The position numbers were made by a program, and so were the translations under genes. A DNA stretch of 62,291 nucleotides, the filler included, from Globobulimina sp. (lineage: Eukaryota), in assembly GCA_003354225.1 (NCBI GenBank). It is 6 parts of 6 records of this genome, joined end to end, with 100 filler letters (N's around TTAATTAATTAA, not from the genome) between each part and the next. Parts side by side here need not be neighbours in the genome. Positions count along the whole stretch, not along the records: positions 20,996 to 31,327 come from PIVH01000025.1; 5 more parts are not named here. One strand, written 5' to 3'. How positions within the stretch are numbered: position 1 is the stretch's first letter; every line of letters begins with the position of its first letter. Below are positions 1 to 62,291 of this stretch, piece after piece. The notes below the pieces were generated by a model. The model was given only the letters and a program-made list of their open reading frames with translations. It had not been told where the DNA came from and ran no database searches.

Positions 1-1034
1 TGGACAGTCCCAAGTTCTCGAACCAGGTCTACCGGCATATCTAATTTATGAGATGATACACGTATACTTGCTGCAGTGTCCGACTTCATTTTTTGCTTCC
101 GTTTGACCTCTTTAATGTGCATCTGTTCTGCAAGGGCGGATTCAACCTTCTGATTGCTTATGATTCCGTCTTCTACGAGTAATTGACCGATTCTCTTCTG
201 TTTACCCAGTACATTTTCGATGTCTTCCTGAGCAATATATCCCCTTTCAACGAGGATTTCGCCGAGTTTTTTATATCCGCTACTGTTCTCTTTACTATCA
301 AAGCTGCCTATGGAATCTATGGTCAACTCGCAATCATCTTCAATAAATATGAAAATGTCTCTTATTGCATTTATCCCCTGACTTGTTGTTAAGAATATAT
401 CCCAGTATGTATAACAGCCCTCTGCATTAAAATATTCAAGGGTTGGTATTGCATCTGTCAAAGCGACAATCCTGCATTCGCCGAGCATGTTCAGTTCATT
501 GAGTAAATGCGCAGGGTTAATGCCCTTCATGAATATATTGTGGTCAGGTACGAATTGGATCCTGTACGTTATCTCATTTTCATCTGTCTCAGGTACGGCT
601 TCGGGCTGAGGAGTAGTTAGAGCCGGGGAGGGGGGAAGATTCGCTCTCTTTTCCTTGTCGGAGGGGAGTAGGGTTTTTAGAGAAGTTAAAATCTCCCCGG
701 CTCTTTTATTGTCAATTGAGTCAGGATTTTCCAGCAATTGGTTGATATGATCACGTGCAGAGAGGGTGAGGCTGATCAACTCTTTTGTAATGTGCATTTC
801 ACCGTTACGTACAAGGTCGAATACAGTTTCGACTTCATGGGTAAATGCTGCTATTTCATCAAAACCGAACATTGAGCCCGAACCTTTTATTGTATGCAAT
901 GCCCTGAACACGCTGCTGATCAATTCCATGTCATCCGGTCTGTCTTCAAGTTCGAGTAGAGATTCTTCAAGCTCAGTAAGCCGTTCGTATGCTTCTTCTT
1001 TAAAGACTTCTTTGTGTTGGTCCATCTTTGACAT
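1..1034 (-). CDS. cheA: Chemotaxis histidine kinase CheA, N-terminal part (Hpt, P2, start of dimerization domain); runs off the window start
   Basis: Translated by hand from ATG at 1034, with AGGAG RBS at 1040-1044: MSKMDQHKEVFKEEAYERLTELEESLLELEDRPDDMELISSVFRALHTIKGSGSMFGFD (Hpt motif FRxxHTIKG). Ends ...DKLDMPVDLVRELGTV. Absent from the ORF track, presumably because it has no stop in the window. Confidence 0.93.
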   Translation of the reverse strand, partial: MSKMDQHKEVFKEEAYERLTELEESLLELEDRPDDMELISSVFRALHTIKGSGSMFGFDEIAAFTHEVETVFDLVRNGEMHITKELISLTLSARDHINQLLENPDSIDNKRAGEILTSLKTLLPSDKEKRANLPPSPALTTPQPEAVPETDENEITYRIQFVPDHNIFMKGINPAHLLNELNMLGECRIVALTDAIPTLEYFNAEGCYTYWDIFLTTSQGINAIRDIFIFIEDDCELTIDSIGSFDSKENSSGYKKLGEILVERGYIAQEDIENVLGKQKRIGQLLVEDGIISNQKVESALAEQMHIKEVKRKQKMKSDTAASIRVSSHKLDMPVDLVRELGTV

Positions 1035-1115
1035 TATTGCTCCTATAGTGTCTTCTTATTAGTTGTTGGTTTTCCTGTAAATAATATTTGAGAAATAATT
1101 GTATTAAACATATCG

Positions 1116-1457
1116 CTAAATGCACTCAGTCCAGAGACAGGTCTCATTGCAGTCTGAGTCACACTCTATATGACGTAAAAACCCGGTCTCTTTAACGCTT
1201 GATTTAAAAGCATCAGATGTATTGGAAGACAATTTGAGAGACTTGTTATGACTTCTGAAGGTTTTGTGAGCAGAACAGAGTAGCTGAAGGCATGATGTGT
1301 CTACCTCTGTAACTTTTTCCAGATTTATAATTAGGGAGTCTGATTCTGTTGAATCACGTAATATGCTCAATAGCTCGAGGGCATTTTCTATTGTCAGCTC
1401 ACCATTGAAAACCAGTGTTTTGTCATTTACTGTTTCTTGTACTTCATAATCGAACAT
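1116..1457 (-). CDS. STAS-domain (anti-sigma antagonist-like) chemotaxis-associated protein
   Basis: LVFNGELTIENA...LIINLEKVTEVDTSCLQLL STAS signature; lies between cheY and cheA; GGAG RBS upstream. Confidence 0.88.
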   Translation of the reverse strand: MFDYEVQETVNDKTLVFNGELTIENALELLSILRDSTESDSLIINLEKVTEVDTSCLQLLCSAHKTFRSHNKSLKLSSNTSDAFKSSVKETGFLRHIECDSDCNETCLWTECI

Positions 1458-1475
1458 TAGTCTCTCCTTTTATAC

Positions 1476-1841
1476 TCAATGAACAAATTTACGAACGACC
1501 TCCAGCAGTTTATCCGGGGAGAAAGGTTTAACTATCCAGCCGCTTGCTCCGGCTGCCCTGCCTTCCTGTTTTATTGTGCCTTGTGATTCGGTCGTTAGCA
1601 TGACGACAGGCGTAAATTTGTTGGTGTCGCCTGCACGTAGTTGTTTGATCAATTCGATCCCATTCATGTTCGGCATGTTCAGGTCTGTGACCACCATGTC
1701 TACCTTTTTGCCGTTCACTTTATTAAGGGCGTCTTTGCCGTCAACTGCCGCAATGACATCATAACCGGCATCTTTTAATGCAAAGGACACGAGTTGTCTC
1801 ATTGAGGCGGAATCATCGACGATCATGATTAATTTTCCCAT
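1476..1841 (-). CDS. cheY: Single-domain response regulator CheY
   Basis: [15 protein letters not shown] (phosphoacceptor Asp), MLTTES, WIVKPF. Confidence 0.93.
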
Positions 1842-3022
1842 ATTTCACACTCCTCTTCGTTATGGTTGTCTTCATCCGAAGGCAAGGTGTTTTTTAATAC
1901 CTTGCGTTCGGACTCCATTGTATACATGTTTTCAAGCCATTCGTTGTTCCCTGTGGAGTTAGCTTGATGGCCAGCTTTGTCACTATTTGCCGTACCGTTA
2001 ACGATATGGTCGAGTTCTGTCCTGAATGTATGCAATGGCTCAATGACGTGTTCAATGCGCTGTCTGGTAATGTCCTGAAACTGCATCGAGATTATGACGC
2101 TGCTGATGTCTGTTGCGAGGGTTTCAGTTTCCTTTATTAATGCACTGACCCTTTTCTCAACTTCGCTCATAGTTTCGTCTATTTTCTTCATGGCATCGTC
2201 TACTACAGTTGCTGCATTATTAAATGAGCTGTTGTTCTGAAATACATTTTTTTCAGTAGTTTCATACATGGCTTTTGTGTCTGATTCAATAGTTGAAGTT
2301 AGTTTCCTGATTTCTTCTGCGGCTATATTAGATCGTTCGGAGAGCTTTCTTACCTCGTCTGCAACAATTGCAAACCCCCGGCCATGAATTCCTGCGCGTG
2401 CTGCTTCTATTGCGGCATTAAGTGCAAGAAGATTAGTCTGTCCTGCTATGGAGCCTATTTCGTCAACTATTTTATTGACGTTTTCTGTTTGATCTATAAT
2501 GTCTTTCATGCTGGTCATGGTCTGGTTGGCTATTACGATGGATATCTGCAGGTTTTCTACTACTTCTGAAAGAGCCTTTTTGCTCAAGGAAAGAGTATCT
2601 TCATTACTATTCTCTCCGCTACTGTTGTCCATTATGCTGCAGGCGTTTTCTGACTGTTTGCGGGCCCGAGCAACTATACTCATAAAGCTGTCTCCGATCC
2701 CCATTGCAGCAGACTCGGTCTGTTGAATAACTTCCTGAAGCTGCGTGATCAGGATAGGGATTAGTTGGGACTTTTCATTAATCGTAACCGTAATACTATT
2801 CATCAGCCCTGCTGAATCCGAACTCTGAGCAAGGAGTTCTTTCTCATGTAATTCCTGCTGAGCACGGCTCTGTTTTTTAATCAGGATAACTATGATTGCA
2901 GTGGAAGTGGCAGCAAGTGCGGTGCTCACCATGACCCTCATGAAATAGTCATTTATAAGTGAAGTAGCTGCAATCAGAAATAAGATGAATCCTGCTGTTG
3001 TGTAAAGCCTCATTGTAGTCAT
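1829..3022 (-). CDS. Methyl-accepting chemotaxis protein (two short N-terminal TM helices, no large sensor domain)
   Basis: [38 protein letters not shown] hairpin tip; [14 protein letters not shown]; acidic tail ending ECEIWEN overlaps the cheY start. Confidence 0.95.
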
Positions 3023-3074
3023 GTACTGTGACCGCCTTTATGTTTTGTATTTATATTGTCACTAAAAAAATTGA

Positions 3075-3740
3075 TCATACAGGTATCAGTCCTTCCCGGA
3101 TTGCGTATTTGGTCAGAGTGACGACATTGCTGATATTCAGTTTATCCATGAGACTTCTTCGATATGTCTCCACGGTTCTACTGTTAATATTTAGAAGAGA
3201 GGCGATTTCCTTCTTTGATTTACCTTCGGCAATATATTGAAATAGATTCTGTTCACTCTCCGTTAATGATGAGAATGCCGGATAATGTGATGCTGCAGGT
3301 TTGCTAATAAAGCTGTTGACCATAACCCCGGTCACTTCTGCACTCAGGTACGTGTTATTACTGTTTACTATGGAAACTGCAAGTGAAATGTCTTTGCAGC
3401 TGCTGTTCTTGAGCAGGTATCCCGATGCACCGGCCTTGAAGATTCCCAGGGTGTACTGGATATCGAGACTGTTTGAAAGGGCTATTACTTTTATGCGGGG
3501 AATGGTCTCTTTAATTTTAGCTATGAGATCTTTGCCGTATAAATCCGGCATCATCAGGCATGTGATTAATACGTCAGGAGACATTTCCATAGCCAGGTGT
3601 ATAGCGGTATTCCCGTCGCGAGCTTGTCCGACCACTTCTATGTCATCTATATCTTCAGTGTCATATTGCTTTTCCATTAACATGGATATGCTGGTACGAA
3701 ATAATGCATCAGTATCTGCGATGACAACTTTAATACTCAT
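3075..3740 (-). CDS. NarL/LuxR-family response regulator (REC + HTH); probable true start MSIKVVIAD at 3740
   Basis: IKVVIAD...EVVGQARDG...AGASGYLLK; HTH GKSKKEIASLLNINSRTVETYRRSLMDKL; AAAGGA RBS at 3751-3756. Confidence 0.9.
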   Translation of the reverse strand: MSIKVVIADTDALFRTSISMLMEKQYDTEDIDDIEVVGQARDGNTAIHLAMEMSPDVLITCLMMPDLYGKDLIAKIKETIPRIKVIALSNSLDIQYTLGIFKAGASGYLLKNSSCKDISLAVSIVNSNNTYLSAEVTGVMVNSFISKPAASHYPAFSSLTESEQNLFQYIAEGKSKKEIASLLNINSRTVETYRRSLMDKLNISNVVTLTKYAIREGLIPV

Positions 3741-3744
3741 TAAA

Positions 3745-6700
3745 CTATCGTCCTTTGTATAGCTTTGTGCCACATTCATCAACAAAAGAGACACCACTTA
3801 AGCGATATAAAAAGATAAGAGCCTGAAAACAATTTGATTGTGATAATAATGACCATTTACTATTTTCAAATGGGTCCGGCAATAAAATGATAGGTGTTGC
3901 AGTATTATGATACGAACCGGATGGACAATAATAATATTTTGGACATGTGATTGGTATTTGACCATCACTGTGACCCTGGCCATTGCATAAATAACCAGCG
4001 GGACATAAAATAGCATATTGATTGATCGGAATTGTATTCTCATGACATACAAAACCAGGCGGACAGGGATTATCAAATTGTGTTTCAACAAAGGTTCCAT
4101 AATCACAAACATAGCCACTTAAACATGGACTGGTGGTCGATATGTTATATATGCCATTGGAGCCACAGACTCTTCCTTGCGGACATTTATCACATAGTGT
4201 TTCATCCGATATTCGCGAATCTGGCGACCAAAACCCATTGCCTCCATCACATCCAATACAAAATACAGTCTCATCATTGTTTCGATAATATCCTTTATTG
4301 CATTGTTTGGGTGTGGTGGAATTTTCTTTTGTATTCATAAAACCCGATGGTGTAATTGAACATATTTGACTTTGGTAATCTGGCGCAAAGGAACGTGGAG
4401 CACACGGTTGCTGCATAAACGATTCATTTAATTCTACAAAATAGCCGGGATCTGCGATATATAAAGTGTTATTATTACAATATGTTCCATGTTTACATGG
4501 CTCATTAATAATACTGTTATTATTGCCAATATGACATATAAATCCTAACGGACATAATAAATGTATGCCACCTAAATCTAATATATTATCAATATTCTCG
4601 TTATGGTATGGCGTAATCATATGTGGTACAGGACATATCGATGATGTTCCTCCTAAATCACATGGTAAACAATATTGTTGCTGCGTGTATGGATTATATG
4701 TATCTAATCGACAAAATTCATAATAGGTCATTCCTAAAAATGGGCACTGTGTGGCCTGTGGACATTCAATTATTGCATCATCCAAACCATTGCAATATGA
4801 GCCAACTGGGCATCGAGTCGCATCGTGTGGCAATACAGATGTTTCTGTACAAAAATAAGCCAAATAACAAGGATGTTCTAAACCAATCACAAATTCATCA
4901 AAATCAAATTTATTGATTAAAGAACTATTTGTTGCTGAATATGACCATGTTTTATTACTATGCCAGACTGGAAAAGTTGATCTAAAATTAAATACATATT
5001 CGGAGGTAAATTGCGTTGGTTGGCAAAATACAAATGATTTATTATAGTTATATGATTCGGATAAAACCAATATTAAATTCCAATAAACAAATAAATCATA
5101 ATATTGTTTCTGTGATGCGAGGGCTTGAACGATCGATATATTATAACACGAACTATTACTTTGTAATTGCGGAATAAAGCAATCATAATTTCCTTTATGT
5201 TGAAATAATACATTTGAATGATTGCCAAAATCAACCAAACTCCACTGGTTTGCAGTGCCAATGGAAATACTTATACATTGTGTATTTGTTGATAAATTTT
5301 TATATTTTCCAGTTAAAACTAAGGTATTATTCCATAAATCAAATGCATTGTAATAAATATTATCAATTGCAATGGTATTGATATCGCATACTTGTGATGG
5401 CGGACAATCAATAATCGGTGCATCCATTCCAAATTCTGAACATATTTTCCCTTCTGGACATGACAAAATATTTATGCCATTTGGACAGTAAAATGCAGGA
5501 AAACAATCGGTACATTTATGATCAAATAGAAATTGTCCAGGCATACAAATAGTAATATTTGTAATTGTTTGCAGATTATGTATGTAATATAGAAGCTGTA
5601 CAATTTGTAAAGGTTGACTCCATCGCACATCATTTGTAGTGACTGAGAGCTGAAAAACAATTTGTTTAATTTTAATAATATTTGTAAATGGCAATGGACA
5701 GATTATTGTCTCGTTATTGAGATGTATTGCTCGTATTTGATATAAAGCATCTCCATATCCACAAATTGTATCATCGGTAAGATATAAACCATTAATAACC
5801 AATGAATTGTTATAATCGTAATACATTTTTGTAATTTGTGGATCATATCGAACATTATATGTGATATTAAATTGAGTCGATTCTCTATCATATCCAATAA
5901 TAATTTGTAAATAATAAAGCGTATATATGGATTGTGGTGGTTTTACAATGCAAATTACCGAAGTATTTGATATGGATTTTGCAGCAATTATCCATGTTTT
6001 ATTTGTTGCAATTTGTATAAATTTGCAATGTGGATTTATAAACTGATAAAAGTGTGTACCGACAATGGTTATTTCAGGCGAAATATTAAATTCTTCAATG
6101 GGTAATATTGCAGTCGGTCCTTCATCGGTTGATAATGATACGATTAAAGGCTCAGAAATGACAATTAATCCATGACTCCATACTGACGATATTATCTCTT
6201 CAGTCTCAGTGTGCGTCAACCAAAATTTTAGCCTTTCATCGCCAAAATGTGCCAATAGAGGAGTCACACAACTTATATTTGTTACATTTAATGAATGATC
6301 AAAAGAAATATTCGAGGACACATAAGTAAAATTAGTATCAAAATTACAGATTATTTCTTGATAAAATAATAATATATTTCCAATCACTGAGATTATTATC
6401 TCTGTGGCTTGATTCTCAATGATTATATCTGGATAAATATTATTTATTGAAATATGTGGATTATATAAAATTTCTAAATAATTGAATGGTGCGGTGACAC
6501 CATTTGATAATACTCCAACTTGTAAAGTTTGACTAATTCCACTCTTTGGTATTAAACAAGAAATACGTGTTGAATTGAGATAGGTTGCCACAACATATTG
6601 TTTCTCTAAATTATCGCCAATGAATTCGCATAAAATACCATTTAAATGCGGGAAATGCATTGATGTCACTATGATATCAGTCTCATTATCTGTATTCAAC

Positions 6701-9700
6701 GAAAAATAGAGAGGCTCTACAGATACAATTGCGGAATAAACGTAATAGGTAAAATTCGTCAAATTATACCACTTTTGAAAATCTTGAGTAATGGCGATAT
6801 TTATAGTTTCCTCCACATCAAATCTATCCATTGGAGAGGACGAATGCAATTTACATTCAATAATATGCCGATTGTGATATATTGCAAATGATAATACATT
6901 ATCAAGAAAGCAATAAATGTTAATGGAATTAATAAATGCATTGTTTGATTTTATAAAAATTGATTTTGGATCATTGAAAATGTCACCTTTTGGATAATAA
7001 TCAAAATTACTTAAAATTGCATTATTCAAATCGTTCAAGTATGCAAATGAATATTTATTTAGGGTCCAATCCTCGCCATTAAATCTAACTTGAATAGAAA
7101 CATTTGATCGATTTCCACCCACTAAGGTTGCATTTGGTGTTTTTATTTTTAACGTATTCGAATCAATAAAAATGGTGTCATTCTGCGAAACAATATAATC
7201 ATTAAATCGACATTGCAACTTAACTAAGTTTGAATTCTTTTGGAAGGAAAATCCAGAAATTGTGATATAACTGTTTTGTTCGGTGGTATTTGGATAAATT
7301 CTGTGAATTGCAGCATTTTCAAAAGATACAGTGTTGATATTCATATTATCAATGCCATCAAATATAACATGACGACCAGGTATCCGCACCTCAATGGAAA
7401 TATTTACATCTTTAACACGGAGATAATGAGAAGTTGGTGCTGGCCATGGACATTTTATTGTAATTGAATCAACGATAATTGCATTCATTAATATCGTATA
7501 TGGTTTGAACATATCATTAAATCGGCAATAAATATAATTTGTCCATATGCTTGTAAATAATGAGGAGGTTAACGTAATATTTTTTTTATATGTACTGATT
7601 GGATAAATGATAGAAGGAAATGGATTGATAAATTCAAATGGTTGAATATCAGGCTCAACAGTAAAATTAACATATGTTTGATTCCAAAATTGTGTTCCAC
7701 CAATTGTCAAATTAAAAATATCATTACTTAAAGATGTTGGAACATCACATAACAATTTAGATGAAGATACATAAATAGCTGGCGATGCAATTTGCAGATT
7801 GAATAAACAATTTAAGTCCGTGCTTAATCTGAAGTTTTCTCCATTAATTGTTATTGGCGGCGTTGAATCAGTGGAACCACCAATAATTCCTAAAGGTTCA
7901 ATTGTAAATATATTGGGCGTGGCTAAATACATAAATTTATTCCGATTGTATGTGATTGATTTGTTATGTATTGATGTTTTATGATCAATGCCAACTTCAA
8001 CATCAATTATTACATCATAATTAATGTTATTATAGGATGGTAATGGCGGTACTATGCAAATCATGTGCGTGTCATTAATAATTGTATATGAAATTGATGT
8101 GATATTATCAAAATAACAATGTTTTGCAATGTCTAAATTTTTACCTTGAAGAAAAAGCGTATATCCACCGGCTGAGGGTCCTTCAGTTGGAAATATTGAA
8201 TAAATTATTGGTGTATATAACAATTCAAATTCAAACATTGTTGCAACAAAGAAATAGTAATTTGCTGCAAATTCTAAAGAAAATGATAAATTCTGTTCAA
8301 AGATGGATATAAATGGTATGGTGCACATTGCAATGGATGAATTTAATAAAATTAGATTTACGCTGAAATTATTATTATTAAAAATGCATTGTGGTGATAT
8401 ATTTGGTAATGATATATTAATTGAATCCATTTGGAAATAAATATCTGTAAACCCCACAGTGGCGCCTCTCAACGTTTTAGTTAGCGATTTTGCTTTAAAT
8501 TTGTATATTGTTAAATTATTTGATACTGATAAACCATTATCATTACTCACTGCAATATCTAATCTTACATCATATGGATAGATTGGACATTTTACCAAAT
8601 TGTCACTTAACCAAAATGCTGATACATTTTGTAATGATGATGTTATGCAAATTAAATCTTTAGAATTGATAAAATTTGAGCCAGAAATATAAACATTACA
8701 AAAATATTCATCCCAAACAACAGAATAATTTGTGATTACTGGCGTAGATATGTTATATATTGGTGCGGATACATTATTTGATACATTGCTCGATAATACA
8801 TTATGTATAATTATGTAATATGTATTTCTCGAATATCTAATATTTCCATCCCAGAATACTGTCGATATCGATAACTTAATATCAGTGTTATTGTTATTGT
8901 TATCATATGAAAATATATCACATTCAAAACTATTTGCATTAATAATGTTTGCTCTATAAATCGAATTTCCGTTTATTTTACAATAAAATGTAAAAATACT
9001 ATCATTTGCAGGGCATTTAAATCCGATTGTTGGTGATGTAATGTTTGTAGTTAATAAAGAATAATTAGAACATAAATCTTCTCTGGTTGTAAATGTCATT
9101 TTGGTGATGGTTTGATTATTGGTAATTGATGGTGATGATGATGACGATATGATTTGTGGGCCGATAAAATATGTAAAATCTATTGCTTGAGTATAATTTG
9201 GTGATGATTCATTTAGATAAACATAATATTGTTCAATTGTATTTATTTGTTTGTCCTCAATCAATTGTAAGGTGGTTTCATTATCAATTTCATCGTTTTC
9301 ATACAAATCTAATTCAACAAAAACAGAGTTATTGGAATTACTTAATTTTATTGAAATATTTCGCATCAACAAATAGGAAGCAAATGTTTCAACATCACAT
9401 TGTATAATTGATGAATTGATAAAATATGACGGTATCACTATGGAATAATAATCATTAATTATTAATACACATTGAATAAAATATTCTCTTTGCATATTTA
9501 ATCCGTAAACAGTTGTTATTCCGTTTTGATACATAGCATCAATTAAAAAGCTGTCATAGCCATAGCTAGCAGGAACATTACTTATTGCATCCATAAATTG
9601 AGGATAGTCGGTAATATATATAGAACCGATGGATATAATGGACTGATTCATTGATATTTCAATTGTATTTATTCCAATTGGTACGAATTCAAATTGACAT

Positions 9701-10386
9701 AACAACATTGTTGAACAATTATAAATAGCCTCTTCAATCCAATATTGATTAAATATGCATTTATAATTTGTTGAGAGACTAAAATCACCAATAATTTGTA
9801 TTTTATGCATTTTGCCATCATGGAAATAATTAAAGTCATCAATGTGAAGTGAATAATAATTGTAATCATAATGAGTGACGTTTGTAGTGGCTGATAACGT
9901 TACATTTGTTGCATTTGCATTTATAGCGAAGACATCGAATATTAATGGCTGTGTAATATGCTCATTAACCATTAAAAATAATTTAACATTACCTTCGATA
10001 TTTGAATAGAATGGACATTGCGCAAATGTTGAATTAATAATATTTAATTTTGTGGATTTGGTTGAATTAAAAATGCAAATTACTTTTAATGATAATAAAC
10101 TATCAAAATTAGTTCCTGTTAATCCTATCAAAGTATTTCTATTTATTGATGTTGAGGTTGGTGTAATAGAAATAAATGTTGGTAATAAAAGAGTGGTTAT
10201 ATTCGCATTCATGACATAACCATTGATGGTCGATTCGAATCTACATAAAATTTGTGTGTGATTGATAAATAATGCTAAATTCTCTCCACACCACTCATTT
10301 GCACTAAAATCAAATCCAAAAACTTGAATAAATATATTATTTCCAATTAATACATCCGTTGGTGCCAAATTAGAAATATTATACAT
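3745..10386 (-). CDS. Large eukaryotic surface protein with many IPT/TIG repeats and C-terminal Cys-rich (GCC2/GCC3, ephrin-receptor-like) repeats; probably incomplete at both ends
   Basis: Repeated I.P..G...GG..I.I.G.NF....C.F.....A...S...I.C..P units, followed by CP.G.YC repeats. Very AT-rich. The last ~35 codons probably read into the bacterial upstream region. Confidence 0.8.
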   Translation of the reverse strand: MYNISNLAPTDVLIGNNIFIQVFGFDFSANEWCGENLALFINHTQILCRFESTINGYVMNANITTLLLPTFISITPTSTSINRNTLIGLTGTNFDSLLSLKVICIFNSTKSTKLNIINSTFAQCPFYSNIEGNVKLFLMVNEHITQPLIFDVFAINANATNVTLSATTNVTHYDYNYYSLHIDDFNYFHDGKMHKIQIIGDFSLSTNYKCIFNQYWIEEAIYNCSTMLLCQFEFVPIGINTIEISMNQSIISIGSIYITDYPQFMDAISNVPASYGYDSFLIDAMYQNGITTVYGLNMQREYFIQCVLIINDYYSIVIPSYFINSSIIQCDVETFASYLLMRNISIKLSNSNNSVFVELDLYENDEIDNETTLQLIEDKQINTIEQYYVYLNESSPNYTQAIDFTYFIGPQIISSSSSPSITNNQTITKMTFTTREDLCSNYSLLTTNITSPTIGFKCPANDSIFTFYCKINGNSIYRANIINANSFECDIFSYDNNNNNTDIKLSISTVFWDGNIRYSRNTYYIIIHNVLSSNVSNNVSAPIYNISTPVITNYSVVWDEYFCNVYISGSNFINSKDLICITSSLQNVSAFWLSDNLVKCPIYPYDVRLDIAVSNDNGLSVSNNLTIYKFKAKSLTKTLRGATVGFTDIYFQMDSINISLPNISPQCIFNNNNFSVNLILLNSSIAMCTIPFISIFEQNLSFSLEFAANYYFFVATMFEFELLYTPIIYSIFPTEGPSAGGYTLFLQGKNLDIAKHCYFDNITSISYTIINDTHMICIVPPLPSYNNINYDVIIDVEVGIDHKTSIHNKSITYNRNKFMYLATPNIFTIEPLGIIGGSTDSTPPITINGENFRLSTDLNCLFNLQIASPAIYVSSSKLLCDVPTSLSNDIFNLTIGGTQFWNQTYVNFTVEPDIQPFEFINPFPSIIYPISTYKKNITLTSSLFTSIWTNYIYCRFNDMFKPYTILMNAIIVDSITIKCPWPAPTSHYLRVKDVNISIEVRIPGRHVIFDGIDNMNINTVSFENAAIHRIYPNTTEQNSYITISGFSFQKNSNLVKLQCRFNDYIVSQNDTIFIDSNTLKIKTPNATLVGGNRSNVSIQVRFNGEDWTLNKYSFAYLNDLNNAILSNFDYYPKGDIFNDPKSIFIKSNNAFINSINIYCFLDNVLSFAIYHNRHIIECKLHSSSPMDRFDVEETINIAITQDFQKWYNLTNFTYYVYSAIVSVEPLYFSLNTDNETDIIVTSMHFPHLNGILCEFIGDNLEKQYVVATYLNSTRISCLIPKSGISQTLQVGVLSNGVTAPFNYLEILYNPHISINNIYPDIIIENQATEIIISVIGNILLFYQEIICNFDTNFTYVSSNISFDHSLNVTNISCVTPLLAHFGDERLKFWLTHTETEEIISSVWSHGLIVISEPLIVSLSTDEGPTAILPIEEFNISPEITIVGTHFYQFINPHCKFIQIATNKTWIIAAKSISNTSVICIVKPPQSIYTLYYLQIIIGYDRESTQFNITYNVRYDPQITKMYYDYNNSLVINGLYLTDDTICGYGDALYQIRAIHLNNETIICPLPFTNIIKIKQIVFQLSVTTNDVRWSQPLQIVQLLYYIHNLQTITNITICMPGQFLFDHKCTDCFPAFYCPNGINILSCPEGKICSEFGMDAPIIDCPPSQVCDINTIAIDNIYYNAFDLWNNTLVLTGKYKNLSTNTQCISISIGTANQWSLVDFGNHSNVLFQHKGNYDCFIPQLQSNSSCYNISIVQALASQKQYYDLFVYWNLILVLSESYNYNKSFVFCQPTQFTSEYVFNFRSTFPVWHSNKTWSYSATNSSLINKFDFDEFVIGLEHPCYLAYFCTETSVLPHDATRCPVGSYCNGLDDAIIECPQATQCPFLGMTYYEFCRLDTYNPYTQQQYCLPCDLGGTSSICPVPHMITPYHNENIDNILDLGGIHLLCPLGFICHIGNNNSIINEPCKHGTYCNNNTLYIADPGYFVELNESFMQQPCAPRSFAPDYQSQICSITPSGFMNTKENSTTPKQCNKGYYRNNDETVFCIGCDGGNGFWSPDSRISDETLCDKCPQGRVCGSNGIYNISTTSPCLSGYVCDYGTFVETQFDNPCPPGFVCHENTIPINQYAILCPAGYLCNGQGHSDGQIPITCPKYYYCPSGSYHNTATPIILLPDPFENSKWSLLSQSNCFQALIFLYRLSGVSFVDECGTKLYKGR

Positions 10387-10443
10387 TGTGTTGTTGGAAA
10401 TTATTGCATTGGATATATTGGTATCATAATATGTGAATAATTT

Positions 10444-10543
10444 NNNNNNNNNNNNNNNNNNNNNNNNNNNNNNNNNNNNNNNNNNNNTTAATTAATTAAN
10501 NNNNNNNNNNNNNNNNNNNNNNNNNNNNNNNNNNNNNNNNNNN
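10444..10543. other. Artificial contig linker
   Basis: 44 N + TTAATTAATTAA (stops in all six frames) + 44 N. Confidence 0.99.
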
Positions 10544-10815
10544 AATATAAATAATTCAACATATATTCGCGTTTTGAAAGTTTGAATGGCAGCCATTATA
10601 AAATATATAAATGCGCAGAGATTTTCACTTAAGTCTGACAAGAAAAGAAAGAATGTCGACCTAGAAACAATTAAAACCTCCATCACTTCACTTCAGTTAG
10701 ACTTACAACAAAAACGCTGCAGTTTTATGGAATAAAATACTAAACTTTCCTAAGTTCTCCCCCTTACATTACTTCAGCAGCCATACCCTCGCTCTCGATT
10801 TCTTCACAGTGCCTA

Positions 10816-13800
10816 TTGGATGCACCCCCTAGTGCTTGGCCTATTTATTGTGAAACGTTAAATCAAGATGATACATATGGTTCATTGGAAAGAAATACAA
10901 CTCAGTTACAACATTATGAAACCATTGGAAAATTTACTATTAAACGCTACAACAAAACGATAATAAGACAATATCAATACTACTACAATTGGATACAAAT
11001 TGAATACAAATGTATCCAAATAATGAATAATTTAATAAAGAATGAAATAATATCCACCCCCCCAATAAATGAAACCAATGTCATCTCAAATATCCCACAA
11101 AAAAAAGGCACTTTAAACTCCAAATTGCATCAAAAATTTACCACAATAAGTGGGCCAGCACACCCCCAACAAAACCCGTACATCAACAACATCGCAGTCA
11201 CAACAACATTACAATCAACAAAGCTGGAATTTGCGGTACAAACAGCATGGATAACAACTAAAACTGTGTCAGAAGTTGCTATCCTTGCTGATAACATTAA
11301 TTTTATTATTTTGCTTGATCTGCTTGTTTCAGATACAACATTTGTACTCTATGTGTTTGTATATTATACTTTCATTTACCTTTCAATAATTTTGTATATT
11401 GTGTGTTATTTATATCCAATTAATAATAATATCGAATGTGATATCACTCATTGCGAGATACTACAACAAACCACCAACATACACTATAATACTAGCTCTT
11501 ACTCACTGGCACTAAAAGAAAACTCTTTCATCAAACAATCAAAAACAATCTCCCTTTCCTTTCACTATCTTTCTCACTATACACTTTCTTTAAAATCACA
11601 TAAAATTAGATGGAAGAAGACAAAAAAGGTGAATATACAAAAAAATACATTGACAAAAACACATAAACAACACAATATACTTTCAGACAATTTCGACCAA
11701 TATACATTTGGTGACAATGACAATGCGTCGCAAATACCTTTCCCAAAACAAAAAGCATCCCCAAATCCTTTAAAACGTACGCACACAGAATCCAAACAAC
11801 CTGCAGATGCCCAAACTCCCCAAACTAAAACACGCCATTTCTCCATTTCGAACCCATCAAAACATGCTTCCCGTTTAAAATATATTGCGGGTATACAGAC
11901 TGTCCCTGACAAGGCGCAATCTGTCCGTATCAAATGTGTTACCAAGATCATACCCAATAAAATCACCACGTTCAGAGATTTTAATGCATTGAATTTGGTG
12001 TTTGATCAAACCAAATTAATATACAAAGCTCCAGCACCATTAACCGCCGCAACCACTGTTTCCAGTCAGATTGAGCGTAATAAGGCATTGATCATAAAAT
12101 TTGAGAATTTCCAATACAACAACACCATGAAATGGGTAAACAGAGCAACCAAACACCATGAAATGATAAAATTAGACGCAAATCCGCGCATTGTATTTGA
12201 TAAAATTTATATTAATAATCGCATGGCAGATAATTTATGGATACGTAAAGGGCCCGGTTTCATGGTACAATTAGCTGATGCACAAATTAGTAAAACAAGA
12301 GAAGAATTGCAGCCGCGTATGCCTCCTGTTTCTGTGATATTTGACTGCCAAGTTTACGTACATATGTCGTATGTGGTGGCATTTTATAACTCGCTCACAA
12401 ATATTATGGGTAACACCGACGGCATTTTAGCATATATTGGAGCGTTGCATGGTGATGCGAGTAAAACTGGCGCCGGTTATTATTTTGAGTCCACAAATTC
12501 TGCGTTGTTAGAATACATAACAAATGTCGTTGGAAAAACACTGCCGCTGCAATATGACGCCAACCTCTATGGCAAGCCGCTACGTATTAGAATCCAGGAT
12601 AATATGCCAAGATATCACAAAACCGCATTCATTGTATCGTCCAATGGAATCAATGCGCTATCATTTGGAGCAAAAAAGATGGGAACTTATATGTGGCTGA
12701 AGAATAAATTCTGTTTATATTTAAATGCATCCATTTTTGACCAAATTGATTTGGCCAAACAGTATCTGGTAAACACTGTGGATTTGACGTATTTGTGGGA
12801 TCGTTTGGGTTTTTTGGTGAGTGACAAGAAATTATTGACATTGAATTTGCGCAAACCGAAATTAGAAGACGTTCGTTCGTGGATTTGCACGATGCAAAAT
12901 TCGTTGGTGAATGGACATTTATTGTCGTGTCACATTATGTCGCCGTTCCTGTATAAGAAAGAAGTCGATTATATAATAAGTCAGCTATGCCCACCAATAA
13001 CGGATTTACATATCGTCGGATTCGCACATCCGCATCAAATATATTCGAACCATCACTCGTTCAAATTCACCACAGAGAATACGCCGCGTTATGTGTTTTG
13101 TGGAGTGCCGGCCGCAGACTTAAACGATAAAAACAAACCCACCACCAATTTGGTATTAGCGTGCAACACAGTGGTTATTAATGGAATGGTCGCCAACATC
13201 TTAGAAACTTACACCGATGACATTGTGGAACGTGCAGCTATGTCTATTAACCGTCCATCAAACTGCTATTACTGCCCATCAATTTATTGTGCCACTCCTG
13301 GTAAATGTGCATGGTTCGACGCCAAATTGGCGGAAGCAAAGCAAAATAAAAAATACGAGATGATACAAAATCAGACGACGGCAGCGGTGATGGAGAAAGT
13401 GTTACGAAATATGAAACGAGCCAGAATCCAGTCGAAATGCGGACATTTGTCCAATAAATGTGAGGGCTGTGACACGACACGACCTCAACTCGAAGATGGT
13501 TACAAAGTGACAGCGTTTAATGGTAACGCGCCCAACGAGCAAACACTGACATTATATTATCATTCATTTGGCATCGCGTCGATTAAAAATCTGATAATCA
13601 ACAATAAAAAAGTGGTATGGGACGAGTTATCCACGATGGACCAGTTGGCATTTACCCTTAATAAATATGTTAAACATAAATTCCATGACAATGACATCGG
13701 CCATTTATTATTTAATAAAGTGTTATTTGTCAATGATAATAAAGAATTGGAATTGAATCAGAATGCATTGGATGTCTTAATCGCCAAACAGACGGAAGGC

Positions 13801-13917
13801 GTTGATCTCTCCTCAAAATACACAGTGCAGCAAACCTACAGTATCTCCGAACGACCGCCCGAAGATAATTCAAATAACACAAACAATAACAAGGAGAACG
13901 CCAATGATTCTCAATGA
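10816..13917 (+). CDS. LINE ORF1-like protein of unknown family, with a C-terminal Cys/His motif; start uncertain (listed start is TTG, first ATG is 11023)
   Basis: Directly upstream of ORF2 with an ATGA stop/start overlap. Blocks shared with 58332..61424: SQIPFPK, PNPLKR, KTREEL, IQSKCGHL..KC.GC...RPQLEDG. Confidence 0.82.
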   Translation: MDAPPSAWPIYCETLNQDDTYGSLERNTTQLQHYETIGKFTIKRYNKTIIRQYQYYYNWIQIEYKCIQIMNNLIKNEIISTPPINETNVISNIPQKKGTLNSKLHQKFTTISGPAHPQQNPYINNIAVTTTLQSTKLEFAVQTAWITTKTVSEVAILADNINFIILLDLLVSDTTFVLYVFVYYTFIYLSIILYIVCYLYPINNNIECDITHCEILQQTTNIHYNTSSYSLALKENSFIKQSKTISLSFHYLSHYTLSLKSHKIRWKKTKKVNIQKNTLTKTHKQHNILSDNFDQYTFGDNDNASQIPFPKQKASPNPLKRTHTESKQPADAQTPQTKTRHFSISNPSKHASRLKYIAGIQTVPDKAQSVRIKCVTKIIPNKITTFRDFNALNLVFDQTKLIYKAPAPLTAATTVSSQIERNKALIIKFENFQYNNTMKWVNRATKHHEMIKLDANPRIVFDKIYINNRMADNLWIRKGPGFMVQLADAQISKTREELQPRMPPVSVIFDCQVYVHMSYVVAFYNSLTNIMGNTDGILAYIGALHGDASKTGAGYYFESTNSALLEYITNVVGKTLPLQYDANLYGKPLRIRIQDNMPRYHKTAFIVSSNGINALSFGAKKMGTYMWLKNKFCLYLNASIFDQIDLAKQYLVNTVDLTYLWDRLGFLVSDKKLLTLNLRKPKLEDVRSWICTMQNSLVNGHLLSCHIMSPFLYKKEVDYIISQLCPPITDLHIVGFAHPHQIYSNHHSFKFTTENTPRYVFCGVPAADLNDKNKPTTNLVLACNTVVINGMVANILETYTDDIVERAAMSINRPSNCYYCPSIYCATPGKCAWFDAKLAEAKQNKKYEMIQNQTTAAVMEKVLRNMKRARIQSKCGHLSNKCEGCDTTRPQLEDGYKVTAFNGNAPNEQTLTLYYHSFGIASIKNLIINNKKVVWDELSTMDQLAFTLNKYVKHKFHDNDIGHLLFNKVLFVNDNKELELNQNALDVLIAKQTEGVDLSSKYTVQQTYSISERPPEDNSNNTNNNKENANDSQ

Positions 13918-16900
13918 TCTTTGTCGCTCACAATAATGGCTATATAATTAGCCAAATCGTCATAAAACTAATCTTATTTTTATCTCTCTCGCCATCAATA
14001 TTTGTCTTTCCTTTTTTCCAACATTTTTTTCATCACTTTTTACTCTTTTCGATCTCCTATGCTTTATTTTTATTTTTTATTCTCTCACTCTCTATGAATT
14101 TGTTCTTGATTGCTATGACCCCAACTTTCTGTGCCAATAATTTGATGAGTAAACAATTTGATTTATTCATACAAATTAATAATATGCATACAACTTTTAA
14201 TTTTAAATCTAATATATTTGCATCAGAACTGATTTCTCACCAAAAAAAAATCCAACTGCTTCACAACCTCTCCTTGCAATTTGAGACTCGCCAAAAGTAT
14301 AACAATTCTCAGATCCAAACCAAACAGACCAATCGCTATTTTACTCAGTCCAAAACAAGTCATTCTGTACATAATTATTTCAATCATTATCGACATCTAA
14401 TCAAAACGCAATGTGTCTCTGGTTATATGATTAGTACAAAAAAACACAAACATACGCCTGAACTGTATAAATTCATCGAGAAGCACCAATATCGGCTGCG
14501 GAAATACTATAAACACATTAAGATCATAATGGACAAATCGCTCCGATGGATTACAATGCGAATGCCACAACACAGATACCACCCAATAAAACACTACATT
14601 GTCTGCCAATTCCCGAAACAAATTAAACTTCGATTCAAGAAAGTGCCATACAACAACGAGAGTGTTGAAAAGACTCCGTACCAACAGCTGCATGCTTTCA
14701 GTAAAAGCCCAAGTAAGGTTTTGAAACTTCACGCATTTATACTCAAAAACGATTATGTTGTGAACGAGCCGGTGCTGCAGCAGTCAGTTAAACATAACAA
14801 ATATCATATAAAATGGTTTGTGCCTACAGATAAAAATGTGAGATGGATCCAAAATCATTGGGATGCTACGCACTTTGAATTAAATATGAAACTACACACT
14901 TTAAATAGAAACAATTGGATAAACAATCAAAAAAACAACGCAATAATATCACTTAACCAGATTTACAAATTTGCAATCAATAATTATAAGACACAAAATC
15001 CGAAACTGCGACAATATAAAAACTATTTGATTAATAAAACCATACAGCAACACACAACAAATACTAAAAATGAAAAGTCCGATATTCCACAAACCATTTT
15101 GAGATACCCGTTCATGCAAATCTATGCTCCAAACGTTGAGCCTCTCACCACCACCAAAATAAAAATAAAGAACCTCACCATTGGCTTCCTGAACATAAAT
15201 GGAAAGGCCAAGACCAAAATAAATCAGATGCACCCTTATATGCAGCAGCTTGTAATACATCACAAGTTGGACATAATACTATTGATTGATACACGAAGAG
15301 TGCACAGACCCGATTGGAATCTGCCTGGCTATAAACTAATAGTCCATAAATCCCCTGTAACGTCAAACAACCCCAAGAATGTTGGTGGTATATTGATTTA
15401 TCACAAAATGAATCTGAAAAACAAAATAAAACTAATAAAAAAGACCAGAGGGCACAACACCGCCTGGATAGCGGTAGACAGCGTAAACGGCACCAAACCA
15501 ACCTACATAGCAGTGAATTATGCCCGTACTCACAAATCAGATAATGCCAAACGCAGTGCTGCATTCTATCAGACTCTAACAGATGATATCCATAAATATA
15601 AAACATGCTGCAATGATATGTATGTAATCGGCGACTTTAATGCCCGAATGGGTGCCATGACCATGGATATTGCCAAAAATGCGCATTATAAGTATATGAA
15701 GGCACTGCTTGACGCCACCAAACTAAAAATAGCTAATCCGCAGTTTGCCCCGCAATTCCTAACCTGCCTCGCAAAGGGCGCCAGAAATAATGGTGGCTCC
15801 ATAATTGACTATGTCATAACGGAGAGATTGGATACCATCAAATCAATGCAAGTTGACACACATCCTGTTTTTATGGACCATCGACCAGTGATCTTTACCC
15901 TTAATAATACTGACTGTCAAACGGATGTGATTGATAAACATTTTATATTACGACAGTATGAACCCAATGATGCGCTGATAAAATCACATTATAACATCCT
16001 AAAAAACAGATCGCGACACCTCCAGAAGTTTGCCGCCAATACGAAATTCTACCAAAGTGAGCCGGACAGAGAATACATTTCAAATATAACGTCAATAACT
16101 GCCATCTACATATTACATCTGGCCACCATTAAAGCCTTTGGAATCGTTGATTTTGACTCTGCCAATAATTGGACGAATATAACATCAAAGCAGGTCTCCT
16201 TAAACATAAAACAGAGACTTTTCATGAATACTAATACGAACACAAATGAGATGCATAATTTAATAGTTGAAGCTGAAAAAGAATTTGAACTGAATAAACA
16301 ACATAAACTGACCCAGAATACCATCCGTTTTAATAATCTAAACCATTCTAATAAATTAAAAACGTTCAAGACGTACAATAAAAACAAAGATTACGTCGTT
16401 GACGAACCCTTCTTGACGTATAAAAATAAAATAATGGATAAAAACACGGCGCTGCAACAATTCTTTGGGTCCATTTGTGGCCCAATGGATGACCCAATAA
16501 TTAATGATAAACTGCTTGATATTAATACCTTTAATAATAAATTGAACAATCACGTCAAGAATGACTTGATTTTCATCCCTCACAAACCTAAAAAAGAGAA
16601 TGATGGCTCCACTGTGGACGTGACGCCACCCATTGCAATCACTGAAAATCTGCTTCCCTCCCACGATGACGAGCAGTCTGCGGATGCACTAACACCGCAC
16701 TTTGACCCCAGCTTTTTACCTCCCACCCAACCAATATTGAACCAGCTATATAGTTTGGAGCATAATGAAAGTGATAGTGATGACGATGATGATGTCATAC
16801 TAAATATCCAACGCCAAACACCTGGATATTTACCAGAACGTAGTATCCAACAAGAAAATGAGGAGAAGAAGGAGTGTGAAGATATACCAAACCCCAAAGC

Positions 16901-19900
16901 TAGCAAATTTAAATCGATTGAAATCGCAATAAAACAGGCAAATCCTAACAGTGCCCCGGGCTATGATGGAATAAAAACAATACATCTTAAAACAAATTCG
17001 GTCCTAATAAACGAAATCCTGTGCACCCTCTATAATGTCTGGAATAGCACATATTTCATTCCATATTACTTCCGGTTGGGTTCCATAATCCCGATACTAA
17101 AAACGCCGAATGGTTGCACCCCAAATCAATACCGGCCCATAACTCTCCTACCAATAATATTTAAGGCATATGAACGGTTGGTGCTGTGGGAAATGTGCAT
17201 ACAGCACAAATTCAGAGCAAATCTACATATTTTACAAGGTGGCAACCGCTCAAGAAGAGGGGTGCCGGAACAGATAGGAGCACTAAACTTGATTGCAGAG
17301 ACTGCAAAGATGCGTGAGATCCCATTGTACTGTGCGCTTTTGGACATACGTAAGGCCTTTGATACAGTGTGGAGAAAGGGCCTCATATTCAAATTACACA
17401 CACACTTTAATATTCCCATCCATATATGCAAAATAATAAAGGCAATATACAATAATTCGCATGCTGCAATTCGTGATATCCCGTTCATTTCTAATAAATT
17501 TGTATTGCACAATGGTGTGTTGCAGGGCTCTGTACTATCCCCAGTATTGTATGCTGCATTCCTCAATGATATGATATATACGCTCCAGGCCTCTGAAAAT
17601 GGCGCCTTTTCGCCAGATCCCAATAAAAAGATAGCGTGCATCTTCTATGCGGATGATATAATCTTGACAGCGAATAAAATATCTCACCTTCACAAATCAA
17701 TAAAAATCTGTGAGCGGCACAGCAAACTATGGAACTACCAATTTAATGATAAAAAATGTATGACCATGATTTACAACGATGACTCAATAAACACAAATAA
17801 CATTGACACATACAACATAAACGACATAATTCTAATAAACCACGAGTACCATGCAACCGATGCTATACACCATGGTAAACCCGCGCCGATGATACTGACA
17901 CAAAAACCGATAAATGGCCAGATAATGGCGTTGGACATATATAACCAAACCAGAGCATATAATAAAGAGGAGATACCCCCCAATCACCTTAAACAGTTTC
18001 TGAGCCATGTAAGTTTCTATGGCGATATTGCCAATAAACCGTTTCCGATCATGTGGAATAACATGCGCTATGATCGCAGTTACAGCCCGTCTGTGATGCA
18101 CCATAAGTTACGTCTAAACGGCAAACGACTATGCTGCACAACATATATGAGATACTTAGGTGCCATGCTGTGCAGCTATGACGCCACGAACTTAGTCTCC
18201 ACTGAATATACTAACAAACACTTTCTAAAAAAGCTTGACAATAAAGCAAGAATTCTAAACACATTGGATTTTAATCATGATTATATTTCCCTCGACGACA
18301 AAATCCGAATCCTCAAGACATTTTATTTAGTATATACTGAGATCTTTGCCCAAGTCTTGGACAGTGATGCAATAAACCTCACAGAAGCCAATCAGAAACA
18401 ACTAAATGCAATCCGCAGACAGACAAATATCAAACACTTTGTCCCTAAACAACTATATCTGTGGGCTGGAATACCCACTCCCTTTGAACGATGGGTATCA
18501 TTGAAACTGGTCTTTTATTGGAAATTATTACATATATCGAATGTTTCCTTAATGCATAAATGGGCCCAATTGTCCCATATCCACCATCATAAACTATATA
18601 AACAATACGCGGAGTTGAAGACAAAATGGTTGCCAATAGTAACCAACATAGTTGACGATGAGGTCCAGATGACCGATCCCTTTGATATAGTCAATGAACC
18701 ACATGAACTAAGACCAATTGTAATAACGGCGCAACATAAACACATACTTAATACATTGAACAAATATCATCCTTTGAAAATACTAAAACACATAACAAGT
18801 GATTATAAACCAATGAATATGTACGAAGTGACTGAGTTAGCGGATTATGTGAAACCACCAATGATTGAACCATACCGTGCGTTGTTTTATAATTTCAACC
18901 AAAATGATCCATACTGCAATCTTTGCTGTAATAACATCAATAAACCATTGGAGGTACACCTTGCTGTCCTCTGTCCAATCCTAAATGATCTAAGACAAGA
19001 ATATTGGTATCATGCAAGCTTTACCTTCGCCAAAAATGGATCAGAGATAAATAAAGTCCATAACCAACTGTATATGCAACGACTCATTGAAATGTGTCGC
19101 AATGTCAATGTCCATAAATCGCAATTCTGGAAAATCCTTTGTGGTGCCAATATTTATGAAACTGAATCAAATGAATTTGTATATAAACATAAACCAATAA
19201 ATATAAACGTGAATAAATACACTTTGTACAGAAATTTAATATCCCAGACTCACCGATGGATTTACAACATATACCGTCTAAATCAAAATACTTTGAATTT
19301 GAGAAGAATGAGAAACAAACACATCACAGACCCGAGCAAAATGCCATTATATCACACCCGCAATAGAAACATCAGAGAATGGAATGCAGCCAAGCACAGA
19401 CTGGAGAATAATGACCTTATAATAGCCACCGATTCGTCGCATGACCCAATTACCAACACCACTGGAATAGGTGTATTCATCTTAGACAGAAATAGGGTCC
19501 ATTGCTTTGCTCAACCAATTGGTGCCCAAACCAACCATTTTGGTGAGCTGTTCGCGATACACAAATCTGAGTTTCTTATAAAATATTGCAAAATAAATAC
19601 TGATAATCGACGTAAGATAATATTTACGGACTCGTTATATAATTTCGTACCACTAATCACAACCCCCCGAAACATAAATAAATTAGCACATTCGAACCTA
19701 TTTATCAACACACAAAAGTACATAAAAAGAAGCCAGAGTATATTGTGGAAAGTCAAATCACATACTAAACCAAAACAGCAACCCTTTAATAACGTGGCTG
19801 ATAAACTAGCAGAAATTGGAAGAATGCATCCCAATAATTCTAATTATCTGACTGTTAACTTCAACTCTGTGCAATATGCTAAATACCAAGCATTTGAATA

Positions 19901-19991
19901 CAACGATGGTATCTCCTTTGAGACCATCAACAACCTCGCCGGGATGTTCCAGCAATCGGTGAGTATGGAGCCAGACTTACTCCCTGGCTGA
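13914..19991 (+). CDS. LINE ORF2 polyprotein: unknown N-terminal domain, APE endonuclease, reverse transcriptase, CCHC finger, RNase H
   Basis: APE: IGFLNING, VIGDFNA, IIDY, MDHRPV. RT: SAPGYDGI, YRPITLL, LLDIRKAFDTV, GVLQGSVLSP, YADD (17646-17657), RYLG. CNLC...HLAVLC. RNase H: ATDSS, GEL, FTDS, KVKSH, VADKLA. Confidence 0.95.
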   Translation: MIFVAHNNGYIISQIVIKLILFLSLSPSIFVFPFFQHFFHHFLLFSISYALFLFFILSLSMNLFLIAMTPTFCANNLMSKQFDLFIQINNMHTTFNFKSNIFASELISHQKKIQLLHNLSLQFETRQKYNNSQIQTKQTNRYFTQSKTSHSVHNYFNHYRHLIKTQCVSGYMISTKKHKHTPELYKFIEKHQYRLRKYYKHIKIIMDKSLRWITMRMPQHRYHPIKHYIVCQFPKQIKLRFKKVPYNNESVEKTPYQQLHAFSKSPSKVLKLHAFILKNDYVVNEPVLQQSVKHNKYHIKWFVPTDKNVRWIQNHWDATHFELNMKLHTLNRNNWINNQKNNAIISLNQIYKFAINNYKTQNPKLRQYKNYLINKTIQQHTTNTKNEKSDIPQTILRYPFMQIYAPNVEPLTTTKIKIKNLTIGFLNINGKAKTKINQMHPYMQQLVIHHKLDIILLIDTRRVHRPDWNLPGYKLIVHKSPVTSNNPKNVGGILIYHKMNLKNKIKLIKKTRGHNTAWIAVDSVNGTKPTYIAVNYARTHKSDNAKRSAAFYQTLTDDIHKYKTCCNDMYVIGDFNARMGAMTMDIAKNAHYKYMKALLDATKLKIANPQFAPQFLTCLAKGARNNGGSIIDYVITERLDTIKSMQVDTHPVFMDHRPVIFTLNNTDCQTDVIDKHFILRQYEPNDALIKSHYNILKNRSRHLQKFAANTKFYQSEPDREYISNITSITAIYILHLATIKAFGIVDFDSANNWTNITSKQVSLNIKQRLFMNTNTNTNEMHNLIVEAEKEFELNKQHKLTQNTIRFNNLNHSNKLKTFKTYNKNKDYVVDEPFLTYKNKIMDKNTALQQFFGSICGPMDDPIINDKLLDINTFNNKLNNHVKNDLIFIPHKPKKENDGSTVDVTPPIAITENLLPSHDDEQSADALTPHFDPSFLPPTQPILNQLYSLEHNESDSDDDDDVILNIQRQTPGYLPERSIQQENEEKKECEDIPNPKASKFKSIEIAIKQANPNSAPGYDGIKTIHLKTNSVLINEILCTLYNVWNSTYFIPYYFRLGSIIPILKTPNGCTPNQYRPITLLPIIFKAYERLVLWEMCIQHKFRANLHILQGGNRSRRGVPEQIGALNLIAETAKMREIPLYCALLDIRKAFDTVWRKGLIFKLHTHFNIPIHICKIIKAIYNNSHAAIRDIPFISNKFVLHNGVLQGSVLSPVLYAAFLNDMIYTLQASENGAFSPDPNKKIACIFYADDIILTANKISHLHKSIKICERHSKLWNYQFNDKKCMTMIYNDDSINTNNIDTYNINDIILINHEYHATDAIHHGKPAPMILTQKPINGQIMALDIYNQTRAYNKEEIPPNHLKQFLSHVSFYGDIANKPFPIMWNNMRYDRSYSPSVMHHKLRLNGKRLCCTTYMRYLGAMLCSYDATNLVSTEYTNKHFLKKLDNKARILNTLDFNHDYISLDDKIRILKTFYLVYTEIFAQVLDSDAINLTEANQKQLNAIRRQTNIKHFVPKQLYLWAGIPTPFERWVSLKLVFYWKLLHISNVSLMHKWAQLSHIHHHKLYKQYAELKTKWLPIVTNIVDDEVQMTDPFDIVNEPHELRPIVITAQHKHILNTLNKYHPLKILKHITSDYKPMNMYEVTELADYVKPPMIEPYRALFYNFNQNDPYCNLCCNNINKPLEVHLAVLCPILNDLRQEYWYHASFTFAKNGSEINKVHNQLYMQRLIEMCRNVNVHKSQFWKILCGANIYETESNEFVYKHKPININVNKYTLYRNLISQTHRWIYNIYRLNQNTLNLRRMRNKHITDPSKMPLYHTRNRNIREWNAAKHRLENNDLIIATDSSHDPITNTTGIGVFILDRNRVHCFAQPIGAQTNHFGELFAIHKSEFLIKYCKINTDNRRKIIFTDSLYNFVPLITTPRNINKLAHSNLFINTQKYIKRSQSILWKVKSHTKPKQQPFNNVADKLAEIGRMHPNNSNYLTVNFNSVQYAKYQAFEYNDGISFETINNLAGMFQQSVSMEPDLLPG

Positions 19992-20055
19992 ATGTGCCCC
20001 TACTACTACTAATAGCAAGTACATTAACCATACGTTATTTTGTTTTATCGCCAAC

Positions 20056-20895
20056 ATGCCAGAGAATAGATTAATTAGCACCGTGTATGATATAATCACA
20101 GTAATAATCTCAATCGCAGATGTAACGACTGATATCATCGTTTTATTTTCATTCTACTTCAAAGGAAGATCAACATTTTTTACGATATCATTGATCATTT
20201 TGTGCATTGCTCAATGTGCGTATGCTTGCGCCTTCATGTGGCGGTATGATACTTTAGCCGGCATATATGACAGAAGTGGCTCCATATTCGTTTCAGTTTG
20301 TTTCTTTTTTGTTTTCTTACCATTTGGACCAATCATCCCAATTATTATATTCCTAACTGATGACTCTGAATGGTTTGCTGATTGGTTTGAGAAAATCACA
20401 CAATTCTCACCAGAAAATGATTTCAGTTCTTATGGTAAAAGCCAAGCGGCAAAATGGATGATACAAAAATTAAATAAACATATTGGCTTCATCATTGAAG
20501 CTGGCGTCGAAGGTTAAGAATTCAATTGTACTTATTTTTTAATTATATATTAATATATTGTAATGAAATCACACTAAATTTTAGCATTCCCACAATCACT
20601 GCTTCAAATATGTGCCATTGTTTATTATAACGAAGCTAACTATGTATCAATTGCATCAATATTAATATCAATGATATCCGTAATGACAAAATCACTCATT
20701 TTCTCCAAAGGAATTGAAATAAAAACATTTATTTGGACTTGGTTCTGGTATATATATATTTATTAAATTACATTTAAAACTGCTTTGCAACTAAATACAT
20801 AGTGTCGTAGTTGATTTTTTTGGTATATTTTTTACTTTGAGCTGGGTATTTTATTCGAATGAAACATTGTTAGTCGGCGATTTTTTAGGATACTT
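20056..20895 (+). CDS. XK-related-like multi-pass membrane protein, spliced (introns 20513-20584 and 20748-20802), 3' truncated by the contig end
   Basis: ADVTTDIIVL; splicing restores IEAGVEAFPQSLLQ (XK-like E..PQ..LQ motif); both GT-AG introns are in phase. Confidence 0.7.
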
Positions 20896-20995
20896 NNNNN
20901 NNNNNNNNNNNNNNNNNNNNNNNNNNNNNNNNNNNNNNNTTAATTAATTAANNNNNNNNNNNNNNNNNNNNNNNNNNNNNNNNNNNNNNNNNNNN
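20896..20995. other. Artificial contig linker
   Basis: N44-TTAATTAATTAA-N44. Confidence 0.99.
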
Positions 20996-21051
20996 AATAT
21001 CCACAGAGTATGTGACTCATCCAGACTGTGTAGTATATTTTCGTTTTTAAT

Positions 21052-22071
21052 TTGATTGCAAAAATATACAGTTATAATTATAACACCAAGAAGCAATTCA
21101 AACAATACAATATCCGAACCGATTTTATTTGCACTGAAAAATTACATAAACACATTCAAAAAAATAAAAAATTAAACAATTTAATGCATCAAATATCACA
21201 TAAATTAACATCGTCTGCAAATAATATAATAAAAGAATATGCTGCGAGCGAAGATTGTAAAATTAATATAATGTGTTGCAGAGTATCTTTCTATCATTCT
21301 TTAATTGAAAGCAAAAGTGAGAGCGGCGCAATTAAATGTCGATTTGCAAAGAATTCATTGACTCCTGAATTTTGGAAAGATTCAGTGGACAATAAAACAT
21401 ATATCGAGACAGAAGAGGTTTATGTAGATGTCGCAAAAGCATTCCCATTGACAGCCGATGAAATAAATTCAGCAGAAAAAATTGCAAACAAATTGTTTAA
21501 AATGGTGTCAGAACAGAAATTAGACAGCAATTCATATCATATTGATCCAGGCAAATTAAAAATATTTCTGGGAGCTAGGTATTTGTGGACCGCACTTCAT
21601 CGAATGAATAGAGAATCATTTCGTTATAACCACGGTGTTCGGACAGATTGTGATTCATTAGATATTATATCAGAGATTAAAACAATTTTACTTCCATTAA
21701 TTGAAAAATATGCAAATTTACCACATGGCTGGATAAATGGTGTTGCTTTAAACTTATACAAGGAACTTAATGGTTTGGCGAACCATATGGATGAATTGGA
21801 GCGTTTTTGTTCACCCATAGTTACATTATCATTGTTTAACGATTGTAGAATAACGTTTGGAGCAAAATTACATTCCAAAACAGATGCTGAATTTTATATG
21901 AATTTGGAACAAAATGCATTGACTACATTGGGACCTAAGATACAAGAAAAAATAACACATACAGTCAGAGATATGGACGTGCCAAAAAAGAGGGCTGTAT
22001 TTATATTCAGACGCTTCAGAAGTGAATTAATTAAAGAAGCAGATAGAATGAAAACATTATCAAAAAAATGA
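21052..22071 (+). CDS. AlkB-like 2OG-Fe(II) dioxygenase; 5' end uncertain
   Basis: NGVALNLY...NHMDE...PIVTLSL...ITFG...ITHTVR...KRAVFIFRR matches the NxY, HxD, H, RxxxxxR pattern of the AlkB family. Confidence 0.8.
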   Translation: MIAKIYSYNYNTKKQFKQYNIRTDFICTEKLHKHIQKNKKLNNLMHQISHKLTSSANNIIKEYAASEDCKINIMCCRVSFYHSLIESKSESGAIKCRFAKNSLTPEFWKDSVDNKTYIETEEVYVDVAKAFPLTADEINSAEKIANKLFKMVSEQKLDSNSYHIDPGKLKIFLGARYLWTALHRMNRESFRYNHGVRTDCDSLDIISEIKTILLPLIEKYANLPHGWINGVALNLYKELNGLANHMDELERFCSPIVTLSLFNDCRITFGAKLHSKTDAEFYMNLEQNALTTLGPKIQEKITHTVRDMDVPKKRAVFIFRRFRSELIKEADRMKTLSKK

Positions 22072-22241
22072 AATGCCATTTTTGTAAATAATTTTGTTTC
22101 AATTGTAAATGAAATGACGTTTGTTTTGTTTTTGCGTAATGAAAAATAAGTTCTTAGTCTTAGACAAAAAAAACTTTTCCTCGTTTCATATCATGGCGTT
22201 GTTACAGCTGACCATCAATATCCAACAACTTTGTTACAACG

Positions 22242-24956
22242 TTGCGTATTATACGATTCATAATATGGAAGATTCATAATTTGTTATTCACATTGTATAT
22301 TCGGAAAATGCAGATATGGATATTGCAAACTACAGCTGCTACAGCACGAGATCCAATGAAAGTACCGCATCATTGCTCGTATATCAAAGCATGTTTATCA
22401 AAATGTTCTTCTGATATTGAACTATCATCTGGATCTATTGTAGGTGCCGCATTAATTTCAGGGCAAACAAGTACTACAAATTATCGATCAAAATGTGACC
22501 GCTTAACTTCTGAGTGGCTCGCTCCATTACAATATACGAATGCATTTTTAATACAAGAATTTATGCAATTTAATGAGTCTTTATCACATAAAGCAAAAAC
22601 ACCAAAGACATTCAATTTAAGTCCGCAAACTTTAAATTGGTGTTTAAAACAATTAGGATCGACATTTACAGCCTGGAACATCAAATACAATGGAGGAAAC
22701 AACATCAATATCAAATGTTTAGCAATACATAAAAGTTGGGCACAATTAATATTTCTCAATTTAAAACACATAGAATGCAGAAGTTGGACCCTCAAAGCAA
22801 TCGAAAATATATCTGATCTCGACACAATATCATGCATCCAATACACTGATAAAAGCTTTAATGAATTTAAGCAACATTTAGGCAAAGGGTTGAAAAAAAC
22901 AAAATCAGGAAAGAAACGAAAAGCAAAAACAATAGCTGACAACAATAACGACAATAATTCAAATAAAAAATATTTAGTATTACAAAAAAAAAAAATGAGA
23001 ATTGATAAATATATTACAAAGCGATCATCGACTTCCTTAAATATGAAACAACCGTTACGTAATGTCTGGGATATTAAACAGTTATATAAAGAGAGTCAAT
23101 GGATCATTACAAAAAGCAACGACCAAAAAGATAAAAACATAGACATTCGAGACCATAATTTAAGAATAAAAAAATATGTTGTGAAATCATTAAAATTATG
23201 TGATAAACGAAGCATGAACGCAAAAAACGATACAGATTGTATAATTTTGCGAAATATTACGGATATATTTTATACAAAACCGAACTTATTAAGTACAGTA
23301 ATTGAGTTATTACACCGAGATCCATCATATGTCCATTTAGAAAGCGAAATAGCGTTAATAATGGGTTATATTTCTTTAGAATCCTGTCCAGACTGCATGG
23401 AAACAGTTGATATCAAATACACACCAAGTTAAGACAAACAATAATTTTCTTTTATTAATATGTTAAAACAAACAATAACTTTGTTAGGTTCTGGGCATAA
23501 ATACCATTGTTCGAATAAAAAATGTATGAAAACACCGTGGACAGTTTGGAAAAAATCATCAATCAGACCACATCGATCATTTTATGCTCATTTAAAATTT
23601 TTGTATTTGTCAGCAGGCGGAGATTTACAAAAGAATTGGCAGTTTACATTGGACAAGAATGAATCTGAAATCTCACGGTTCACTTCAATATTATTGCAAT
23701 CCATAGAAATCTATGAGTCAATATATAGAATAAAGACAGGTGGCAGTGAGAACGGAGAAAGAATAAAATCATGTAATGATCATAAAGTGTGCGGTGGTAA
23801 AAGAAAATATGGAAAAGGAGAAAATAAAACGAAAAAAATTAAAATTCAAGGTGCTACTGACACCCGTGGTATTATTGCGTTAGATAACGTCGCTAATGAA
23901 AGAAAGCCACAGGTTCATCATACAGCACAGCTACAAAATCATCCGAAAACATACATTTCTACTGATCAGGCCAACGTATTTATATCTGTACCAAATATCG
24001 ATGGTCAAAATTATGCACACGGATCTTGCAATCATTCCGGTGTTATCAATATGAAAACAGCAATTATTCATCATTTCACTAATCCAGAAACTGGAGATGA
24101 TTCACAAGGCATTGAGCATACATTTGGTAAATGGGCGCAACACTATGCTTTTAAAGGACAAATGTTAAGAAATCATGATTTATTTATTCGGAGATTAAAA
24201 CAATTCGTTTGTGTCAGCAACAGAACGTCCAATTTTCAACCGCAAGTTTTCATTTTGTTAAATCATATTTTAACTCAAGTAAAACCTCCTAATTCTGCAG
24301 ATATTGCATTACTGCCAACAGAAGATTTTTCTGATAAATATGAAGTTGAATATATATTTGATTCCCGTTCAATTGATTCAAATGTAAGAATGTATCGAGT
24401 AAAATATAAAAATATGAATTGGGACAATGCACAATGGTTAAATGTAAACGATTTTGATGATATAGATTTTGTTCAGCAATATGAATCACTGCCAATTGAT
24501 CAAAAGCAAAAAATATTAACAAAATGTCAAAAATTAATTGCAAATCATGTTGAAAAATGTAACACACGCCAGTGTATTGCCGGGTTAAATCGGCAATATA
24601 TCCAGAATATGTGCGTAAATGCAAACATTTTTAAGAATGGCACTGCACTATATCGTGATTTAGCGTTGGTGAAAAGTGTATTAAAAGGTACAGGTTCATC
24701 TACAGTTAATGGACAGCTTGTATCACTAAAACATGTCGTTTCTGAAGTGAAATCGCAAACGGTTATTAGTGAAAAATATAACTGTATTTTTAAATTTAAT
24801 ATCAATTCAGGACATATTATTCAATATTCATGTACATGTGACTATTTTCAAAAACAAATACAAAGAAGTAAAAATACAAGTGAAGAGGATTTAATATCGT
24901 TTTGTAAACATTTGGTTTGTACTGCTTTAGATCGTGTATTGTCAGTTAAGCATTAA
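22242..24956 (+). CDS. Spliced fusion protein (intron 23428-23487): ASCH-like region, Zn ribbon, Merlin/IS1595(ISXO2)-like DDE transposase, chromodomain, SWIM finger; 5' start uncertain
   Basis: A GTTAAG...TTAG phase-1 intron joins ORFs 22242 and 23460 in frame and unites CPDC with HCSNKKC. Transposase: CNDHKVCGGKRKYGKG (D at 23778), ISTDQ (D at 23964), HGSCNHS, FTNPETG..SQGIE (E at 24114). Chromo: YEVEYIFDSR...YRVKY...QWL. SWIM: CTC...CKH. ASCH: CLAIHKSWAQLIFLNLKHIECRSW and SGSIVGAALI. Confidence 0.78.
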
Positions 24957-25131
24957 AATTAATTATATCGTCTGACTCGTTTTATATCATCACTACATAA
25001 AATCGTGATATTCGTAATAAATACATCTCTTTCCACTTCACTCAGACAGGTAATGTAATAAATATGTCATTATATTTCTTTTGTGATTAAACATACATTA
25101 CAAACAAAATAAATGAGGCTACAAGATGAAG

Positions 25132-25190
25132 ATTGAGTTATATTTTATTGAGTTATTTGGTGGATTTTATTGAGTTATATTTTACGTCAT
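25132..25190 (+). promoter_or_regulatory. Three ATTGAGTTAT direct repeats plus an ACGTCAT motif upstream of the NTPase gene
   Basis: ATTGAGTTAT at 25132, 25147 and 25169; ACGTCAT at 25184-25190; ATG at 25221. Confidence 0.45.
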
Positions 25191-25220
25191 ATTTTTGTTT
25201 ATTCAATACTAATTTTTACG

Positions 25221-28132
25221 ATGTCGATATTAGGAAAAAGAAACCATAGTGAAAGCGAGTCTGTTTTAGGCAGCGAAAACAAAAAACGGAGATTAAATGA
25301 AGCTGCAGTTGGTGTTCAAGGATCGCATTCCAATCATAATAATTCCAAAGAAAGTGATAAAGTAGAAAGCGGAGAAGAGAAAAGTAATGTGGAGCAATCA
25401 AAAATTTCGTTCAAAGAAATAAAGGAATTATTAATTGAATATAATGAAAGTTATACATTTACTCAAAGTATAATAAATGTCGATGACTTACAAATTGAAC
25501 AAATTAAAATTAGTTAAGTTATTTAGCATAATATTAATTTGAAATATTAACACAACACAAATACTAAGTTTCGAAAGTGAATGATTATTTACAGCAAGAT
25601 AAAGCGATATTTGATGATGTTATTTTACGTTTAGCAATTAGTATTTATAGACCATGTCCATTAACGTGGAACTTATGTGCAAGATGTGTTATTAGGGATA
25701 TTAAATCACATTGGATTTGGGGGTTAAAGGCGAATGGTAAAGAAAAGGCGAAATATAAAGATTTTACGAAAACGAAAACGTTTAAAATAGCCAAAGGTTT
25801 ATCATTAATAAAGAATATTGATATGGAATTAGCTGTAAGTTCGATACAAGATTTAACAAAACATGCATCTGGGCCAGCAAGAGTAAATATTTCAAGTGAC
25901 AGATTTGAACCAGTTTGTTGGAGTGAAGCTATATCTGGTCCGAGCGGCTCTGGTAAATTCCACGGTACTTCCAAAGTATTAACAACAATGCATAATGTAT
26001 GATATCTGCTTTCCAATATATATATAAATAAATATATGATAATTTACGCTTATATATAGACAGATATAAAATCCAAGATCTTATTAAAATCATTAGGACG
26101 ATGGAATGAAATGATATCACCGATTACAAAAAATAGTATATCACACAGTAAATTTGCGCAAAATGTTATGATGTCTATGGGGATTAGTTTTGTTTGTATG
26201 GATGAACTAGGACCATTTAAAAAAGTATTTGAATTAAAACGTGAAAGAGATAAAGTATTTGCACAAACAGAAGGACTGGGTAATTTATTAAATGCATGGC
26301 AAAATGCAGATATTAAAAGAGAATTTGTAGGTGACGAATATAACAGCGATATTCCAAAAGCATGGGTTAATACATTGTTTACCACACAAACAGAAAATAT
26401 GAAAGATTTTATTGAAGCGTCTGGTAGCAGTGGACTAAGTTGTCGTAGTGCATATTGGAAAAGTGGATTACAACAATTCAAATGTGATGGATATAATATA
26501 AATCAACACAGTATTGGTTCCGTTGAAATATTTAGTTTTAATGTTTTATTGGATCATTTATCATGGTCTATTCGAATTAATACTGGTATTCCGACAATGT
26601 TGACTGAATTTCAAGATTATGTTGATATTCAATTTGATCCAATGATTGAAATCTTTGTGAATAGAATAAAATTATTATTATATCAAGCAAAGAAATTTCA
26701 AATTGAAAAGGGATTTAGTACAATGATGTTACCGTCACTTATTCAAAAATATGGTGATTTATTTATTAGATTTGCAGGCAATTTAAAAATTACTGAATAT
26801 TGGGTGAATAAAATGTTTGATGGATATGAACCTTCATCATCAAAAATGAAACAACAATTATTACAAAGTGTAAATTTAACTTATACGATTACAGATACAG
26901 CAATTATAAAAAGTGCATTTTATTTAATTTTCGGTATAAGTTTACAGAATTATTTGGATTTATCAAATGAACAATTTTTTAATTTCCCGTTATCAGATGA
27001 ATGTATGCAAATAGATAAAAAAATAGATAAAAAAATAAATTCAAGTAACAATAATATTAACGATGAAAATGAAAGATTACCGAATCAATTCGTTGAGTTA
27101 AGTGAAAATGTTAGTAACATTAATAACAATCATAACAATTCGAATAATAACGAATCAAATAGTATGTGTTGGAGTGATGATGAAGATGAGTTTGGTGGTG
27201 ATTTAATGGATTTATGTGCAAGTCAATCTTCATTACCTGCTCAAATTCCATCTGAGCAATTAATACAATCATCGGATGTGTTTAGTGATTTTGTATTACA
27301 ATGGGGTGCATGTATTAATTTGACAGCAGGATGTGAGTTAAAATTAGGAACATTTAAACAGATTGAAAAAATAGCAGATCAAAATGGAATCCAAGTTTTT
27401 AAGTCGTTATCGCAAAATTTACATGAATTTGGATTATGTGATTTGATTCGGACCAATATTGGAGGATGTATTTGGTTGTTAAAAAAAAACAAATTGGACA
27501 ATGATATAAATAATTTGACAGATGAACAATATACAGGTTTAGCATCATTAAAAATCAGTCATAAACGGTGGAATTTATCCGTCGACCGACCTACGAGTTG
27601 GAAATTAAGAATAGATAAGGAAGAGAAAAATAAAGCGGCAAATATTAATTGGAGTGAAAAATGTATTGGGTTTTTAGAAAAAGATGATGTGCAACATATT
27701 ATTTGCCAGAAAATAGATAATTTAACATCGCAACTACCACGAATTTTACCATTGAAATATTCAAAACAATGGGTTTTAGAAATGAATGCAGAACAAATGA
27801 GATTAGTGGAGAGTGTAGGAAGTGAGGAAGACTGTAAGGATATTATAACACATTTTAAGCATTATTTAATTGATGATACAGTGTTTTTTAAAAAGCATGC
27901 AGAAAGAATAAAGAAAAAAACTCAAGATCAATATAATGCGTTATTACTGCATACTAGAATTCCTTCTGGTGCTTTTGATAGTTTTATAATGGTTGAAAAA
28001 GAAGCAGATCAAAACACAAGATTTCCGATACAACGTTCAGGCCGATTAAAATTAACAAAAGATTTCTTGCCACCAATTCCAATTCAAAAATATTTGGATA
28101 CGGTTAACAGTAAAAATGATAAAAAAAACTAA
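25221..28132 (+). CDS. Spliced P-loop NTPase, probably an SF3/D5-like helicase (introns ~25513-25568 and ~25997-26059; splice sites not unique)
   Basis: In-phase GT-AG introns join ORFs 25170, 25577 and 26111. Walker A GPSGSGK at 25937-25957 (followed by F rather than S/T), Walker B FVCMDE shortly after, N-terminal basic KRRL patch. Confidence 0.58.
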
Positions 28133-28252
28133 AAATAAAATATCCATTGTATCTATTTAAACGCGCGGCGAGTTGTTATTTACCTCGATATTATATTTAA
28201 ATATTGAATATTCAACAAATGAATTAAATTTAAAATGTATGCGGTTATGATG

Positions 28253-28861
28253 TTAGTCGTTATTATGATCTAACATATTCTGTAATAAACGTCCAAAACC
28301 TTCAACAAAATGTTCATTCGAAAATATATGGCGGTTAATGCCTCTTTCATTTGCCATCCATGTTGATAATGAATCAGATACTGAGCCTACAGCTGAATCA
28401 GATGCTGAGCCTGCTGGTGATTCCGAATGGATTAGTTCTTTTCTCTCATGTAATGGTTTTGATTCCGATTCCGATTCAGATTCCGATTCTGATTCCGATT
28501 CTGATTCAGATGAGGTAAATGGATATTCGAACACTAGCGGATGATCAGCATATTCTTGTTCAGATGAATTATCGTTTACATACACAGTACCACCATATTG
28601 TGAATGTAACATATATGATTGAGCAACGTTAACGCATTTGTCGTATATTGAATTCCGAATTAGTGGAAACCGCTGATATTGCGTGAATGATGCATCGATT
28701 GATAGCAAAACTGGTTCATCTTTGAACTGTTCGACTCGCGCGTCATTCCAATAAACCTTTTTATTACGAAATATGATTGTTCCACTAATTAACGTTGGAG
28801 TGGGTCCATTAATGTCTATATCCACTATTATTTGTCTCTCTATTTTGCATTGCATAGACAT
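28253..28861 (-). CDS. Hypothetical protein with a (SE)n low-complexity tract
   Basis: 202-aa ATG-started ORF with an ATGACGT motif 40 nt upstream; no recognisable domain. Confidence 0.55.
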   Translation of the reverse strand: MSMQCKIERQIIVDIDINGPTPTLISGTIIFRNKKVYWNDARVEQFKDEPVLLSIDASFTQYQRFPLIRNSIYDKCVNVAQSYMLHSQYGGTVYVNDNSSEQEYADHPLVFEYPFTSSESESESESESESESESKPLHERKELIHSESPAGSASDSAVGSVSDSLSTWMANERGINRHIFSNEHFVEGFGRLLQNMLDHNND

Positions 28862-28956
28862 GATAAGAACTCGAATGAGATAATATTTTTGTATTTTCTA
28901 ACGTCATTATGACATAATATAAATATAAATACTTAAACAAAAGCAAAAGGTACTTA

Positions 28957-30345
28957 TTAAAAAAAATTAATATCTTGGAATCGTTTGAAAGATGGACATT
29001 TATTACATTGATATGTGAATTTTCCGTTATATTTGAAATATTGATGTGAAGAGTGTTTAACTAATAATAATGATGGGTGATGTTTGCAATTCGCAGTGAC
29101 ATTTGTTGTAAAATACAGTTTATATTTTATGTCATGGTTCGATGTTTCTACATTATTATCACTAAATATATATCTGTAGTTATCGTTGATGCATAATTTG
29201 AATTTAATTATTGCTTGTTCTAACTGTTCAATTTCAAAGATTTCCATTTGAATATTTGCAAAGCTTCTTGGATATTGAACTTGACTGTTGATGGATTGAT
29301 ATGATATGTTGCAGCAATCTTTGTTTAAACAACGTCTTTCCGACCATTGTAAACTATTTATTTCACTATTAAAGGTAAATATTGCTATCACATTAGCTGA
29401 AGCTGTGCAATTAATACATATATCATTTGATATGTTTACTTCTACGCATCTCACTTTAGTATTTGTTGCAGTTCCATGTTTCAAACGTTTTATCGTATTA
29501 CAGGATGTTTGTTGTCGTATATTTAGATTTGGTAACCATTTCTTGGTATTGGTGAAATTATCGACTTGATTCAATTTTATTTGTTCCAACAATGTCATAT
29601 ATGATTTATGTGCGGAAATCAATTTTTTTCTTGAAGATGGTTGACCATTTTTGATGCATTCGGCTAGCCTAAAATACTGGCATTTAGAATATACAGATGC
29701 ATCTATGTTTGATAACAACTGTAAAGATATTGATTGTGCATCCTGCATTTGTTTATTATATACTTCTTCGAATATACTGAATGATTGAAAAATGCTTTTA
29801 ATTTTTTTTATATCCAATAGCATTTTCTCAATATCATTATATATCACATTTTTATTAAAAATATGCAATGAAATTTTAAACTCTTTTACTGCAACGAAAC
29901 GGCTACTATCAAAAACGATAAATTGGTTGTTTGCAATTGTTTGTTGTTTGATACAATGTAATGATATATTCTTTGAATTGAACAAATTAGTTAGTTCATT
30001 AAGCATCAATGATACTATTTTTATAATATATTTGTCGCTATAACTTCTATTAAATATTTGTTCAATGTCTAAATATAATATACGTGGTGCATAAAGAAAT
30101 ACACTATAAAAACATCTTTGTTGAATATCAACTAAATTGTATAATGTATTATAATGGTTTATATCGTTGAACACAAGTAGTTTGAATTTAGACGGAGCAT
30201 ACTCATACGCTGTTATAAATGGCGTAGCTGCTTTATTATCTTGAATATATTTTTGAACAGATTTTCTTTCTGGATGTAGATGACTATGTAAAGGATAAAA
30301 AAACGATTTAACCTCCAACAAATTTAGCAACCCATCAAAGTCCAT
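28957..30345 (-). CDS. PrimPol/UL52-like archaeo-eukaryotic primase(-polymerase) with a C-terminal Cys/His finger
   Basis: Motif I PRILYLDIE (DxE), motif II FDSS...KISLHI (SxH), motif III IDASVYSKCQYFRLAECIK (cf. PrimPol DlgVYtknrnFRl..ssK); C-terminal CKHH...HSS...CNKC. Confidence 0.82.
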   Translation of the reverse strand: MDFDGLLNLLEVKSFFYPLHSHLHPERKSVQKYIQDNKAATPFITAYEYAPSKFKLLVFNDINHYNTLYNLVDIQQRCFYSVFLYAPRILYLDIEQIFNRSYSDKYIIKIVSLMLNELTNLFNSKNISLHCIKQQTIANNQFIVFDSSRFVAVKEFKISLHIFNKNVIYNDIEKMLLDIKKIKSIFQSFSIFEEVYNKQMQDAQSISLQLLSNIDASVYSKCQYFRLAECIKNGQPSSRKKLISAHKSYMTLLEQIKLNQVDNFTNTKKWLPNLNIRQQTSCNTIKRLKHGTATNTKVRCVEVNISNDICINCTASANVIAIFTFNSEINSLQWSERRCLNKDCCNISYQSINSQVQYPRSFANIQMEIFEIEQLEQAIIKFKLCINDNYRYIFSDNNVETSNHDIKYKLYFTTNVTANCKHHPSLLLVKHSSHQYFKYNGKFTYQCNKCPSFKRFQDINFF

Positions 30346-30436
30346 AGATCTCCGACGCTTTCTTACTACGAATATATTTAGTAATTATTTAGCACAAAAA
30401 AACAATCGATGTGTTTTGACGTAAGGAAAGCTTATT

Positions 30437-30928
30437 ATGATTCACACTATGGATCCGTTATTAATTAAATTAATCTCTTTGAAAAAAGAACGTGCGATTC
30501 AGATACGACAAATAAATGGATTACAACAAAATCTACAAACAAATGAAAAGACAACTCAACAAATAAGAAAGAGATATCTCAACACAATAAATATATTAAA
30601 AAGCAGAATTTCATTGTTTAAAAACGAAAAACTAATTTTAAAAAATGAGAATCAAACTTTAAAAAACGAAAATCAAACATTAAAAAATGAAAATCAAACT
30701 TTTAAATCAGTATACAACTCAGAATCATCACAAGAACAAACAAGCATTCTTATTACAGGTTGTACTCAAAGATCCGATGAAAATCCAGAAACAACATCTC
30801 AACGGGAATATCTACAAGACGCAGGAACATATCTTGAAGATGCAGATGGTGATTATGAACCAAAAACAGAACCATCTGAAACACCATCTGAAACACCAAG
30901 TTCACAAGCATCTGGGAATTTTCATTAA
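30437..30928 (+). CDS. Hypothetical coiled-coil protein with LKNENQT heptad repeats and an acidic tail
   Basis: 163-aa ORF divergent from the primase; three LKNENQT copies (21-nt repeats). Confidence 0.55.
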   Translation: MIHTMDPLLIKLISLKKERAIQIRQINGLQQNLQTNEKTTQQIRKRYLNTINILKSRISLFKNEKLILKNENQTLKNENQTLKNENQTFKSVYNSESSQEQTSILITGCTQRSDENPETTSQREYLQDAGTYLEDADGDYEPKTEPSETPSETPSSQASGNFH

Positions 30929-31044
30929 TTTTAATTATTTAAATATTTTGTTGTATGGTTAACTACAAAACAAAAACAACAGCCTTTTCCAATGTTTAAT
31001 TTCGATCTTTAATGTAATGTTAACTATCATGTACACTAAATATC

Positions 31045-31327
31045 AGTACACCATGTGAATATTCATAATATACTAAATATACTAAATATACAAAATATAC
31101 AAAATATACACAATATAAGTACACCATGTAAATATTCATAATATACTAAATATACCAAATATACAAAATATACACAATATCAGTACACACTGTAAATATG
31201 CATAATATACTAAATATACCAAATATACAAAATATACACAATATAAGTACACCATGTAACTATTCATAATATACTAAATATACCAAATATACAAAATATA
31301 CACAATATCAGTACACCATGTAAATAT
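31045..31327. repeat. Tandem 64-bp repeat built from ~9-bp AAATATAC(T/C/A) subunits; runs into the contig end
   Basis: AGTACAC unit starts at 31045, 31118, 31182, 31246 and 31310 (spacing 73, 64, 64, 64). Confidence 0.92.
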
Positions 31328-31427
31328 NNNNNNNNNNNNNNNNNNNNNNNNNNNNNNNNNNNNNNNNNNNNTTAATTAATTAANNNNNNNNNNNNNNNNN
31401 NNNNNNNNNNNNNNNNNNNNNNNNNNN
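31328..31427. other. Artificial contig linker
   Basis: N44-TTAATTAATTAA-N44. Confidence 0.99.
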
Positions 31428-31519
31428 TGTCTTTTTGTGGTTGGTGGCTTCGTGCATGAAGAAGAGGAAGAATGAGAGTAGAGTAGGGGGTCAGGTCTGG
31501 TCTAGTGGAGTAGGGGGTA

Positions 31520-33580
31520 TGTGATACGTAAGCGTAAATCCGCCCCCCAACTAGCGGCCTGGCCCGTGATAGTTTCGGTCCTGTGATCCATCGGCTGTGA
31601 GGGAGCTTTTTTGTTGAGAAGGGGTAGTGGACCGGCCATTTCCTTGGGGGGGTGCAGAGAGTTTTGACTCTCCGCATCTTGTCAAGGAAAGGGTTGGCCC
31701 ACTGCCATGTAGGGGCTTAAGTTAGCTGGTTGGTCTGTCGTCCCTTTTTGTTTGATGTGATCAAATTTCGCCTTAAATGTGGATCCATTTCAAATTTTTA
31801 CCCTCCAATACTAACCCGACGGCAATAGTTAACTTAAACCCAAATAATAGTTTTTTGTAAATGCCTGGGTCGTAGCCTTAAACAGCAGACCCCTCTTAAT
31901 TCATGTAAATTTTTATTCCCTTTAAATGCCACTTGTAAATAAAACTAACCCAGAAATTGTGTTGTTTTTAGTTACTTTTGAGTTTGTTTAGTTACTAGAC
32001 GTTAAAATTTAAGTTATAGTTAAGTTCGTTAAGTTATACTAAGTTAGTCATACTAACTTCCGTTCAAATCGACATGGAATTGATAAGCGAAAAATCGCAA
32101 ATCGCAAAAATAAGTGAGATTAGAACTAGAATGAGATGAAACAAAAAGTGCGTGCAAATGATGAAATCAACAGACTGACGAACAACGTACATGCAAAGCG
32201 AATTCGTACACAATTCCATGGACGAAATTATCGATGTAAGATACTTTACGTTTTTATTTTTGAGTTTACAAATGAAGGGGAATTTTCGCCAAATTTTATT
32301 TTGCCATAAGCAAATACAGTATGACAACATCATACGAGGGCAAGATAACTCCCATTCAGTTGTATTTTGGTTTCTGGACTAACGGGTTTTATATTCCGTG
32401 CGAAATAATGGCGTGTAAAATGTATTTCGAGAAATTTTCGTTGAGGACCCCCCACGTAATCATAAAACATCATTTTTAGTCAAAATAACTAAACCCCCCG
32501 TTTAAGACTTAAATCGACCAACATTGGGGATGGGAGGGGTCTATGCCTTGTACCATGGCATAGTACAATAATGGACATTTTACAATAAAATGGTATACAG
32601 TCGAAAATACAAAAATTTCGATCGCCACAAAATCGCACGGAATTGATTTTTGAAGTTAAGTTTGGTTAATATTAGTTTATTAACAGAAAACATAAAACAC
32701 CGGTGCCATGAAAATACCGTATTATATCGTACCCAATCATACAGTAATTTTAGCAACAACTGATGTACATACTTGTAGCCAGAAGTGGTTACAAATAAGT
32801 AAGTTAGTTAATAAGAACAAGTTGCTGCCGTTTAACTTATTTCAGGCAATCACACAATGGACAACCATCAGTCCAAGAATTTCATTGGCCGGATTCGCGA
32901 CACTCCCGGATCCAAAATTCCGAATTGTCCCTAATTCCCCCTAACTACCTCTATGGGAAACACCAAGAACTTGAAGAAACTTGCAAGAAGAGCAGAACTG
33001 TCGTAAGAAGACCATGAAGTGAAGAAAATTAAAATAATGAAATTCGCGACACTCCCGTACTATTACGGATTACGGAAGCAAGAAGTGTTCCATGGATCGA
33101 AATGTCATCAGGAGGAACATGGAGGCATATAACATCATTCTGATGTTAAAACGAACTTTCGATTCGGCAGCCAAATCATGGCAGAAATTTGAATACAACA
33201 TCAAAAGATAAGGCCGCTGCCGCATGAACTGGCCGAGAAATGATACGATTTTCATAATAACATTTTAGTGTTGAGTCGGTGCGATAAGAGAATTGTGATC
33301 TGGTCGTTGGTCGGCCACATTGATATTTTATTATTGTTTCTATATTTTATAAACTCATGCATCGGCTTAATTCGATTTACATTTAAAGTAGTAATAAGAA
33401 ACTACACAGCAACTCGTGCTGTGGCCGCGAGGGCCAGTAGCGGTTTGTTCTCACATCTTCGAAGCCGGCATTCAAGCTACCAATTTACGCAGTTGTTGTA
33501 GTTGAGCGTTGTCAATCATCAGGCACGGTACTGGAACAAGTACATAGTGCAAAGTACATACATTCCTACATACTGTTACA
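31520..33580 (+). repeat. Candidate single LTR (TGTGA...TTACA); 3' boundary well supported, 5' boundary tentative
   Basis: Ends TGTTACA two bases before the PBS. Begins TGT two bases after the purine-rich AGTGGAGTAGGGGG (31504-31517). No second copy is present in the contig. Confidence 0.45.
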
Positions 33581-33582
33581 AA

Positions 33583-33604
33583 TGGTGGCAGAGGTACTGG
33601 TTTC
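33583..33604 (+). promoter_or_regulatory. Primer-binding site complementary to initiator tRNA-Met
   Basis: TGGTGGCAGAGGtacTGGTTTC, versus TGGTAGCAGAGGATGGTTTC expected for eukaryotic tRNA-iMet. Confidence 0.8.
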
Positions 33605-33780
33605 TCTACAGCTACAGTTTGAGCTGTTGTGTATATTATAAATTTTTATATTTGTGCATATTATAAATTCTTACAGCTACAGTTTGAGCTGACGTGTATA
33701 TTTTTGAACGTGTGACCACACCTTGACAGGTGCTCGGAAATTGCTGAACATTCACTACGAAAACGACAACTAATAACACA

Positions 33781-36700
33781 ATGTTACCTGTACCTATTAG
33801 AGGATATGAATCTCTAACTTTTATATTTAACAGAGTTAAATCGTACTGGTGTAAAGCAGAAAACCGAGAATCAATTATCCCTAAAGAAGTCACACTCAAT
33901 TTAGACGAAAGTTTAGACAATGTAGATAATGACAATGCGGTAATAAATTGCGCAAATGGTCTTAATGTACCTGATCAGGAGTTCGTAAGCATGGATAATA
34001 AAATGGAACGATTGGAAGAACAAATAAAAAGGTTTAAAAGTAAAATTGCTTCATATAAATCAGATTTGAGAAAGAAACTCCAATCGACCGGCATTACAGA
34101 ACTGAATGCTATTAATGGACAAAATAAATTTGACAATTGTTCTTGTTGTACTAATGTATTGAAATGTGAAAGTGAATTGTGTGACGGTATTCAAAGTGTA
34201 CCACCTATAAATGCATACCCAGAGGTAAAATATTATGCCCCAAAACCAATTGAAGTATCGGGTAGCAAAGTCGGCTCGTTGGGAATCAAAGTAAAGGATA
34301 CAACGGTAATGTCACTGGCATTATTTTCGAACAGAGAACAGAGAAGTATAAATAAAGTGTTGAGAAAAGATAATAGAGTAATAACAAAAGGGTCGCAATC
34401 ACCAGCAACTACTCAGGGAAGTAGGAAGCATTCGTCGAAAATAAAGCGTAAATGGAAGGCAATAATGGCAGAACATCTAGCAAAATCGACGGAGACCCTT
34501 GAACCAACAAAAGTAATGCCAATTCCCAAATACAGGGAAGGGAAGTTGTATCCTGAAAATGTTCTAAGCGCAGTGGAGGGTACTGATTCGACACCATTAT
34601 TAACGGATCATTACTCTCTACTGGCAGAGAACTATTGGAAGGAGCGAACTCCCGAAGTACCAAAACGAGTAGATGGGTTACCCGAAGTTGCTTCTCAGTA
34701 TTGCTTTAAACAGCCGAGAATATACCCGGCGCAACATCAGGTAAGAAAAAATGGAATTGAATACCAATACAACCTAATGAGAATAATCGCCGACCTTAAA
34801 CAAAGTGAAGTACAAGGATTTGTGGATGCACGAGAACAAAAAGAGAAATATGAGAGAAGATTGCGACAAGATGGCGGACAATCATCAAATGAATGGCCAA
34901 TAGTGCCATTACATTATAATCGTGCACCAATCGATGTATTATGCGACAAAACATCTTTAAAGAAAACGGCACCCACAAGTGCACTTCATGCACATGAACT
35001 ACAACTGGGTAACATTTTAGACTTAGAAATGAACGAACTTCCTGTCACATATCTAGAGTATGACGAACAAATGCCATGTTTTCAAATCCCCACTATGTTA
35101 AGTACTGCGTCACATATTTCATTCATGCAAAAGTCAGTTTTCTTTAAGACAGGAGGCGATTTAGAAATGCTCTGTTGCTGTAAACATATCAAAGTAAAAG
35201 GGCATTTAAAACAGTATGCTGTATATGGTCATTCATTAATACGGTTTAATATCGGGTCTATGATATATGAACATGCAGTACATATCATAGATGACGATAG
35301 CGAATTGCCTCTTGTAATATTGGGACTGGACTTTTGGACACTGAATCCGCCAATCATAAAACGCCAAGCGGGCCATATCATTTTGGGAGAAAGTAAAATT
35401 CAGCTAGGACCCCCGCCAGAACCTTTCAGTGGTTTCGTACGATTAATAGAAAAAATAACGGTTCAGCAAGGAGGAATAAAAAAGGATGTTTTGGGTGAAT
35501 TGTATTCATATGAAGGACATATAATACCCGATGAGGGAACCGAAATATTTTTAGAACCAATGGAAGGACGTCGATCAAAAATAGACATACAAGTTATGCC
35601 AATACTAACAACAGTACTAAAAGGTGGGCTAGTAGCTATGCCTCTTCTCAACCGAACATCACGGCAGCGTAAATTTAAGGCAGAGACCTGTGTAGGTAGG
35701 GCTTATCAACGTGAGTCTTGTGTTTTAGCTGATACATTTGACATTGGAGTAGCACTATCGGCTGTAGTGAAATTGGAAGCAAATGAGAAACTAACATCAG
35801 ATGAAGAAAGTTGTAACCAGAAGTTACTATCATTATTTATGATAAGTGAACAAAATAGAGAGAAAGAACGATTACACAGCCGTGTGTTGCAATGTACAAC
35901 AAACTGCAATGTACCGATGTTAAAGCCGAACCAACAATCATACGGATTAGTCACAAGACTAGACAGTCCTACTCAGATCAGAGTAGAGAAAACTGCCGAC
36001 CTACCACTTAAAACACGCCAACGATCGCACAGTATAGATGTTTCGATTCTGGCATTGCCAGAATTTAAAAATGTCGATGGCGTTCTTACTAGCCACACCG
36101 ATTTTGAGAACAAAGCTGAACCACTGACAAATTATTTGCCAGAAGGGGTCGACGATGGAGAAGATTTATTAGGAGAAATCGACGCAGATTCACCCTTAGA
36201 ATACGAACCACCGAAGGGAAAAGGAGAGCTAGGAGGAGTAGCTGATCCACAAGATGAATGGGGCGAAGATGATTCAACTAAGAAAGTCAGTCAAATGGTA
36301 CAAATTGACGACGGACTACCAGAACATCAAAAAGAAATATTACAGAAACTAATAGACAGAAATAGTGACGCATTTGCACGGACAAAAAAGGATTTGACAA
36401 TAACACCATTAATAGAACATGAAATACCTTTACTCACAGATGTACCAACTAAATTGCCAGCATACAAACTACCGCATCGTTACCATGATTGGCTGAGAGC
36501 CGAAATTAAAAATCTCTTGAGTTTGGGGCTGATTAGCCACTCCACCGCTCCATATAGTGCTCCGGTCGTAATTGTCAACAAAAAGGGTACTTCTAAGCTA
36601 AGGCTCTGTGTCGACTACAGGCTTTTAAATTCTATCACCTTAAAAAATGCCTTTCCTTTGCCCACGTGCGAATCAGTGTTTCCAATTTTGAATGGAAAAC

Positions 36701-39700
36701 GCTATTTATCAACCATTGATTTGCAAAGTGCGTATTGGCAAGTACTAATCAGAGCAGTGGACAGGCCCAAAACAGCCTTCGCTACTTTATGGGGTTTATA
36801 CCAGTGGAACATTCTGGCATTCGGCCTTTGCTCCGCCCCGGCAACATTCCAGAAGCTCATGAATTCGGTTTTCAATGACGTCATAGGTCAAGAAGTATTT
36901 TGTTATTTAGACGACATTTTAATCGCGACCGAAACTTTTGAACGACACGTCGAAATGTTGGATCTAGTGTTTGAAAGATTAAGAACAGCTAATTTAAAAG
37001 CATCAGCTACAAAGTCCTTCCTTTGCAGAAAAGAAGTAGCTTATTTAGGTCATGTGTTGACTCCTAAAGGTTGCTTCCCGAATCCCAAAGCAGTAGAAAC
37101 AATCGATAAAATGGTACCGCCAAAAACTGTAACGAATTTAAGAGGTTTTATTGGGCATGTCAATTTTTTTAGAAAATACATTCAGAATTATGCCAAATTG
37201 ACTGAACCCTTGAATAAGTTACTAAGAGGAGCAGGGAAGAAGAAGAAAGATAGCATCACAGCGGACTGGGGACCTGAACAACAACAAGCATTCCAGAAAA
37301 TAAAAGACCTTTTAAAATCAAAACCAATCTTGGCATACCCAAATATTAATAAAGATTTTGTATTGTTTACAGATGCTAGCAATTATGCAATCGGCGGAGT
37401 ATTGTGCCAAAGAGGTGATGGCGACGATACGGGATACCATCCACTTATGTATTTATCCAGAACTCTACGATCAGCAGAGAGAAACTGGAACACGACCATA
37501 AGGGAATGCTACGCATTGGTCTACTGTACAGAACAAGTGCAAGATTTATTGGGGAATGGCAAGTTGACAATTTACACCGATCATAAGCCCCTAGAAGGAG
37601 TTTGGGATAACAAGAAATCACAAGAGAAAATGTTTCGATGGGCTGAAAAAATGAGCAAGTTCAATTATGAAATTAAATACGTGCCGGGAGTGGACAATAC
37701 CGTAGCTGATTACTTGAGTCGACCACAGCTACTCTCAGATGAGACAATACAAACAGTGGACCGAATGTCACCAGAAAACATCAATAGTATGGTATTAAGA
37801 ATTGGGAATACAGACGAACAAGTCCAACAACAATGGGACTGTTTACAACAGCCAAGTAAGCCAGGAAGAATGGTCAAATTTCCCGTGAATCAAGTGGAAA
37901 AAGTAATGTTGTTACAGCCTACCGGTCGAGAAGAGACAGTAACACAAATTTGGCCAGATTTGCCACGTGATACCATATTAATTGCAGGAGAAAACTTCGC
38001 GACCGAACAGTGCAATGACCCCGAGTTATATAATATAATTGCCGCATTCCAGCAAGGGTCACCTAAGAAAATTTTTGGAAAAAAACACAATAAATTTGTA
38101 ATAATCAATAAAAGTCTATACTACCAGCCAACGCACAATCCCCCGCGTCTAGTCGTCCCTGACCACTTAATTCTGAAAATTTTAGTAAATTTACATGCAT
38201 CTAAATACGCAGGACATGTCGGTGTGACACAAATGATGAAACAATTGCGTAAAAGGTATTACTGGCATAACATGGATCGATCAGTAGAACAATTTGTGGA
38301 GTCATGTGAACAATGTCAACAGTGTCGAGTTCAACAAAACCCCCATCGAGAAGAATGGCTACCATACCCCCAACCGACAGGACCATTTTCTAACATTCAT
38401 ATTGATTTAATTGGTCCTATAAATGATCCATTGAGCCCGTATCGGTATATATTTCATGCGATTGATCGGTATACCCGTTTCACTTTTGCAGTACCATTGT
38501 ACACAGCGACAGCTAGAGAATGTTACAATGCGTACCATGATTATATACTGATGCAACATGGACCTCCTGCATATGTCATAACTGATAACGGACCGTGTTT
38601 TAGATCAGCGGAATTTTCAGAAGCAATAACACTTGGTTGTAGGACGAAACACTGTTTTTCGCCGTCATATTCACCTGCAACGAACGGTATTATTGAACGA
38701 GCAAACCGTACATTGAGTCAAATGATCAAACGGGCAAAAGCTATGGATACAAACATTGTATGGCATGAGTATTTACTGTATGCATTATTTGCCATGAGAA
38801 ATACAATCCATAGCACTTCAGGTCAAACACCATACAATCTGGTTCATGGCAGTGATTCTGCAAGCATAACAGACCACCAAATGGGACTGAAACCATTGAG
38901 CAATAACATGAGTGCTGACGATCAGAGAATAGCATTTTGGCGAAACGCGAGACAAATACGGGAATCGGCGCAGCAAGTGATACAAGAAGAAACAGAACGA
39001 TTTTTGGGAAATGCAAATACTAGAGTACAACCGCTGGACATAGGTGAAGGTGCCCTGGTTTATGTGTGGTCCCCAGTACTCAGTAAACACGAGAAAAAGA
39101 AGTTCCATTTGTATTGGAAGGGACCCTACCGTATCTTATCTGTCCAGAACACTACAGTAACCGTCCAGAACATGAACAACCCCCATGGACCAGTATTGCA
39201 TAGACACAAAAACCACCTGAGAATTTATCACGAGCCGAACATTATCACAGAAGATTTGCTCATGCCGTTGCCTAATATGGATGATGATCCAGTAGAGGTC
39301 AACCCAAGTATTGACCCTATGGTATATACATGGGAAAGTTATGCAGAAGAGACAGAAGAAAACTCATTCGACTATACCCGTCTAGGTGATGACGAGGTAG
39401 TACAACAGACCGTTGAACCAAATGACTCAATTACACGGAATGAGACACAAGAAATCGAAAGAAACAGAGAAATATTTGAAATACAAGAACTTGAAGAACT
39501 GCCACAAACAGAAGAATCAATACAGGTACCAGATAATGAGTCATTACAACCCAATTTTAATGTTTTAGGTACCGAAATTCCAATAGTTGATCAAACAATC
39601 AACGAGGTGCCAATAGTCATAGATGAGCCAATTGAAATTGCTGATGAAGCAGAACAGCAAATGACTATTCCAGGAAATGACGAAACAATACAGGGGTTGG

Positions 39701-40359
39701 AACCCGAGGCTGAGAGTAGTGACAGTGACGAGAATGTCGAGGTAGACAACTCAAAACCTACAGACAGCCCGGAGCCAATAATACCCCAAATTGACACATT
39801 ACCTACTGTAAAGAAATCTACAGTACGAGCAAAACCGAAAAGACGCAGAACAGACCGAATGATAGAAAACGAACAAATCAAAAAGGAAGCGATGGCCGAA
39901 ATCGAACGGTTATTTTTACAAACATGTAAAGAAATACCGATTCCGATGATACAAACACAATCACATGATGAATGGCCAGTGTCAAATTTTGGAATTACCC
40001 GGTCAGTATATCCAAAAAATGATGAAGAATACGAACGAAAATTCACTTATCAGGACAGGTTTTTTGAAGCACAGAATTTTTTAGGCCAATGTATAGAGTT
40101 AACTTTTGGGCCATATATTGATGTAAGCAAAAAAGCTGCATTGACATTATCACATTATTTTGGCGAGGTCACATCAATGGAAGACTACGAAAAATTATTT
40201 AAAAAATTACACATTACAGATCAAAGGACCAGACGGAAGAAAGCATTAGCAAATAAGGAGATGCCACATTCAGCACCCCCAGACCTGTATGTACCCAGTA
40301 ATCAACGAAGATCAGGACGTCACGTAAGAAAACCAGCGTGGCACCAAGATTATGAGTAA
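33781..40359 (+). CDS. Gypsy polyprotein: uncharacterised N-terminus, degenerate aspartic protease fold, RT, RNase H, HHCC-DDE integrase, acidic tail
   Basis: ILGLDF; LRLCVDYRLLN, IDLQSAYWQ, FGLCSAPATFQ, YLDD (36904); TDASNYAIG, RECYAL, TDHKPL, ADYLSR; H..GH..CEQC, HIDLIGP, ITDNG, NGIIER; C-terminal RRSGR..RKP....DY. Confidence 0.95.
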   Translation: MLPVPIRGYESLTFIFNRVKSYWCKAENRESIIPKEVTLNLDESLDNVDNDNAVINCANGLNVPDQEFVSMDNKMERLEEQIKRFKSKIASYKSDLRKKLQSTGITELNAINGQNKFDNCSCCTNVLKCESELCDGIQSVPPINAYPEVKYYAPKPIEVSGSKVGSLGIKVKDTTVMSLALFSNREQRSINKVLRKDNRVITKGSQSPATTQGSRKHSSKIKRKWKAIMAEHLAKSTETLEPTKVMPIPKYREGKLYPENVLSAVEGTDSTPLLTDHYSLLAENYWKERTPEVPKRVDGLPEVASQYCFKQPRIYPAQHQVRKNGIEYQYNLMRIIADLKQSEVQGFVDAREQKEKYERRLRQDGGQSSNEWPIVPLHYNRAPIDVLCDKTSLKKTAPTSALHAHELQLGNILDLEMNELPVTYLEYDEQMPCFQIPTMLSTASHISFMQKSVFFKTGGDLEMLCCCKHIKVKGHLKQYAVYGHSLIRFNIGSMIYEHAVHIIDDDSELPLVILGLDFWTLNPPIIKRQAGHIILGESKIQLGPPPEPFSGFVRLIEKITVQQGGIKKDVLGELYSYEGHIIPDEGTEIFLEPMEGRRSKIDIQVMPILTTVLKGGLVAMPLLNRTSRQRKFKAETCVGRAYQRESCVLADTFDIGVALSAVVKLEANEKLTSDEESCNQKLLSLFMISEQNREKERLHSRVLQCTTNCNVPMLKPNQQSYGLVTRLDSPTQIRVEKTADLPLKTRQRSHSIDVSILALPEFKNVDGVLTSHTDFENKAEPLTNYLPEGVDDGEDLLGEIDADSPLEYEPPKGKGELGGVADPQDEWGEDDSTKKVSQMVQIDDGLPEHQKEILQKLIDRNSDAFARTKKDLTITPLIEHEIPLLTDVPTKLPAYKLPHRYHDWLRAEIKNLLSLGLISHSTAPYSAPVVIVNKKGTSKLRLCVDYRLLNSITLKNAFPLPTCESVFPILNGKRYLSTIDLQSAYWQVLIRAVDRPKTAFATLWGLYQWNILAFGLCSAPATFQKLMNSVFNDVIGQEVFCYLDDILIATETFERHVEMLDLVFERLRTANLKASATKSFLCRKEVAYLGHVLTPKGCFPNPKAVETIDKMVPPKTVTNLRGFIGHVNFFRKYIQNYAKLTEPLNKLLRGAGKKKKDSITADWGPEQQQAFQKIKDLLKSKPILAYPNINKDFVLFTDASNYAIGGVLCQRGDGDDTGYHPLMYLSRTLRSAERNWNTTIRECYALVYCTEQVQDLLGNGKLTIYTDHKPLEGVWDNKKSQEKMFRWAEKMSKFNYEIKYVPGVDNTVADYLSRPQLLSDETIQTVDRMSPENINSMVLRIGNTDEQVQQQWDCLQQPSKPGRMVKFPVNQVEKVMLLQPTGREETVTQIWPDLPRDTILIAGENFATEQCNDPELYNIIAAFQQGSPKKIFGKKHNKFVIINKSLYYQPTHNPPRLVVPDHLILKILVNLHASKYAGHVGVTQMMKQLRKRYYWHNMDRSVEQFVESCEQCQQCRVQQNPHREEWLPYPQPTGPFSNIHIDLIGPINDPLSPYRYIFHAIDRYTRFTFAVPLYTATARECYNAYHDYILMQHGPPAYVITDNGPCFRSAEFSEAITLGCRTKHCFSPSYSPATNGIIERANRTLSQMIKRAKAMDTNIVWHEYLLYALFAMRNTIHSTSGQTPYNLVHGSDSASITDHQMGLKPLSNNMSADDQRIAFWRNARQIRESAQQVIQEETERFLGNANTRVQPLDIGEGALVYVWSPVLSKHEKKKFHLYWKGPYRILSVQNTTVTVQNMNNPHGPVLHRHKNHLRIYHEPNIITEDLLMPLPNMDDDPVEVNPSIDPMVYTWESYAEETEENSFDYTRLGDDEVVQQTVEPNDSITRNETQEIERNREIFEIQELEELPQTEESIQVPDNESLQPNFNVLGTEIPIVDQTINEVPIVIDEPIEIADEAEQQMTIPGNDETIQGLEPEAESSDSDENVEVDNSKPTDSPEPIIPQIDTLPTVKKSTVRAKPKRRRTDRMIENEQIKKEAMAEIERLFLQTCKEIPIPMIQTQSHDEWPVSNFGITRSVYPKNDEEYERKFTYQDRFFEAQNFLGQCIELTFGPYIDVSKKAALTLSHYFGEVTSMEDYEKLFKKLHITDQRTRRKKALANKEMPHSAPPDLYVPSNQRRSGRHVRKPAWHQDYE

Positions 40360-41705
40360 AAATTCAATTTAAACATTTATATTGGGAAATTCATTTGATT
40401 TTGCACTAAAAATTCAATTTAAACAGTCTATCAACTATGCGTAGTTTTGAGTACTGTAGTCAGACAAATCCATAAAGTACGTACGACTTATTGTGAATTG
40501 TAACTGACACAAAATCGGGTTGGGTAAATTTAAATTTATACTATGTTTTACGCAATAAGTCGCCAAACTGTCTAAAACGTTAAGATAGGAAAGTGCGCGA
40601 AATCAAAATGCAATCAAAATGCAGTAATTTTACAATTTTAGATCAAATGGCTGTAGTAGACAAACACGGACTGATCACTCGTGAATGTCTACGGAATTGC
40701 CAAATTCAACTGCATGCATAAAATTTATTTTTCAGAAGTTTTAGGAGTTTTTGGAAGTTTAAATTTCCCGCAAGTGGGAAGATGCATTATGTAAATTTTT
40801 GTCCAGCATATCAAGTGGAATGACGTCATTCGAGGAGGGCCTATCTCTTATCTCCGTGCCAATTACTCATTGTCGCCAGCTAGTAAGTAAAGGTCAGTTG
40901 TAACAAAAAGTTACTGTTTTTTTGCTGGAAAAGAGGAGAAAAAGTCGAAAAGAAAAGTGCAAAGAATTGAAGTCGGTGTTTCTAATTCACTAGTCACAAT
41001 GCCAAAAAGAGTAAGGCTTTTATAAATAACGATTTCAGAAATGAACAAAAGAAAGACTGACAAATAGACGACGGAAATAAGAGAAATGACGTAATAAAAA
41101 CGACCATCTTTTTAAATTTTTTTCTACTTTCAGACTCGTTACGGCTTGGTATTGAACGTCTACCAATTGGCTGGTCAATTGATTGGAATGTTGGCATGGT
41201 TGGTCAGAGATTGTATCCCCGGCATCCGACGAAAATGGGAAGTTGAAGAAGGCTCCCGATTGGACAAACGAATCGAGATGGTTGACATCGCCATGCGTGG
41301 ACTCGAATATATCGTAAGTTATATAATAGTTTTAAAAATTTAAACGAAAGTTTAGCCACCCGTACCAAACTACGTACAGTACTGTATGCGCCCATTTTAA
41401 ATAAACAGTAGTTTGGCGCTAAAATTGACTACTGTAGTCAGCTAATCAATGTTAGCAAGGCAGTGAGCAAGCCATGTGGACATAAGCTAATAGCTGCCGA
41501 ATAGCAACTAGTGCTCATGACGTTGCGTTTCGACAGCTACCATTATTGGGGAAAATTGATATAAATAATGTGTAAATTGTGCAAAATCAAATGAATTGAC
41601 CCAGCCCAGGGTTAAATGAAATTGATGAATTTTTACTAAATGCGAATAAATTAATGGGAGGGGATGAAGAAAAACAATAATCTAATATTATAGGGTGCCT
41701 GTCTT

Positions 41706-41805
41706 NNNNNNNNNNNNNNNNNNNNNNNNNNNNNNNNNNNNNNNNNNNNTTAATTAATTAANNNNNNNNNNNNNNNNNNNNNNNNNNNNNNNNNNNNNNN
41801 NNNNN
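41706..41805. other. Artificial contig linker
   Basis: N44-TTAATTAATTAA-N44. Confidence 0.99.
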
Positions 41806-41956
41806 CAGCGATATTTTTGCAAATTTGGTTTATTGTTAAGTGGTTACCCATGATAAAAGAAAGTGTTTGACAGAATTAGCTGAATACAAAGTAACTTTTT
41901 TTTTGCTTTACAAAGTGGAAAAATTTACATTATTTTTAAGGATAAAACGCGTTCCT

Positions 41957-42057
41957 AATAGGCATTTTGCTTTATCGTAAAAAATTATTTTGTAAGAGAA
42001 AAAACTGAGTTTTTCTGTTTAAAAACAGATTTTTACGATAAAGCAAAAATGCCTATT
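41957..42057. repeat. ~100-bp inverted repeat (MITE-like)
   Basis: AATAGGCATTTTGCTTTATCGTAAAAA ... TTTTTACGATAAAGCAAAAATGCCTATT; arms differ by a 1-nt indel. Confidence 0.75.
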
Positions 42058-42221
42058 GTGTCCGGTAGTTTACAAAATTAGGAATACAAAAAAAAAACAA
42101 TACATAGGATCTAAAATGCCTAAAAACTAATCCCTTCGAAGTCCGAAGTCCGAACCAATCCACAGGGAAAATAAAGCTATCAAAGTTTCCGAGTGTGTCA
42201 GTGCATGGCACATTTTGTATT

Positions 42222-43673
42222 TTAACATTGCAAATAATAACGCACATTTTGTATAGTTTCTTGATTTGATTTTATATTCACTTTAGAATATAACATAAAC
42301 AATAATTGCAAGATCGTCCCACCAGCAAACCATTTTAAATCAATATTTATTCCACCGAATAATTGAAATGCAAATTCATTGTTAAAATTGGTTTGTTGTA
42401 AATAATTAAGCCATAATTCAAATTCTTTATCATTAAGCGCACCATCACTGCCATTTGCATTTGCATTTGAATCAACACAATGATGTTTTAAGCGAATAAA
42501 ATGCAATTTTCGAATAATATAATTTGGATATTTTCGATTAAACAATGCAATGCAACGCAACACCCATCCAATCAAAATTAAATAAAATAAATGTCTCGAT
42601 AAAAAGACATATGTGTTCCAATTTTGTTTTTCATCACAATAAAAATTCCAAAAATCCAATAACATCGATGTTACTCGTTCAATGATAATAAAATGAATCA
42701 TAAAATGCAATTTTTTCTTGATTAACTTCATTGATTGATTTTTGCTTTCAAAATCTTCAAATCTATCTTTAATTTTATGCACATTCTTTGTGGTAAACAT
42801 ATCGTCAATGAATTTTTCAAACTCTTTGTCAAATGAATTAATTTCCCACACCACGATCAATGACAATATGGTCAATATGGTTCGTTGCGATGTTATAATT
42901 ATCAAATATGTGAATAAACCTTTTAAAATGTTACGACCATAATTACGAAAAAAGGAAAACAAAATTATAAATAATGCAAGTATTTGATATGGATACATAA
43001 ATAAAGGAATAAATATATCTCTCCATTCAAGACAAATAAATGCGAATAACACATCATACAAAGTGTTTTCGGCATTAATTTTATCGTCATATTCAATAAA
43101 ATATGATTCTGATAATAATGACACAAATAAAAATGTAATAATAATTTTAAATTGCATCGGAACTGATTTTGATTTGGAATATTGTCTCCGATATTTATTC
43201 CATGGATTTACTTCATTGTAATCTTGATCAAATGTTAAAAAATGTTTTACTAAAAAAATGGCGGTGGTTAAAGTGTGGAATTTTATGATGTCACGCAATA
43301 TTTTAACAACGTAAAATAAGTCACTCCATTTTTTATCTGCAAAGGAGTCATTTATTTTATTTATTCGAACACATAAAGTTAAAATTGATTGGCAGACTAT
43401 GGACAATGTAACAATTAGAATCATAAGTTTTTTGTGCGTGTTTTCGCCGGTTGGCCAAAATAATGTAAATGATAAATCTAAGAATGATTTAATTGTATCG
43501 GATAAAGGATGTAATGTCACAATGCGTGGTTGGCCATGTTCAGTCTGTGAATATGTATCAAAATATGAAACAAAACATAATGGAAATAATATGCAACGCA
43601 GTGTATATTGCACTTCATTCCAAAATGTACCTTCAAGTAACTCTTTATACCAATTTGATGAATATATTTTCAC
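42222..43673 (-). CDS. Multi-pass membrane protein, possibly gustatory-receptor-like (7TM ion channel); 5' end unresolved
   Basis: About seven hydrophobic segments; C-terminal LWLNYL...FAFQLFGGINIDLKW...LQLLFML. The upstream ATG ORF at 43876 is out of frame. Confidence 0.5.
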   Translation of the reverse strand: MKIYSSNWYKELLEGTFWNEVQYTLRCILFPLCFVSYFDTYSQTEHGQPRIVTLHPLSDTIKSFLDLSFTLFWPTGENTHKKLMILIVTLSIVCQSILTLCVRINKINDSFADKKWSDLFYVVKILRDIIKFHTLTTAIFLVKHFLTFDQDYNEVNPWNKYRRQYSKSKSVPMQFKIIITFLFVSLLSESYFIEYDDKINAENTLYDVLFAFICLEWRDIFIPLFMYPYQILALFIILFSFFRNYGRNILKGLFTYLIIITSQRTILTILSLIVVWEINSFDKEFEKFIDDMFTTKNVHKIKDRFEDFESKNQSMKLIKKKLHFMIHFIIIERVTSMLLDFWNFYCDEKQNWNTYVFLSRHLFYLILIGWVLRCIALFNRKYPNYIIRKLHFIRLKHHCVDSNANANGSDGALNDKEFELWLNYLQQTNFNNEFAFQLFGGINIDLKWFAGGTILQLLFMLYSKVNIKSNQETIQNVRYYLQC

Positions 43674-44046
43674 CCAAAATAAAGGGATTAATGTTGCCGT
43701 TAAATTTCAAGATGTAAATTAGAGTTGGATTTATCACTTCTTTTTGTTTTTATTGGTGATATTATTGGCTTTATTCGTGATGATTTGGCTGTTTCTTGAA
43801 CATCAACAGACTTTGATAACGATTGCTGTTTAGTTTCTTCTTCCGCAGCATTGTTTTGTCCACTTGGTGTACTCATTTAAATCGTTACCATTTAAATGTA
43901 TTTTGTTTTTCAGTCCAGAAATTAAAAACTATTTCACTCTTTTCAGTTTTCATACTCTATCAACTCCGAGACACAGAAGTATGATATTTGATATTTTGAG
44001 TATATTTTATTCAAATTACATATACTTTTGTTAGATTATCACAAAG

Positions 44047-44451
44047 ATGTTCAAGCTATCTTTATACCAAATAATAATCATAATGGTGTTAGTATTTATC
44101 AATCCAACTTACAGCAAAACAGCATATATGAATCTTCGATCTGATGGTAGTGGAACATTATCGTTTGATGGTAAGTCGGTACAAATATTTGCAGATAATA
44201 CATTCCCATACGTCGCTGATATTACTCTGTATCCATCAAATACGTATGTATCGAAATGGAGTTCGGAATACAGTGTGTCAATGACGAATGCAGTTGGACC
44301 AATTCATTGGCAGAGAGGTGCTTACATTCATTATGGTTCATTATCGTACAGTGTTGGCTGTCCACATCTCGGTTATTCGGATTCAGCTGCTTTTTATAAC
44401 TATGTTAAATCTGGACCATCAGTACGATTAATTACTTACAAATCTTGGTGA
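44047..44451 (+). CDS. Secreted YkuD/L,D-transpeptidase-like protein
   Basis: Signal-peptide-like N-terminus; SMTNAV...RGAYIHYGSLSYSVGCPHL...DSAAFYNYV matches the H...SxGC catalytic motif. Confidence 0.7.
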   Translation: MFKLSLYQIIIIMVLVFINPTYSKTAYMNLRSDGSGTLSFDGKSVQIFADNTFPYVADITLYPSNTYVSKWSSEYSVSMTNAVGPIHWQRGAYIHYGSLSYSVGCPHLGYSDSAAFYNYVKSGPSVRLITYKSW

Positions 44452-44730
44452 TACACGCACAACAAACATTATTTAAAATTATCCTTTGAAAATTGTCTGT
44501 ATTTTGCACATGCTCCTTTCCTTTTTTTTTCTCTACTTTTTTCTTGTTATTTTATATGTTTGTATATAAAATAATAAATGATTGAGTCTTTGAGATTTAT
44601 TTCTAATTTTAAAATCTTTTGGAGAACAAACGCGTGAATATACGAAGCAATACAAAAATGCCATAATCGCATAGCAAGTACACTAAAATTATTTTAGTGT
44701 ACTCGCGCATAGCTTCAAAGGCAAAAAAGC

Positions 44731-46383
44731 ATGGCACTCTCACGAACCCTAGTTGAGAGACGCAATTATGAAAAAGTAAGTAGCCCCTACATTATCCCAC
44801 GTACATGTACGGATGTACCACTTTGCTTTTTTTAAATTAATTAATAGCTGAAATGGAACAAGCCATACAATGAATATTATCATCGTGATTGGAGAAAAGA
44901 AACATTGCAATATTTATCAGACAAAATAAAGACAAACAATAAAGCATTTACAACAAACTGGAAGTTCAATGTGTATAAAAATACAGAATTAGCACACATA
45001 CCGGCGTTAAGAGGACACAGTTTATCAGATATTGGAGAGTCAATCATATTTATTGGTGATCGAAAGAGAAAAACGCGTGTCGATATTTATAAAATGAATA
45101 AATATTTAAATAAATTGCAGAAATTATCAGCGAATGGCCCTTCTCCATGTTGCAGATTCCATCATTCCGCAAACTATATTCCACCAATTAATTCTATACT
45201 ATTTTTTGGTGGTTTTGACTCGCAATGCAATTTCAACGATGCCTGGTTATTGTCGCTGTCATCAAACAATTTATCTTGGCATCATTTAACATATAATGCA
45301 GAAATTGAGTATCGCGCATATCATTCTTCAACATCGAGAATGCTTAAAAATAAATTTGAAATATATATATTTGGCGGACAGTTTTGTAATAACGGACCAT
45401 ATGAATATCATAATGACATATTTAAGGTATTTTTAAGTGGCTGTTTGCAAAAATAAACATCTCGATCGCATATCAAAATAATTATTTTTGCAGGTGGCCA
45501 TTTTAAAAATGATAAGTTCACATTTCATAATATTAACTACATTGGAGATGAGGAAAAAAAGCAAGAGGAAACATTTGGATATTTTGAATGTGAGGAATTG
45601 CAAGTTTATGGACGTAAACCCTGTGCGCGATCAATGAGCCATTCATGGATTGTGGGGAATACATATTATATATTTGGTGGAAGTGTAGCTCATTACACAT
45701 TGAATGATTTGTGGGCTTTGGATTTAAACACAAATATTTGGACACAAATCAGTTACAATGGAATATTAAAAGCACCGCCAACGGAGACAATCGAGCCGAA
45801 GGATTTTAGAGTGATTGCAAAGAGGAAACCATGTTTTTTTGAGAACAAATTAAATGAATTAATAGTTATACATTATGGCGAATTAAGTGAAATACAGAAA
45901 GAATTTATGTGCTATGAATATGATGATACATTAAATGAATTTGAATATCGGATGGAACTGAGAATAAAAACGAAATCAAACGAGAAACAGAAACGATTGA
46001 AATCAATGAAGTGGCCGTCTCCGTATCATATATTTAGATTTGATTTGGGTGAGAAAAAATGGTATATTGAAAGAAATAATATTATTAATGATGAGTATGA
46101 AAAAGGGGATTTGCCATCGAAATTAATTGCGTCGACAAGAATTGTTCGTATCGGAGAATATTTAATTCAAATGGGTGGCGGATATAAGAATTCAAGAATA
46201 AATTATATGAAACATTTATATTTCTTAAAAATACCAAATTCTAAGGTGAGAAAGACAATGTCATGGAGCAGGGAGAGATTAATATGGATTGCTCACTATC
46301 ATGATGTGGCAATATTTAATAAGTGTCCAAAAGATATTATCTCTTTAATTATATCCTTTTTAAATCCAAAAAATACAATTTGA
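44731..46383 (+). CDS. Kelch-repeat (beta-propeller) protein, spliced (intron 44776-44847; second intron ~45430-45493 with uncertain donor)
   Basis: P..R..HS...ILFFGG...ND.W repeats in ORFs 44905 and 45598; exon 1 MALSRTLVERRNYEK splices in phase. Confidence 0.78.
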
Positions 46384-46621
46384 TCCTTTGTAAACTACGC
46401 ATTATTAATCCTCGAAACGTTAACAGTTTTTTAAAAAATCTGAAAGTAAAGGAAAAGTTTAAAGTGATGCTAATCTTGAGGTGTGTGCAAGGATAATATA
46501 TTTAGAAAGTAAGATTGAATGAAATAGGGCTCTTATTCCAAATACAGGAAATAAAAAAAAAAAAAAAATTTTATAATAATATAATATAAGTAAGTAATTA
46601 ATTAATTATACAAATACAAAT

Positions 46622-47548
46622 TTAAATTGATTTAAATTTTTCATGTCTTGACGAGAAATCAATAAATGACCATCCAAATTTTTCTTTACTTTGTAAATGT
46701 CTCTCTCGATGATAAGTTCCCAAGACATAATCCCAAAAAACCAAAACTTCGGCAAAATTCGAGACGGTTTTCTCGTGATGAATATTGTGATGGGCAGAGG
46801 TGTTGATATATAAATAAGGCAATGTAGTCTCAATATAATATAACGAATATCCGCAATGTAAATAAATATTTAGCACCACGAAAAAAAGAATAATACTTAG
46901 TTGTATCGGCGCAAATTGTTTGCCAACCAAAGGGAATGATGGGACGCCTAATAAAACGATAAGGAAATGCGTCCATAACGCTTCCAACGGACACACTGAA
47001 AAGGAAGCAAATGCGGTGGGATTACCAAATGAATGATGTTGTTTATGAAATTGCCAAAAATATTTCTTATTATTGTGTAAAGTGTAATGTTTAAAATAGG
47101 TCCAACCATCGGCTGCGATCCAGACACCAATTGTTTTAATCACTAAATATAAACATTTAAAAAACAGATTACCGCTAAAATTATCAACAACTTGCGTTGC
47201 TTCGTAAAAATCCCATGTTAATCCAATTTCGTACCCCATCCTGGATCTGACCACAGGAAATGTTGTTATTCCCGCTACAACAAAGACACATTTTGTTGTC
47301 TCGATTATTTCCAAAATCATCACCGAAAATTGCCATTCTTTATTTTTTTGGATACGTTCCCCAAATAATTTACCAATAACCATTATAACGACAGATGTTA
47401 CTAACACAAACAATTCAAATGTTATGAACAATTCTAATAAGGTCGCATAATATAACGGCACGTGTTCTGATGGATAAAATACACCAAAAATTAAAAAACT
47501 GAGACAAACACAACAGTTTACAAGAACACCACAATTTGAGAGGTCCAT
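46622..47548 (-). CDS. Fatty acid hydroxylase / sterol desaturase family protein
   Basis: His boxes HYTLH, HKQHH, LHCG, HHNIHH; TM segments. Confidence 0.85.
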   Translation of the reverse strand: MDLSNCGVLVNCCVCLSFLIFGVFYPSEHVPLYYATLLELFITFELFVLVTSVVIMVIGKLFGERIQKNKEWQFSVMILEIIETTKCVFVVAGITTFPVVRSRMGYEIGLTWDFYEATQVVDNFSGNLFFKCLYLVIKTIGVWIAADGWTYFKHYTLHNNKKYFWQFHKQHHSFGNPTAFASFSVCPLEALWTHFLIVLLGVPSFPLVGKQFAPIQLSIILFFVVLNIYLHCGYSLYYIETTLPYLYINTSAHHNIHHEKTVSNFAEVLVFWDYVLGTYHRERHLQSKEKFGWSFIDFSSRHEKFKSI

Positions 47549-47800
47549 TACGTTGCGTTTTCAGAGCTAGTTGGCTAGTGAGAGTTTTGGAGTTTTCTAA
47601 ATTAAGAAAAATGTTGTTCTTATAAAAAACATGGCTGTGTGGTTGGTTATCTTATCTTGTATCATATGGGTCATATATTCAACATGAAGAAACTTTAGTG
47701 TTTTGATAATAAAAAAGTGTTGTTTACAGTCGACAGGAAACATATTCAACCAATTCATTATGTAAATTATTGAAGTTCATTTTTTAATTATTATATTATA

Positions 47801-49076
47801 TTAACTGTTATTTGCAGCCAGACCAATTTTTTCTAGTTCCTGCATAACTTGATCATATGTCGTAATTGGAGGATATTTTTGTACCAACTCTGCAGTCTTA
47901 AATTGTCGAATGATTTCCAATTTAACATCACTCCTAAAATGCGAAAACATTGTCATTGATATTCTCCATAAAGGCCGATTTAATTTTTTCCATTTTTGCA
48001 TACATTTTAGAGTTCCATCATCCACCACAACTTCATGATATCCAGCAAATATATATCCGCCAGTCACCCATTCCAACTGTTTCGCGGCTTGGCATACTAA
48101 ATAACCATCGGGTATCTTCACCTTTACCTTCCTTCCATCCCTCAACCAAATATACAATCCATCATAGCGGCTCTTGCCATGCACTGTAAGTAAATTTAAG
48201 TCATAATGATAACCAGCAATTATTGTCCCTTTTGCGCCATATTTATTTAAATCCGTAGCTGTCGGAGCCAATAAATTCGATGCACCGTTCATCTGCGATC
48301 TAAAATATGATCTATTTAATCCCAAACCCATTGCAATACCTTCAGCGATAATATACGCAGTATTCAATAAATCGTTCCCTGTGGAATCGCATAGCGATTC
48401 AAAATTTCGCATGTTGCTCGGAATAACATTTTCGGCTTTTTTCTTGTTTAACTTCCAAAAAAATCTCCATTTGGGGTCGGCTTTGGTATTAAAATGATTT
48501 ACAAACGCAAAGGCAAATGCAAATTGAATAGAATTACAAGTATTTGCATCAGATTCCATTGCATTGGGAAAGCATTTTTTAAACAGCACCTTCGGGGGGA
48601 CATGATGTCAATGGTCTGTGTGTTGGGTCTAATGTTTGTATTTTATCACAATGATTTCTGGGGATTTCGGTCAACTGTGGTGTTGCACCAACCTTTTAAA
48701 ATTTGTTTTTTTAGTTTAATATATACACATTTTGATTGATGGTATAAGAAACTTGATAGTGTAAATCAGGAAATACATCTTTCATCTTTTCCGATTCTGT
48801 TCGATTGAAATAATCTTCCATCATATTAATGAATTTGTTGCTTTTTTCAGTGGTTAATCGGTTATCTTTCACAATAAGAATTCCATATTTATGTAGTGAT
48901 TCAACTATTTGTTTACAAACTGATTGTACTGCGGTAGTGTCTTTTGAATGATTTATTAACGGTTCTAAGTCAATGGTTGGAATTTCCTTCATTACATCAT
49001 CAAATTCTAAATGTCGTGATTTTGGAGAGGACACAAGCGTTATAGTCCGATCGATAAGATCCAATAAAGTAGCCAT
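47801..49076 (-). CDS. 2OG-Fe(II) oxygenase (isopenicillin N synthase-like fold), multi-exon; start at 49076 or 48992
   Basis: IPTIDL...LHKYGILIV in ORF 48711; DPKWRFFW, AGYHYDLNLLTVHGKSR, AGYHEV, WRIS in ORF 47801; intron-like AT-rich gaps between. Confidence 0.8.
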
Positions 49077-49107
49077 TTTGTAAAGTTTTAATTTCTGAAG
49101 TTTAAGC

Positions 49108-49758
49108 ATGAACCATAATCGCCAAAGAGCCAGCAGCATTGTGAATGGATTTTTCCTGCTATATCAAAGCCAATCAAATGTGTTGACGGGCAAAATTCCA
49201 CCAACAATCCTGAACATTTGTTTTTGTTTTTATTGGGAAAGTGAATATTTTACAAAATGTGGAAACTACATTACATTATCATCAAGAAATGGTGTAAAGA
49301 AGAATATCGCGACCATGGAGGTTTCAGATTGGAATACAGTTTATGGCAACGTTATAATTGATGGGGATCATTGTTTTAATCACACCGTATATCAATGGAC
49401 CATAAAATGTTCAAAACCTCACGTTGGAATTGGTTTAGATTCATCGAAGTTCAATCTACTGAACAGATCATTTTTTGTTCATCGTTTAAATATCAACGAT
49501 TTTTATTGTTACTGTGGAACTGTGGGGCAAATATATTGTAAAAAAAATGCTATTTTTACGAATCAAAGTGTTGACATGATGAAAAAAGGAGATATTATCA
49601 AGATTGAGTTGAATATCATAAAAAAAACATTGAAATACTTTAAGAATGAAAACAAGCTCAAGGTAGTCATCAAAAATATAGATATATCACAACCATATCG
49701 TTTAGCAATTTCCCTATATAACAATTCTATAGAATTACTAGATTTTGTTACAAAATAG
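49108..49758 (+). CDS. SPRY/B30.2-like domain protein
   Basis: WNTVYG...YQWTIK...VGIG...GDIIKIELN..KKTLKYFKN...YRLAISL. Confidence 0.72.
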   Translation: MNHNRQRASSIVNGFFLLYQSQSNVLTGKIPPTILNICFCFYWESEYFTKCGNYITLSSRNGVKKNIATMEVSDWNTVYGNVIIDGDHCFNHTVYQWTIKCSKPHVGIGLDSSKFNLLNRSFFVHRLNINDFYCYCGTVGQIYCKKNAIFTNQSVDMMKKGDIIKIELNIIKKTLKYFKNENKLKVVIKNIDISQPYRLAISLYNNSIELLDFVTK

Positions 49759-49906
49759 AAAGCATCAAATTGATAAAATATTAATTGTAAGTCCTAAACA
49801 CGTTGAACATAGAACTATACGGATCCGACAAAACATGTACACAGAGCTTCACAAAAAAATAAAGTGAAAAACTGTCTGAGTTTTGTACATTTGCCTACAT
49901 CTTTTA

Positions 49907-51987
49907 ATGGAGTTTGTTCAACCGCTTGAAACATTTATCGCAACACCAAACTTTGGGTTTGTGTTCTATCGCAAAAAGGTAACATGTGTTCGTGATGAGG
50001 CAGAAAAAGGAGAATTATTAGGTATTTCCAGCAACGGTACAGTAACATTTAATTTTGGAGCAGAAGATGTAGCATATCATATAAAATCAATCAAAGATAT
50101 TGAATTAATTGATCAAGAGTCCGCATATCATGACGTTGACGATGATGCAAAATCAGTAATAATTAAACAACCAGGCATATCAATAAAAGATAAAGTTGAT
50201 GATATTGCAAAATATAAAATTGTTCAACATTTAATTTATACATTATTCAAAAATAATTATGCGTCTTCAATCGAACCATTAAAAATTGAAAATCGTAAAC
50301 AATATCTAAATGCTCGTAGTGCCCCAGCAAAAAAAGTTGAAATTTCCCAAAATATAACAAATATGAAACAAATTGAAATGAATAATGATTTACAAACTGG
50401 TTTCACATTTTGGTTGAATGAATCGCCAGAAAAAGAAACCCCATTCACGCAAAATGATTTATTGTCATTATTGAATTCATATCGTACATTATGGGCAAAT
50501 TATGTACTTACACATCATAAACATAAATCTGACCATGATCAAGATACAAAAATGGACGAAAACGAAGAAAAAACCGAACAAAAAACATATTCAACGTATC
50601 TTGAATGGGATAATTGGAGCATTAAAGGTACCGCTCCCAAATCCGACAGTAAAACCGCAGACGATCCAAAAGCAGAAGATATTTATTTAAAATCTTTGTG
50701 GCCGCATTGTTTCCAGGGGCCGTATTTTAAAACATTGAATTCGTCGGCAAATCGTGAGTGGAAATGTAAAAAATGTAATAAATCGGCAGCTGCCAAAGTT
50801 GTGGAATGGTATAAAGACGGCGTAATAAGCACGAGATGCAATATTTGTGGCAATAATTGCGACGCAAGTTGTGCTTTAGCGCGTGGTGAAGATTTACAAA
50901 ATTGTGGCATTGCCCGAAGTAATGGCACTTGTAACAAATGTGAACATAAAGTGGTAGATCATCAGCACGTTGGTTGGAAATGCAGAGAAGTGGCAAAAGA
51001 TAATAATGTAATGGAACAAGGACGGATTAAATACTATAAAACAAAACGAACAGTGCTTACTTTTGAGGTTTGTCATTCCTGCATTAAAGCTGCAAAAAAT
51101 AAACAAGAGAAAGTGGAGAAACAACAAAGTACAAAATTGAAAGAAAGACGCAAGAAAAAAAGGAAAAACGGAGAGGAACCCAAATCAAAGAATGTTATTT
51201 CTCCGCAGGATAAAGCTCCAAAAATGGATTTTAAGAATATTGTAATTCCAACTTCGAGTGGTTTTAAATCAAAATCAAAACCTAAACCAAAACCAAAACC
51301 GATGGCTGAAAAGCCTGTGGAACGTATTGCGTTGACGCAGGATATGAGGGATAATACCTCGGTTCGTACTGCTTTATGTATTATTCCACCAAAGGAATTA
51401 TGGCCAAACATTCAAGCAATTCGTAAAATTCATGATCCAGCGTATGTACTACATTGTTTTTTTTTGTTATATAATCAATTTTGAATATTAATGTTTTTAG
51501 TTATATTCGATGGATGCCTCATTTGAATATATTTTTTCCTTTTATTGACGAAAAACATTTTGATACCATTGGCAAATATATTGAGCAGGAAATTGTTGTG
51601 AGAAATAAAATAAAATCATTTAATGTGGGTTTAAACAAATTTGATGTATTTGAAAGAATTCGAAATAAATTGGGTTCTTTTTCACATTCAACAAAAGTTG
51701 AGACAATGTTTTTGGATCCAAGTTGGTCTGACGATGTTTTTAAAAGGGAAATGCAAGGATTGTTTGATTGTTTACGAGGTGATTGGCCAACATGTGCCAA
51801 TAAACATGGTGGAGGATTCTCGCCACATTTAACTGTGGGAAAGTTTAAAATGAAGGAGATGTTGGATTATCAAAGGAAATTTCAAAAAGATTGGAAAAAT
51901 ATATCATGGAAATGTGACGCATTGTGTTTAATTTCAAGAAGAGGGAATGATCCATTTGTAATAAGACGTAAAATTCCATTATGTTAA
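49907..51987 (+). CDS. Protein with a Cys-rich middle and a C-terminal 2H phosphoesterase (LENG9 / 2'-5' RNA ligase-like) domain; intron 51442-51500
   Basis: Splicing restores TALCIIPP...IQAIRKIHDPAYIRWMPHLNIFFPF; second 2H motif FSPHLTVG. Confidence 0.78.
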
Positions 51988-52025
51988 TTTTGTTTATCCG
52001 GCTTGTACAAAAACAAAAAAAATAT

Positions 52026-52125
52026 NNNNNNNNNNNNNNNNNNNNNNNNNNNNNNNNNNNNNNNNNNNNTTAATTAATTAANNNNNNNNNNNNNNNNNNN
52101 NNNNNNNNNNNNNNNNNNNNNNNNN
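52026..52125. other. Artificial contig linker
   Basis: N44-TTAATTAATTAA-N44. Confidence 0.99.
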
Positions 52126-52143
52126 ATAGTAGTAGGGGAACAT

Positions 52144-55100
52144 TCAGCCAGGATCTAAGTCTGGCTCCATGCTCACCGATTGCTTGAACATCCCGGCGAG
52201 GGTGTAAAGTTGGTTGGGTATGATACCCTGCGGATAGAGATATGATTTGTATTTGGCATATCTGATTGAATTATAATTCGTTGTGATGAGGTTGGAGTTG
52301 CGGGGGTGTTGTCGACCTATTTCTGCTAATATGTCTGCAATTTGATTAAAGGGTTGTTGGTATGGTTTGGTATGTGATTTCACTTTCCATAGTATAATTT
52401 TGTCACGTTTGATATAGTTTTGCGTGTTTTTGAATAGGATAGATAGTGGTTTCTTATTTGAATGTTTCGGAGTGATTATTAGTGGGAGGAAATTGAACAA
52501 GGAATCGGTGAATATTAGGATTCTTCGGTTAGTAGTATCTATTTTGCAGTGATTTATGAGGAATTGCGATTTGTGGATGGCGTACAATTCACCATAGTGA
52601 TTTGACTGTGATCCAATGGGTTGAGCGAAGCAATGTATTTTATTTCTGTCAATAATGCAGATACCTATTCCTGCAGTGTTTGTGTGTGGATCGCGGGACG
52701 AATCTGTGGCTATTATCAAGTCATTGGCATTAATCTTGTGTTGATAATAGCGCCATTCATTGAAATTATTATTACGTATGTGGAACATTATCATTTTTGA
52801 GGGAACTAAGTTATGTTTACATCGGATGCGTTTTATGGTGCTTTTCCCATTGTTTATATTGAGTACGTGGGTGAGCCAACGGTGCGTTTGGGAGACTACC
52901 TCTTTGTATAATGTATGTTTGTTTGTGTTAATGTTTATTTGTGTATGTACATAGGCAAATTTATTAGTGTCAGTATTATATATATTTGCACCACAAAGGA
53001 TTCTCCAGAATTGAGCTTTTTGCAAATTGACATTATGGCAGATTTCAATCAGTCGTTGCATGTATAGATGGTGATGTATTTTATTTATCGCGGCACCACT
53101 TTTTGCAAACGTTGCAGAGGCATGATTCCAGTATTCATGTCTCAAGATATTTAGATTGGGGCAGAGTACTGCTAGGTGGTATTCAATGGGGACATTAGTT
53201 CGGGAATGGCAGAGATGGCAGTAATTATTTTTTGTGTTGAAATTATAAAATAACTCTCTGTAAACCTGGATCATATCTGTTTTTACGTAATCTGCCAATT
53301 CATTAATTTCATAGCAATTCATTGGTTTATAGTTATCAGTGATATGGTTTAGGATTTTGATTGGATGATAATGATTTAATGCATTAATGATTTGGATATG
53401 TTGGTTTTTCACAATTAAAGGTTTTAATTCATGCGAATGTGTCACGGAATCAAAGGGATCTATCCAGATGGTTTTGTTGTTTATGGTTTGCTGCGTGGGT
53501 GGTAGCCATTTATTTTTTAAATTAATATATTGTTTGAAAAGTTTGTGGTGGTGGATATGAGACAGTTTTGCCCATTTATGCATCATGGATATATTACCTC
53601 CTTTTAGGAGTTTCCAATAGAAGGACATTTTGAGGGATACCCAACGTTCATAGGGGGTGGGGATACCCGCCCACAGATAGAGTTGTGCCGGAACGAAATT
53701 TTTTATTTGTGTCTGCGTGCAAATTGTTTTTAGTTGCTTATCTGTGGCTTCTTTCAATTTTATTTTTTCACAATCAAGAACTTGTGCGAATATTTCCGTG
53801 TAAACTAAATAGAAAGTCTTCAGTATGCGTATTTTATCAGCGAGGGAAATAAAAATGTGATTGAAATCCAGGTTTGCTAAAATGCGAGCTTTTGAGTCAA
53901 GTTTTTTCAGAAACACTGCATTCGTATACTTCGTCGACACCAAATTGGTGTTGTCGTAACTGCACAACTTAGCACCAAGATATCTAATGAATGTTGTGCA
54001 GTGCAGTCGTTCTCCATTCAAACGTAGCTTCAGATGCATCACCGACGGTGTATAGTTGCGGTCATAGCGAATATTATCCCACATTATCGGGTATGGCTTA
54101 TTGGAGATATCATTATAGAATTTTATGTGGTCTATGAAGCGTTGTAAGTGTTTTTGAGGGATCTCATCAACGTTATATTCTTGCAATTTATTATTAATAT
54201 TTATTGCCAGTACTTTGTGATTTATTGGTTTCTGGATTATTATCATCGGAGCAGGCTTATTATTTGCTATTTTATTTATGTTATGGTATTCATGGTTTAT
54301 TAACATTATATCGTGTATATTGTATGTATTTATATTGTTGTTATTGAGAGTGTTATCATTGTAAATAATTGTTTTTGATTTTTTATTATTGAATTGGTAG
54401 CGCCAATGGTTGCTGTGCTTCTGGCAGATTTTTAATAGTTTATTCAAATGGGAGATTTTATTCGCGGTCAAAATGATATCATCCGCGTAAAAAGTGCATG
54501 CAATCGGTTCATTGGGGTCAGGAGAGGCGGCTCCACACTCTGACTGTTGTAATTCCTCAATTAAATCATTCAAGAACGCTGCATAGAGGACAGGGGAGAG
54601 AACTGACCCTTGTAACACACCATTATGGAGCAAGAATTTGTTTGTTATAAAGGGTATGTCTCGTATGGCAGACTGCGAGTTGTCATAGATGGCCTTTATT
54701 ATTTTGCAGAGATGTAATGGTATTTTGAAGTGATTATTTAGTTTATAGAGGAGTCCTTTCCTCCAAACAGTATCAAACGCTTTCCGTATATCAAGAAGTG
54801 CACAGTAAAGGGGGATTTCTCTCATTTTGGCTGTTTCTGCGATCAAATTGATACAACCAATTTGCTCTGGGACTCCTCTTCTTGATCTATTGCCGCCTTG
54901 TAATGTATGTAGGTTTCTCCTGAATTTATGTTTTATACTCATTTCCCAAAGGATTAATCTTTCATATGTTTTAAAAATAATAGGTAACAATGTGATGGGC
55001 CGGTATTGATTGGGGGTATTACCATTTTTTGTTTTTAATATCGGTATTACAGTGCCCAACCTCCAATAATATGGGATGAAGAATGATTGGTTCCATACAT

Positions 55101-58100
55101 TAAACATCGTACATAGCAGTTCGTTTATGGAGCGTCCATTGGTTTTGAGGTGCACAGATTTGATCCCGTCATATCCCGGGGCGCTATTTTGATTTGCATA
55201 GGAAATGGCCAGTTCGATGGAATGGTATTTTGCTTTTTTATTGGTATTGAGTTCATTATGGCGAGGCAGTGTGTTGTCAACCTCCTCCTTTTTTTCATCC
55301 TCCTCTTCAATGCTGGTGCGAAGTGGCGGAGTGTGCGGCGTTTGTAATGGTATCCCTATAATTACATCGTTATCGCTGTCGTAGGTCTCGTCATTATTTT
55401 CCAAGTCATATAATTCATCTCTGAGCGGTTGCGTTGTTGGGACATAGTTGGGGTCATAGTGCGGAGTGTGAAGGTTATTATCCTCTATTTCATAATTTAT
55501 ATTTGTGTCAATATTTATAATTGCAGGTATTGGGGAAGTTTCTGATGTATTATGTAGGTCATCTTCCGTAGGTATTTGAGGGATGAATGTGAGGGTGTTA
55601 ATGGACTGTTTATTGAGTGTATTTTGGAAATCATTAATTGCAGTTATCTGGGGGTTGTCGTCGGGGTCATTTATGGGACCGTTTATTTTGCTGAAAAATT
55701 GTGAGAGCGCTTCATTTTTGTCCATTATGACATCATTATAATTTAGGAACGGCTCATCCAATATGAAATCTTTGTTTTTATTGTATCTTTTGAAGGTTTT
55801 AAGTTTATTGCAATGGTCGAGGTTGCTAAATCTTATGGTATTTTGCGTCAAAGTATTTTGTTTATTACGTATGTATTCCGCCTCTGACTCAGCCATTAAT
55901 ATTTTGCCTTCATTGGTGTTATTATTTGTGTTCATTAGCAATCTCTGTTTTATGTTTAGAGTGACCTGTTTCCGCGACAGTGTGGACCATTTATTGGTAG
56001 TATTAAAATCTGCCAAACCAAATGCTTTAATTGATGCCAAATGTAATATGTAGGCGGTAGTGATGGAGGTGATGTGGGAGATAAATTGGCGTTCATTTTT
56101 ATTTTGGTGGTGTTTTATGTTTGCAGCAAACTGTTTGAGGTATTTTGTGGAATTCTTTATTATTTTATTGTGTATTTTTAAAAGCTCTTTGTTAGGGCCA
56201 CTGGTTCTGAGTATTAGATGTTTATCGATGGCGGCAGTCTCACATTTGGCATTATTTAAGGTGAAGACAACGGGTCTGTGGTCCATGAAGACCGGATGAG
56301 TGTCAACATTCATTGACTGGATGGAGTTCAATTTGTTGGTGATTACATAATCTATGATTGAACCACCACTGTTTTGGACTCCTTTTGCCAAACATGTAAG
56401 GAATTTGGGAGCAAATTGGGGGTTCGCTATTTTTAGGTTGGTGCGATCCAGCATCGTTTTCATGTATCGATAGTGTCCATTGGTGTTATGATCCATTGTC
56501 ATGGATCCCATTCTGGCATTAAAATCGCCTATGACATACATATTATGGCAATGTGATTTATATTTATTGATATCGTCAGTTAGGGAGTTATAGAATTTGA
56601 GGCTGCGTTTACTTAATTTTGGTTTGTATGTTCGTGTGTAATTTATGGCAATGTAGGTGGGTTTTATTTGGTTTTTGATGTTGACAGAGATCCACGTGGT
56701 GTTATGCCCTCTCGTTTTTTTAATTAGCTTTATTTTATTTTTTAGATTGTATTTGTAATATATTAGGATCCCGCCAACATTTTGCAAGTTGTTTGTTGCT
56801 ATGGGCGCTTTATGAGCCATCAAATTGTAACCAGGTAGTCTCCAATTTGGGCGATGTGTCATCCTGGTGTCAATCAGTAGAATTATGTCCAATTTATGGT
56901 GTGTTACAAGCTGCTGCATATATGGATGCATTTGGTTTATTTTAGTTTTGGCATTGCCGTTAATGTTCATGAAGCCAATCTTCATATTTTTTAGTTTAAT
57001 TTGGGTGGATGTTATTGGTTCAATGTCTGGGGCATATATTTGCATAAATGGATATTTTAGGATTGTTTCAGGGATATCATCAGCAGCAAGCAAAGTGTTG
57101 TTAATATGACCCTGTATTACTTTGCTTATCATATAGTTTTTATATCTACGGAGTTGTGTATTTGTAGTGTGGTGTTTGTTTACTGCTCGTTTGAATATTT
57201 GATTTAATGAGATAACTGCGTTGTTTTTTTGATTGTTTATCCAGTTATCTCTGTTTGCGGAGTGTATCTCCATATTTAAGCTGTTATGGGTTCCTTGCCA
57301 ATGATTTATAATTTCATGGATTTTTTTATCCCTCGGAGCAAACCATTTTATGTGGTAGTTGTTATTGGCGACTGCTTGTTGTAAAATTAAATCATTCTCA
57401 ACATAGTTGTTTTTGAGTATGAAGTCATACAGTGCCAAGATTTTCGTTGCGCTTCTATTAAAAGCATGGAGCTGTTTGTAAACTGTAAGCTCAGCGGTTT
57501 CGTTAATATAGGGAACCTTCTTAAATCGAATGGGTATATTCGACGGAAAATGGTTCACAATGAACGACTTGATTGGGTGATATCGATGCTGTGGCATGCG
57601 AATCGTTATCCATCTCAATGATTTATCCATCATGATTTTAAGATATCGATATATTTTACGTAGACGATGTTGATATCGCTCAATGAAGCGGTAAAGGGAT
57701 TGCGTGTGTTTATGATGTTTAGTGCTTATCATGTATCCCGTTACGCATTCAGTTTGGATCACATTCATGTAATGATTGAAGTAGTTATGGATGGAATATG
57801 TTGTTTTGATTCCGAGGTAAAATCGGTTATTTTGTAGTGTGTCAAGTACGGAGCGGAACTGTTTCCGATCACTAACGTTATGTATATGTTTTATTTTGTT
57901 TGTGATTAAGGCGAGAATTGGTATTGATTTTAATTTAAAATAAGGAGAATGGCTCAGAGCATCGGTAGTAACAACGTCCACCGCATGCAAATCAATGAAC
58001 CGATAAACGAAAAAAGAAGAATTAAAATTATAATGAAGTAAGAAAAAAGTAGGTGGTATACGGAAGAAGAAGAAAAAACAAATAAAATTCAATAGAAATG

Positions 58101-58326
58101 AGAAAAAAATGGGTTTTATAATTACGGGGTATAAGAAAAAAGAGGGATTAAATGTAGGTAAATATGATGAAAAAAGAGAGCTAATGGTGGTGTGAATGCA
58201 TTTTATTTGACACAAACAGAGTAATAATAATAGAAAAAATAAATAGGAAGATATGGAGTTTGGGCGCAAGTTGGAAGGTTTCATGACGATCGGGCTGATA
58301 CAGCCATTATTGGTACGAATAAGCAT
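52144..58326 (-). CDS. LINE ORF2 polyprotein (unknown N-domain, APE, RT, CCHC, RNase H)
   Basis: IGFMNING, VIGDFNA, MDHRPV; SAPGYDGI, LLDIRKAFDTV, YADD (54478-54489), RYLG; CHLC...HLAVLC; ATDSS, GEL, FTDS, KVKSH, IADILA. Confidence 0.95.
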   Translation of the reverse strand: MLIRTNNGCISPIVMKPSNLRPNSISSYLFFLLLLLCLCQIKCIHTTISSLFSSYLPTFNPSFFLYPVIIKPIFFSFLLNFICFFFFFRIPPTFFLLHYNFNSSFFVYRFIDLHAVDVVTTDALSHSPYFKLKSIPILALITNKIKHIHNVSDRKQFRSVLDTLQNNRFYLGIKTTYSIHNYFNHYMNVIQTECVTGYMISTKHHKHTQSLYRFIERYQHRLRKIYRYLKIMMDKSLRWITIRMPQHRYHPIKSFIVNHFPSNIPIRFKKVPYINETAELTVYKQLHAFNRSATKILALYDFILKNNYVENDLILQQAVANNNYHIKWFAPRDKKIHEIINHWQGTHNSLNMEIHSANRDNWINNQKNNAVISLNQIFKRAVNKHHTTNTQLRRYKNYMISKVIQGHINNTLLAADDIPETILKYPFMQIYAPDIEPITSTQIKLKNMKIGFMNINGNAKTKINQMHPYMQQLVTHHKLDIILLIDTRMTHRPNWRLPGYNLMAHKAPIATNNLQNVGGILIYYKYNLKNKIKLIKKTRGHNTTWISVNIKNQIKPTYIAINYTRTYKPKLSKRSLKFYNSLTDDINKYKSHCHNMYVIGDFNARMGSMTMDHNTNGHYRYMKTMLDRTNLKIANPQFAPKFLTCLAKGVQNSGGSIIDYVITNKLNSIQSMNVDTHPVFMDHRPVVFTLNNAKCETAAIDKHLILRTSGPNKELLKIHNKIIKNSTKYLKQFAANIKHHQNKNERQFISHITSITTAYILHLASIKAFGLADFNTTNKWSTLSRKQVTLNIKQRLLMNTNNNTNEGKILMAESEAEYIRNKQNTLTQNTIRFSNLDHCNKLKTFKRYNKNKDFILDEPFLNYNDVIMDKNEALSQFFSKINGPINDPDDNPQITAINDFQNTLNKQSINTLTFIPQIPTEDDLHNTSETSPIPAIINIDTNINYEIEDNNLHTPHYDPNYVPTTQPLRDELYDLENNDETYDSDNDVIIGIPLQTPHTPPLRTSIEEEDEKKEEVDNTLPRHNELNTNKKAKYHSIELAISYANQNSAPGYDGIKSVHLKTNGRSINELLCTMFNVWNQSFFIPYYWRLGTVIPILKTKNGNTPNQYRPITLLPIIFKTYERLILWEMSIKHKFRRNLHTLQGGNRSRRGVPEQIGCINLIAETAKMREIPLYCALLDIRKAFDTVWRKGLLYKLNNHFKIPLHLCKIIKAIYDNSQSAIRDIPFITNKFLLHNGVLQGSVLSPVLYAAFLNDLIEELQQSECGAASPDPNEPIACTFYADDIILTANKISHLNKLLKICQKHSNHWRYQFNNKKSKTIIYNDNTLNNNNINTYNIHDIMLINHEYHNINKIANNKPAPMIIIQKPINHKVLAININNKLQEYNVDEIPQKHLQRFIDHIKFYNDISNKPYPIMWDNIRYDRNYTPSVMHLKLRLNGERLHCTTFIRYLGAKLCSYDNTNLVSTKYTNAVFLKKLDSKARILANLDFNHIFISLADKIRILKTFYLVYTEIFAQVLDCEKIKLKEATDKQLKTICTQTQIKNFVPAQLYLWAGIPTPYERWVSLKMSFYWKLLKGGNISMMHKWAKLSHIHHHKLFKQYINLKNKWLPPTQQTINNKTIWIDPFDSVTHSHELKPLIVKNQHIQIINALNHYHPIKILNHITDNYKPMNCYEINELADYVKTDMIQVYRELFYNFNTKNNYCHLCHSRTNVPIEYHLAVLCPNLNILRHEYWNHASATFAKSGAAINKIHHHLYMQRLIEICHNVNLQKAQFWRILCGANIYNTDTNKFAYVHTQININTNKHTLYKEVVSQTHRWLTHVLNINNGKSTIKRIRCKHNLVPSKMIMFHIRNNNFNEWRYYQHKINANDLIIATDSSRDPHTNTAGIGICIIDRNKIHCFAQPIGSQSNHYGELYAIHKSQFLINHCKIDTTNRRILIFTDSLFNFLPLIITPKHSNKKPLSILFKNTQNYIKRDKIILWKVKSHTKPYQQPFNQIADILAEIGRQHPRNSNLITTNYNSIRYAKYKSYLYPQGIIPNQLYTLAGMFKQSVSMEPDLDPG

Positions 58327-58331
58327 AGCGA

Positions 58332-61300
58332 TTATGGCTCGTCGACGGAATCATCGTTATCGTCGTTGACATTTTTATTCGTGTTATTATTGTTGTTATT
58401 GCTCATTATTTCACAGTCCGCGTCCTCTTCATCTTCATTTTTATAGTCATTGTCAGCGTCATTATTATCGACATCGGAGTCATCATCATGTTGGATGGCG
58501 TATTTCCTGATGACTTTGGTTCGAGTGCGTAGCGTGGCGCCTTCGTTTTGTTTAATAAGTAGGGATTCCAATGCATTTTCATTCAAAATTAAGTCATTCT
58601 GGGCGGAAACTGTTAGGATTTTATGGAAAAGGAGGTTGCCAATGTCATTATGTTGGAATTTGGCCGTAATTTCAGGATGAAATGTCAATCCTAACTGGTC
58701 CATCGTATTCATCTCACTCCACACAGTCGGAACGCCATTGATTGTGAGGTCTTTAATGCGCGAAACAGCAAAAGAATGATAGAAAGTGATTAGAGTGTGC
58801 TCACTCGGCGCATTTCCTAAGCCAGGTATCCCTTTGAAGCCATCTTCTAATTGCGGTCTTATCGTGGGACAGCCTTTGCATTTTGATGTTAAATGGCCGC
58901 ATTTTGATTGGATCGTCGCTTTATGTAATTTATTTAGTGCTAAATTGATGGCATTCGAGTCCTTTCCATCGCGTACCATATCCGCTTCAATTTTCGCTTT
59001 TAATTCATCCAATTTGGCATCAAAGGAGCTGCAATGATTTGGTGTGGGGCAGAAATATGACGGGTCATACACGCATTTGTTGGCTAATTGTATGTGCATC
59101 GTAGACATAGCAATGATATCTTGGCGGTATGTCTCTGTAATATGTACTTCTGTGCCACCGACAATGAACGAGTTGGAGGCCAACGCTTTGTTCGCATAAA
59201 AATAATTGTTGTCATGCAAGTCCGCTGCAGGAACACCAGTTAATAGGTAACGCGGCGTATTTTTAAACTGGAATTTGAACGTATTGGCATACGAATGCAT
59301 CTGATATGGATGCGCATAATTTATGACATGGATATCTGGCTCGATTGGCGCGACATTGTTTAATACATAATCGACTTCTTTACGGTTCAAATACGGCGAT
59401 AAATGGTACAAATCCAAGATATTTCCACGTAAAAGCGAATGTTTCGTGGAACAATACCAAGCTTTGGCTGTCGTGGAGTTGCATTTCATTAACGTCAATT
59501 TTAAGCAGCGCGGGTCGGTAATATGGAAGCCCAATACATCCCAAATGTAGCCCAAATCGATTGTATGTGCCTGGTATCTGTTAAGTGTGTCCATATTGTC
59601 TAAAACAGTCAAATTTAATATACGTTTTAATTTCTTGCGACAGCCAAAATAAAGCCCCGTTTTCTTGACAGGGAACGCCAACGCATTGCATCCTCGCGCA
59701 TGTCCATAATAGTCACCGTCGTGATATTCAGCTACATTGTCGGCAACAGTCACTGATAAGGGGTAGTTATTGAATTTCACCTTGTATTTCAACGGCAGCG
59801 GCTCATTAATCACATTATTAATATACTCTAATAACTGCTGGTCCGACGCAACGTAATTAAATCCAGAACCAGTCTTCTTCACTCTGCCATGTAATGCGCT
59901 GATATACGTCAGGATGCCTTGGGTGTCGCCGTCAATGCGCTCTAATGAATTATAGAAGGATTTGTCTGCGTAATAATAGGAATAAGAGGAGGAAGCAAAG
60001 AGGACAGTTAGTGGGGACACTGTGGGTAACAATTCTTCTCTGGTTTTGATAATATTGGCATCTTTCAAGGATGCAATGAAGTCATTCTCTTTATGTATCC
60101 AAATGCGGTCCGATATTCGGTTATTAATAAACACTTTGCCGAATACAATACGGATATGGAAGTCGACGCCAATTTCATTGTGATATTTAGCGGCATTGGC
60201 GATCCATTTGCGGGCACGGTTGATTTGGCCGTCTTGATATTTACGGACCATTTTATCAGAGCGCGTTTCTTCGACATACGCTTTGGTTTTGGTCATAGAT
60301 CTGCGTCGATTGAATCTAATATGGCGTTGATTGAAATCAATTTTTAAATCATCATAATCACTGAACGTCGTCACTGTGTCTGGGACCATCTGCGAGGTAC
60401 ATTTAATTTTAATGGTATTGGCTGACGCAGGAATACTTTCGATGCCTTGAATGTACGATAATTGTTTAATGCCAGCGCCAGGATTTTGGATGGAGAATAA
60501 TTTGGTAGTCTTAGGATGCGGGCTGCCAATATCTAAAAGGGTCGATTCAATGTAATTTCGTTTCAATGGGTTCGGCCGGATGCTGCAAGTATTTATGATG
60601 CTGTCTAAATTTGGAGATTTGGGGAATGGTATTTGCGAGAAGTCATCCATTTGGTCATCATCCTCAAATGGGAAGTCCTCGATAACTGTGTTATATTTTG
60701 TATCAATATTTACGTTTATGTATACTTTTACAGGTATTTGTTTTTGTATATTTACCTTTTTTATCATCAGCCATTGGGAAATGTAGTATTTAATGGGAAA
60801 GGAATAGGATGTGAGTGAGTAGGGAGTTGAGAGTGTGGTAGAAAGGATGTTTATGGAAAGTTTGTTGAAAAACAGTTTAAAGCTACGCGTGCTTTGCTGC
60901 TTATTATTTTGTAGTTGTTTCTCGCAATGAGATATATCATAAATGATATTGTTAGTTAGGAAATGATGATGGATACAATTAGAAAAGACACAAATGGTAC
61001 AACACAAAGAAGAAATAAATATACAAATATTATTGTCAAACTCCGCAGAATGTTTGAAGAAGATGAGATAGTTTGTTATTGGTACTTGATTCATCGTTTT
61101 TGGGATATTTCTGTGTTTAATTAGCTCGTTCAAAGCGAGATCTGTATGATGCAATACAGTATTTTTGTTATTGTCAATGTTATTTTTATTGAATGATTGG
61201 AATACACATTGGTTGGGACAGAAGTACGTTAATTTGACGGAATTGGTTATGTTTTGGACGGTGTTTTCACATTTTGTTATTTTATGGTATAAATGAAACT

Positions 61301-61424
61301 TTCCAAGTGATTGTTGCTCCGTTTTAGTACTACTTCCTTCGTTTTTGTTTCTATTCAAATGTAGAATTTTATCGCAGTGAACGAGGCTAATTTTTGCATC
61401 GTTGAGGCACTGTGAATTTTGCAA
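58332..61424 (-). CDS. LINE ORF1-like protein; start uncertain (listed start is TTG)
   Basis: Colinear similarity with 10816..13917; stops 5 nt before the ORF2 ATG. Confidence 0.82.
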   Translation of the reverse strand: MQNSQCLNDAKISLVHCDKILHLNRNKNEGSSTKTEQQSLGKFHLYHKITKCENTVQNITNSVKLTYFCPNQCVFQSFNKNNIDNNKNTVLHHTDLALNELIKHRNIPKTMNQVPITNYLIFFKHSAEFDNNICIFISSLCCTICVFSNCIHHHFLTNNIIYDISHCEKQLQNNKQQSTRSFKLFFNKLSINILSTTLSTPYSLTSYSFPIKYYISQWLMIKKVNIQKQIPVKVYINVNIDTKYNTVIEDFPFEDDDQMDDFSQIPFPKSPNLDSIINTCSIRPNPLKRNYIESTLLDIGSPHPKTTKLFSIQNPGAGIKQLSYIQGIESIPASANTIKIKCTSQMVPDTVTTFSDYDDLKIDFNQRHIRFNRRRSMTKTKAYVEETRSDKMVRKYQDGQINRARKWIANAAKYHNEIGVDFHIRIVFGKVFINNRISDRIWIHKENDFIASLKDANIIKTREELLPTVSPLTVLFASSSYSYYYADKSFYNSLERIDGDTQGILTYISALHGRVKKTGSGFNYVASDQQLLEYINNVINEPLPLKYKVKFNNYPLSVTVADNVAEYHDGDYYGHARGCNALAFPVKKTGLYFGCRKKLKRILNLTVLDNMDTLNRYQAHTIDLGYIWDVLGFHITDPRCLKLTLMKCNSTTAKAWYCSTKHSLLRGNILDLYHLSPYLNRKEVDYVLNNVAPIEPDIHVINYAHPYQMHSYANTFKFQFKNTPRYLLTGVPAADLHDNNYFYANKALASNSFIVGGTEVHITETYRQDIIAMSTMHIQLANKCVYDPSYFCPTPNHCSSFDAKLDELKAKIEADMVRDGKDSNAINLALNKLHKATIQSKCGHLTSKCKGCPTIRPQLEDGFKGIPGLGNAPSEHTLITFYHSFAVSRIKDLTINGVPTVWSEMNTMDQLGLTFHPEITAKFQHNDIGNLLFHKILTVSAQNDLILNENALESLLIKQNEGATLRTRTKVIRKYAIQHDDDSDVDNNDADNDYKNEDEEDADCEIMSNNNNNNTNKNVNDDNDDSVDEP

Positions 61425-61662
61425 GGGTTTAGGTTCGGTGATTGTTAAGTAAGGGAGGAAGTGAGGAAAGTTTTTTAATTCTATATTTCCAATACTATTT
61501 TTTACTCTTTCTCTCTTTGCAGTTGCACTGATAAACTGTTTTGTATTTTTAGTTTAATTTTAAACTACCCTGAATCTCTGATGAAGGCCAAAAATAACAA
61601 ACACAAGAGAGGATAGAAATAAATTATAAAAATACAATAAAAACTGCATAAGCTACTGGAAA

Positions 61663-62291
61663 TCAATGAGTAATCGGTTTTCCATATTCATTTTTTGTGG
61701 GAGTTGGCATTTTTGTTGGAAACCAATTTAATTTATCCGCAAATGATAAAACAGACGGCACAATTAACGGTCTTACGATAAACGTATCAATTAACACTCC
61801 AGCCACAAATACCAAACCCATTTGATTGGAAGTTATAATGTTCTCCAATAACAACCCCATAAAGGCACATGCCATCACAGTGCCCGCAGCGGAAATAATC
61901 GGACCTGTGGTGGACAGACCAAGTATAATTGCTGCCGAAGTGCTATATCCTTTACTTCTGTACTCAAATACGCGCGAAAATAAAAATATTTCATAATCCA
62001 AAGCCAAACCAACTAAAACAGTGCAAGTAACCACTGGCAACATCCAACCAATCCCTTGAGTCACTTGTAAGGAATGAAATTGTGTCCAGGCTAACCAGCC
62101 ATTTTCAAACACCCCAACCACCAAACCATAAACAAATAGTATTGGAACAACAATACATAACAACAATCTAAACGGCAGCAATATTGCTCGAAACACAACA
62201 CCAATCAAAATAAATACAACACCAATAATAACCGCCAAGCCATATGGCAATGTTTTATTGGTTTTATATAAGCCATCAATTTCCCAATACA
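61663..62291 (-). CDS. MMPL/RND-family transporter, C-terminal part; the frame stays open to the window end
   Basis: GLALDYEIFLFSRVFEYR...GLSTTGPIISAAGTVM...GVLIDTFIVRPLIVP. Confidence 0.85.
   Translation of the reverse strand, partial: YWEIDGLYKTNKTLPYGLAVIIGVVFILIGVVFRAILLPFRLLLCIVVPILFVYGLVVGVFENGWLAWTQFHSLQVTQGIGWMLPVVTCTVLVGLALDYEIFLFSRVFEYRSKGYSTSAAIILGLSTTGPIISAAGTVMACAFMGLLLENIITSNQMGLVFVAGVLIDTFIVRPLIVPSVLSFADKLNWFPTKMPTPTKNEYGKPITH

Follow-up and report, generated by a model that had tools for sequence, protein, structure and literature searches.

The window examined in this study is a stretch of 62,291 nucleotides from Globobulimina sp. (GCA_003354225.1), in which unrelated contigs are strung together via N-TTAATTAATTAA-N linkers. 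It carries two long elements, A and B, and the question raised by this locus is to what kind of LINE they belong and how their two proteins are made. Element A (10742..20011, plus strand, contig C24) is a full-length APE-type non-LTR retrotransposon, recognized from the 5′ terminus common to 24 family 5′ ends, the 3′ end and (CTA)n tail common to the family members, the open frames and the Pfam matches. It starts with AAACTTTCC at 10742 and ends with (CTA)4 at 20011, and these boundaries, good to a base or two, agree with those of the original prediction. Element B (52126..61476, minus strand, contig C28) has lost its 3′ tail at the contig end at 52126, and its 5′ start, predicted at 61473, was corrected to about 61476. 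As had been predicted, both ORFs are uninterrupted in both elements. From stop to stop, ORF1 and ORF2 of A span 10744-13917 (1057 codons) and 13908-19991 (2027 codons), and those of B span 58332-61553 (1073 codons, of which 26 extend into the flank) and 52144-58350 (2068 codons). In B, ORF1 would run from an ATC at 61442 to the stop at 58332, and ORF2 from an ATG at 58326 to the stop at 52144. The ORF2 product is 2025 aa in A and 2060 aa in B, while ORF1 encodes 964 aa in A and 920 aa in B if counted from the first ATG in frame, or 1044 aa and 1036 aa (about 1040 aa) from the near-cognate start proposed below. Pfam identified RVT_1 and Exo_endo_phos in both ORF2s, and gave no match for either ORF1. 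With a probability of about two in three, a joint figure that includes the mechanism proposed below, we consider A and B to be master-type copies of two families within one recently active, autonomous APE-type foraminiferan LINE lineage, which has no home among the clades tested.

The contigs being joined by such linkers, A and B are not neighbours, and a tandem or LTR-like arrangement of the two was ruled out by their location on separate contigs. They had been taken for two members of one family. Membership in the same lineage holds, but their identity is about 69% for DNA, 63% for ORF2 (1266 of 2010 aligned positions) and only 38% for ORF1 (378/995), with synonymous sites near saturation; judged from these values, A and B are two families of one lineage and not two copies. 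Element A ends with an 8-nt 3′ UTR and the (CTA)4 tail (19992..20011), as seen in the family 3′ ends, and at its 5′ end lies TACTAA (10738..10743), a candidate target-site duplication of 6 bp, of which the 3′ copy (20007-20012) overlaps the tail; similar short duplications were found in C81, C1975 and C2178. The ORF2 order of AP endonuclease followed by non-LTR RT places both elements among APE-type LINEs, and the other hallmarks of LINEs are also present: a simple-repeat 3′ tail, no LTRs, many 5′-truncated copies and short target duplications.

In the assembly as a whole, 90 of 131 RT matches showed at least 41% identity, and 24 of 29 motif matches were true 5′ ends of group 1 (as opposed to its sister subgroup, group 2, described below). 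The survey of copy number, 5′ truncation and target duplications gave 184 family 3′ ends (0 in the reversed control) against 24 5′ ends, with 6-7 bp target duplications in 4 of the 7 copies for which both ends were placed. In run X1, reads covered the element at a depth of 14-35 and its 3′ flank at 4-5, depth being no measure of copy number. Among the best 30 of the 131 RT matches, 28 are free of stops, and identical 5′ ends were found in different flanks (C22322 and C26594; C5784 and C28964). Taken together with the short target duplications, this family-wide evidence supports recent activity of the lineage; the comparison of A with B, on which recent activity had originally been based, itself shows only long-term selection in two master lineages. 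The predicted purifying selection was borne out when dN/dS between copies was determined, with values of 0.02-0.19 in the conserved domains. The proteins are indeed as large as had been claimed in comparison with typical LINEs, but a huge ORF1 alone is not distinctive in this genome, because its other LINE families carry ORF1s of 1198-1902 aa.

The ORF2 protein is composed, in this order, of a hydrophobic leader, two ferredoxin-like domains, APE, RT with an insert of about 110 aa, a CCHC knuckle and a His-type RNase H. The two tandem ferredoxin-like (beta-alpha-beta-beta-alpha-beta) domains (14406..14924 in A, as for all features below on the plus strand) were modelled with pLDDT mostly of 70-90 and have dN/dS of 0.06-0.09; their structural matches (Z 8.0-8.5) are LepA, YajQ and eIF4E5 for the first domain and uS10 and CutA for the second, and an ESM Atlas search with the N-terminal domains gave one match at 0.79, which is at chance level. 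The AP endonuclease domain (15168..15941; motifs NING, DTRR, GDFNA, IDYV and DHRP) was assigned by PF03372 and by Z of 13-15 to AP endonucleases and LINE endonucleases. An acidic variable insert (16518..16892; 38% identity between A and B), absent or short in deep relatives, precedes the RT core (16893..17777; PF00078, E 2e-26) with YADD at aa 1247; the conserved insert of about 110 aa between the RT palm and the YLG motif (17778..18137; dN/dS 0.02-0.07) is present in P0002, P0097, P0098 and P0003, and missing in P0085. In a PDB sequence search, only R2 proteins were matched. The four ligands of the CCHC zinc knuckle (C-x2-C-x11-H-x4-C; 18915..18974) are invariant in 17/17 members, and zf-RVT was not detected by Pfam in ORF2. 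The C-terminal RNase H (19410..19814), which the original prediction did not name, matched PF00075 with 28.3 bits against a cut-off of 25.8 (in 13 of 17 members), and its five catalytic residues (D1842, E1880, D1908, H1952 and D1965), including the His, are invariant in all 17, so that by its residues the enzyme is intact and probably active. Its best PDB sequence matches, 4h8k and 3u3g, cover the first 50 residues only (E 0.03-0.05). Dualen/RandI elements encode APE together with a C-terminal restriction-like endonuclease in one ORF, unlike the present elements with two ORFs and only about 55 aa from the RNase H to the end of ORF2; the single-ORF relative P0090 also ends shortly past the RNase H.

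For placement of the lineage, RT trees were constructed with LG+G4 on smaller row sets, together with a quick version of a mixture-model tree of 70 rows; the clade labels in these trees were assigned from Pfam signatures, a small number of source names and resemblance in short motifs rather than from Repbase references. Relatives including metagenomic rows and a Bolivina argentea protein fall in the same lineage; a first metagenome scan was without a match, and of the 80 loci from another, two (L183 and L184) belong to the family. The lineage was recovered at 94/82 and 91/83 in the RT trees, and the wide lineage is moderately supported (79 in the quick mixture-model tree, 91-94 bootstrap in the LG+G4 trees). 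The I/Jockey/CR1 assemblage, its rows labelled by architecture and source names, forms a group of 100/99 without the lineage, and the RT also falls outside the DUF6451-bearing RTE rows, for which the criterion of no long ORF1 contrasts with the ORF1 found here. The AU test rejected grouping with I-type rows (p 0.004), with four L1 rows (p 0.029) and with an RNase H-bearing plant (Linum) L1 row (p 5e-11; the set held no oomycete L1 row), and it left unrejected a sister relation to Proto2-like rows (p 0.059), RTEX-like rows (0.31) and two other groups (0.24 and 0.32). These trees thus point to a position outside the L1, RTE and I/Jockey/CR1 anchors, in the zone near the Proto2-like and RTEX-like groups. 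RT identity to anything beyond the lineage is at most about 34%.

CCHC precedes RNase H in P0001, P0002, P0082, P0085, P0090, P0093, P0097, P0098 and P0184, and follows it in I-type rows. The RNase H domains of the lineage rows group at 96/98, with one unrelated row (P0333) inside the group; a neighbouring element, P0220, has the same CCHC-RNase H order with a different RNase H. The I group, in which a short tandem-repeat tail is common, shares APE, RT and a His-type RNase H with the present elements, but its RNase H lies between RT and CCHC, the RT and RNase H trees separate the two, and the ORF1 found here is without the Pfam CCHC gag knuckle. That group comprises I, Ingi, Nimb, Tad1, LOA, R1 and Outcast (PMC4640811). 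The closest likeness in architecture, two ORFs with APE-RT-CCHC-RNase H and a C-terminal RNase H, is to plant Ta11 and oomycete L1 as described by Ustyantsev et al. 2017 (PMC5348765). According to that paper, RNase H follows CCHC only in plant and oomycete L1, with archaeal-type enzymes carrying Arg at the semi-conserved site where His is found here in 17/17, and CCHC sits downstream of RNase H elsewhere. The present elements also differ from these L1 elements in that their RT does not fall with L1 rows, in the lack of zf-RVT, and in the extra ferredoxin-like domains, the RT insert and the (CTA)n tail.

Two placements within named clades have to be weighed against an undescribed branch. A and B might be diverged foraminiferan members of Proto1 or Ambal, little-described protist clades with RNase H. 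Ambal elements of diatoms exceed 10 kb, with an RNase H and two ORFs, and Proto1 comes from Naegleria. Proto1 is listed as RNase H-bearing (PMC4640811) and both names stand in the Repbase clade list (PMC5753468), the comparison with these protist clades being by description only. We consider this membership unlikely: Proto1 sits with the L1 group, and grouping with L1 rows was rejected; moreover, CCHC sits on the other side of RNase H outside plant and oomycete L1, in an account whose tree includes neither clade (PMC5348765). The lack of diatoms and Naegleria among the named matches and 30 clusters is a weak argument, as most rows are nameless. The lineage might otherwise have arisen within Proto2 or RTEX, on a long branch on which RNase H and additional domains were acquired; it would then be a new group of families in a known clade. 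It shares with these clades an APE-type RT from the same tree region, with the unrejected sister relation, and a likeness to Proto2-1_HM (PMC5348765, supplement 7) is visible by eye in the RT motifs PLY..LD..KAFDT and GV.QGS.LSP.LY. This is quite unlikely, however: the Proto2-like rows, labelled by motif, form their own group (100/99) excluding the lineage, the RT identity is low, no RNase H was picked up by our search in Proto2-like or RTEX-like rows, and their ORF2s are of about 900-1300 aa.

The present lineage is therefore probably an undescribed LINE branch, its domain order and its apparent mode of translation start being without match in the LINE groups compared. The original suggestion of a candidate new lineage matching no described clade is upheld in that the RT nests in no anchor group of our trees and AU tests, from which Proto1 and Ambal were absent. 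A literature search on foraminiferan LINEs, Ambal and Proto1, and RRM-before-APE elements with RNase H, with Repbase Reports and most subscription journals outside its coverage, found no description of the lineage. It adds a probably undescribed, living LINE branch from Rhizaria, a supergroup for which genomes are very scarce (PMC13746701), and would represent a further independent capture of RNase H by non-LTR elements, the reason for which has been termed enigmatic (PMC5348765); the combination of a His-type enzyme with a position after CCHC was without report in the literature examined.

The 5′ end of A is a pyrimidine-rich UTR beginning with AAACTTTCC (10742..10782), presumably an internal promoter, of which the terminus is conserved in the alignment of family 5′ ends; group-2 elements carry a similar UTR of about 45 nt before an ATG. 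In the family, ORF1 has no conserved AUG. Instead, of the 23 5′ ends for which upstream sequence is available, 22 (all but C215) carry an in-frame near-cognate codon ahead of a hairpin: 11 copies have ATA at codon -7, and 11 have ATA, ATC or ATT at -9. Group 2 has a normal AUG at this position. In A, the proposed start is the ATA at 10783..10785, closely followed by a conserved stem-loop, TTCACAGTG...TATTGTGAA (10803..10854); in a consensus fold from 19 distinct sequences, its basal stem comprises 8 bp (fold z -1.67 in A and -3.15 in B). No ribozyme or IRES known to Rfam lies at the 5′ end, as a search of the window gave no match. The ORF1 frame then runs through a fast-evolving leader of about 300 codons (10783..11730), with a hydrophobic stretch at aa 177-223, into a conserved core (11731..13917) homologous to the group-2 ORF1 (hhalign 94.6%). 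Within this core, an RRM-like alpha/beta domain is predicted at about 12607-13245, followed by a Cys/His cluster (13264-13470); the ORF1 model is of low confidence (mean pLDDT 47.8) and its best structural matches, all RRMs, are weak (Z 5.1-5.7). Neither the ESM Atlas (no usable match) nor Foldseek (none at E≤0.001) matched ORF1, and ORF1 profiles did not match the N-terminal 3000 aa of P0090 or two other ORF1s of this genome.

At the ORF1/ORF2 junction, the ORF2 start codon AUG or GUG overlaps the ORF1 stop or lies 2-9 nt past it, in A as an ATGA overlap (13914..13917); in 3 of the 23 junctions, both ATG and GTG are absent from the frame. A small hairpin, GGCTA-loop-TAGCC (13938..13953), follows 21-24 nt past the start codon in all 23 junctions found; its fifth pair is A-T in 11, G-C in 12 and mismatched in none, a covariation that may reflect only one or two events, and taken singly the hairpins are weak, with z of -0.6 to -3.2 (-0.04 for the ORF2 hairpin of B). 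The arrangement resembles SART1, in which ORF1-ORF2 translation is coupled at UAAUG and downstream RNA structure affects ORF2 initiation (PMC3894237), but differs in its AUGA overlap or spaced AUG/GUG, in its hairpin of 5-6 bp and in the parallel near-cognate start and hairpin for ORF1. Because the frame is shifted by -1 at 6 of 7 junctions, a programmed -1 frameshift was considered, and rejected: there is no conserved slippery heptamer, one family is in frame 0, and the spacing between start codon and hairpin is fixed. A short frame-0 ORF past the ORF1 stop was also dismissed as a conserved feature, since its length varies from 3 to 8 codons and it is not kept.

The ORF2 leader (13914..14324), of about 140 codons and hydrophobic at aa 13-72, is likewise fast-evolving and stop-free. 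The ORF1 leaders of 6/6 diverged families have no stop in frame against 10-26 in the other frames and 15-19 expected from shuffles, and the ORF2 leaders of 7/7 families have none against 7-15; stop-free shuffles numbered 0/3000 for each of the 6 ORF1 leaders and 0-8/3000 for each of the 7 ORF2 leaders. Among individual copies, stops lie inside the leader in 3 of 24 5′ ends and in 2 of 23 junctions, the other 21 having none. The shuffle counts, and indels between families that keep the frame, make it very improbable that the leaders are untranslated, chance or relic open frames with ORF1 and ORF2 beginning at downstream AUGs, as might be read from their poor amino acid conservation (28-59% identity between families), the in-frame AUGs downstream and the group-2 ORF2 AUG at the core. 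Moreover, downstream of the 5′ hairpin, the position of the first AUG in frame varies between codons 17 and 129, and A has no AUG at the group-2 ORF2 start site. A reading of the leaders as introns was rejected, since RNA-mediated copies keep them and the read skips observed are without GT..AG ends, and the 2A motif DxExNPGP was absent from them.

Hydropathy windows of at least 1.8 in 9/9 group-1 ORF2 leaders (0/2 in group 2) and 4/7 ORF1 leaders, leader dN/dS below 1 (0.49-0.73), and an in-frame hydrophobic leader preceding the core in P0232, an independent record, could mean that the leaders truly act as signal peptides or membrane anchors, fixing ORF1p, ORF2p and thereby the RNP to a membrane, the open frame being kept for anchoring. 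We regard this as rather unlikely: the leaders contain 36-42% T, the same as the group-2 non-coding spacer, and this base composition accounts for their Phe, Leu and Ile content; group 2 works without leaders, the hydrophobic stretch varies in position and length, and ORF2p must reach chromosomal DNA. A wider proposal, of a new deep LINE clade with hairpin-assisted non-canonical initiation of both proteins (near-cognate AUH for ORF1, stop-coupled AUG/GUG for ORF2), membrane-inserting leaders made from former UTR and spacer that tether the RNP, and an ORF2p that binds RNA through its tandem ferredoxin-like domains and whose His-type RNase H was captured independently, is rather unlikely as a whole.

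We propose instead that the leaders serve as linkers, made in group 1 from the former 5′ UTR and the inter-ORF spacer, and stop-free while their amino acids drift because the ribosome must read through to the conserved cores. From the conserved terminus and LINE biology, the internal promoter would give one bicistronic RNA. ORF1 would be translated from the AUA/AUC/AUU codon about 40 nt from the cap, aided by the stem-loop 20-27 nt downstream, and ORF2 by termination-reinitiation, as the likeness to SART1 suggests. ORF1p may package the RNA through its RRM-like domain and Cys/His cluster, and ORF2p may bind it, probably via the two ferredoxin-like domains, recognizing the last 60 nt or so, which lie mostly inside ORF2. 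By the established chemistry of LINEs, APE would nick AT-rich DNA, the (CUA)n tail would base-pair with the target over a few positions, and target-primed reverse transcription would yield the observed 5′-truncated and full-length copies with short target duplications; the RNase H, probably gained once by the lineage, would clear the RNA before second-strand synthesis. What appears new here is the putative near-cognate ORF1 start with its hairpin, the putative ORF2 start at the ORF1 stop with a covarying hairpin, and the fast-evolving stop-free leaders. How LINE proteins are translated has been termed an open question (PMC3894237), and the sister groups of this genome, with dozens of variants, offer a natural experiment, in which the AUG starts and non-coding spacer of group 2 contrast with the putative near-cognate and coupled starts, hairpins and translated leaders of group 1. 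The leaders would thus be a visible case of UTR turned into coding sequence.

The contigs of the window are linked by N-TTAATTAATTAA-N; element A (10742-20011, plus strand) takes up most of the second and element B (52126-61476, minus strand) most of the last. All four long frames were found open in the two elements, as described in the original prediction, and a Pfam search identified RVT_1 and Exo_endo_phos in each ORF2 but gave no match for either ORF1. Identity between A and B is about 69% at the DNA level, 63% for ORF2 and 38% for ORF1, with synonymous sites close to saturation. The proposal that they are diverged members of one family stands as far as the shared lineage is concerned, but they are two separate families within it. 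The host is probably a foraminifer, since a fatty-acid hydroxylase gene elsewhere in the window, on a different contig, finds its closest match (68%) in the foraminifer Bolivina argentea, and the EukProt set of this species includes a family member, protein P0080, with 52% identity to A.

The RT of A gave 131 matches in the genome assembly, 90 with at least 41% identity that belong to the A/B lineage and 41 (24-33%) that represent other LINEs; among the 30 best, 28 were stop-free inside the match. The ORF2-end pattern was found at 184 places (0 for the reversed control) and the 5'-end pattern at 29 (control 0), with family sequence in 24 and not in 5. Family 5' ends open with an A run of variable length plus CTTTCC, and in all intact 3' ends examined the stop is followed, after about 8-10 nt, by a (CTA)n tail. 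A word of 6-7 bp, overlapping the tail, was present at both ends in four of the seven copies with both ends placed (A and those on contigs C81, C1975, C2178, C2076, C1315 and C1263), that in C2178 being identified by eye; eight further rows were left out of this target-duplication count because their left boundary was merely the end of similarity. The 5' ends on contigs C22322 and C26594, as well as those on C5784 and C28964, are identical (about 115 nt shown) in different flanks, which points to recent insertion within the lineage and bears out the probable recent activity proposed earlier. Purifying selection, also proposed, was confirmed by dN/dS of 0.02-0.19 in every conserved domain (Nei-Gojobori, unsaturated pairs).

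Two groups were recognized: group 1 (A, B and their kin) with an ORF2 of 2025-2068 aa, and group 2 (contigs C56, C323, C861 and C178, locus L184 and protein P0002) whose ORF2 has 1815-1855 aa and shares about 50% identity with A. The group-2 ORF1s are distant homologues of those of group 1 (hhalign probability 94.6%). The A/B lineage has the ordinary LINE features; it is real, has been active recently and comprises several families, and its architecture and translation signals are unusual. At loci L124 (contig C33) and L148 (C2185), the 40 nt of flank after the tail are nearly identical between a group-1 and a group-2 element, which suggests a repeated target site or an insertion hot spot.

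In ORF2, a leader of about 140 aa is followed by two beta-alpha-beta-beta-alpha-beta domains (model pLDDT mostly 70-90), both of which match ferredoxin-like folds such as LepA, YajQ, uS10 and CutA (Z 8.0-8.5, rmsd 2.2-3.1, 71-82 residues). A Z of about 8 shows a common fold and not a function; we infer that the domains might bind RNA. The APE resembles both AP endonucleases and the endonucleases of LINEs in structure (Z 13-15), and Asp takes the place of the usual Glu of the APE motif QET in all of groups 1 and 2. Before the RT lies an acidic insert, and after its palm a conserved one of about 110 aa; then come a CCHC knuckle and, 150 aa further on, an RNase H that matches PF00075 above the cut-off in A and matches it in 13 of 17 members, the residues D-E-D-H-D being invariant in 17/17. 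Over the last 52 ORF2 codons of A (19833-19991) pS is 0.53-0.58 versus about 0.7-0.85 elsewhere in ORF2, consistent with an RNA signal that would serve the RT and overlap the end of the coding sequence.

The word-based database search gave 79 hits, with just P0001 and P0002 (57-58%) as close relatives and the others at or below 31%, and the profile search, which covered 1.84 billion representatives, added the deeper relatives P0085, P0091, P0093, P0097, P0098, P0184 and P0090. Those complete at the C-terminus have the CCHC followed by a His-type RNase H, and part of the N-terminal ORF2 domains can also be aligned in P0085, P0090, P0091 and P0097. P0090 is a single ORF of 5035 aa, in which about 3100 aa of uncharacterized sequence are fused in frame to NTD-APE-RT-CCHC-RNase H; this N-terminal part contains an internally repeated hydrophobic stretch, and P0228 and P0229 are members of its cluster. 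Family or related LINE proteins also occur under bacterial MAG names, P0083, P0367, P0089 and P0106 (Desulfobacteraceae, Mesoflavibacter, Marinimicrobia and Sedimenticola), probably as eukaryotic contigs binned into bacterial MAGs.

In a FastTree analysis of 387 RTs, the A/B lineage fell into a group of 41 rows with support of 0.977, and in IQ-TREE analyses of 33-, 39- and 70-row subsets, picked from these to cover the groups, the lineage received support of 94/82, 91/83 and SH-aLRT 79, outside the L1 rows, the RTE rows and the I/Jockey/CR1 assemblage. The trees hold motif- or signature-labelled rows and no named reference elements, the labels being based on Pfam signatures, on a small number of source names and on a comparison of short motifs with the named rows of supplement 7 in PMC5348765. 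AU tests rejected grouping with L1 (p 0.029), Linum L1 (5e-11) and I-type rows (0.004), and did not reject a sister relation with Proto2-like, RTEX-like or two unnamed groups (p 0.059-0.32). That the lineage is an offshoot of Proto2/RTEX seems unlikely to us.

According to passages of PMC5348765, an RNase H downstream of the CCHC is confined to plant Ta11 and oomycete L1, whose enzyme is of the Arg type; other non-LTR elements have the RNase H upstream of the knuckle. Among 69 RNase H domains compared here, the CCHC-first order was found only in the A/B lineage and its neighbour P0220. The RNase H-bearing L1 elements share the ORF2 order with the lineage but differ in RNase H type and RT placement; the I group shares the RNase H type but differs in domain order and RT placement. 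In the comparison of RNase H domains, those of the lineage form a cluster supported at 96/98, apart from the I-type domains and with one stray row inside, which fits one separate capture. P0220 belongs with P0159 and locus L070 (contig C13400) to a neighbouring RT group; its RNase H stands after the CCHC, yet groups with I-type domains, which suggests a second, convergent placement. A search of the literature, figures and Repbase Reports lying outside its scope, found no description of the A/B lineage. Proto1 is named in PMC4640811, and both Proto1 and Ambal in passages of PMC5753468; that the lineage is a diverged form of these is unlikely, though somewhat less so than the Proto2/RTEX origin. 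From comparison with L1, RTE, I/Jockey/CR1, Proto2-like and RTEX-like rows, we consider the A/B lineage to be probably an undescribed clade, with a probability of about 0.7.

The ORF1 frame is open from near the 5' terminus in all six diverged families (0 stops versus 10-26 in the other frames), such a stop-free leader arose in 0/3000 shuffles for each, and the frame is stop-free over the available sequence in 21 of 24 5' ends. The first in-frame AUG wanders in position among copies. Upstream sequence was available for 23 5' ends, and 22 of these have an in-frame near-cognate codon ahead of a conserved stem-loop, either ATA at a distance of 7 codons or ATA/ATC/ATT at 9. The B-type near-cognate context is CAATH, and four group-2 elements carry CAATG at the same distance from the pyrimidine-rich 5' end as the group-1 near-cognate codon. 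In the family copy at locus L167 (contig C215, 5093-5230) a different sequence replaces the 5' terminus before the hairpin, with the frame kept and the near-cognate ATH absent. In general, a downstream hairpin can help initiation at near-cognate starts.

The ORF1/ORF2 junction was present at 23 of 28 loci examined, with an in-frame ATG (17), GTG (3) or neither (3) 21-24 nt before a small hairpin, the ORF2 start codon overlapping the ORF1 stop or sitting 2-9 nt after it. On 8 rows 97.5% of the hairpin cells pair, the slid controls being well below, and the z-scores of single sequences lie between -0.04 and -3.15. The fifth pair is A-T in 11 copies, G-C in 12 and mismatched in none; given the relatedness of the copies, this covariation may represent one or two events. 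The arrangement is like that of SART1, for which passages of PMC3894237 describe stop-start coupling aided by downstream structure. Group 2 has a non-coding T-rich inter-ORF spacer, with the ORF2 ATG at the core. The ORF2 leader is open for 130-190 codons after the start in 7/7 families and 21/23 junction copies, hydrophobic and fast-evolving (dN/dS 0.56-0.57), and an independent record, P0232, also has an open hydrophobic leader. The leaders could be membrane anchors, a live but less likely explanation because T-richness alone gives Phe, Leu and Ile. The simplest reading is that ribosomes would start early and pass in frame across the leader.

The conserved core of ORF1 (aa 330-1035) was modelled poorly overall (mean pLDDT 47.8) and better at model residues 301-480, where the best structural matches were almost all RRMs, at weak Z of 5.1-5.7; a Cys/His cluster follows this RRM-like region. 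The claim that ORF1 is outsized against typical LINEs needs qualification, as its size is unremarkable in this genome, where other LINE families have upstream ORFs of 1198-1902 aa. In one other such family the likely frameshift site GGGAAAC/GGAAAAC is found at the ORF1 stop or immediately ahead of it, and ORF2 lies in the -1 frame (loci L051, L053, L055, L061, L062 and L063 on contigs C35, C64, C164, C150, C148 and C226); on C388 and C57, of the same family, ORF2 is in frame 0.

The contig at 1-10443 carries bacterial chemotaxis genes (Hpt/CheA, MCP and a LuxR-type regulator; GC 0.41-0.43) directly adjoining the gene for a eukaryote-like protein of 2248 aa that has IPT/TIG repeats and a Cys-rich end (GC 0.27-0.35). 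The junction lies near 3790, the two frames overlapping at 3745-3797, and the contig probably combines host DNA with that of an associated bacterium through misassembly. At 33748-40359 (plus strand) lies an intact Ty3/Gypsy-type element whose single ORF of 2203 aa encodes RT, RNase H and integrase; a self-comparison showed no LTRs. A 64-bp tandem repeat (3.9 copies) occupies a contig end at 31029-31327, and a palindrome of about 100 bp lies near the start of another contig at 41957-42057.

Follow-up and report, generated by a model that had tools for sequence, protein, structure and literature searches.

A possible low-copy replicative mobile element on a Globobulimina contig with a PrimPol-clade primase, a putative ATPase and an IS1595/Merlin-like gene

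A contig attributed to Globobulimina carries an IS1595/Merlin-like transposase-derived gene, a putative P-loop ATPase gene and a PrimPol-clade primase gene in adjacent positions (Table 1). As the best explanation, we tentatively propose that the contig stems from the nuclear genome of a foraminifer-like protist and includes an integrated replicative mobile element of low copy number, or what remains of such an element, with an ordinary host locus nearly as likely. A transposase next to a PrimPol-like primase and a possible helicase could represent a novel type of self-replicating element.

The window, that is, the whole stretch of 62,291 nucleotides analyzed here, consists of six contigs of ~10.3 kb with N spacers between them, and the cluster occupies the third (20996-31327). 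Its boundaries are real, with spacers at 20896-20995 and 31328-31427, and the cluster lies on one contig as originally described. Two of the three domain assignments made in the sequence-only reading hold, the PrimPol-like AEP with strong support and the IS1595/Merlin DDE domain with moderate support.

Table 1. Features of the 10.3-kb contig, in window coordinates.
Feature	Position	Strand	Basis or remark
ALKBH5-like 2OG-Fe(II) oxygenase gene	21184..22071	+	Pfam PF13532, phmmer vs PDB
TGACGT box	22115..22120	+	upstream of transposase-derived gene
Transposase-derived gene, exon 1	22308..23427	+	ORF; spliced model open for 862 aa
Transposase-derived gene, intron 1	23428..23487	+	60 nt, GTTAAG...TTAG, in-frame stop inside
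Transposase-derived gene, exon 2	23488..24956	+	DDE core, chromodomain, SWIM-like finger
DDE triad codons (exon 2)	D 23778-23780, D 23964-23966, E 24114-24116	+
Chromodomain	24339-24485	+	PF00385 E 4.3e-4, under cut-off
SWIM-like CxC...CxH	24831-24911	+	pattern read by eye
TGACGT box	25184..25189	-	~35 nt upstream of ATPase gene ATG
Putative P-loop ATPase gene (helicase candidate), 930 aa	25221..28132	+	frames, splice junctions
ATPase gene exons	25221-25512, 25569-25996, 26060-28132	+
ATPase gene introns	25513-25568 (56 nt), 25997-26059 (63 nt)	+
Walker A-like GPSGSGKF	25937-25957	+	non-canonical: no S/T after K
Walker B-like FVCMDE	26189-26206	+
Orphan ORF, 202 aa, acidic Ser/Glu/Asp repeat	28253..28861	-	6-nt repeat at 28461-28511
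TGACGT box	28901..28906	-	~40 nt upstream of 202-aa ORF
PrimPol-clade AEP primase gene, 462 aa, single exon	28957..30345	-	AF2, Foldseek, VIA, alignment
TGACGT box	30417..30422	+	91-nt divergent spacer between primase and coiled-coil genes
Coiled-coil ORF, 163 aa	30437..30928	+	heptad Leu repeat
Terminal tandem array, 64-nt unit x3.9	31058..31327	.	degenerate 9-nt subunits

The primase and the adjoining ATPase gene

Modeling and alignment strongly support the assignment of the 462-aa ORF product as a predicted AEP primase of the PrimPol/herpes-pox clade, confirming the primase-polymerase called from the sequence. The AF2 model (pLDDT 83) comprises an AEP domain (residues 1-267) followed by a beta-rich Cys/His domain, which by eye sits where UL52-type enzymes have their zinc finger. 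Its best PDB matches in Foldseek were human PrimPol, HSV UL52 and pox D5/E5, and the shared AEP fold was recovered with VIA at Z 18.0 for human PrimPol (219-222 residues aligned, rmsd 3.6) and at Z 12-13 for UL52 (12) and D5/E5 (13). The DxE/DxD, SxH and D..Y...R motifs of the clade are conserved, with the motif I-III residues D93, S159, H161, D215, Y219 and R226 invariant in all 15 aligned family members. In contrast to this structural agreement, neither the single protein nor a 15-sequence profile matched any PDB sequence at E<=10, and no Pfam family was found. An exhaustive search places the protein in a small separate family, with 25 cluster representatives at E<=0.001; the 14 members aligned to it are 23-42% identical. 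Unlike poxvirus D5, the primase is encoded separately and is not fused to a helicase.

The primase gene lies 825 nt from the end of the ATPase gene, whose 930-aa product may be a helicase. The P-loop NTPase of the sequence-only reading stands on the Walker A-like and Walker B-like motifs, whereas its SF3-like character drew no support from HMM and profile tests or from an attempted fold. No Pfam, NCBIfam or PHROG match was obtained, and the homologue search found no relative. DUF3987, an AAA+ group said to be distantly related to MCM, offers the sole family lead. DUF3987 clusters account for 24 of 30 ESM Atlas matches (scores 0.91-0.94, 190-198 shared features), but membership is not confirmed, as hmmsearch with the DUF3987 profile gave -0.4 bits, a score reached by 12 of 1000 shuffles, and hhalign aligned just 13 columns. 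The P-loop segment scored 19.9 against a 7-sequence DUF3987 profile, above 100 of 100 shuffles (maximum 17.8), and six of the seven phage sequences have G rather than S/T after GK, where the window protein reads GKF. This segment was the sole part of the ATPase to exceed all 100 shuffles.

The transposase-derived gene

The two-exon gene of ~862 aa likely encodes an IS1595/Merlin-like DDE core, an assignment with moderate support. Exon 1 encodes an N-terminal region, a basic linker resembling an NLS and the opening CxxC of a zinc ribbon, and residues 148-184 match phrog_3193, a family without assigned function (E 4e-5). The splice junction of intron 1 is verified by an alignment to a Bolivina argentea protein from EukProt (P0001) that is 61% identical and aligns from residue 250 onward, with no gap at the junction, while the two introns of the ATPase gene were inferred from frame and stop codons; all three are GT..AG, in agreement with the spliceosomal introns noted initially. 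The triad residues D107, D169 and E219, spaced by 62 and 50 residues, are invariant in three of three sequences.

The original call of a Merlin/IS1595 DDE transposase is borne out in part. IS1595 is the sole transposase family lead for the DDE core, through the NCBIfam IS1595 model (E 0.012 for the homologue P0002), PF12762 (E 0.002 for P0002, 0.063 for P0001) and ESM Atlas, where nearly all of the matches listed are IS1595/ISXO2 clusters (scores 0.92-0.94), but the profile matches are all sub-threshold, and PF12762 had no match at E<=10 in the window ORF itself. The triad spacing lies inside the conserved-block spacing of ~50-70 aa given for Merlins in the relevant sections of PMC8101967. In other respects the protein departs from Merlins as those sections describe them: its length is two- to threefold the reported 181-445 aa, it has a zinc-ribbon-like CxxC...CxxxxC ahead of the DDE core where Merlins and IS1016 are described without a zinc finger, it adds a chromodomain and a SWIM-like finger, it falls under the Pfam cut-off, and TIRs with GG termini and 8-9-bp TSDs were not seen on the contig. 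The same sections call the presence of Merlins in Rhizaria unclear (PMC8101967). Since a second foraminifer also conserves and expresses the protein, it could equally be the product of a domesticated gene.

Element, host locus or virus

In an integrated element, the primase and the adjoining ATPase would form a primase-helicase replication module. Phages, large DNA viruses of eukaryotes and integrative elements of prokaryotes replicate themselves with modules of this kind. The IS1595/Merlin-superfamily protein would cut and join the element into chromosomes, with its chromodomain perhaps guiding integration to chromatin that bears marks, as chromodomains do in chromoviruses and Mavericks, and nuclear transcription would start from short promoters with the common TGACGT box and yield transcripts spliced by the host. 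The genes would then act together, and the unit would move.

Polintons/Mavericks and casposons are replicative DNA elements, and Maverick integrases are known to carry a chromodomain, as does the DDE protein here. Protein-primed PolB, rve integrase and Cas1 were not found on the contig, so the polymerase that defines Polintons and casposons is absent, and the label "self-synthesizing" given in the sequence-only reading does not apply in their sense because the contig has no DNA polymerase gene. The concept of a DNA element that supplies its own primase and helicase and is served by a DDE transposase or integrase is shared with Teratorn, a piggyBac transposase fused with a herpesvirus, and with Polinton-like viruses that have a primase-helicase, as outlined in parts of PMC5601938, PMC10175614 and PMC6431247; here the transposase superfamily is another one, and capsid, polymerase and packaging genes are not seen in 10.3 kb. 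The bacterial and archaeal AEP plus DUF3987/D5-like helicase modules, which occur on phages, plasmids and integrative elements, likewise place a primase gene beside a P-loop ATPase, whose nearest ESM Atlas neighbors here are DUF3987, and they share the principle that an integrating element encodes the initiator of its own replication. The relevant portions of PMC4889955 and PMC5862659 present DUF3987 as a predicted replicative helicase, typically beside AEP/DnaG primases in phages and mobile elements, and that portion of PMC4889955 reports no DUF3987-type helicases in eukaryotic viruses. The contig differs in that its genes are eukaryotic in context, showing introns of spliceosomal type and stretches resembling an NLS, and in the unconfirmed DUF3987 membership of its ATPase.

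An ordinary nuclear locus is a serious possibility, in which a domesticated IS1595/Merlin-derived protein, the lineage's fast-evolving PrimPol, an ALKBH5-type demethylase and lineage-specific orphans would be unrelated neighbors. The size of the long, multi-domain, intron-bearing transposase-derived protein and its identity to an expressed foraminifer protein weigh against an element and fit domestication, as the pertinent part of PMC8101967 reports for TIR-less Merlins of Stentor, Perkinsela and Symbiodinium. With its chromodomain and SWIM-like finger, such a protein might be a chromatin factor. The ALKBH5-like ORF, open from TTG 21052 (21052-22071) with its first ATG at 21184, matches PF13532 (E 7.1e-8) and, in phmmer against PDB, ALKBH5 (E 2.4e-13, query 159-325, with HMD/HVD, THT/THC and RRAV aligned), and keeps the HxD...H and R...R residues. 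It upholds the AlkB-like dioxygenase noted earlier, with ALKBH5-like as the closer identity; because it is of cellular type, the accompanying statement that no housekeeping genes are present was too strong. The nearest solved structure to the primase is also a cellular enzyme, human PrimPol (Z 18 versus 13 for the viral enzymes), and the 25 primase relatives could be mere orthologues from different foraminifera. Moreover, the adjacent eukaryote-like contig of the window has equal gene density and similar codon use (r 0.94).

Checks for mobility within the contig point the same way. None of five region pairs examined for TIRs beat every shuffle (10 to 140 of 200 shuffles each reached the observed score), a further look for TIRs gave nothing convincing, and no target-site duplication is visible. 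In the one run that contains the contig, its body forms a single 9568-nt piece at a flat depth of 15.6 and looks single-copy, with no second long copy at >=80% identity among the matches listed.

Several observations nevertheless argue against a chance neighborhood and for the integrated element. The primase family shows no sequence-level link to cellular PrimPol, even by profile, and spans 23-42% identity; the top BFVD matches of the primase are from giant viruses; the ESM Atlas lead for the ATPase is a phage and mobile-element helicase family; a repeat about 6 times as deep as the contig body stands at the contig end; and the DDE triad is intact in three of three sequences. The shared upstream motif of the sequence-only reading was recovered as TGACGT, all four contig copies of which fall in the 14% that is non-coding, one per resolvable promoter spacer (simple binomial ~4e-4), while the box is absent from eight 120-nt ORF-upstream stretches of the adjacent eukaryote-like contig.

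That box also speaks against an improbable third reading, two independent selfish or virus-derived pieces, with the primase-ATPase module left by a virus- or plasmid-like element and an independent IS1595/Merlin-type gene inserted or domesticated beside it, since it stands in identical form ahead of the transposase gene and the replication genes. In favor of this reading, the pairing of primase and ATPase matches known replication modules (PMC4889955 and PMC5862659, in the portions cited), and the ATPase gene stands between the transposase gene and the primase gene. The transposase family also looks much rarer than that of the primase, with 2 relatives against 25, an imbalance that weighs against a single element as well, although the first count comes from a word-based and the second from an exhaustive search, and the two differ in sensitivity and are not comparable. 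A further point against two separate pieces is that TIRs around the transposase gene alone were not found (score 20.0 against a shuffle mean of 20.9).

That the contig belongs to a large DNA virus in the sample, free or episomal and either giant-virus-like or Polinton-like, is very unlikely. Its AT-richness, dense genes, short spacers and recurring promoter box would fit such a virus, as would the giant-virus primases (pithovirus, orpheovirus, ASFV and others, E 1.8e-12 to ~1e-9) that head the BFVD matches of its primase. On the other side, the contig has three introns of 56-63 nt, one confirmed by a foraminifer transcript-derived protein, no capsid, packaging ATPase or polymerase gene in Pfam scans of 9 ORFs, no D5-type fusion of primase and ATPase, and no IMG/VR relatives in five of five scans (primase alignment A2, P0021, P0014, transposase A3 and ATPase).

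Small ORFs, a deletion variant and the terminal array

The heptad Leu repeat of the 163-aa ORF is encoded by a 21-nt tandem repeat (30620-30706). Its Pfam matches are weak (SOGA 0.0021, bZIP_1 0.031), and its best PDB match is a short coiled-coil protein (E 0.17). A variant with a 272-bp deletion in the ALKBH5-like gene (21245->21518) is present at depth 6.6. The terminal tandem array described initially is confirmed at the contig end, where a period of 64 with 3.9 copies was detected over 31076-31327, and the contig breaks inside it; its summed depth is ~94, about 6 times that of the contig body.

Contig 3 in a mixed assembly

The window of 62,291 bases is made of six contigs and is not a single locus. 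The contigs range from 10,166 to 10,443 nt (n = 6) and stand in descending order of length, and each junction consists of 44 N, the 12 bases TTAATTAATTAA and another 44 N. Because contig 1 is bacterial, encoding an MCP, an Hpt protein, a LuxR-type response regulator and a 2213-aa TIG-domain protein, and the others are eukaryote-like, the assembly is mixed. Contig 2 is a non-LTR retrotransposon with endonuclease and reverse transcriptase domains found in ORF2, and contig 6, judging from its ORF layout, is probably a second one; these copies (10816-19991 and 52144-61424) have an ORF2 of 2025-2060 aa and an unusually large ORF1 of about 1030 aa that is without a Pfam family. Contig 4 carries a Ty3/gypsy element (ORF 33781-40359), and contig 5 is dense in eukaryote-type genes, including Kelch, fatty-acid hydroxylase, SPRY and 2'-5' RNA ligase genes. 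No DNA or protein similarity was found between contig 3 (20996-31327), which has a G+C content of 28-31%, and the other five contigs. Codon use of contig 3 is non-discriminating, since it correlates with that of a eukaryote-like contig (r 0.94) and with that of an AT-rich bacterial contig (r 0.93).

Six genes fill contig 3, each modeled as an open frame with one terminal stop, and the standard genetic code suits all of them. Three introns of 60, 56 and 63 nt, bounded by GT..AG and with 18-20% G+C, interrupt two of the genes, and the spliceosomal-type introns proposed in the sequence-only reading are real. Intron 1, the 60-nt intron of the transposase-derived gene, contains an in-frame stop, and its junction is spanned without a gap by an alignment (613 columns, 61% identity, 5 gaps) to P0001 from the EukProt protein set of Bolivina argentea; at the level of this alignment the intron is proven. 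Introns 2 and 3, both in the putative ATPase gene, are predicted from frames and stops.

Gene models and TGACGT boxes of contig 3 (positions along the window)
Feature	Coordinates	Strand	Remark
2OG-Fe(II) oxygenase	21184-22071	+	
Transposase-derived gene	22308-23427 + 23488-24956	+	862 aa
P-loop-like gene	25221-25512 + 25569-25996 + 26060-28132	+	930 aa
Orphan	28253-28861	-	202 aa
Primase	28957-30345	-	462 aa
Coiled coil	30437-30928	+	163 aa
TGACGT boxes	22115, 25184, 28901, 30417		one per spacer preceding a gene start

Contig 5 shows by eye what looks like a GT..AG intron (45427-45493) between an ORF at 44905-45456 and the Kelch ORF at 45598-46383; at about 65 nt, it falls into the size class of the contig 3 introns.

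A probable IS1595-superfamily gene and a PrimPol-clade primase

A word-based search identified two relatives of the transposase-derived gene, P0001 (63% identity) and P0002 (56%). The ORF in the window has no match to DDE_Tnp_IS1595 (PF12762) even at E ≤ 10; P0002 (E 0.002) and P0001 (E 0.063) do match this family, both below its 27-bit cut-off, and P0002 also matches the NCBIfam IS1595 model at E 0.012, under the curated cut-off. The ESM Atlas matches listed for residues 1-285 are almost exclusively IS1595/ISXO2 clusters, with scores of 0.92-0.94 and 190-199 shared features. The DDE triad (D107, D169, E219) is invariant in all three sequences. Beyond this core, the protein has a zinc-ribbon-like CxxC...CxxxxC split by an intron, for which tool support consists of a weak NCBIfam zinc-finger match in P0001 (E 0.025), a chromodomain that scores below the Pfam cut-off (E 4.3e-4) and agrees with weak HP1 matches in the PDB, and a C-terminal CxC...CxH pattern that is SWIM-like by eye.

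Merlins are compact elements with essentially one transposase. A published survey characterizes them by the lack of a zinc finger, terminal inverted repeats of 24-462 bp with GG termini and target site duplications of 8-9 bp, lists Merlin proteins of 181-445 aa and reports domesticated Merlins without inverted repeats in several protists (PMC8101967). The contig 3 protein departs from this description, having 862 aa together with the chromodomain, the zinc-finger-like segment and the SWIM-like motif seen by eye; it is probably IS1595-superfamily-derived but not a typical Merlin. Of the Merlin/IS1595 assignment made earlier, the DDE core and the lead to IS1595 stand, but the family matches lie below cut-off and the Merlin label fits poorly. 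The protein looks domesticated. We regard as probably genuine the existence of an IS1595/Merlin-superfamily gene with a spliceosomal intron in a foraminifer-like genome, together with an expressed relative in Bolivina argentea. This bears on the presence of Merlin in Rhizaria, which the survey calls unclear and leaves open (PMC8101967). The combination of a chromodomain with a SWIM-like motif on such a gene is a new architecture, and it would stand even if the genes of contig 3 do not move together.

The Bolivina protein lacks the N-terminal part of the transposase-derived one. There, residues 148-184 (22683-22793) of the ORF at 22242-23432 match the phage family phrog_3193 (function unknown) at E 4e-5, and to the eye this segment may resemble an ASCH/PUA-like motif.

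For the primase, an exhaustive HMMER search recovered 25 cluster representatives (E ≤ 0.001), of which 21 reach E ≤ 1e-10 and the best has 44% identity. Of these clusters 19 were looked up, and all lack a functional name, the single name present being 'hypothetical protein'. They derive from contigs of 0.8-29 kb in NCBI, ENA, Logan and JGI, among them those of P0007 (29,201 nt), P0028 (13,256 nt), P0021 (6,521 nt) and P0033 (6,128 nt), and one weak match comes from a MAG contig of 452 kb. All three catalytic motifs of AEPs (I DxD/E, II SxH, III D) are present, and D93 (in L-D-x-D/E), S159 and H161 (SxH), D215, Y219 and R226 are invariant in all 15 aligned sequences, with D or E at position 95. 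No Pfam family matches the protein or its profile, and phmmer with the primase and searches with the 15-sequence profile gave no match at E ≤ 10 in the PDB, human PrimPol included, so that sequence similarity to the cellular PrimPol of other eukaryotes was not detected by either route.

An AF2 model of the primase built on the 15-sequence alignment (pLDDT 83) has 26 Foldseek matches at E ≤ 0.001, with human PrimPol (E 1.2e-5), HSV UL52 and pox D5/E5 in the top ranks. VIA aligned 219-222 residues to human PrimPol with a Z of 18.0 and an rmsd of 3.6, and gave a Z of about 13 for the D5/E5 AEP domains, about 12 for UL52, about 11.8 for ASFV PrimPol and about 7 for PriS; in BFVD, primases of pithovirus, orpheovirus and ASFV match best (E 1.8e-12 to about 1e-9). 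The AEP catalytic fold with motifs I-III places the protein in the PrimPol/herpes-pox clade, and the PrimPol-like call of the sequence-only reading was right. The primase is a very divergent branch of this clade, a new one represented by the clusters recovered here whether or not contig 3 is a mobile unit. It may still be a cellular PrimPol orthologue by descent in a fast-evolving lineage.

At the C-terminus a Cys/His pattern appears conserved by eye, with C420 invariant in six of six sequences and C447 nearly invariant in the 15; Pfam gave no Herpes_UL52 match, which would be the sign of a UL52-type CHC2 zinc finger. Some primase relatives occur in twos or threes at ≥90% identity on different contigs (P0006/P0028 and P0014/P0032/P0033), which may reflect recent duplication or the sampling of one species several times.

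The putative ATPase, the oxygenase and the TGACGT box

The ATPase gene encodes a Walker A-like GPSGSGKF at the end of exon 2, which is without the usual S/T, and FVCMDE about 60 residues downstream in exon 3. Searches of Pfam, NCBIfam and PHROGs with the protein returned nothing relevant, and the SF3 helicase proposed earlier finds no support in them. Protein searches, which covered proteins of near length, returned no homologue, and tblastn against phages gave chance matches (E ≥ 3). An AF2 model of exon 3 alone, from a single sequence, was unusable (pLDDT 35.9). The sole positive lead to a family comes from the ESM Atlas, where 24 of 30 matches to residues 1-330 of exon 3, a stretch that excludes the Walker A-like motif, are DUF3987 clusters (0.91-0.94). 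Two studies describe DUF3987 (PF13148) as a predicted replicative helicase distantly related to MCM, whose gene in phages and mobile elements often adjoins that of an AEP primase or is fused with it (PMC4889955, PMC5862659).

Pfam listed no PF13148 match to either ATPase exon at E ≤ 0.1. We also built a narrow DUF3987 profile from seven actinophage sequences (Corndog via PF13148 plus six of 71 tblastn records). With this profile, hmmsearch gave -0.4 bits, a noise-level score reached by 12 of 1000 shuffles, and hhalign aligned only a 13-column P-loop segment, at a score of 19.9 that none of 100 shuffles reached (maximum 17.8); in global mode the score was 5.9, reached by eight of 100 shuffles. 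GK is followed by G instead of S/T in six of the seven phage sequences. We therefore treat the helicase reading as a lead and not as a result. Motifs past Walker B resemble the phage alignment by eye, a likeness with no statistic behind it that was not counted.

The oxygenase matches PF13532 above its cut-off (33.3 vs 31.2 bits). It also matches ALKBH5 (E 2.4e-13) in an alignment that includes the HxD, the second His and RRAV with its Arg residues. It thus has the double-stranded beta-helix match, HxD...H and 2OG-binding Arg of the ALKBH5 branch of the AlkB family, and the AlkB-like dioxygenase recognized earlier from sequence is an ALKBH5-like gene of a cellular type.

In the window as a whole, TGACGT has 25 copies where 21.6 are expected. 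On contig 3, all four copies fall within the 14% that is non-coding, and the shared upstream motif proposed earlier is real. Eight ORF-upstream stretches of contig 5 contain no TGACGT. On contig 4, a copy at 33690 precedes the Ty3/gypsy ORF by 91 nt and others follow this ORF at 40821-40828, 41087 and 41518, once as the palindrome TGACGTCA; the region after this ORF that holds these copies may represent LTRs.

TGACGT is a classic bZIP site. The 163-aa ORF encodes a heptad Leu zipper, LKNENQT repeated three times, from a 21-nt tandem DNA repeat. That this coiled coil is a bZIP protein binding TGACGT is unsupported (bZIP_1 E 0.031; the best PDB match is a short coiled coil, E 0.17), and an element-encoded regulator is conceivable, if likewise unsupported.

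Mobile unit or host locus

Tentatively, and at somewhat less than even odds, we favor reading contig 3 as a replicative element that has integrated, or as a remnant of one. The primase and ATPase genes are adjacent, the latter with a phage-type helicase lead; a promoter box is shared across genes, the catalytic residues are intact, and a repeat terminates the contig. This repeat, the terminal array noted earlier, consists of a 64-nt tandem unit at the right end, where depth sums to about 94. Against a single unit, the ATPase family is unproven, and no inverted repeats above shuffles were detected in five region pairs, including those around the transposase gene and between the contig ends; the true ends of the element may lie beyond contig 3.

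That contig 3 is an ordinary host locus is nearly as likely in our estimate. The presence of a cellular-type, ALKBH5-like gene and the domesticated appearance of the transposase-derived protein speak against one mobile unit, as does copy number. A single sequencing run carries 99% of the sampled words of contig 3, and its Logan contigs cover 21538-31105 as one 9568-nt piece at a depth of 15.6. No other long piece of ≥80% identity is listed in that run, and contig 3 looks single-copy, a view limited by the collapse of identical copies in Logan contigs. Database match counts are uninformative on copy number here, because the window's proteins are absent from the protein collection. No RNA dataset is listed among the runs found to carry the contig.

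The juxtaposition of two unrelated selfish pieces is improbable in our estimate; it would divide the genes that share the TGACGT box. A free virus is very improbable. Scans of IMG/VR, JGI metagenome contigs and GTDB genome contigs for the context of relatives found none.

Returning to the integrated element, a narrower proposal, which we hold to be less likely than not, is that contig 3 belongs to an undescribed class of foraminiferal integrative replicative elements. These would combine an IS1595-type DDE transposase with a primase(-polymerase) of the PrimPol clade and an AAA+ helicase resembling DUF3987, a family known to date from phages and mobile elements of prokaryotes. In such an element, a chromodomain on the transposase would direct insertion to chromatin, and the common TGACGT promoter box would drive all element genes. 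The term 'self-synthesizing' of the earlier reading does not hold in the sense of Polintons/Mavericks and casposons, as Pfam scans of the nine ORFs over 10.3 kb revealed no DNA polymerase of its own (pPolB), rve integrase or Cas1. Literature searches listed no description of an element that pairs a Merlin/IS1595 or DDE transposase with a primase, helicase or chromodomain, and the Rhizaria matches in the PMC8101967 supplement (S2 Appendix) might include related sequences.

Eukaryotic DNA elements carrying their own replication initiators include Polintons, Polinton-like viruses and Teratorn, and if the three genes move as one, contig 3 would add a fourth pairing of recombinase and replicase to them. 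It would likewise mean that a eukaryotic nucleus harbors a primase and helicase module of phage type, and would bear on module exchange between transposons and viruses.

At the left end of contig 3, the same run contains a second variant (21245-21664) with a 272-bp deletion in the ALKBH5-like gene at a depth of 6.6, as well as a 127-nt stretch with eight differences at a depth of 7.4; the left-end variant is allelic or else stems from a second copy in decay.
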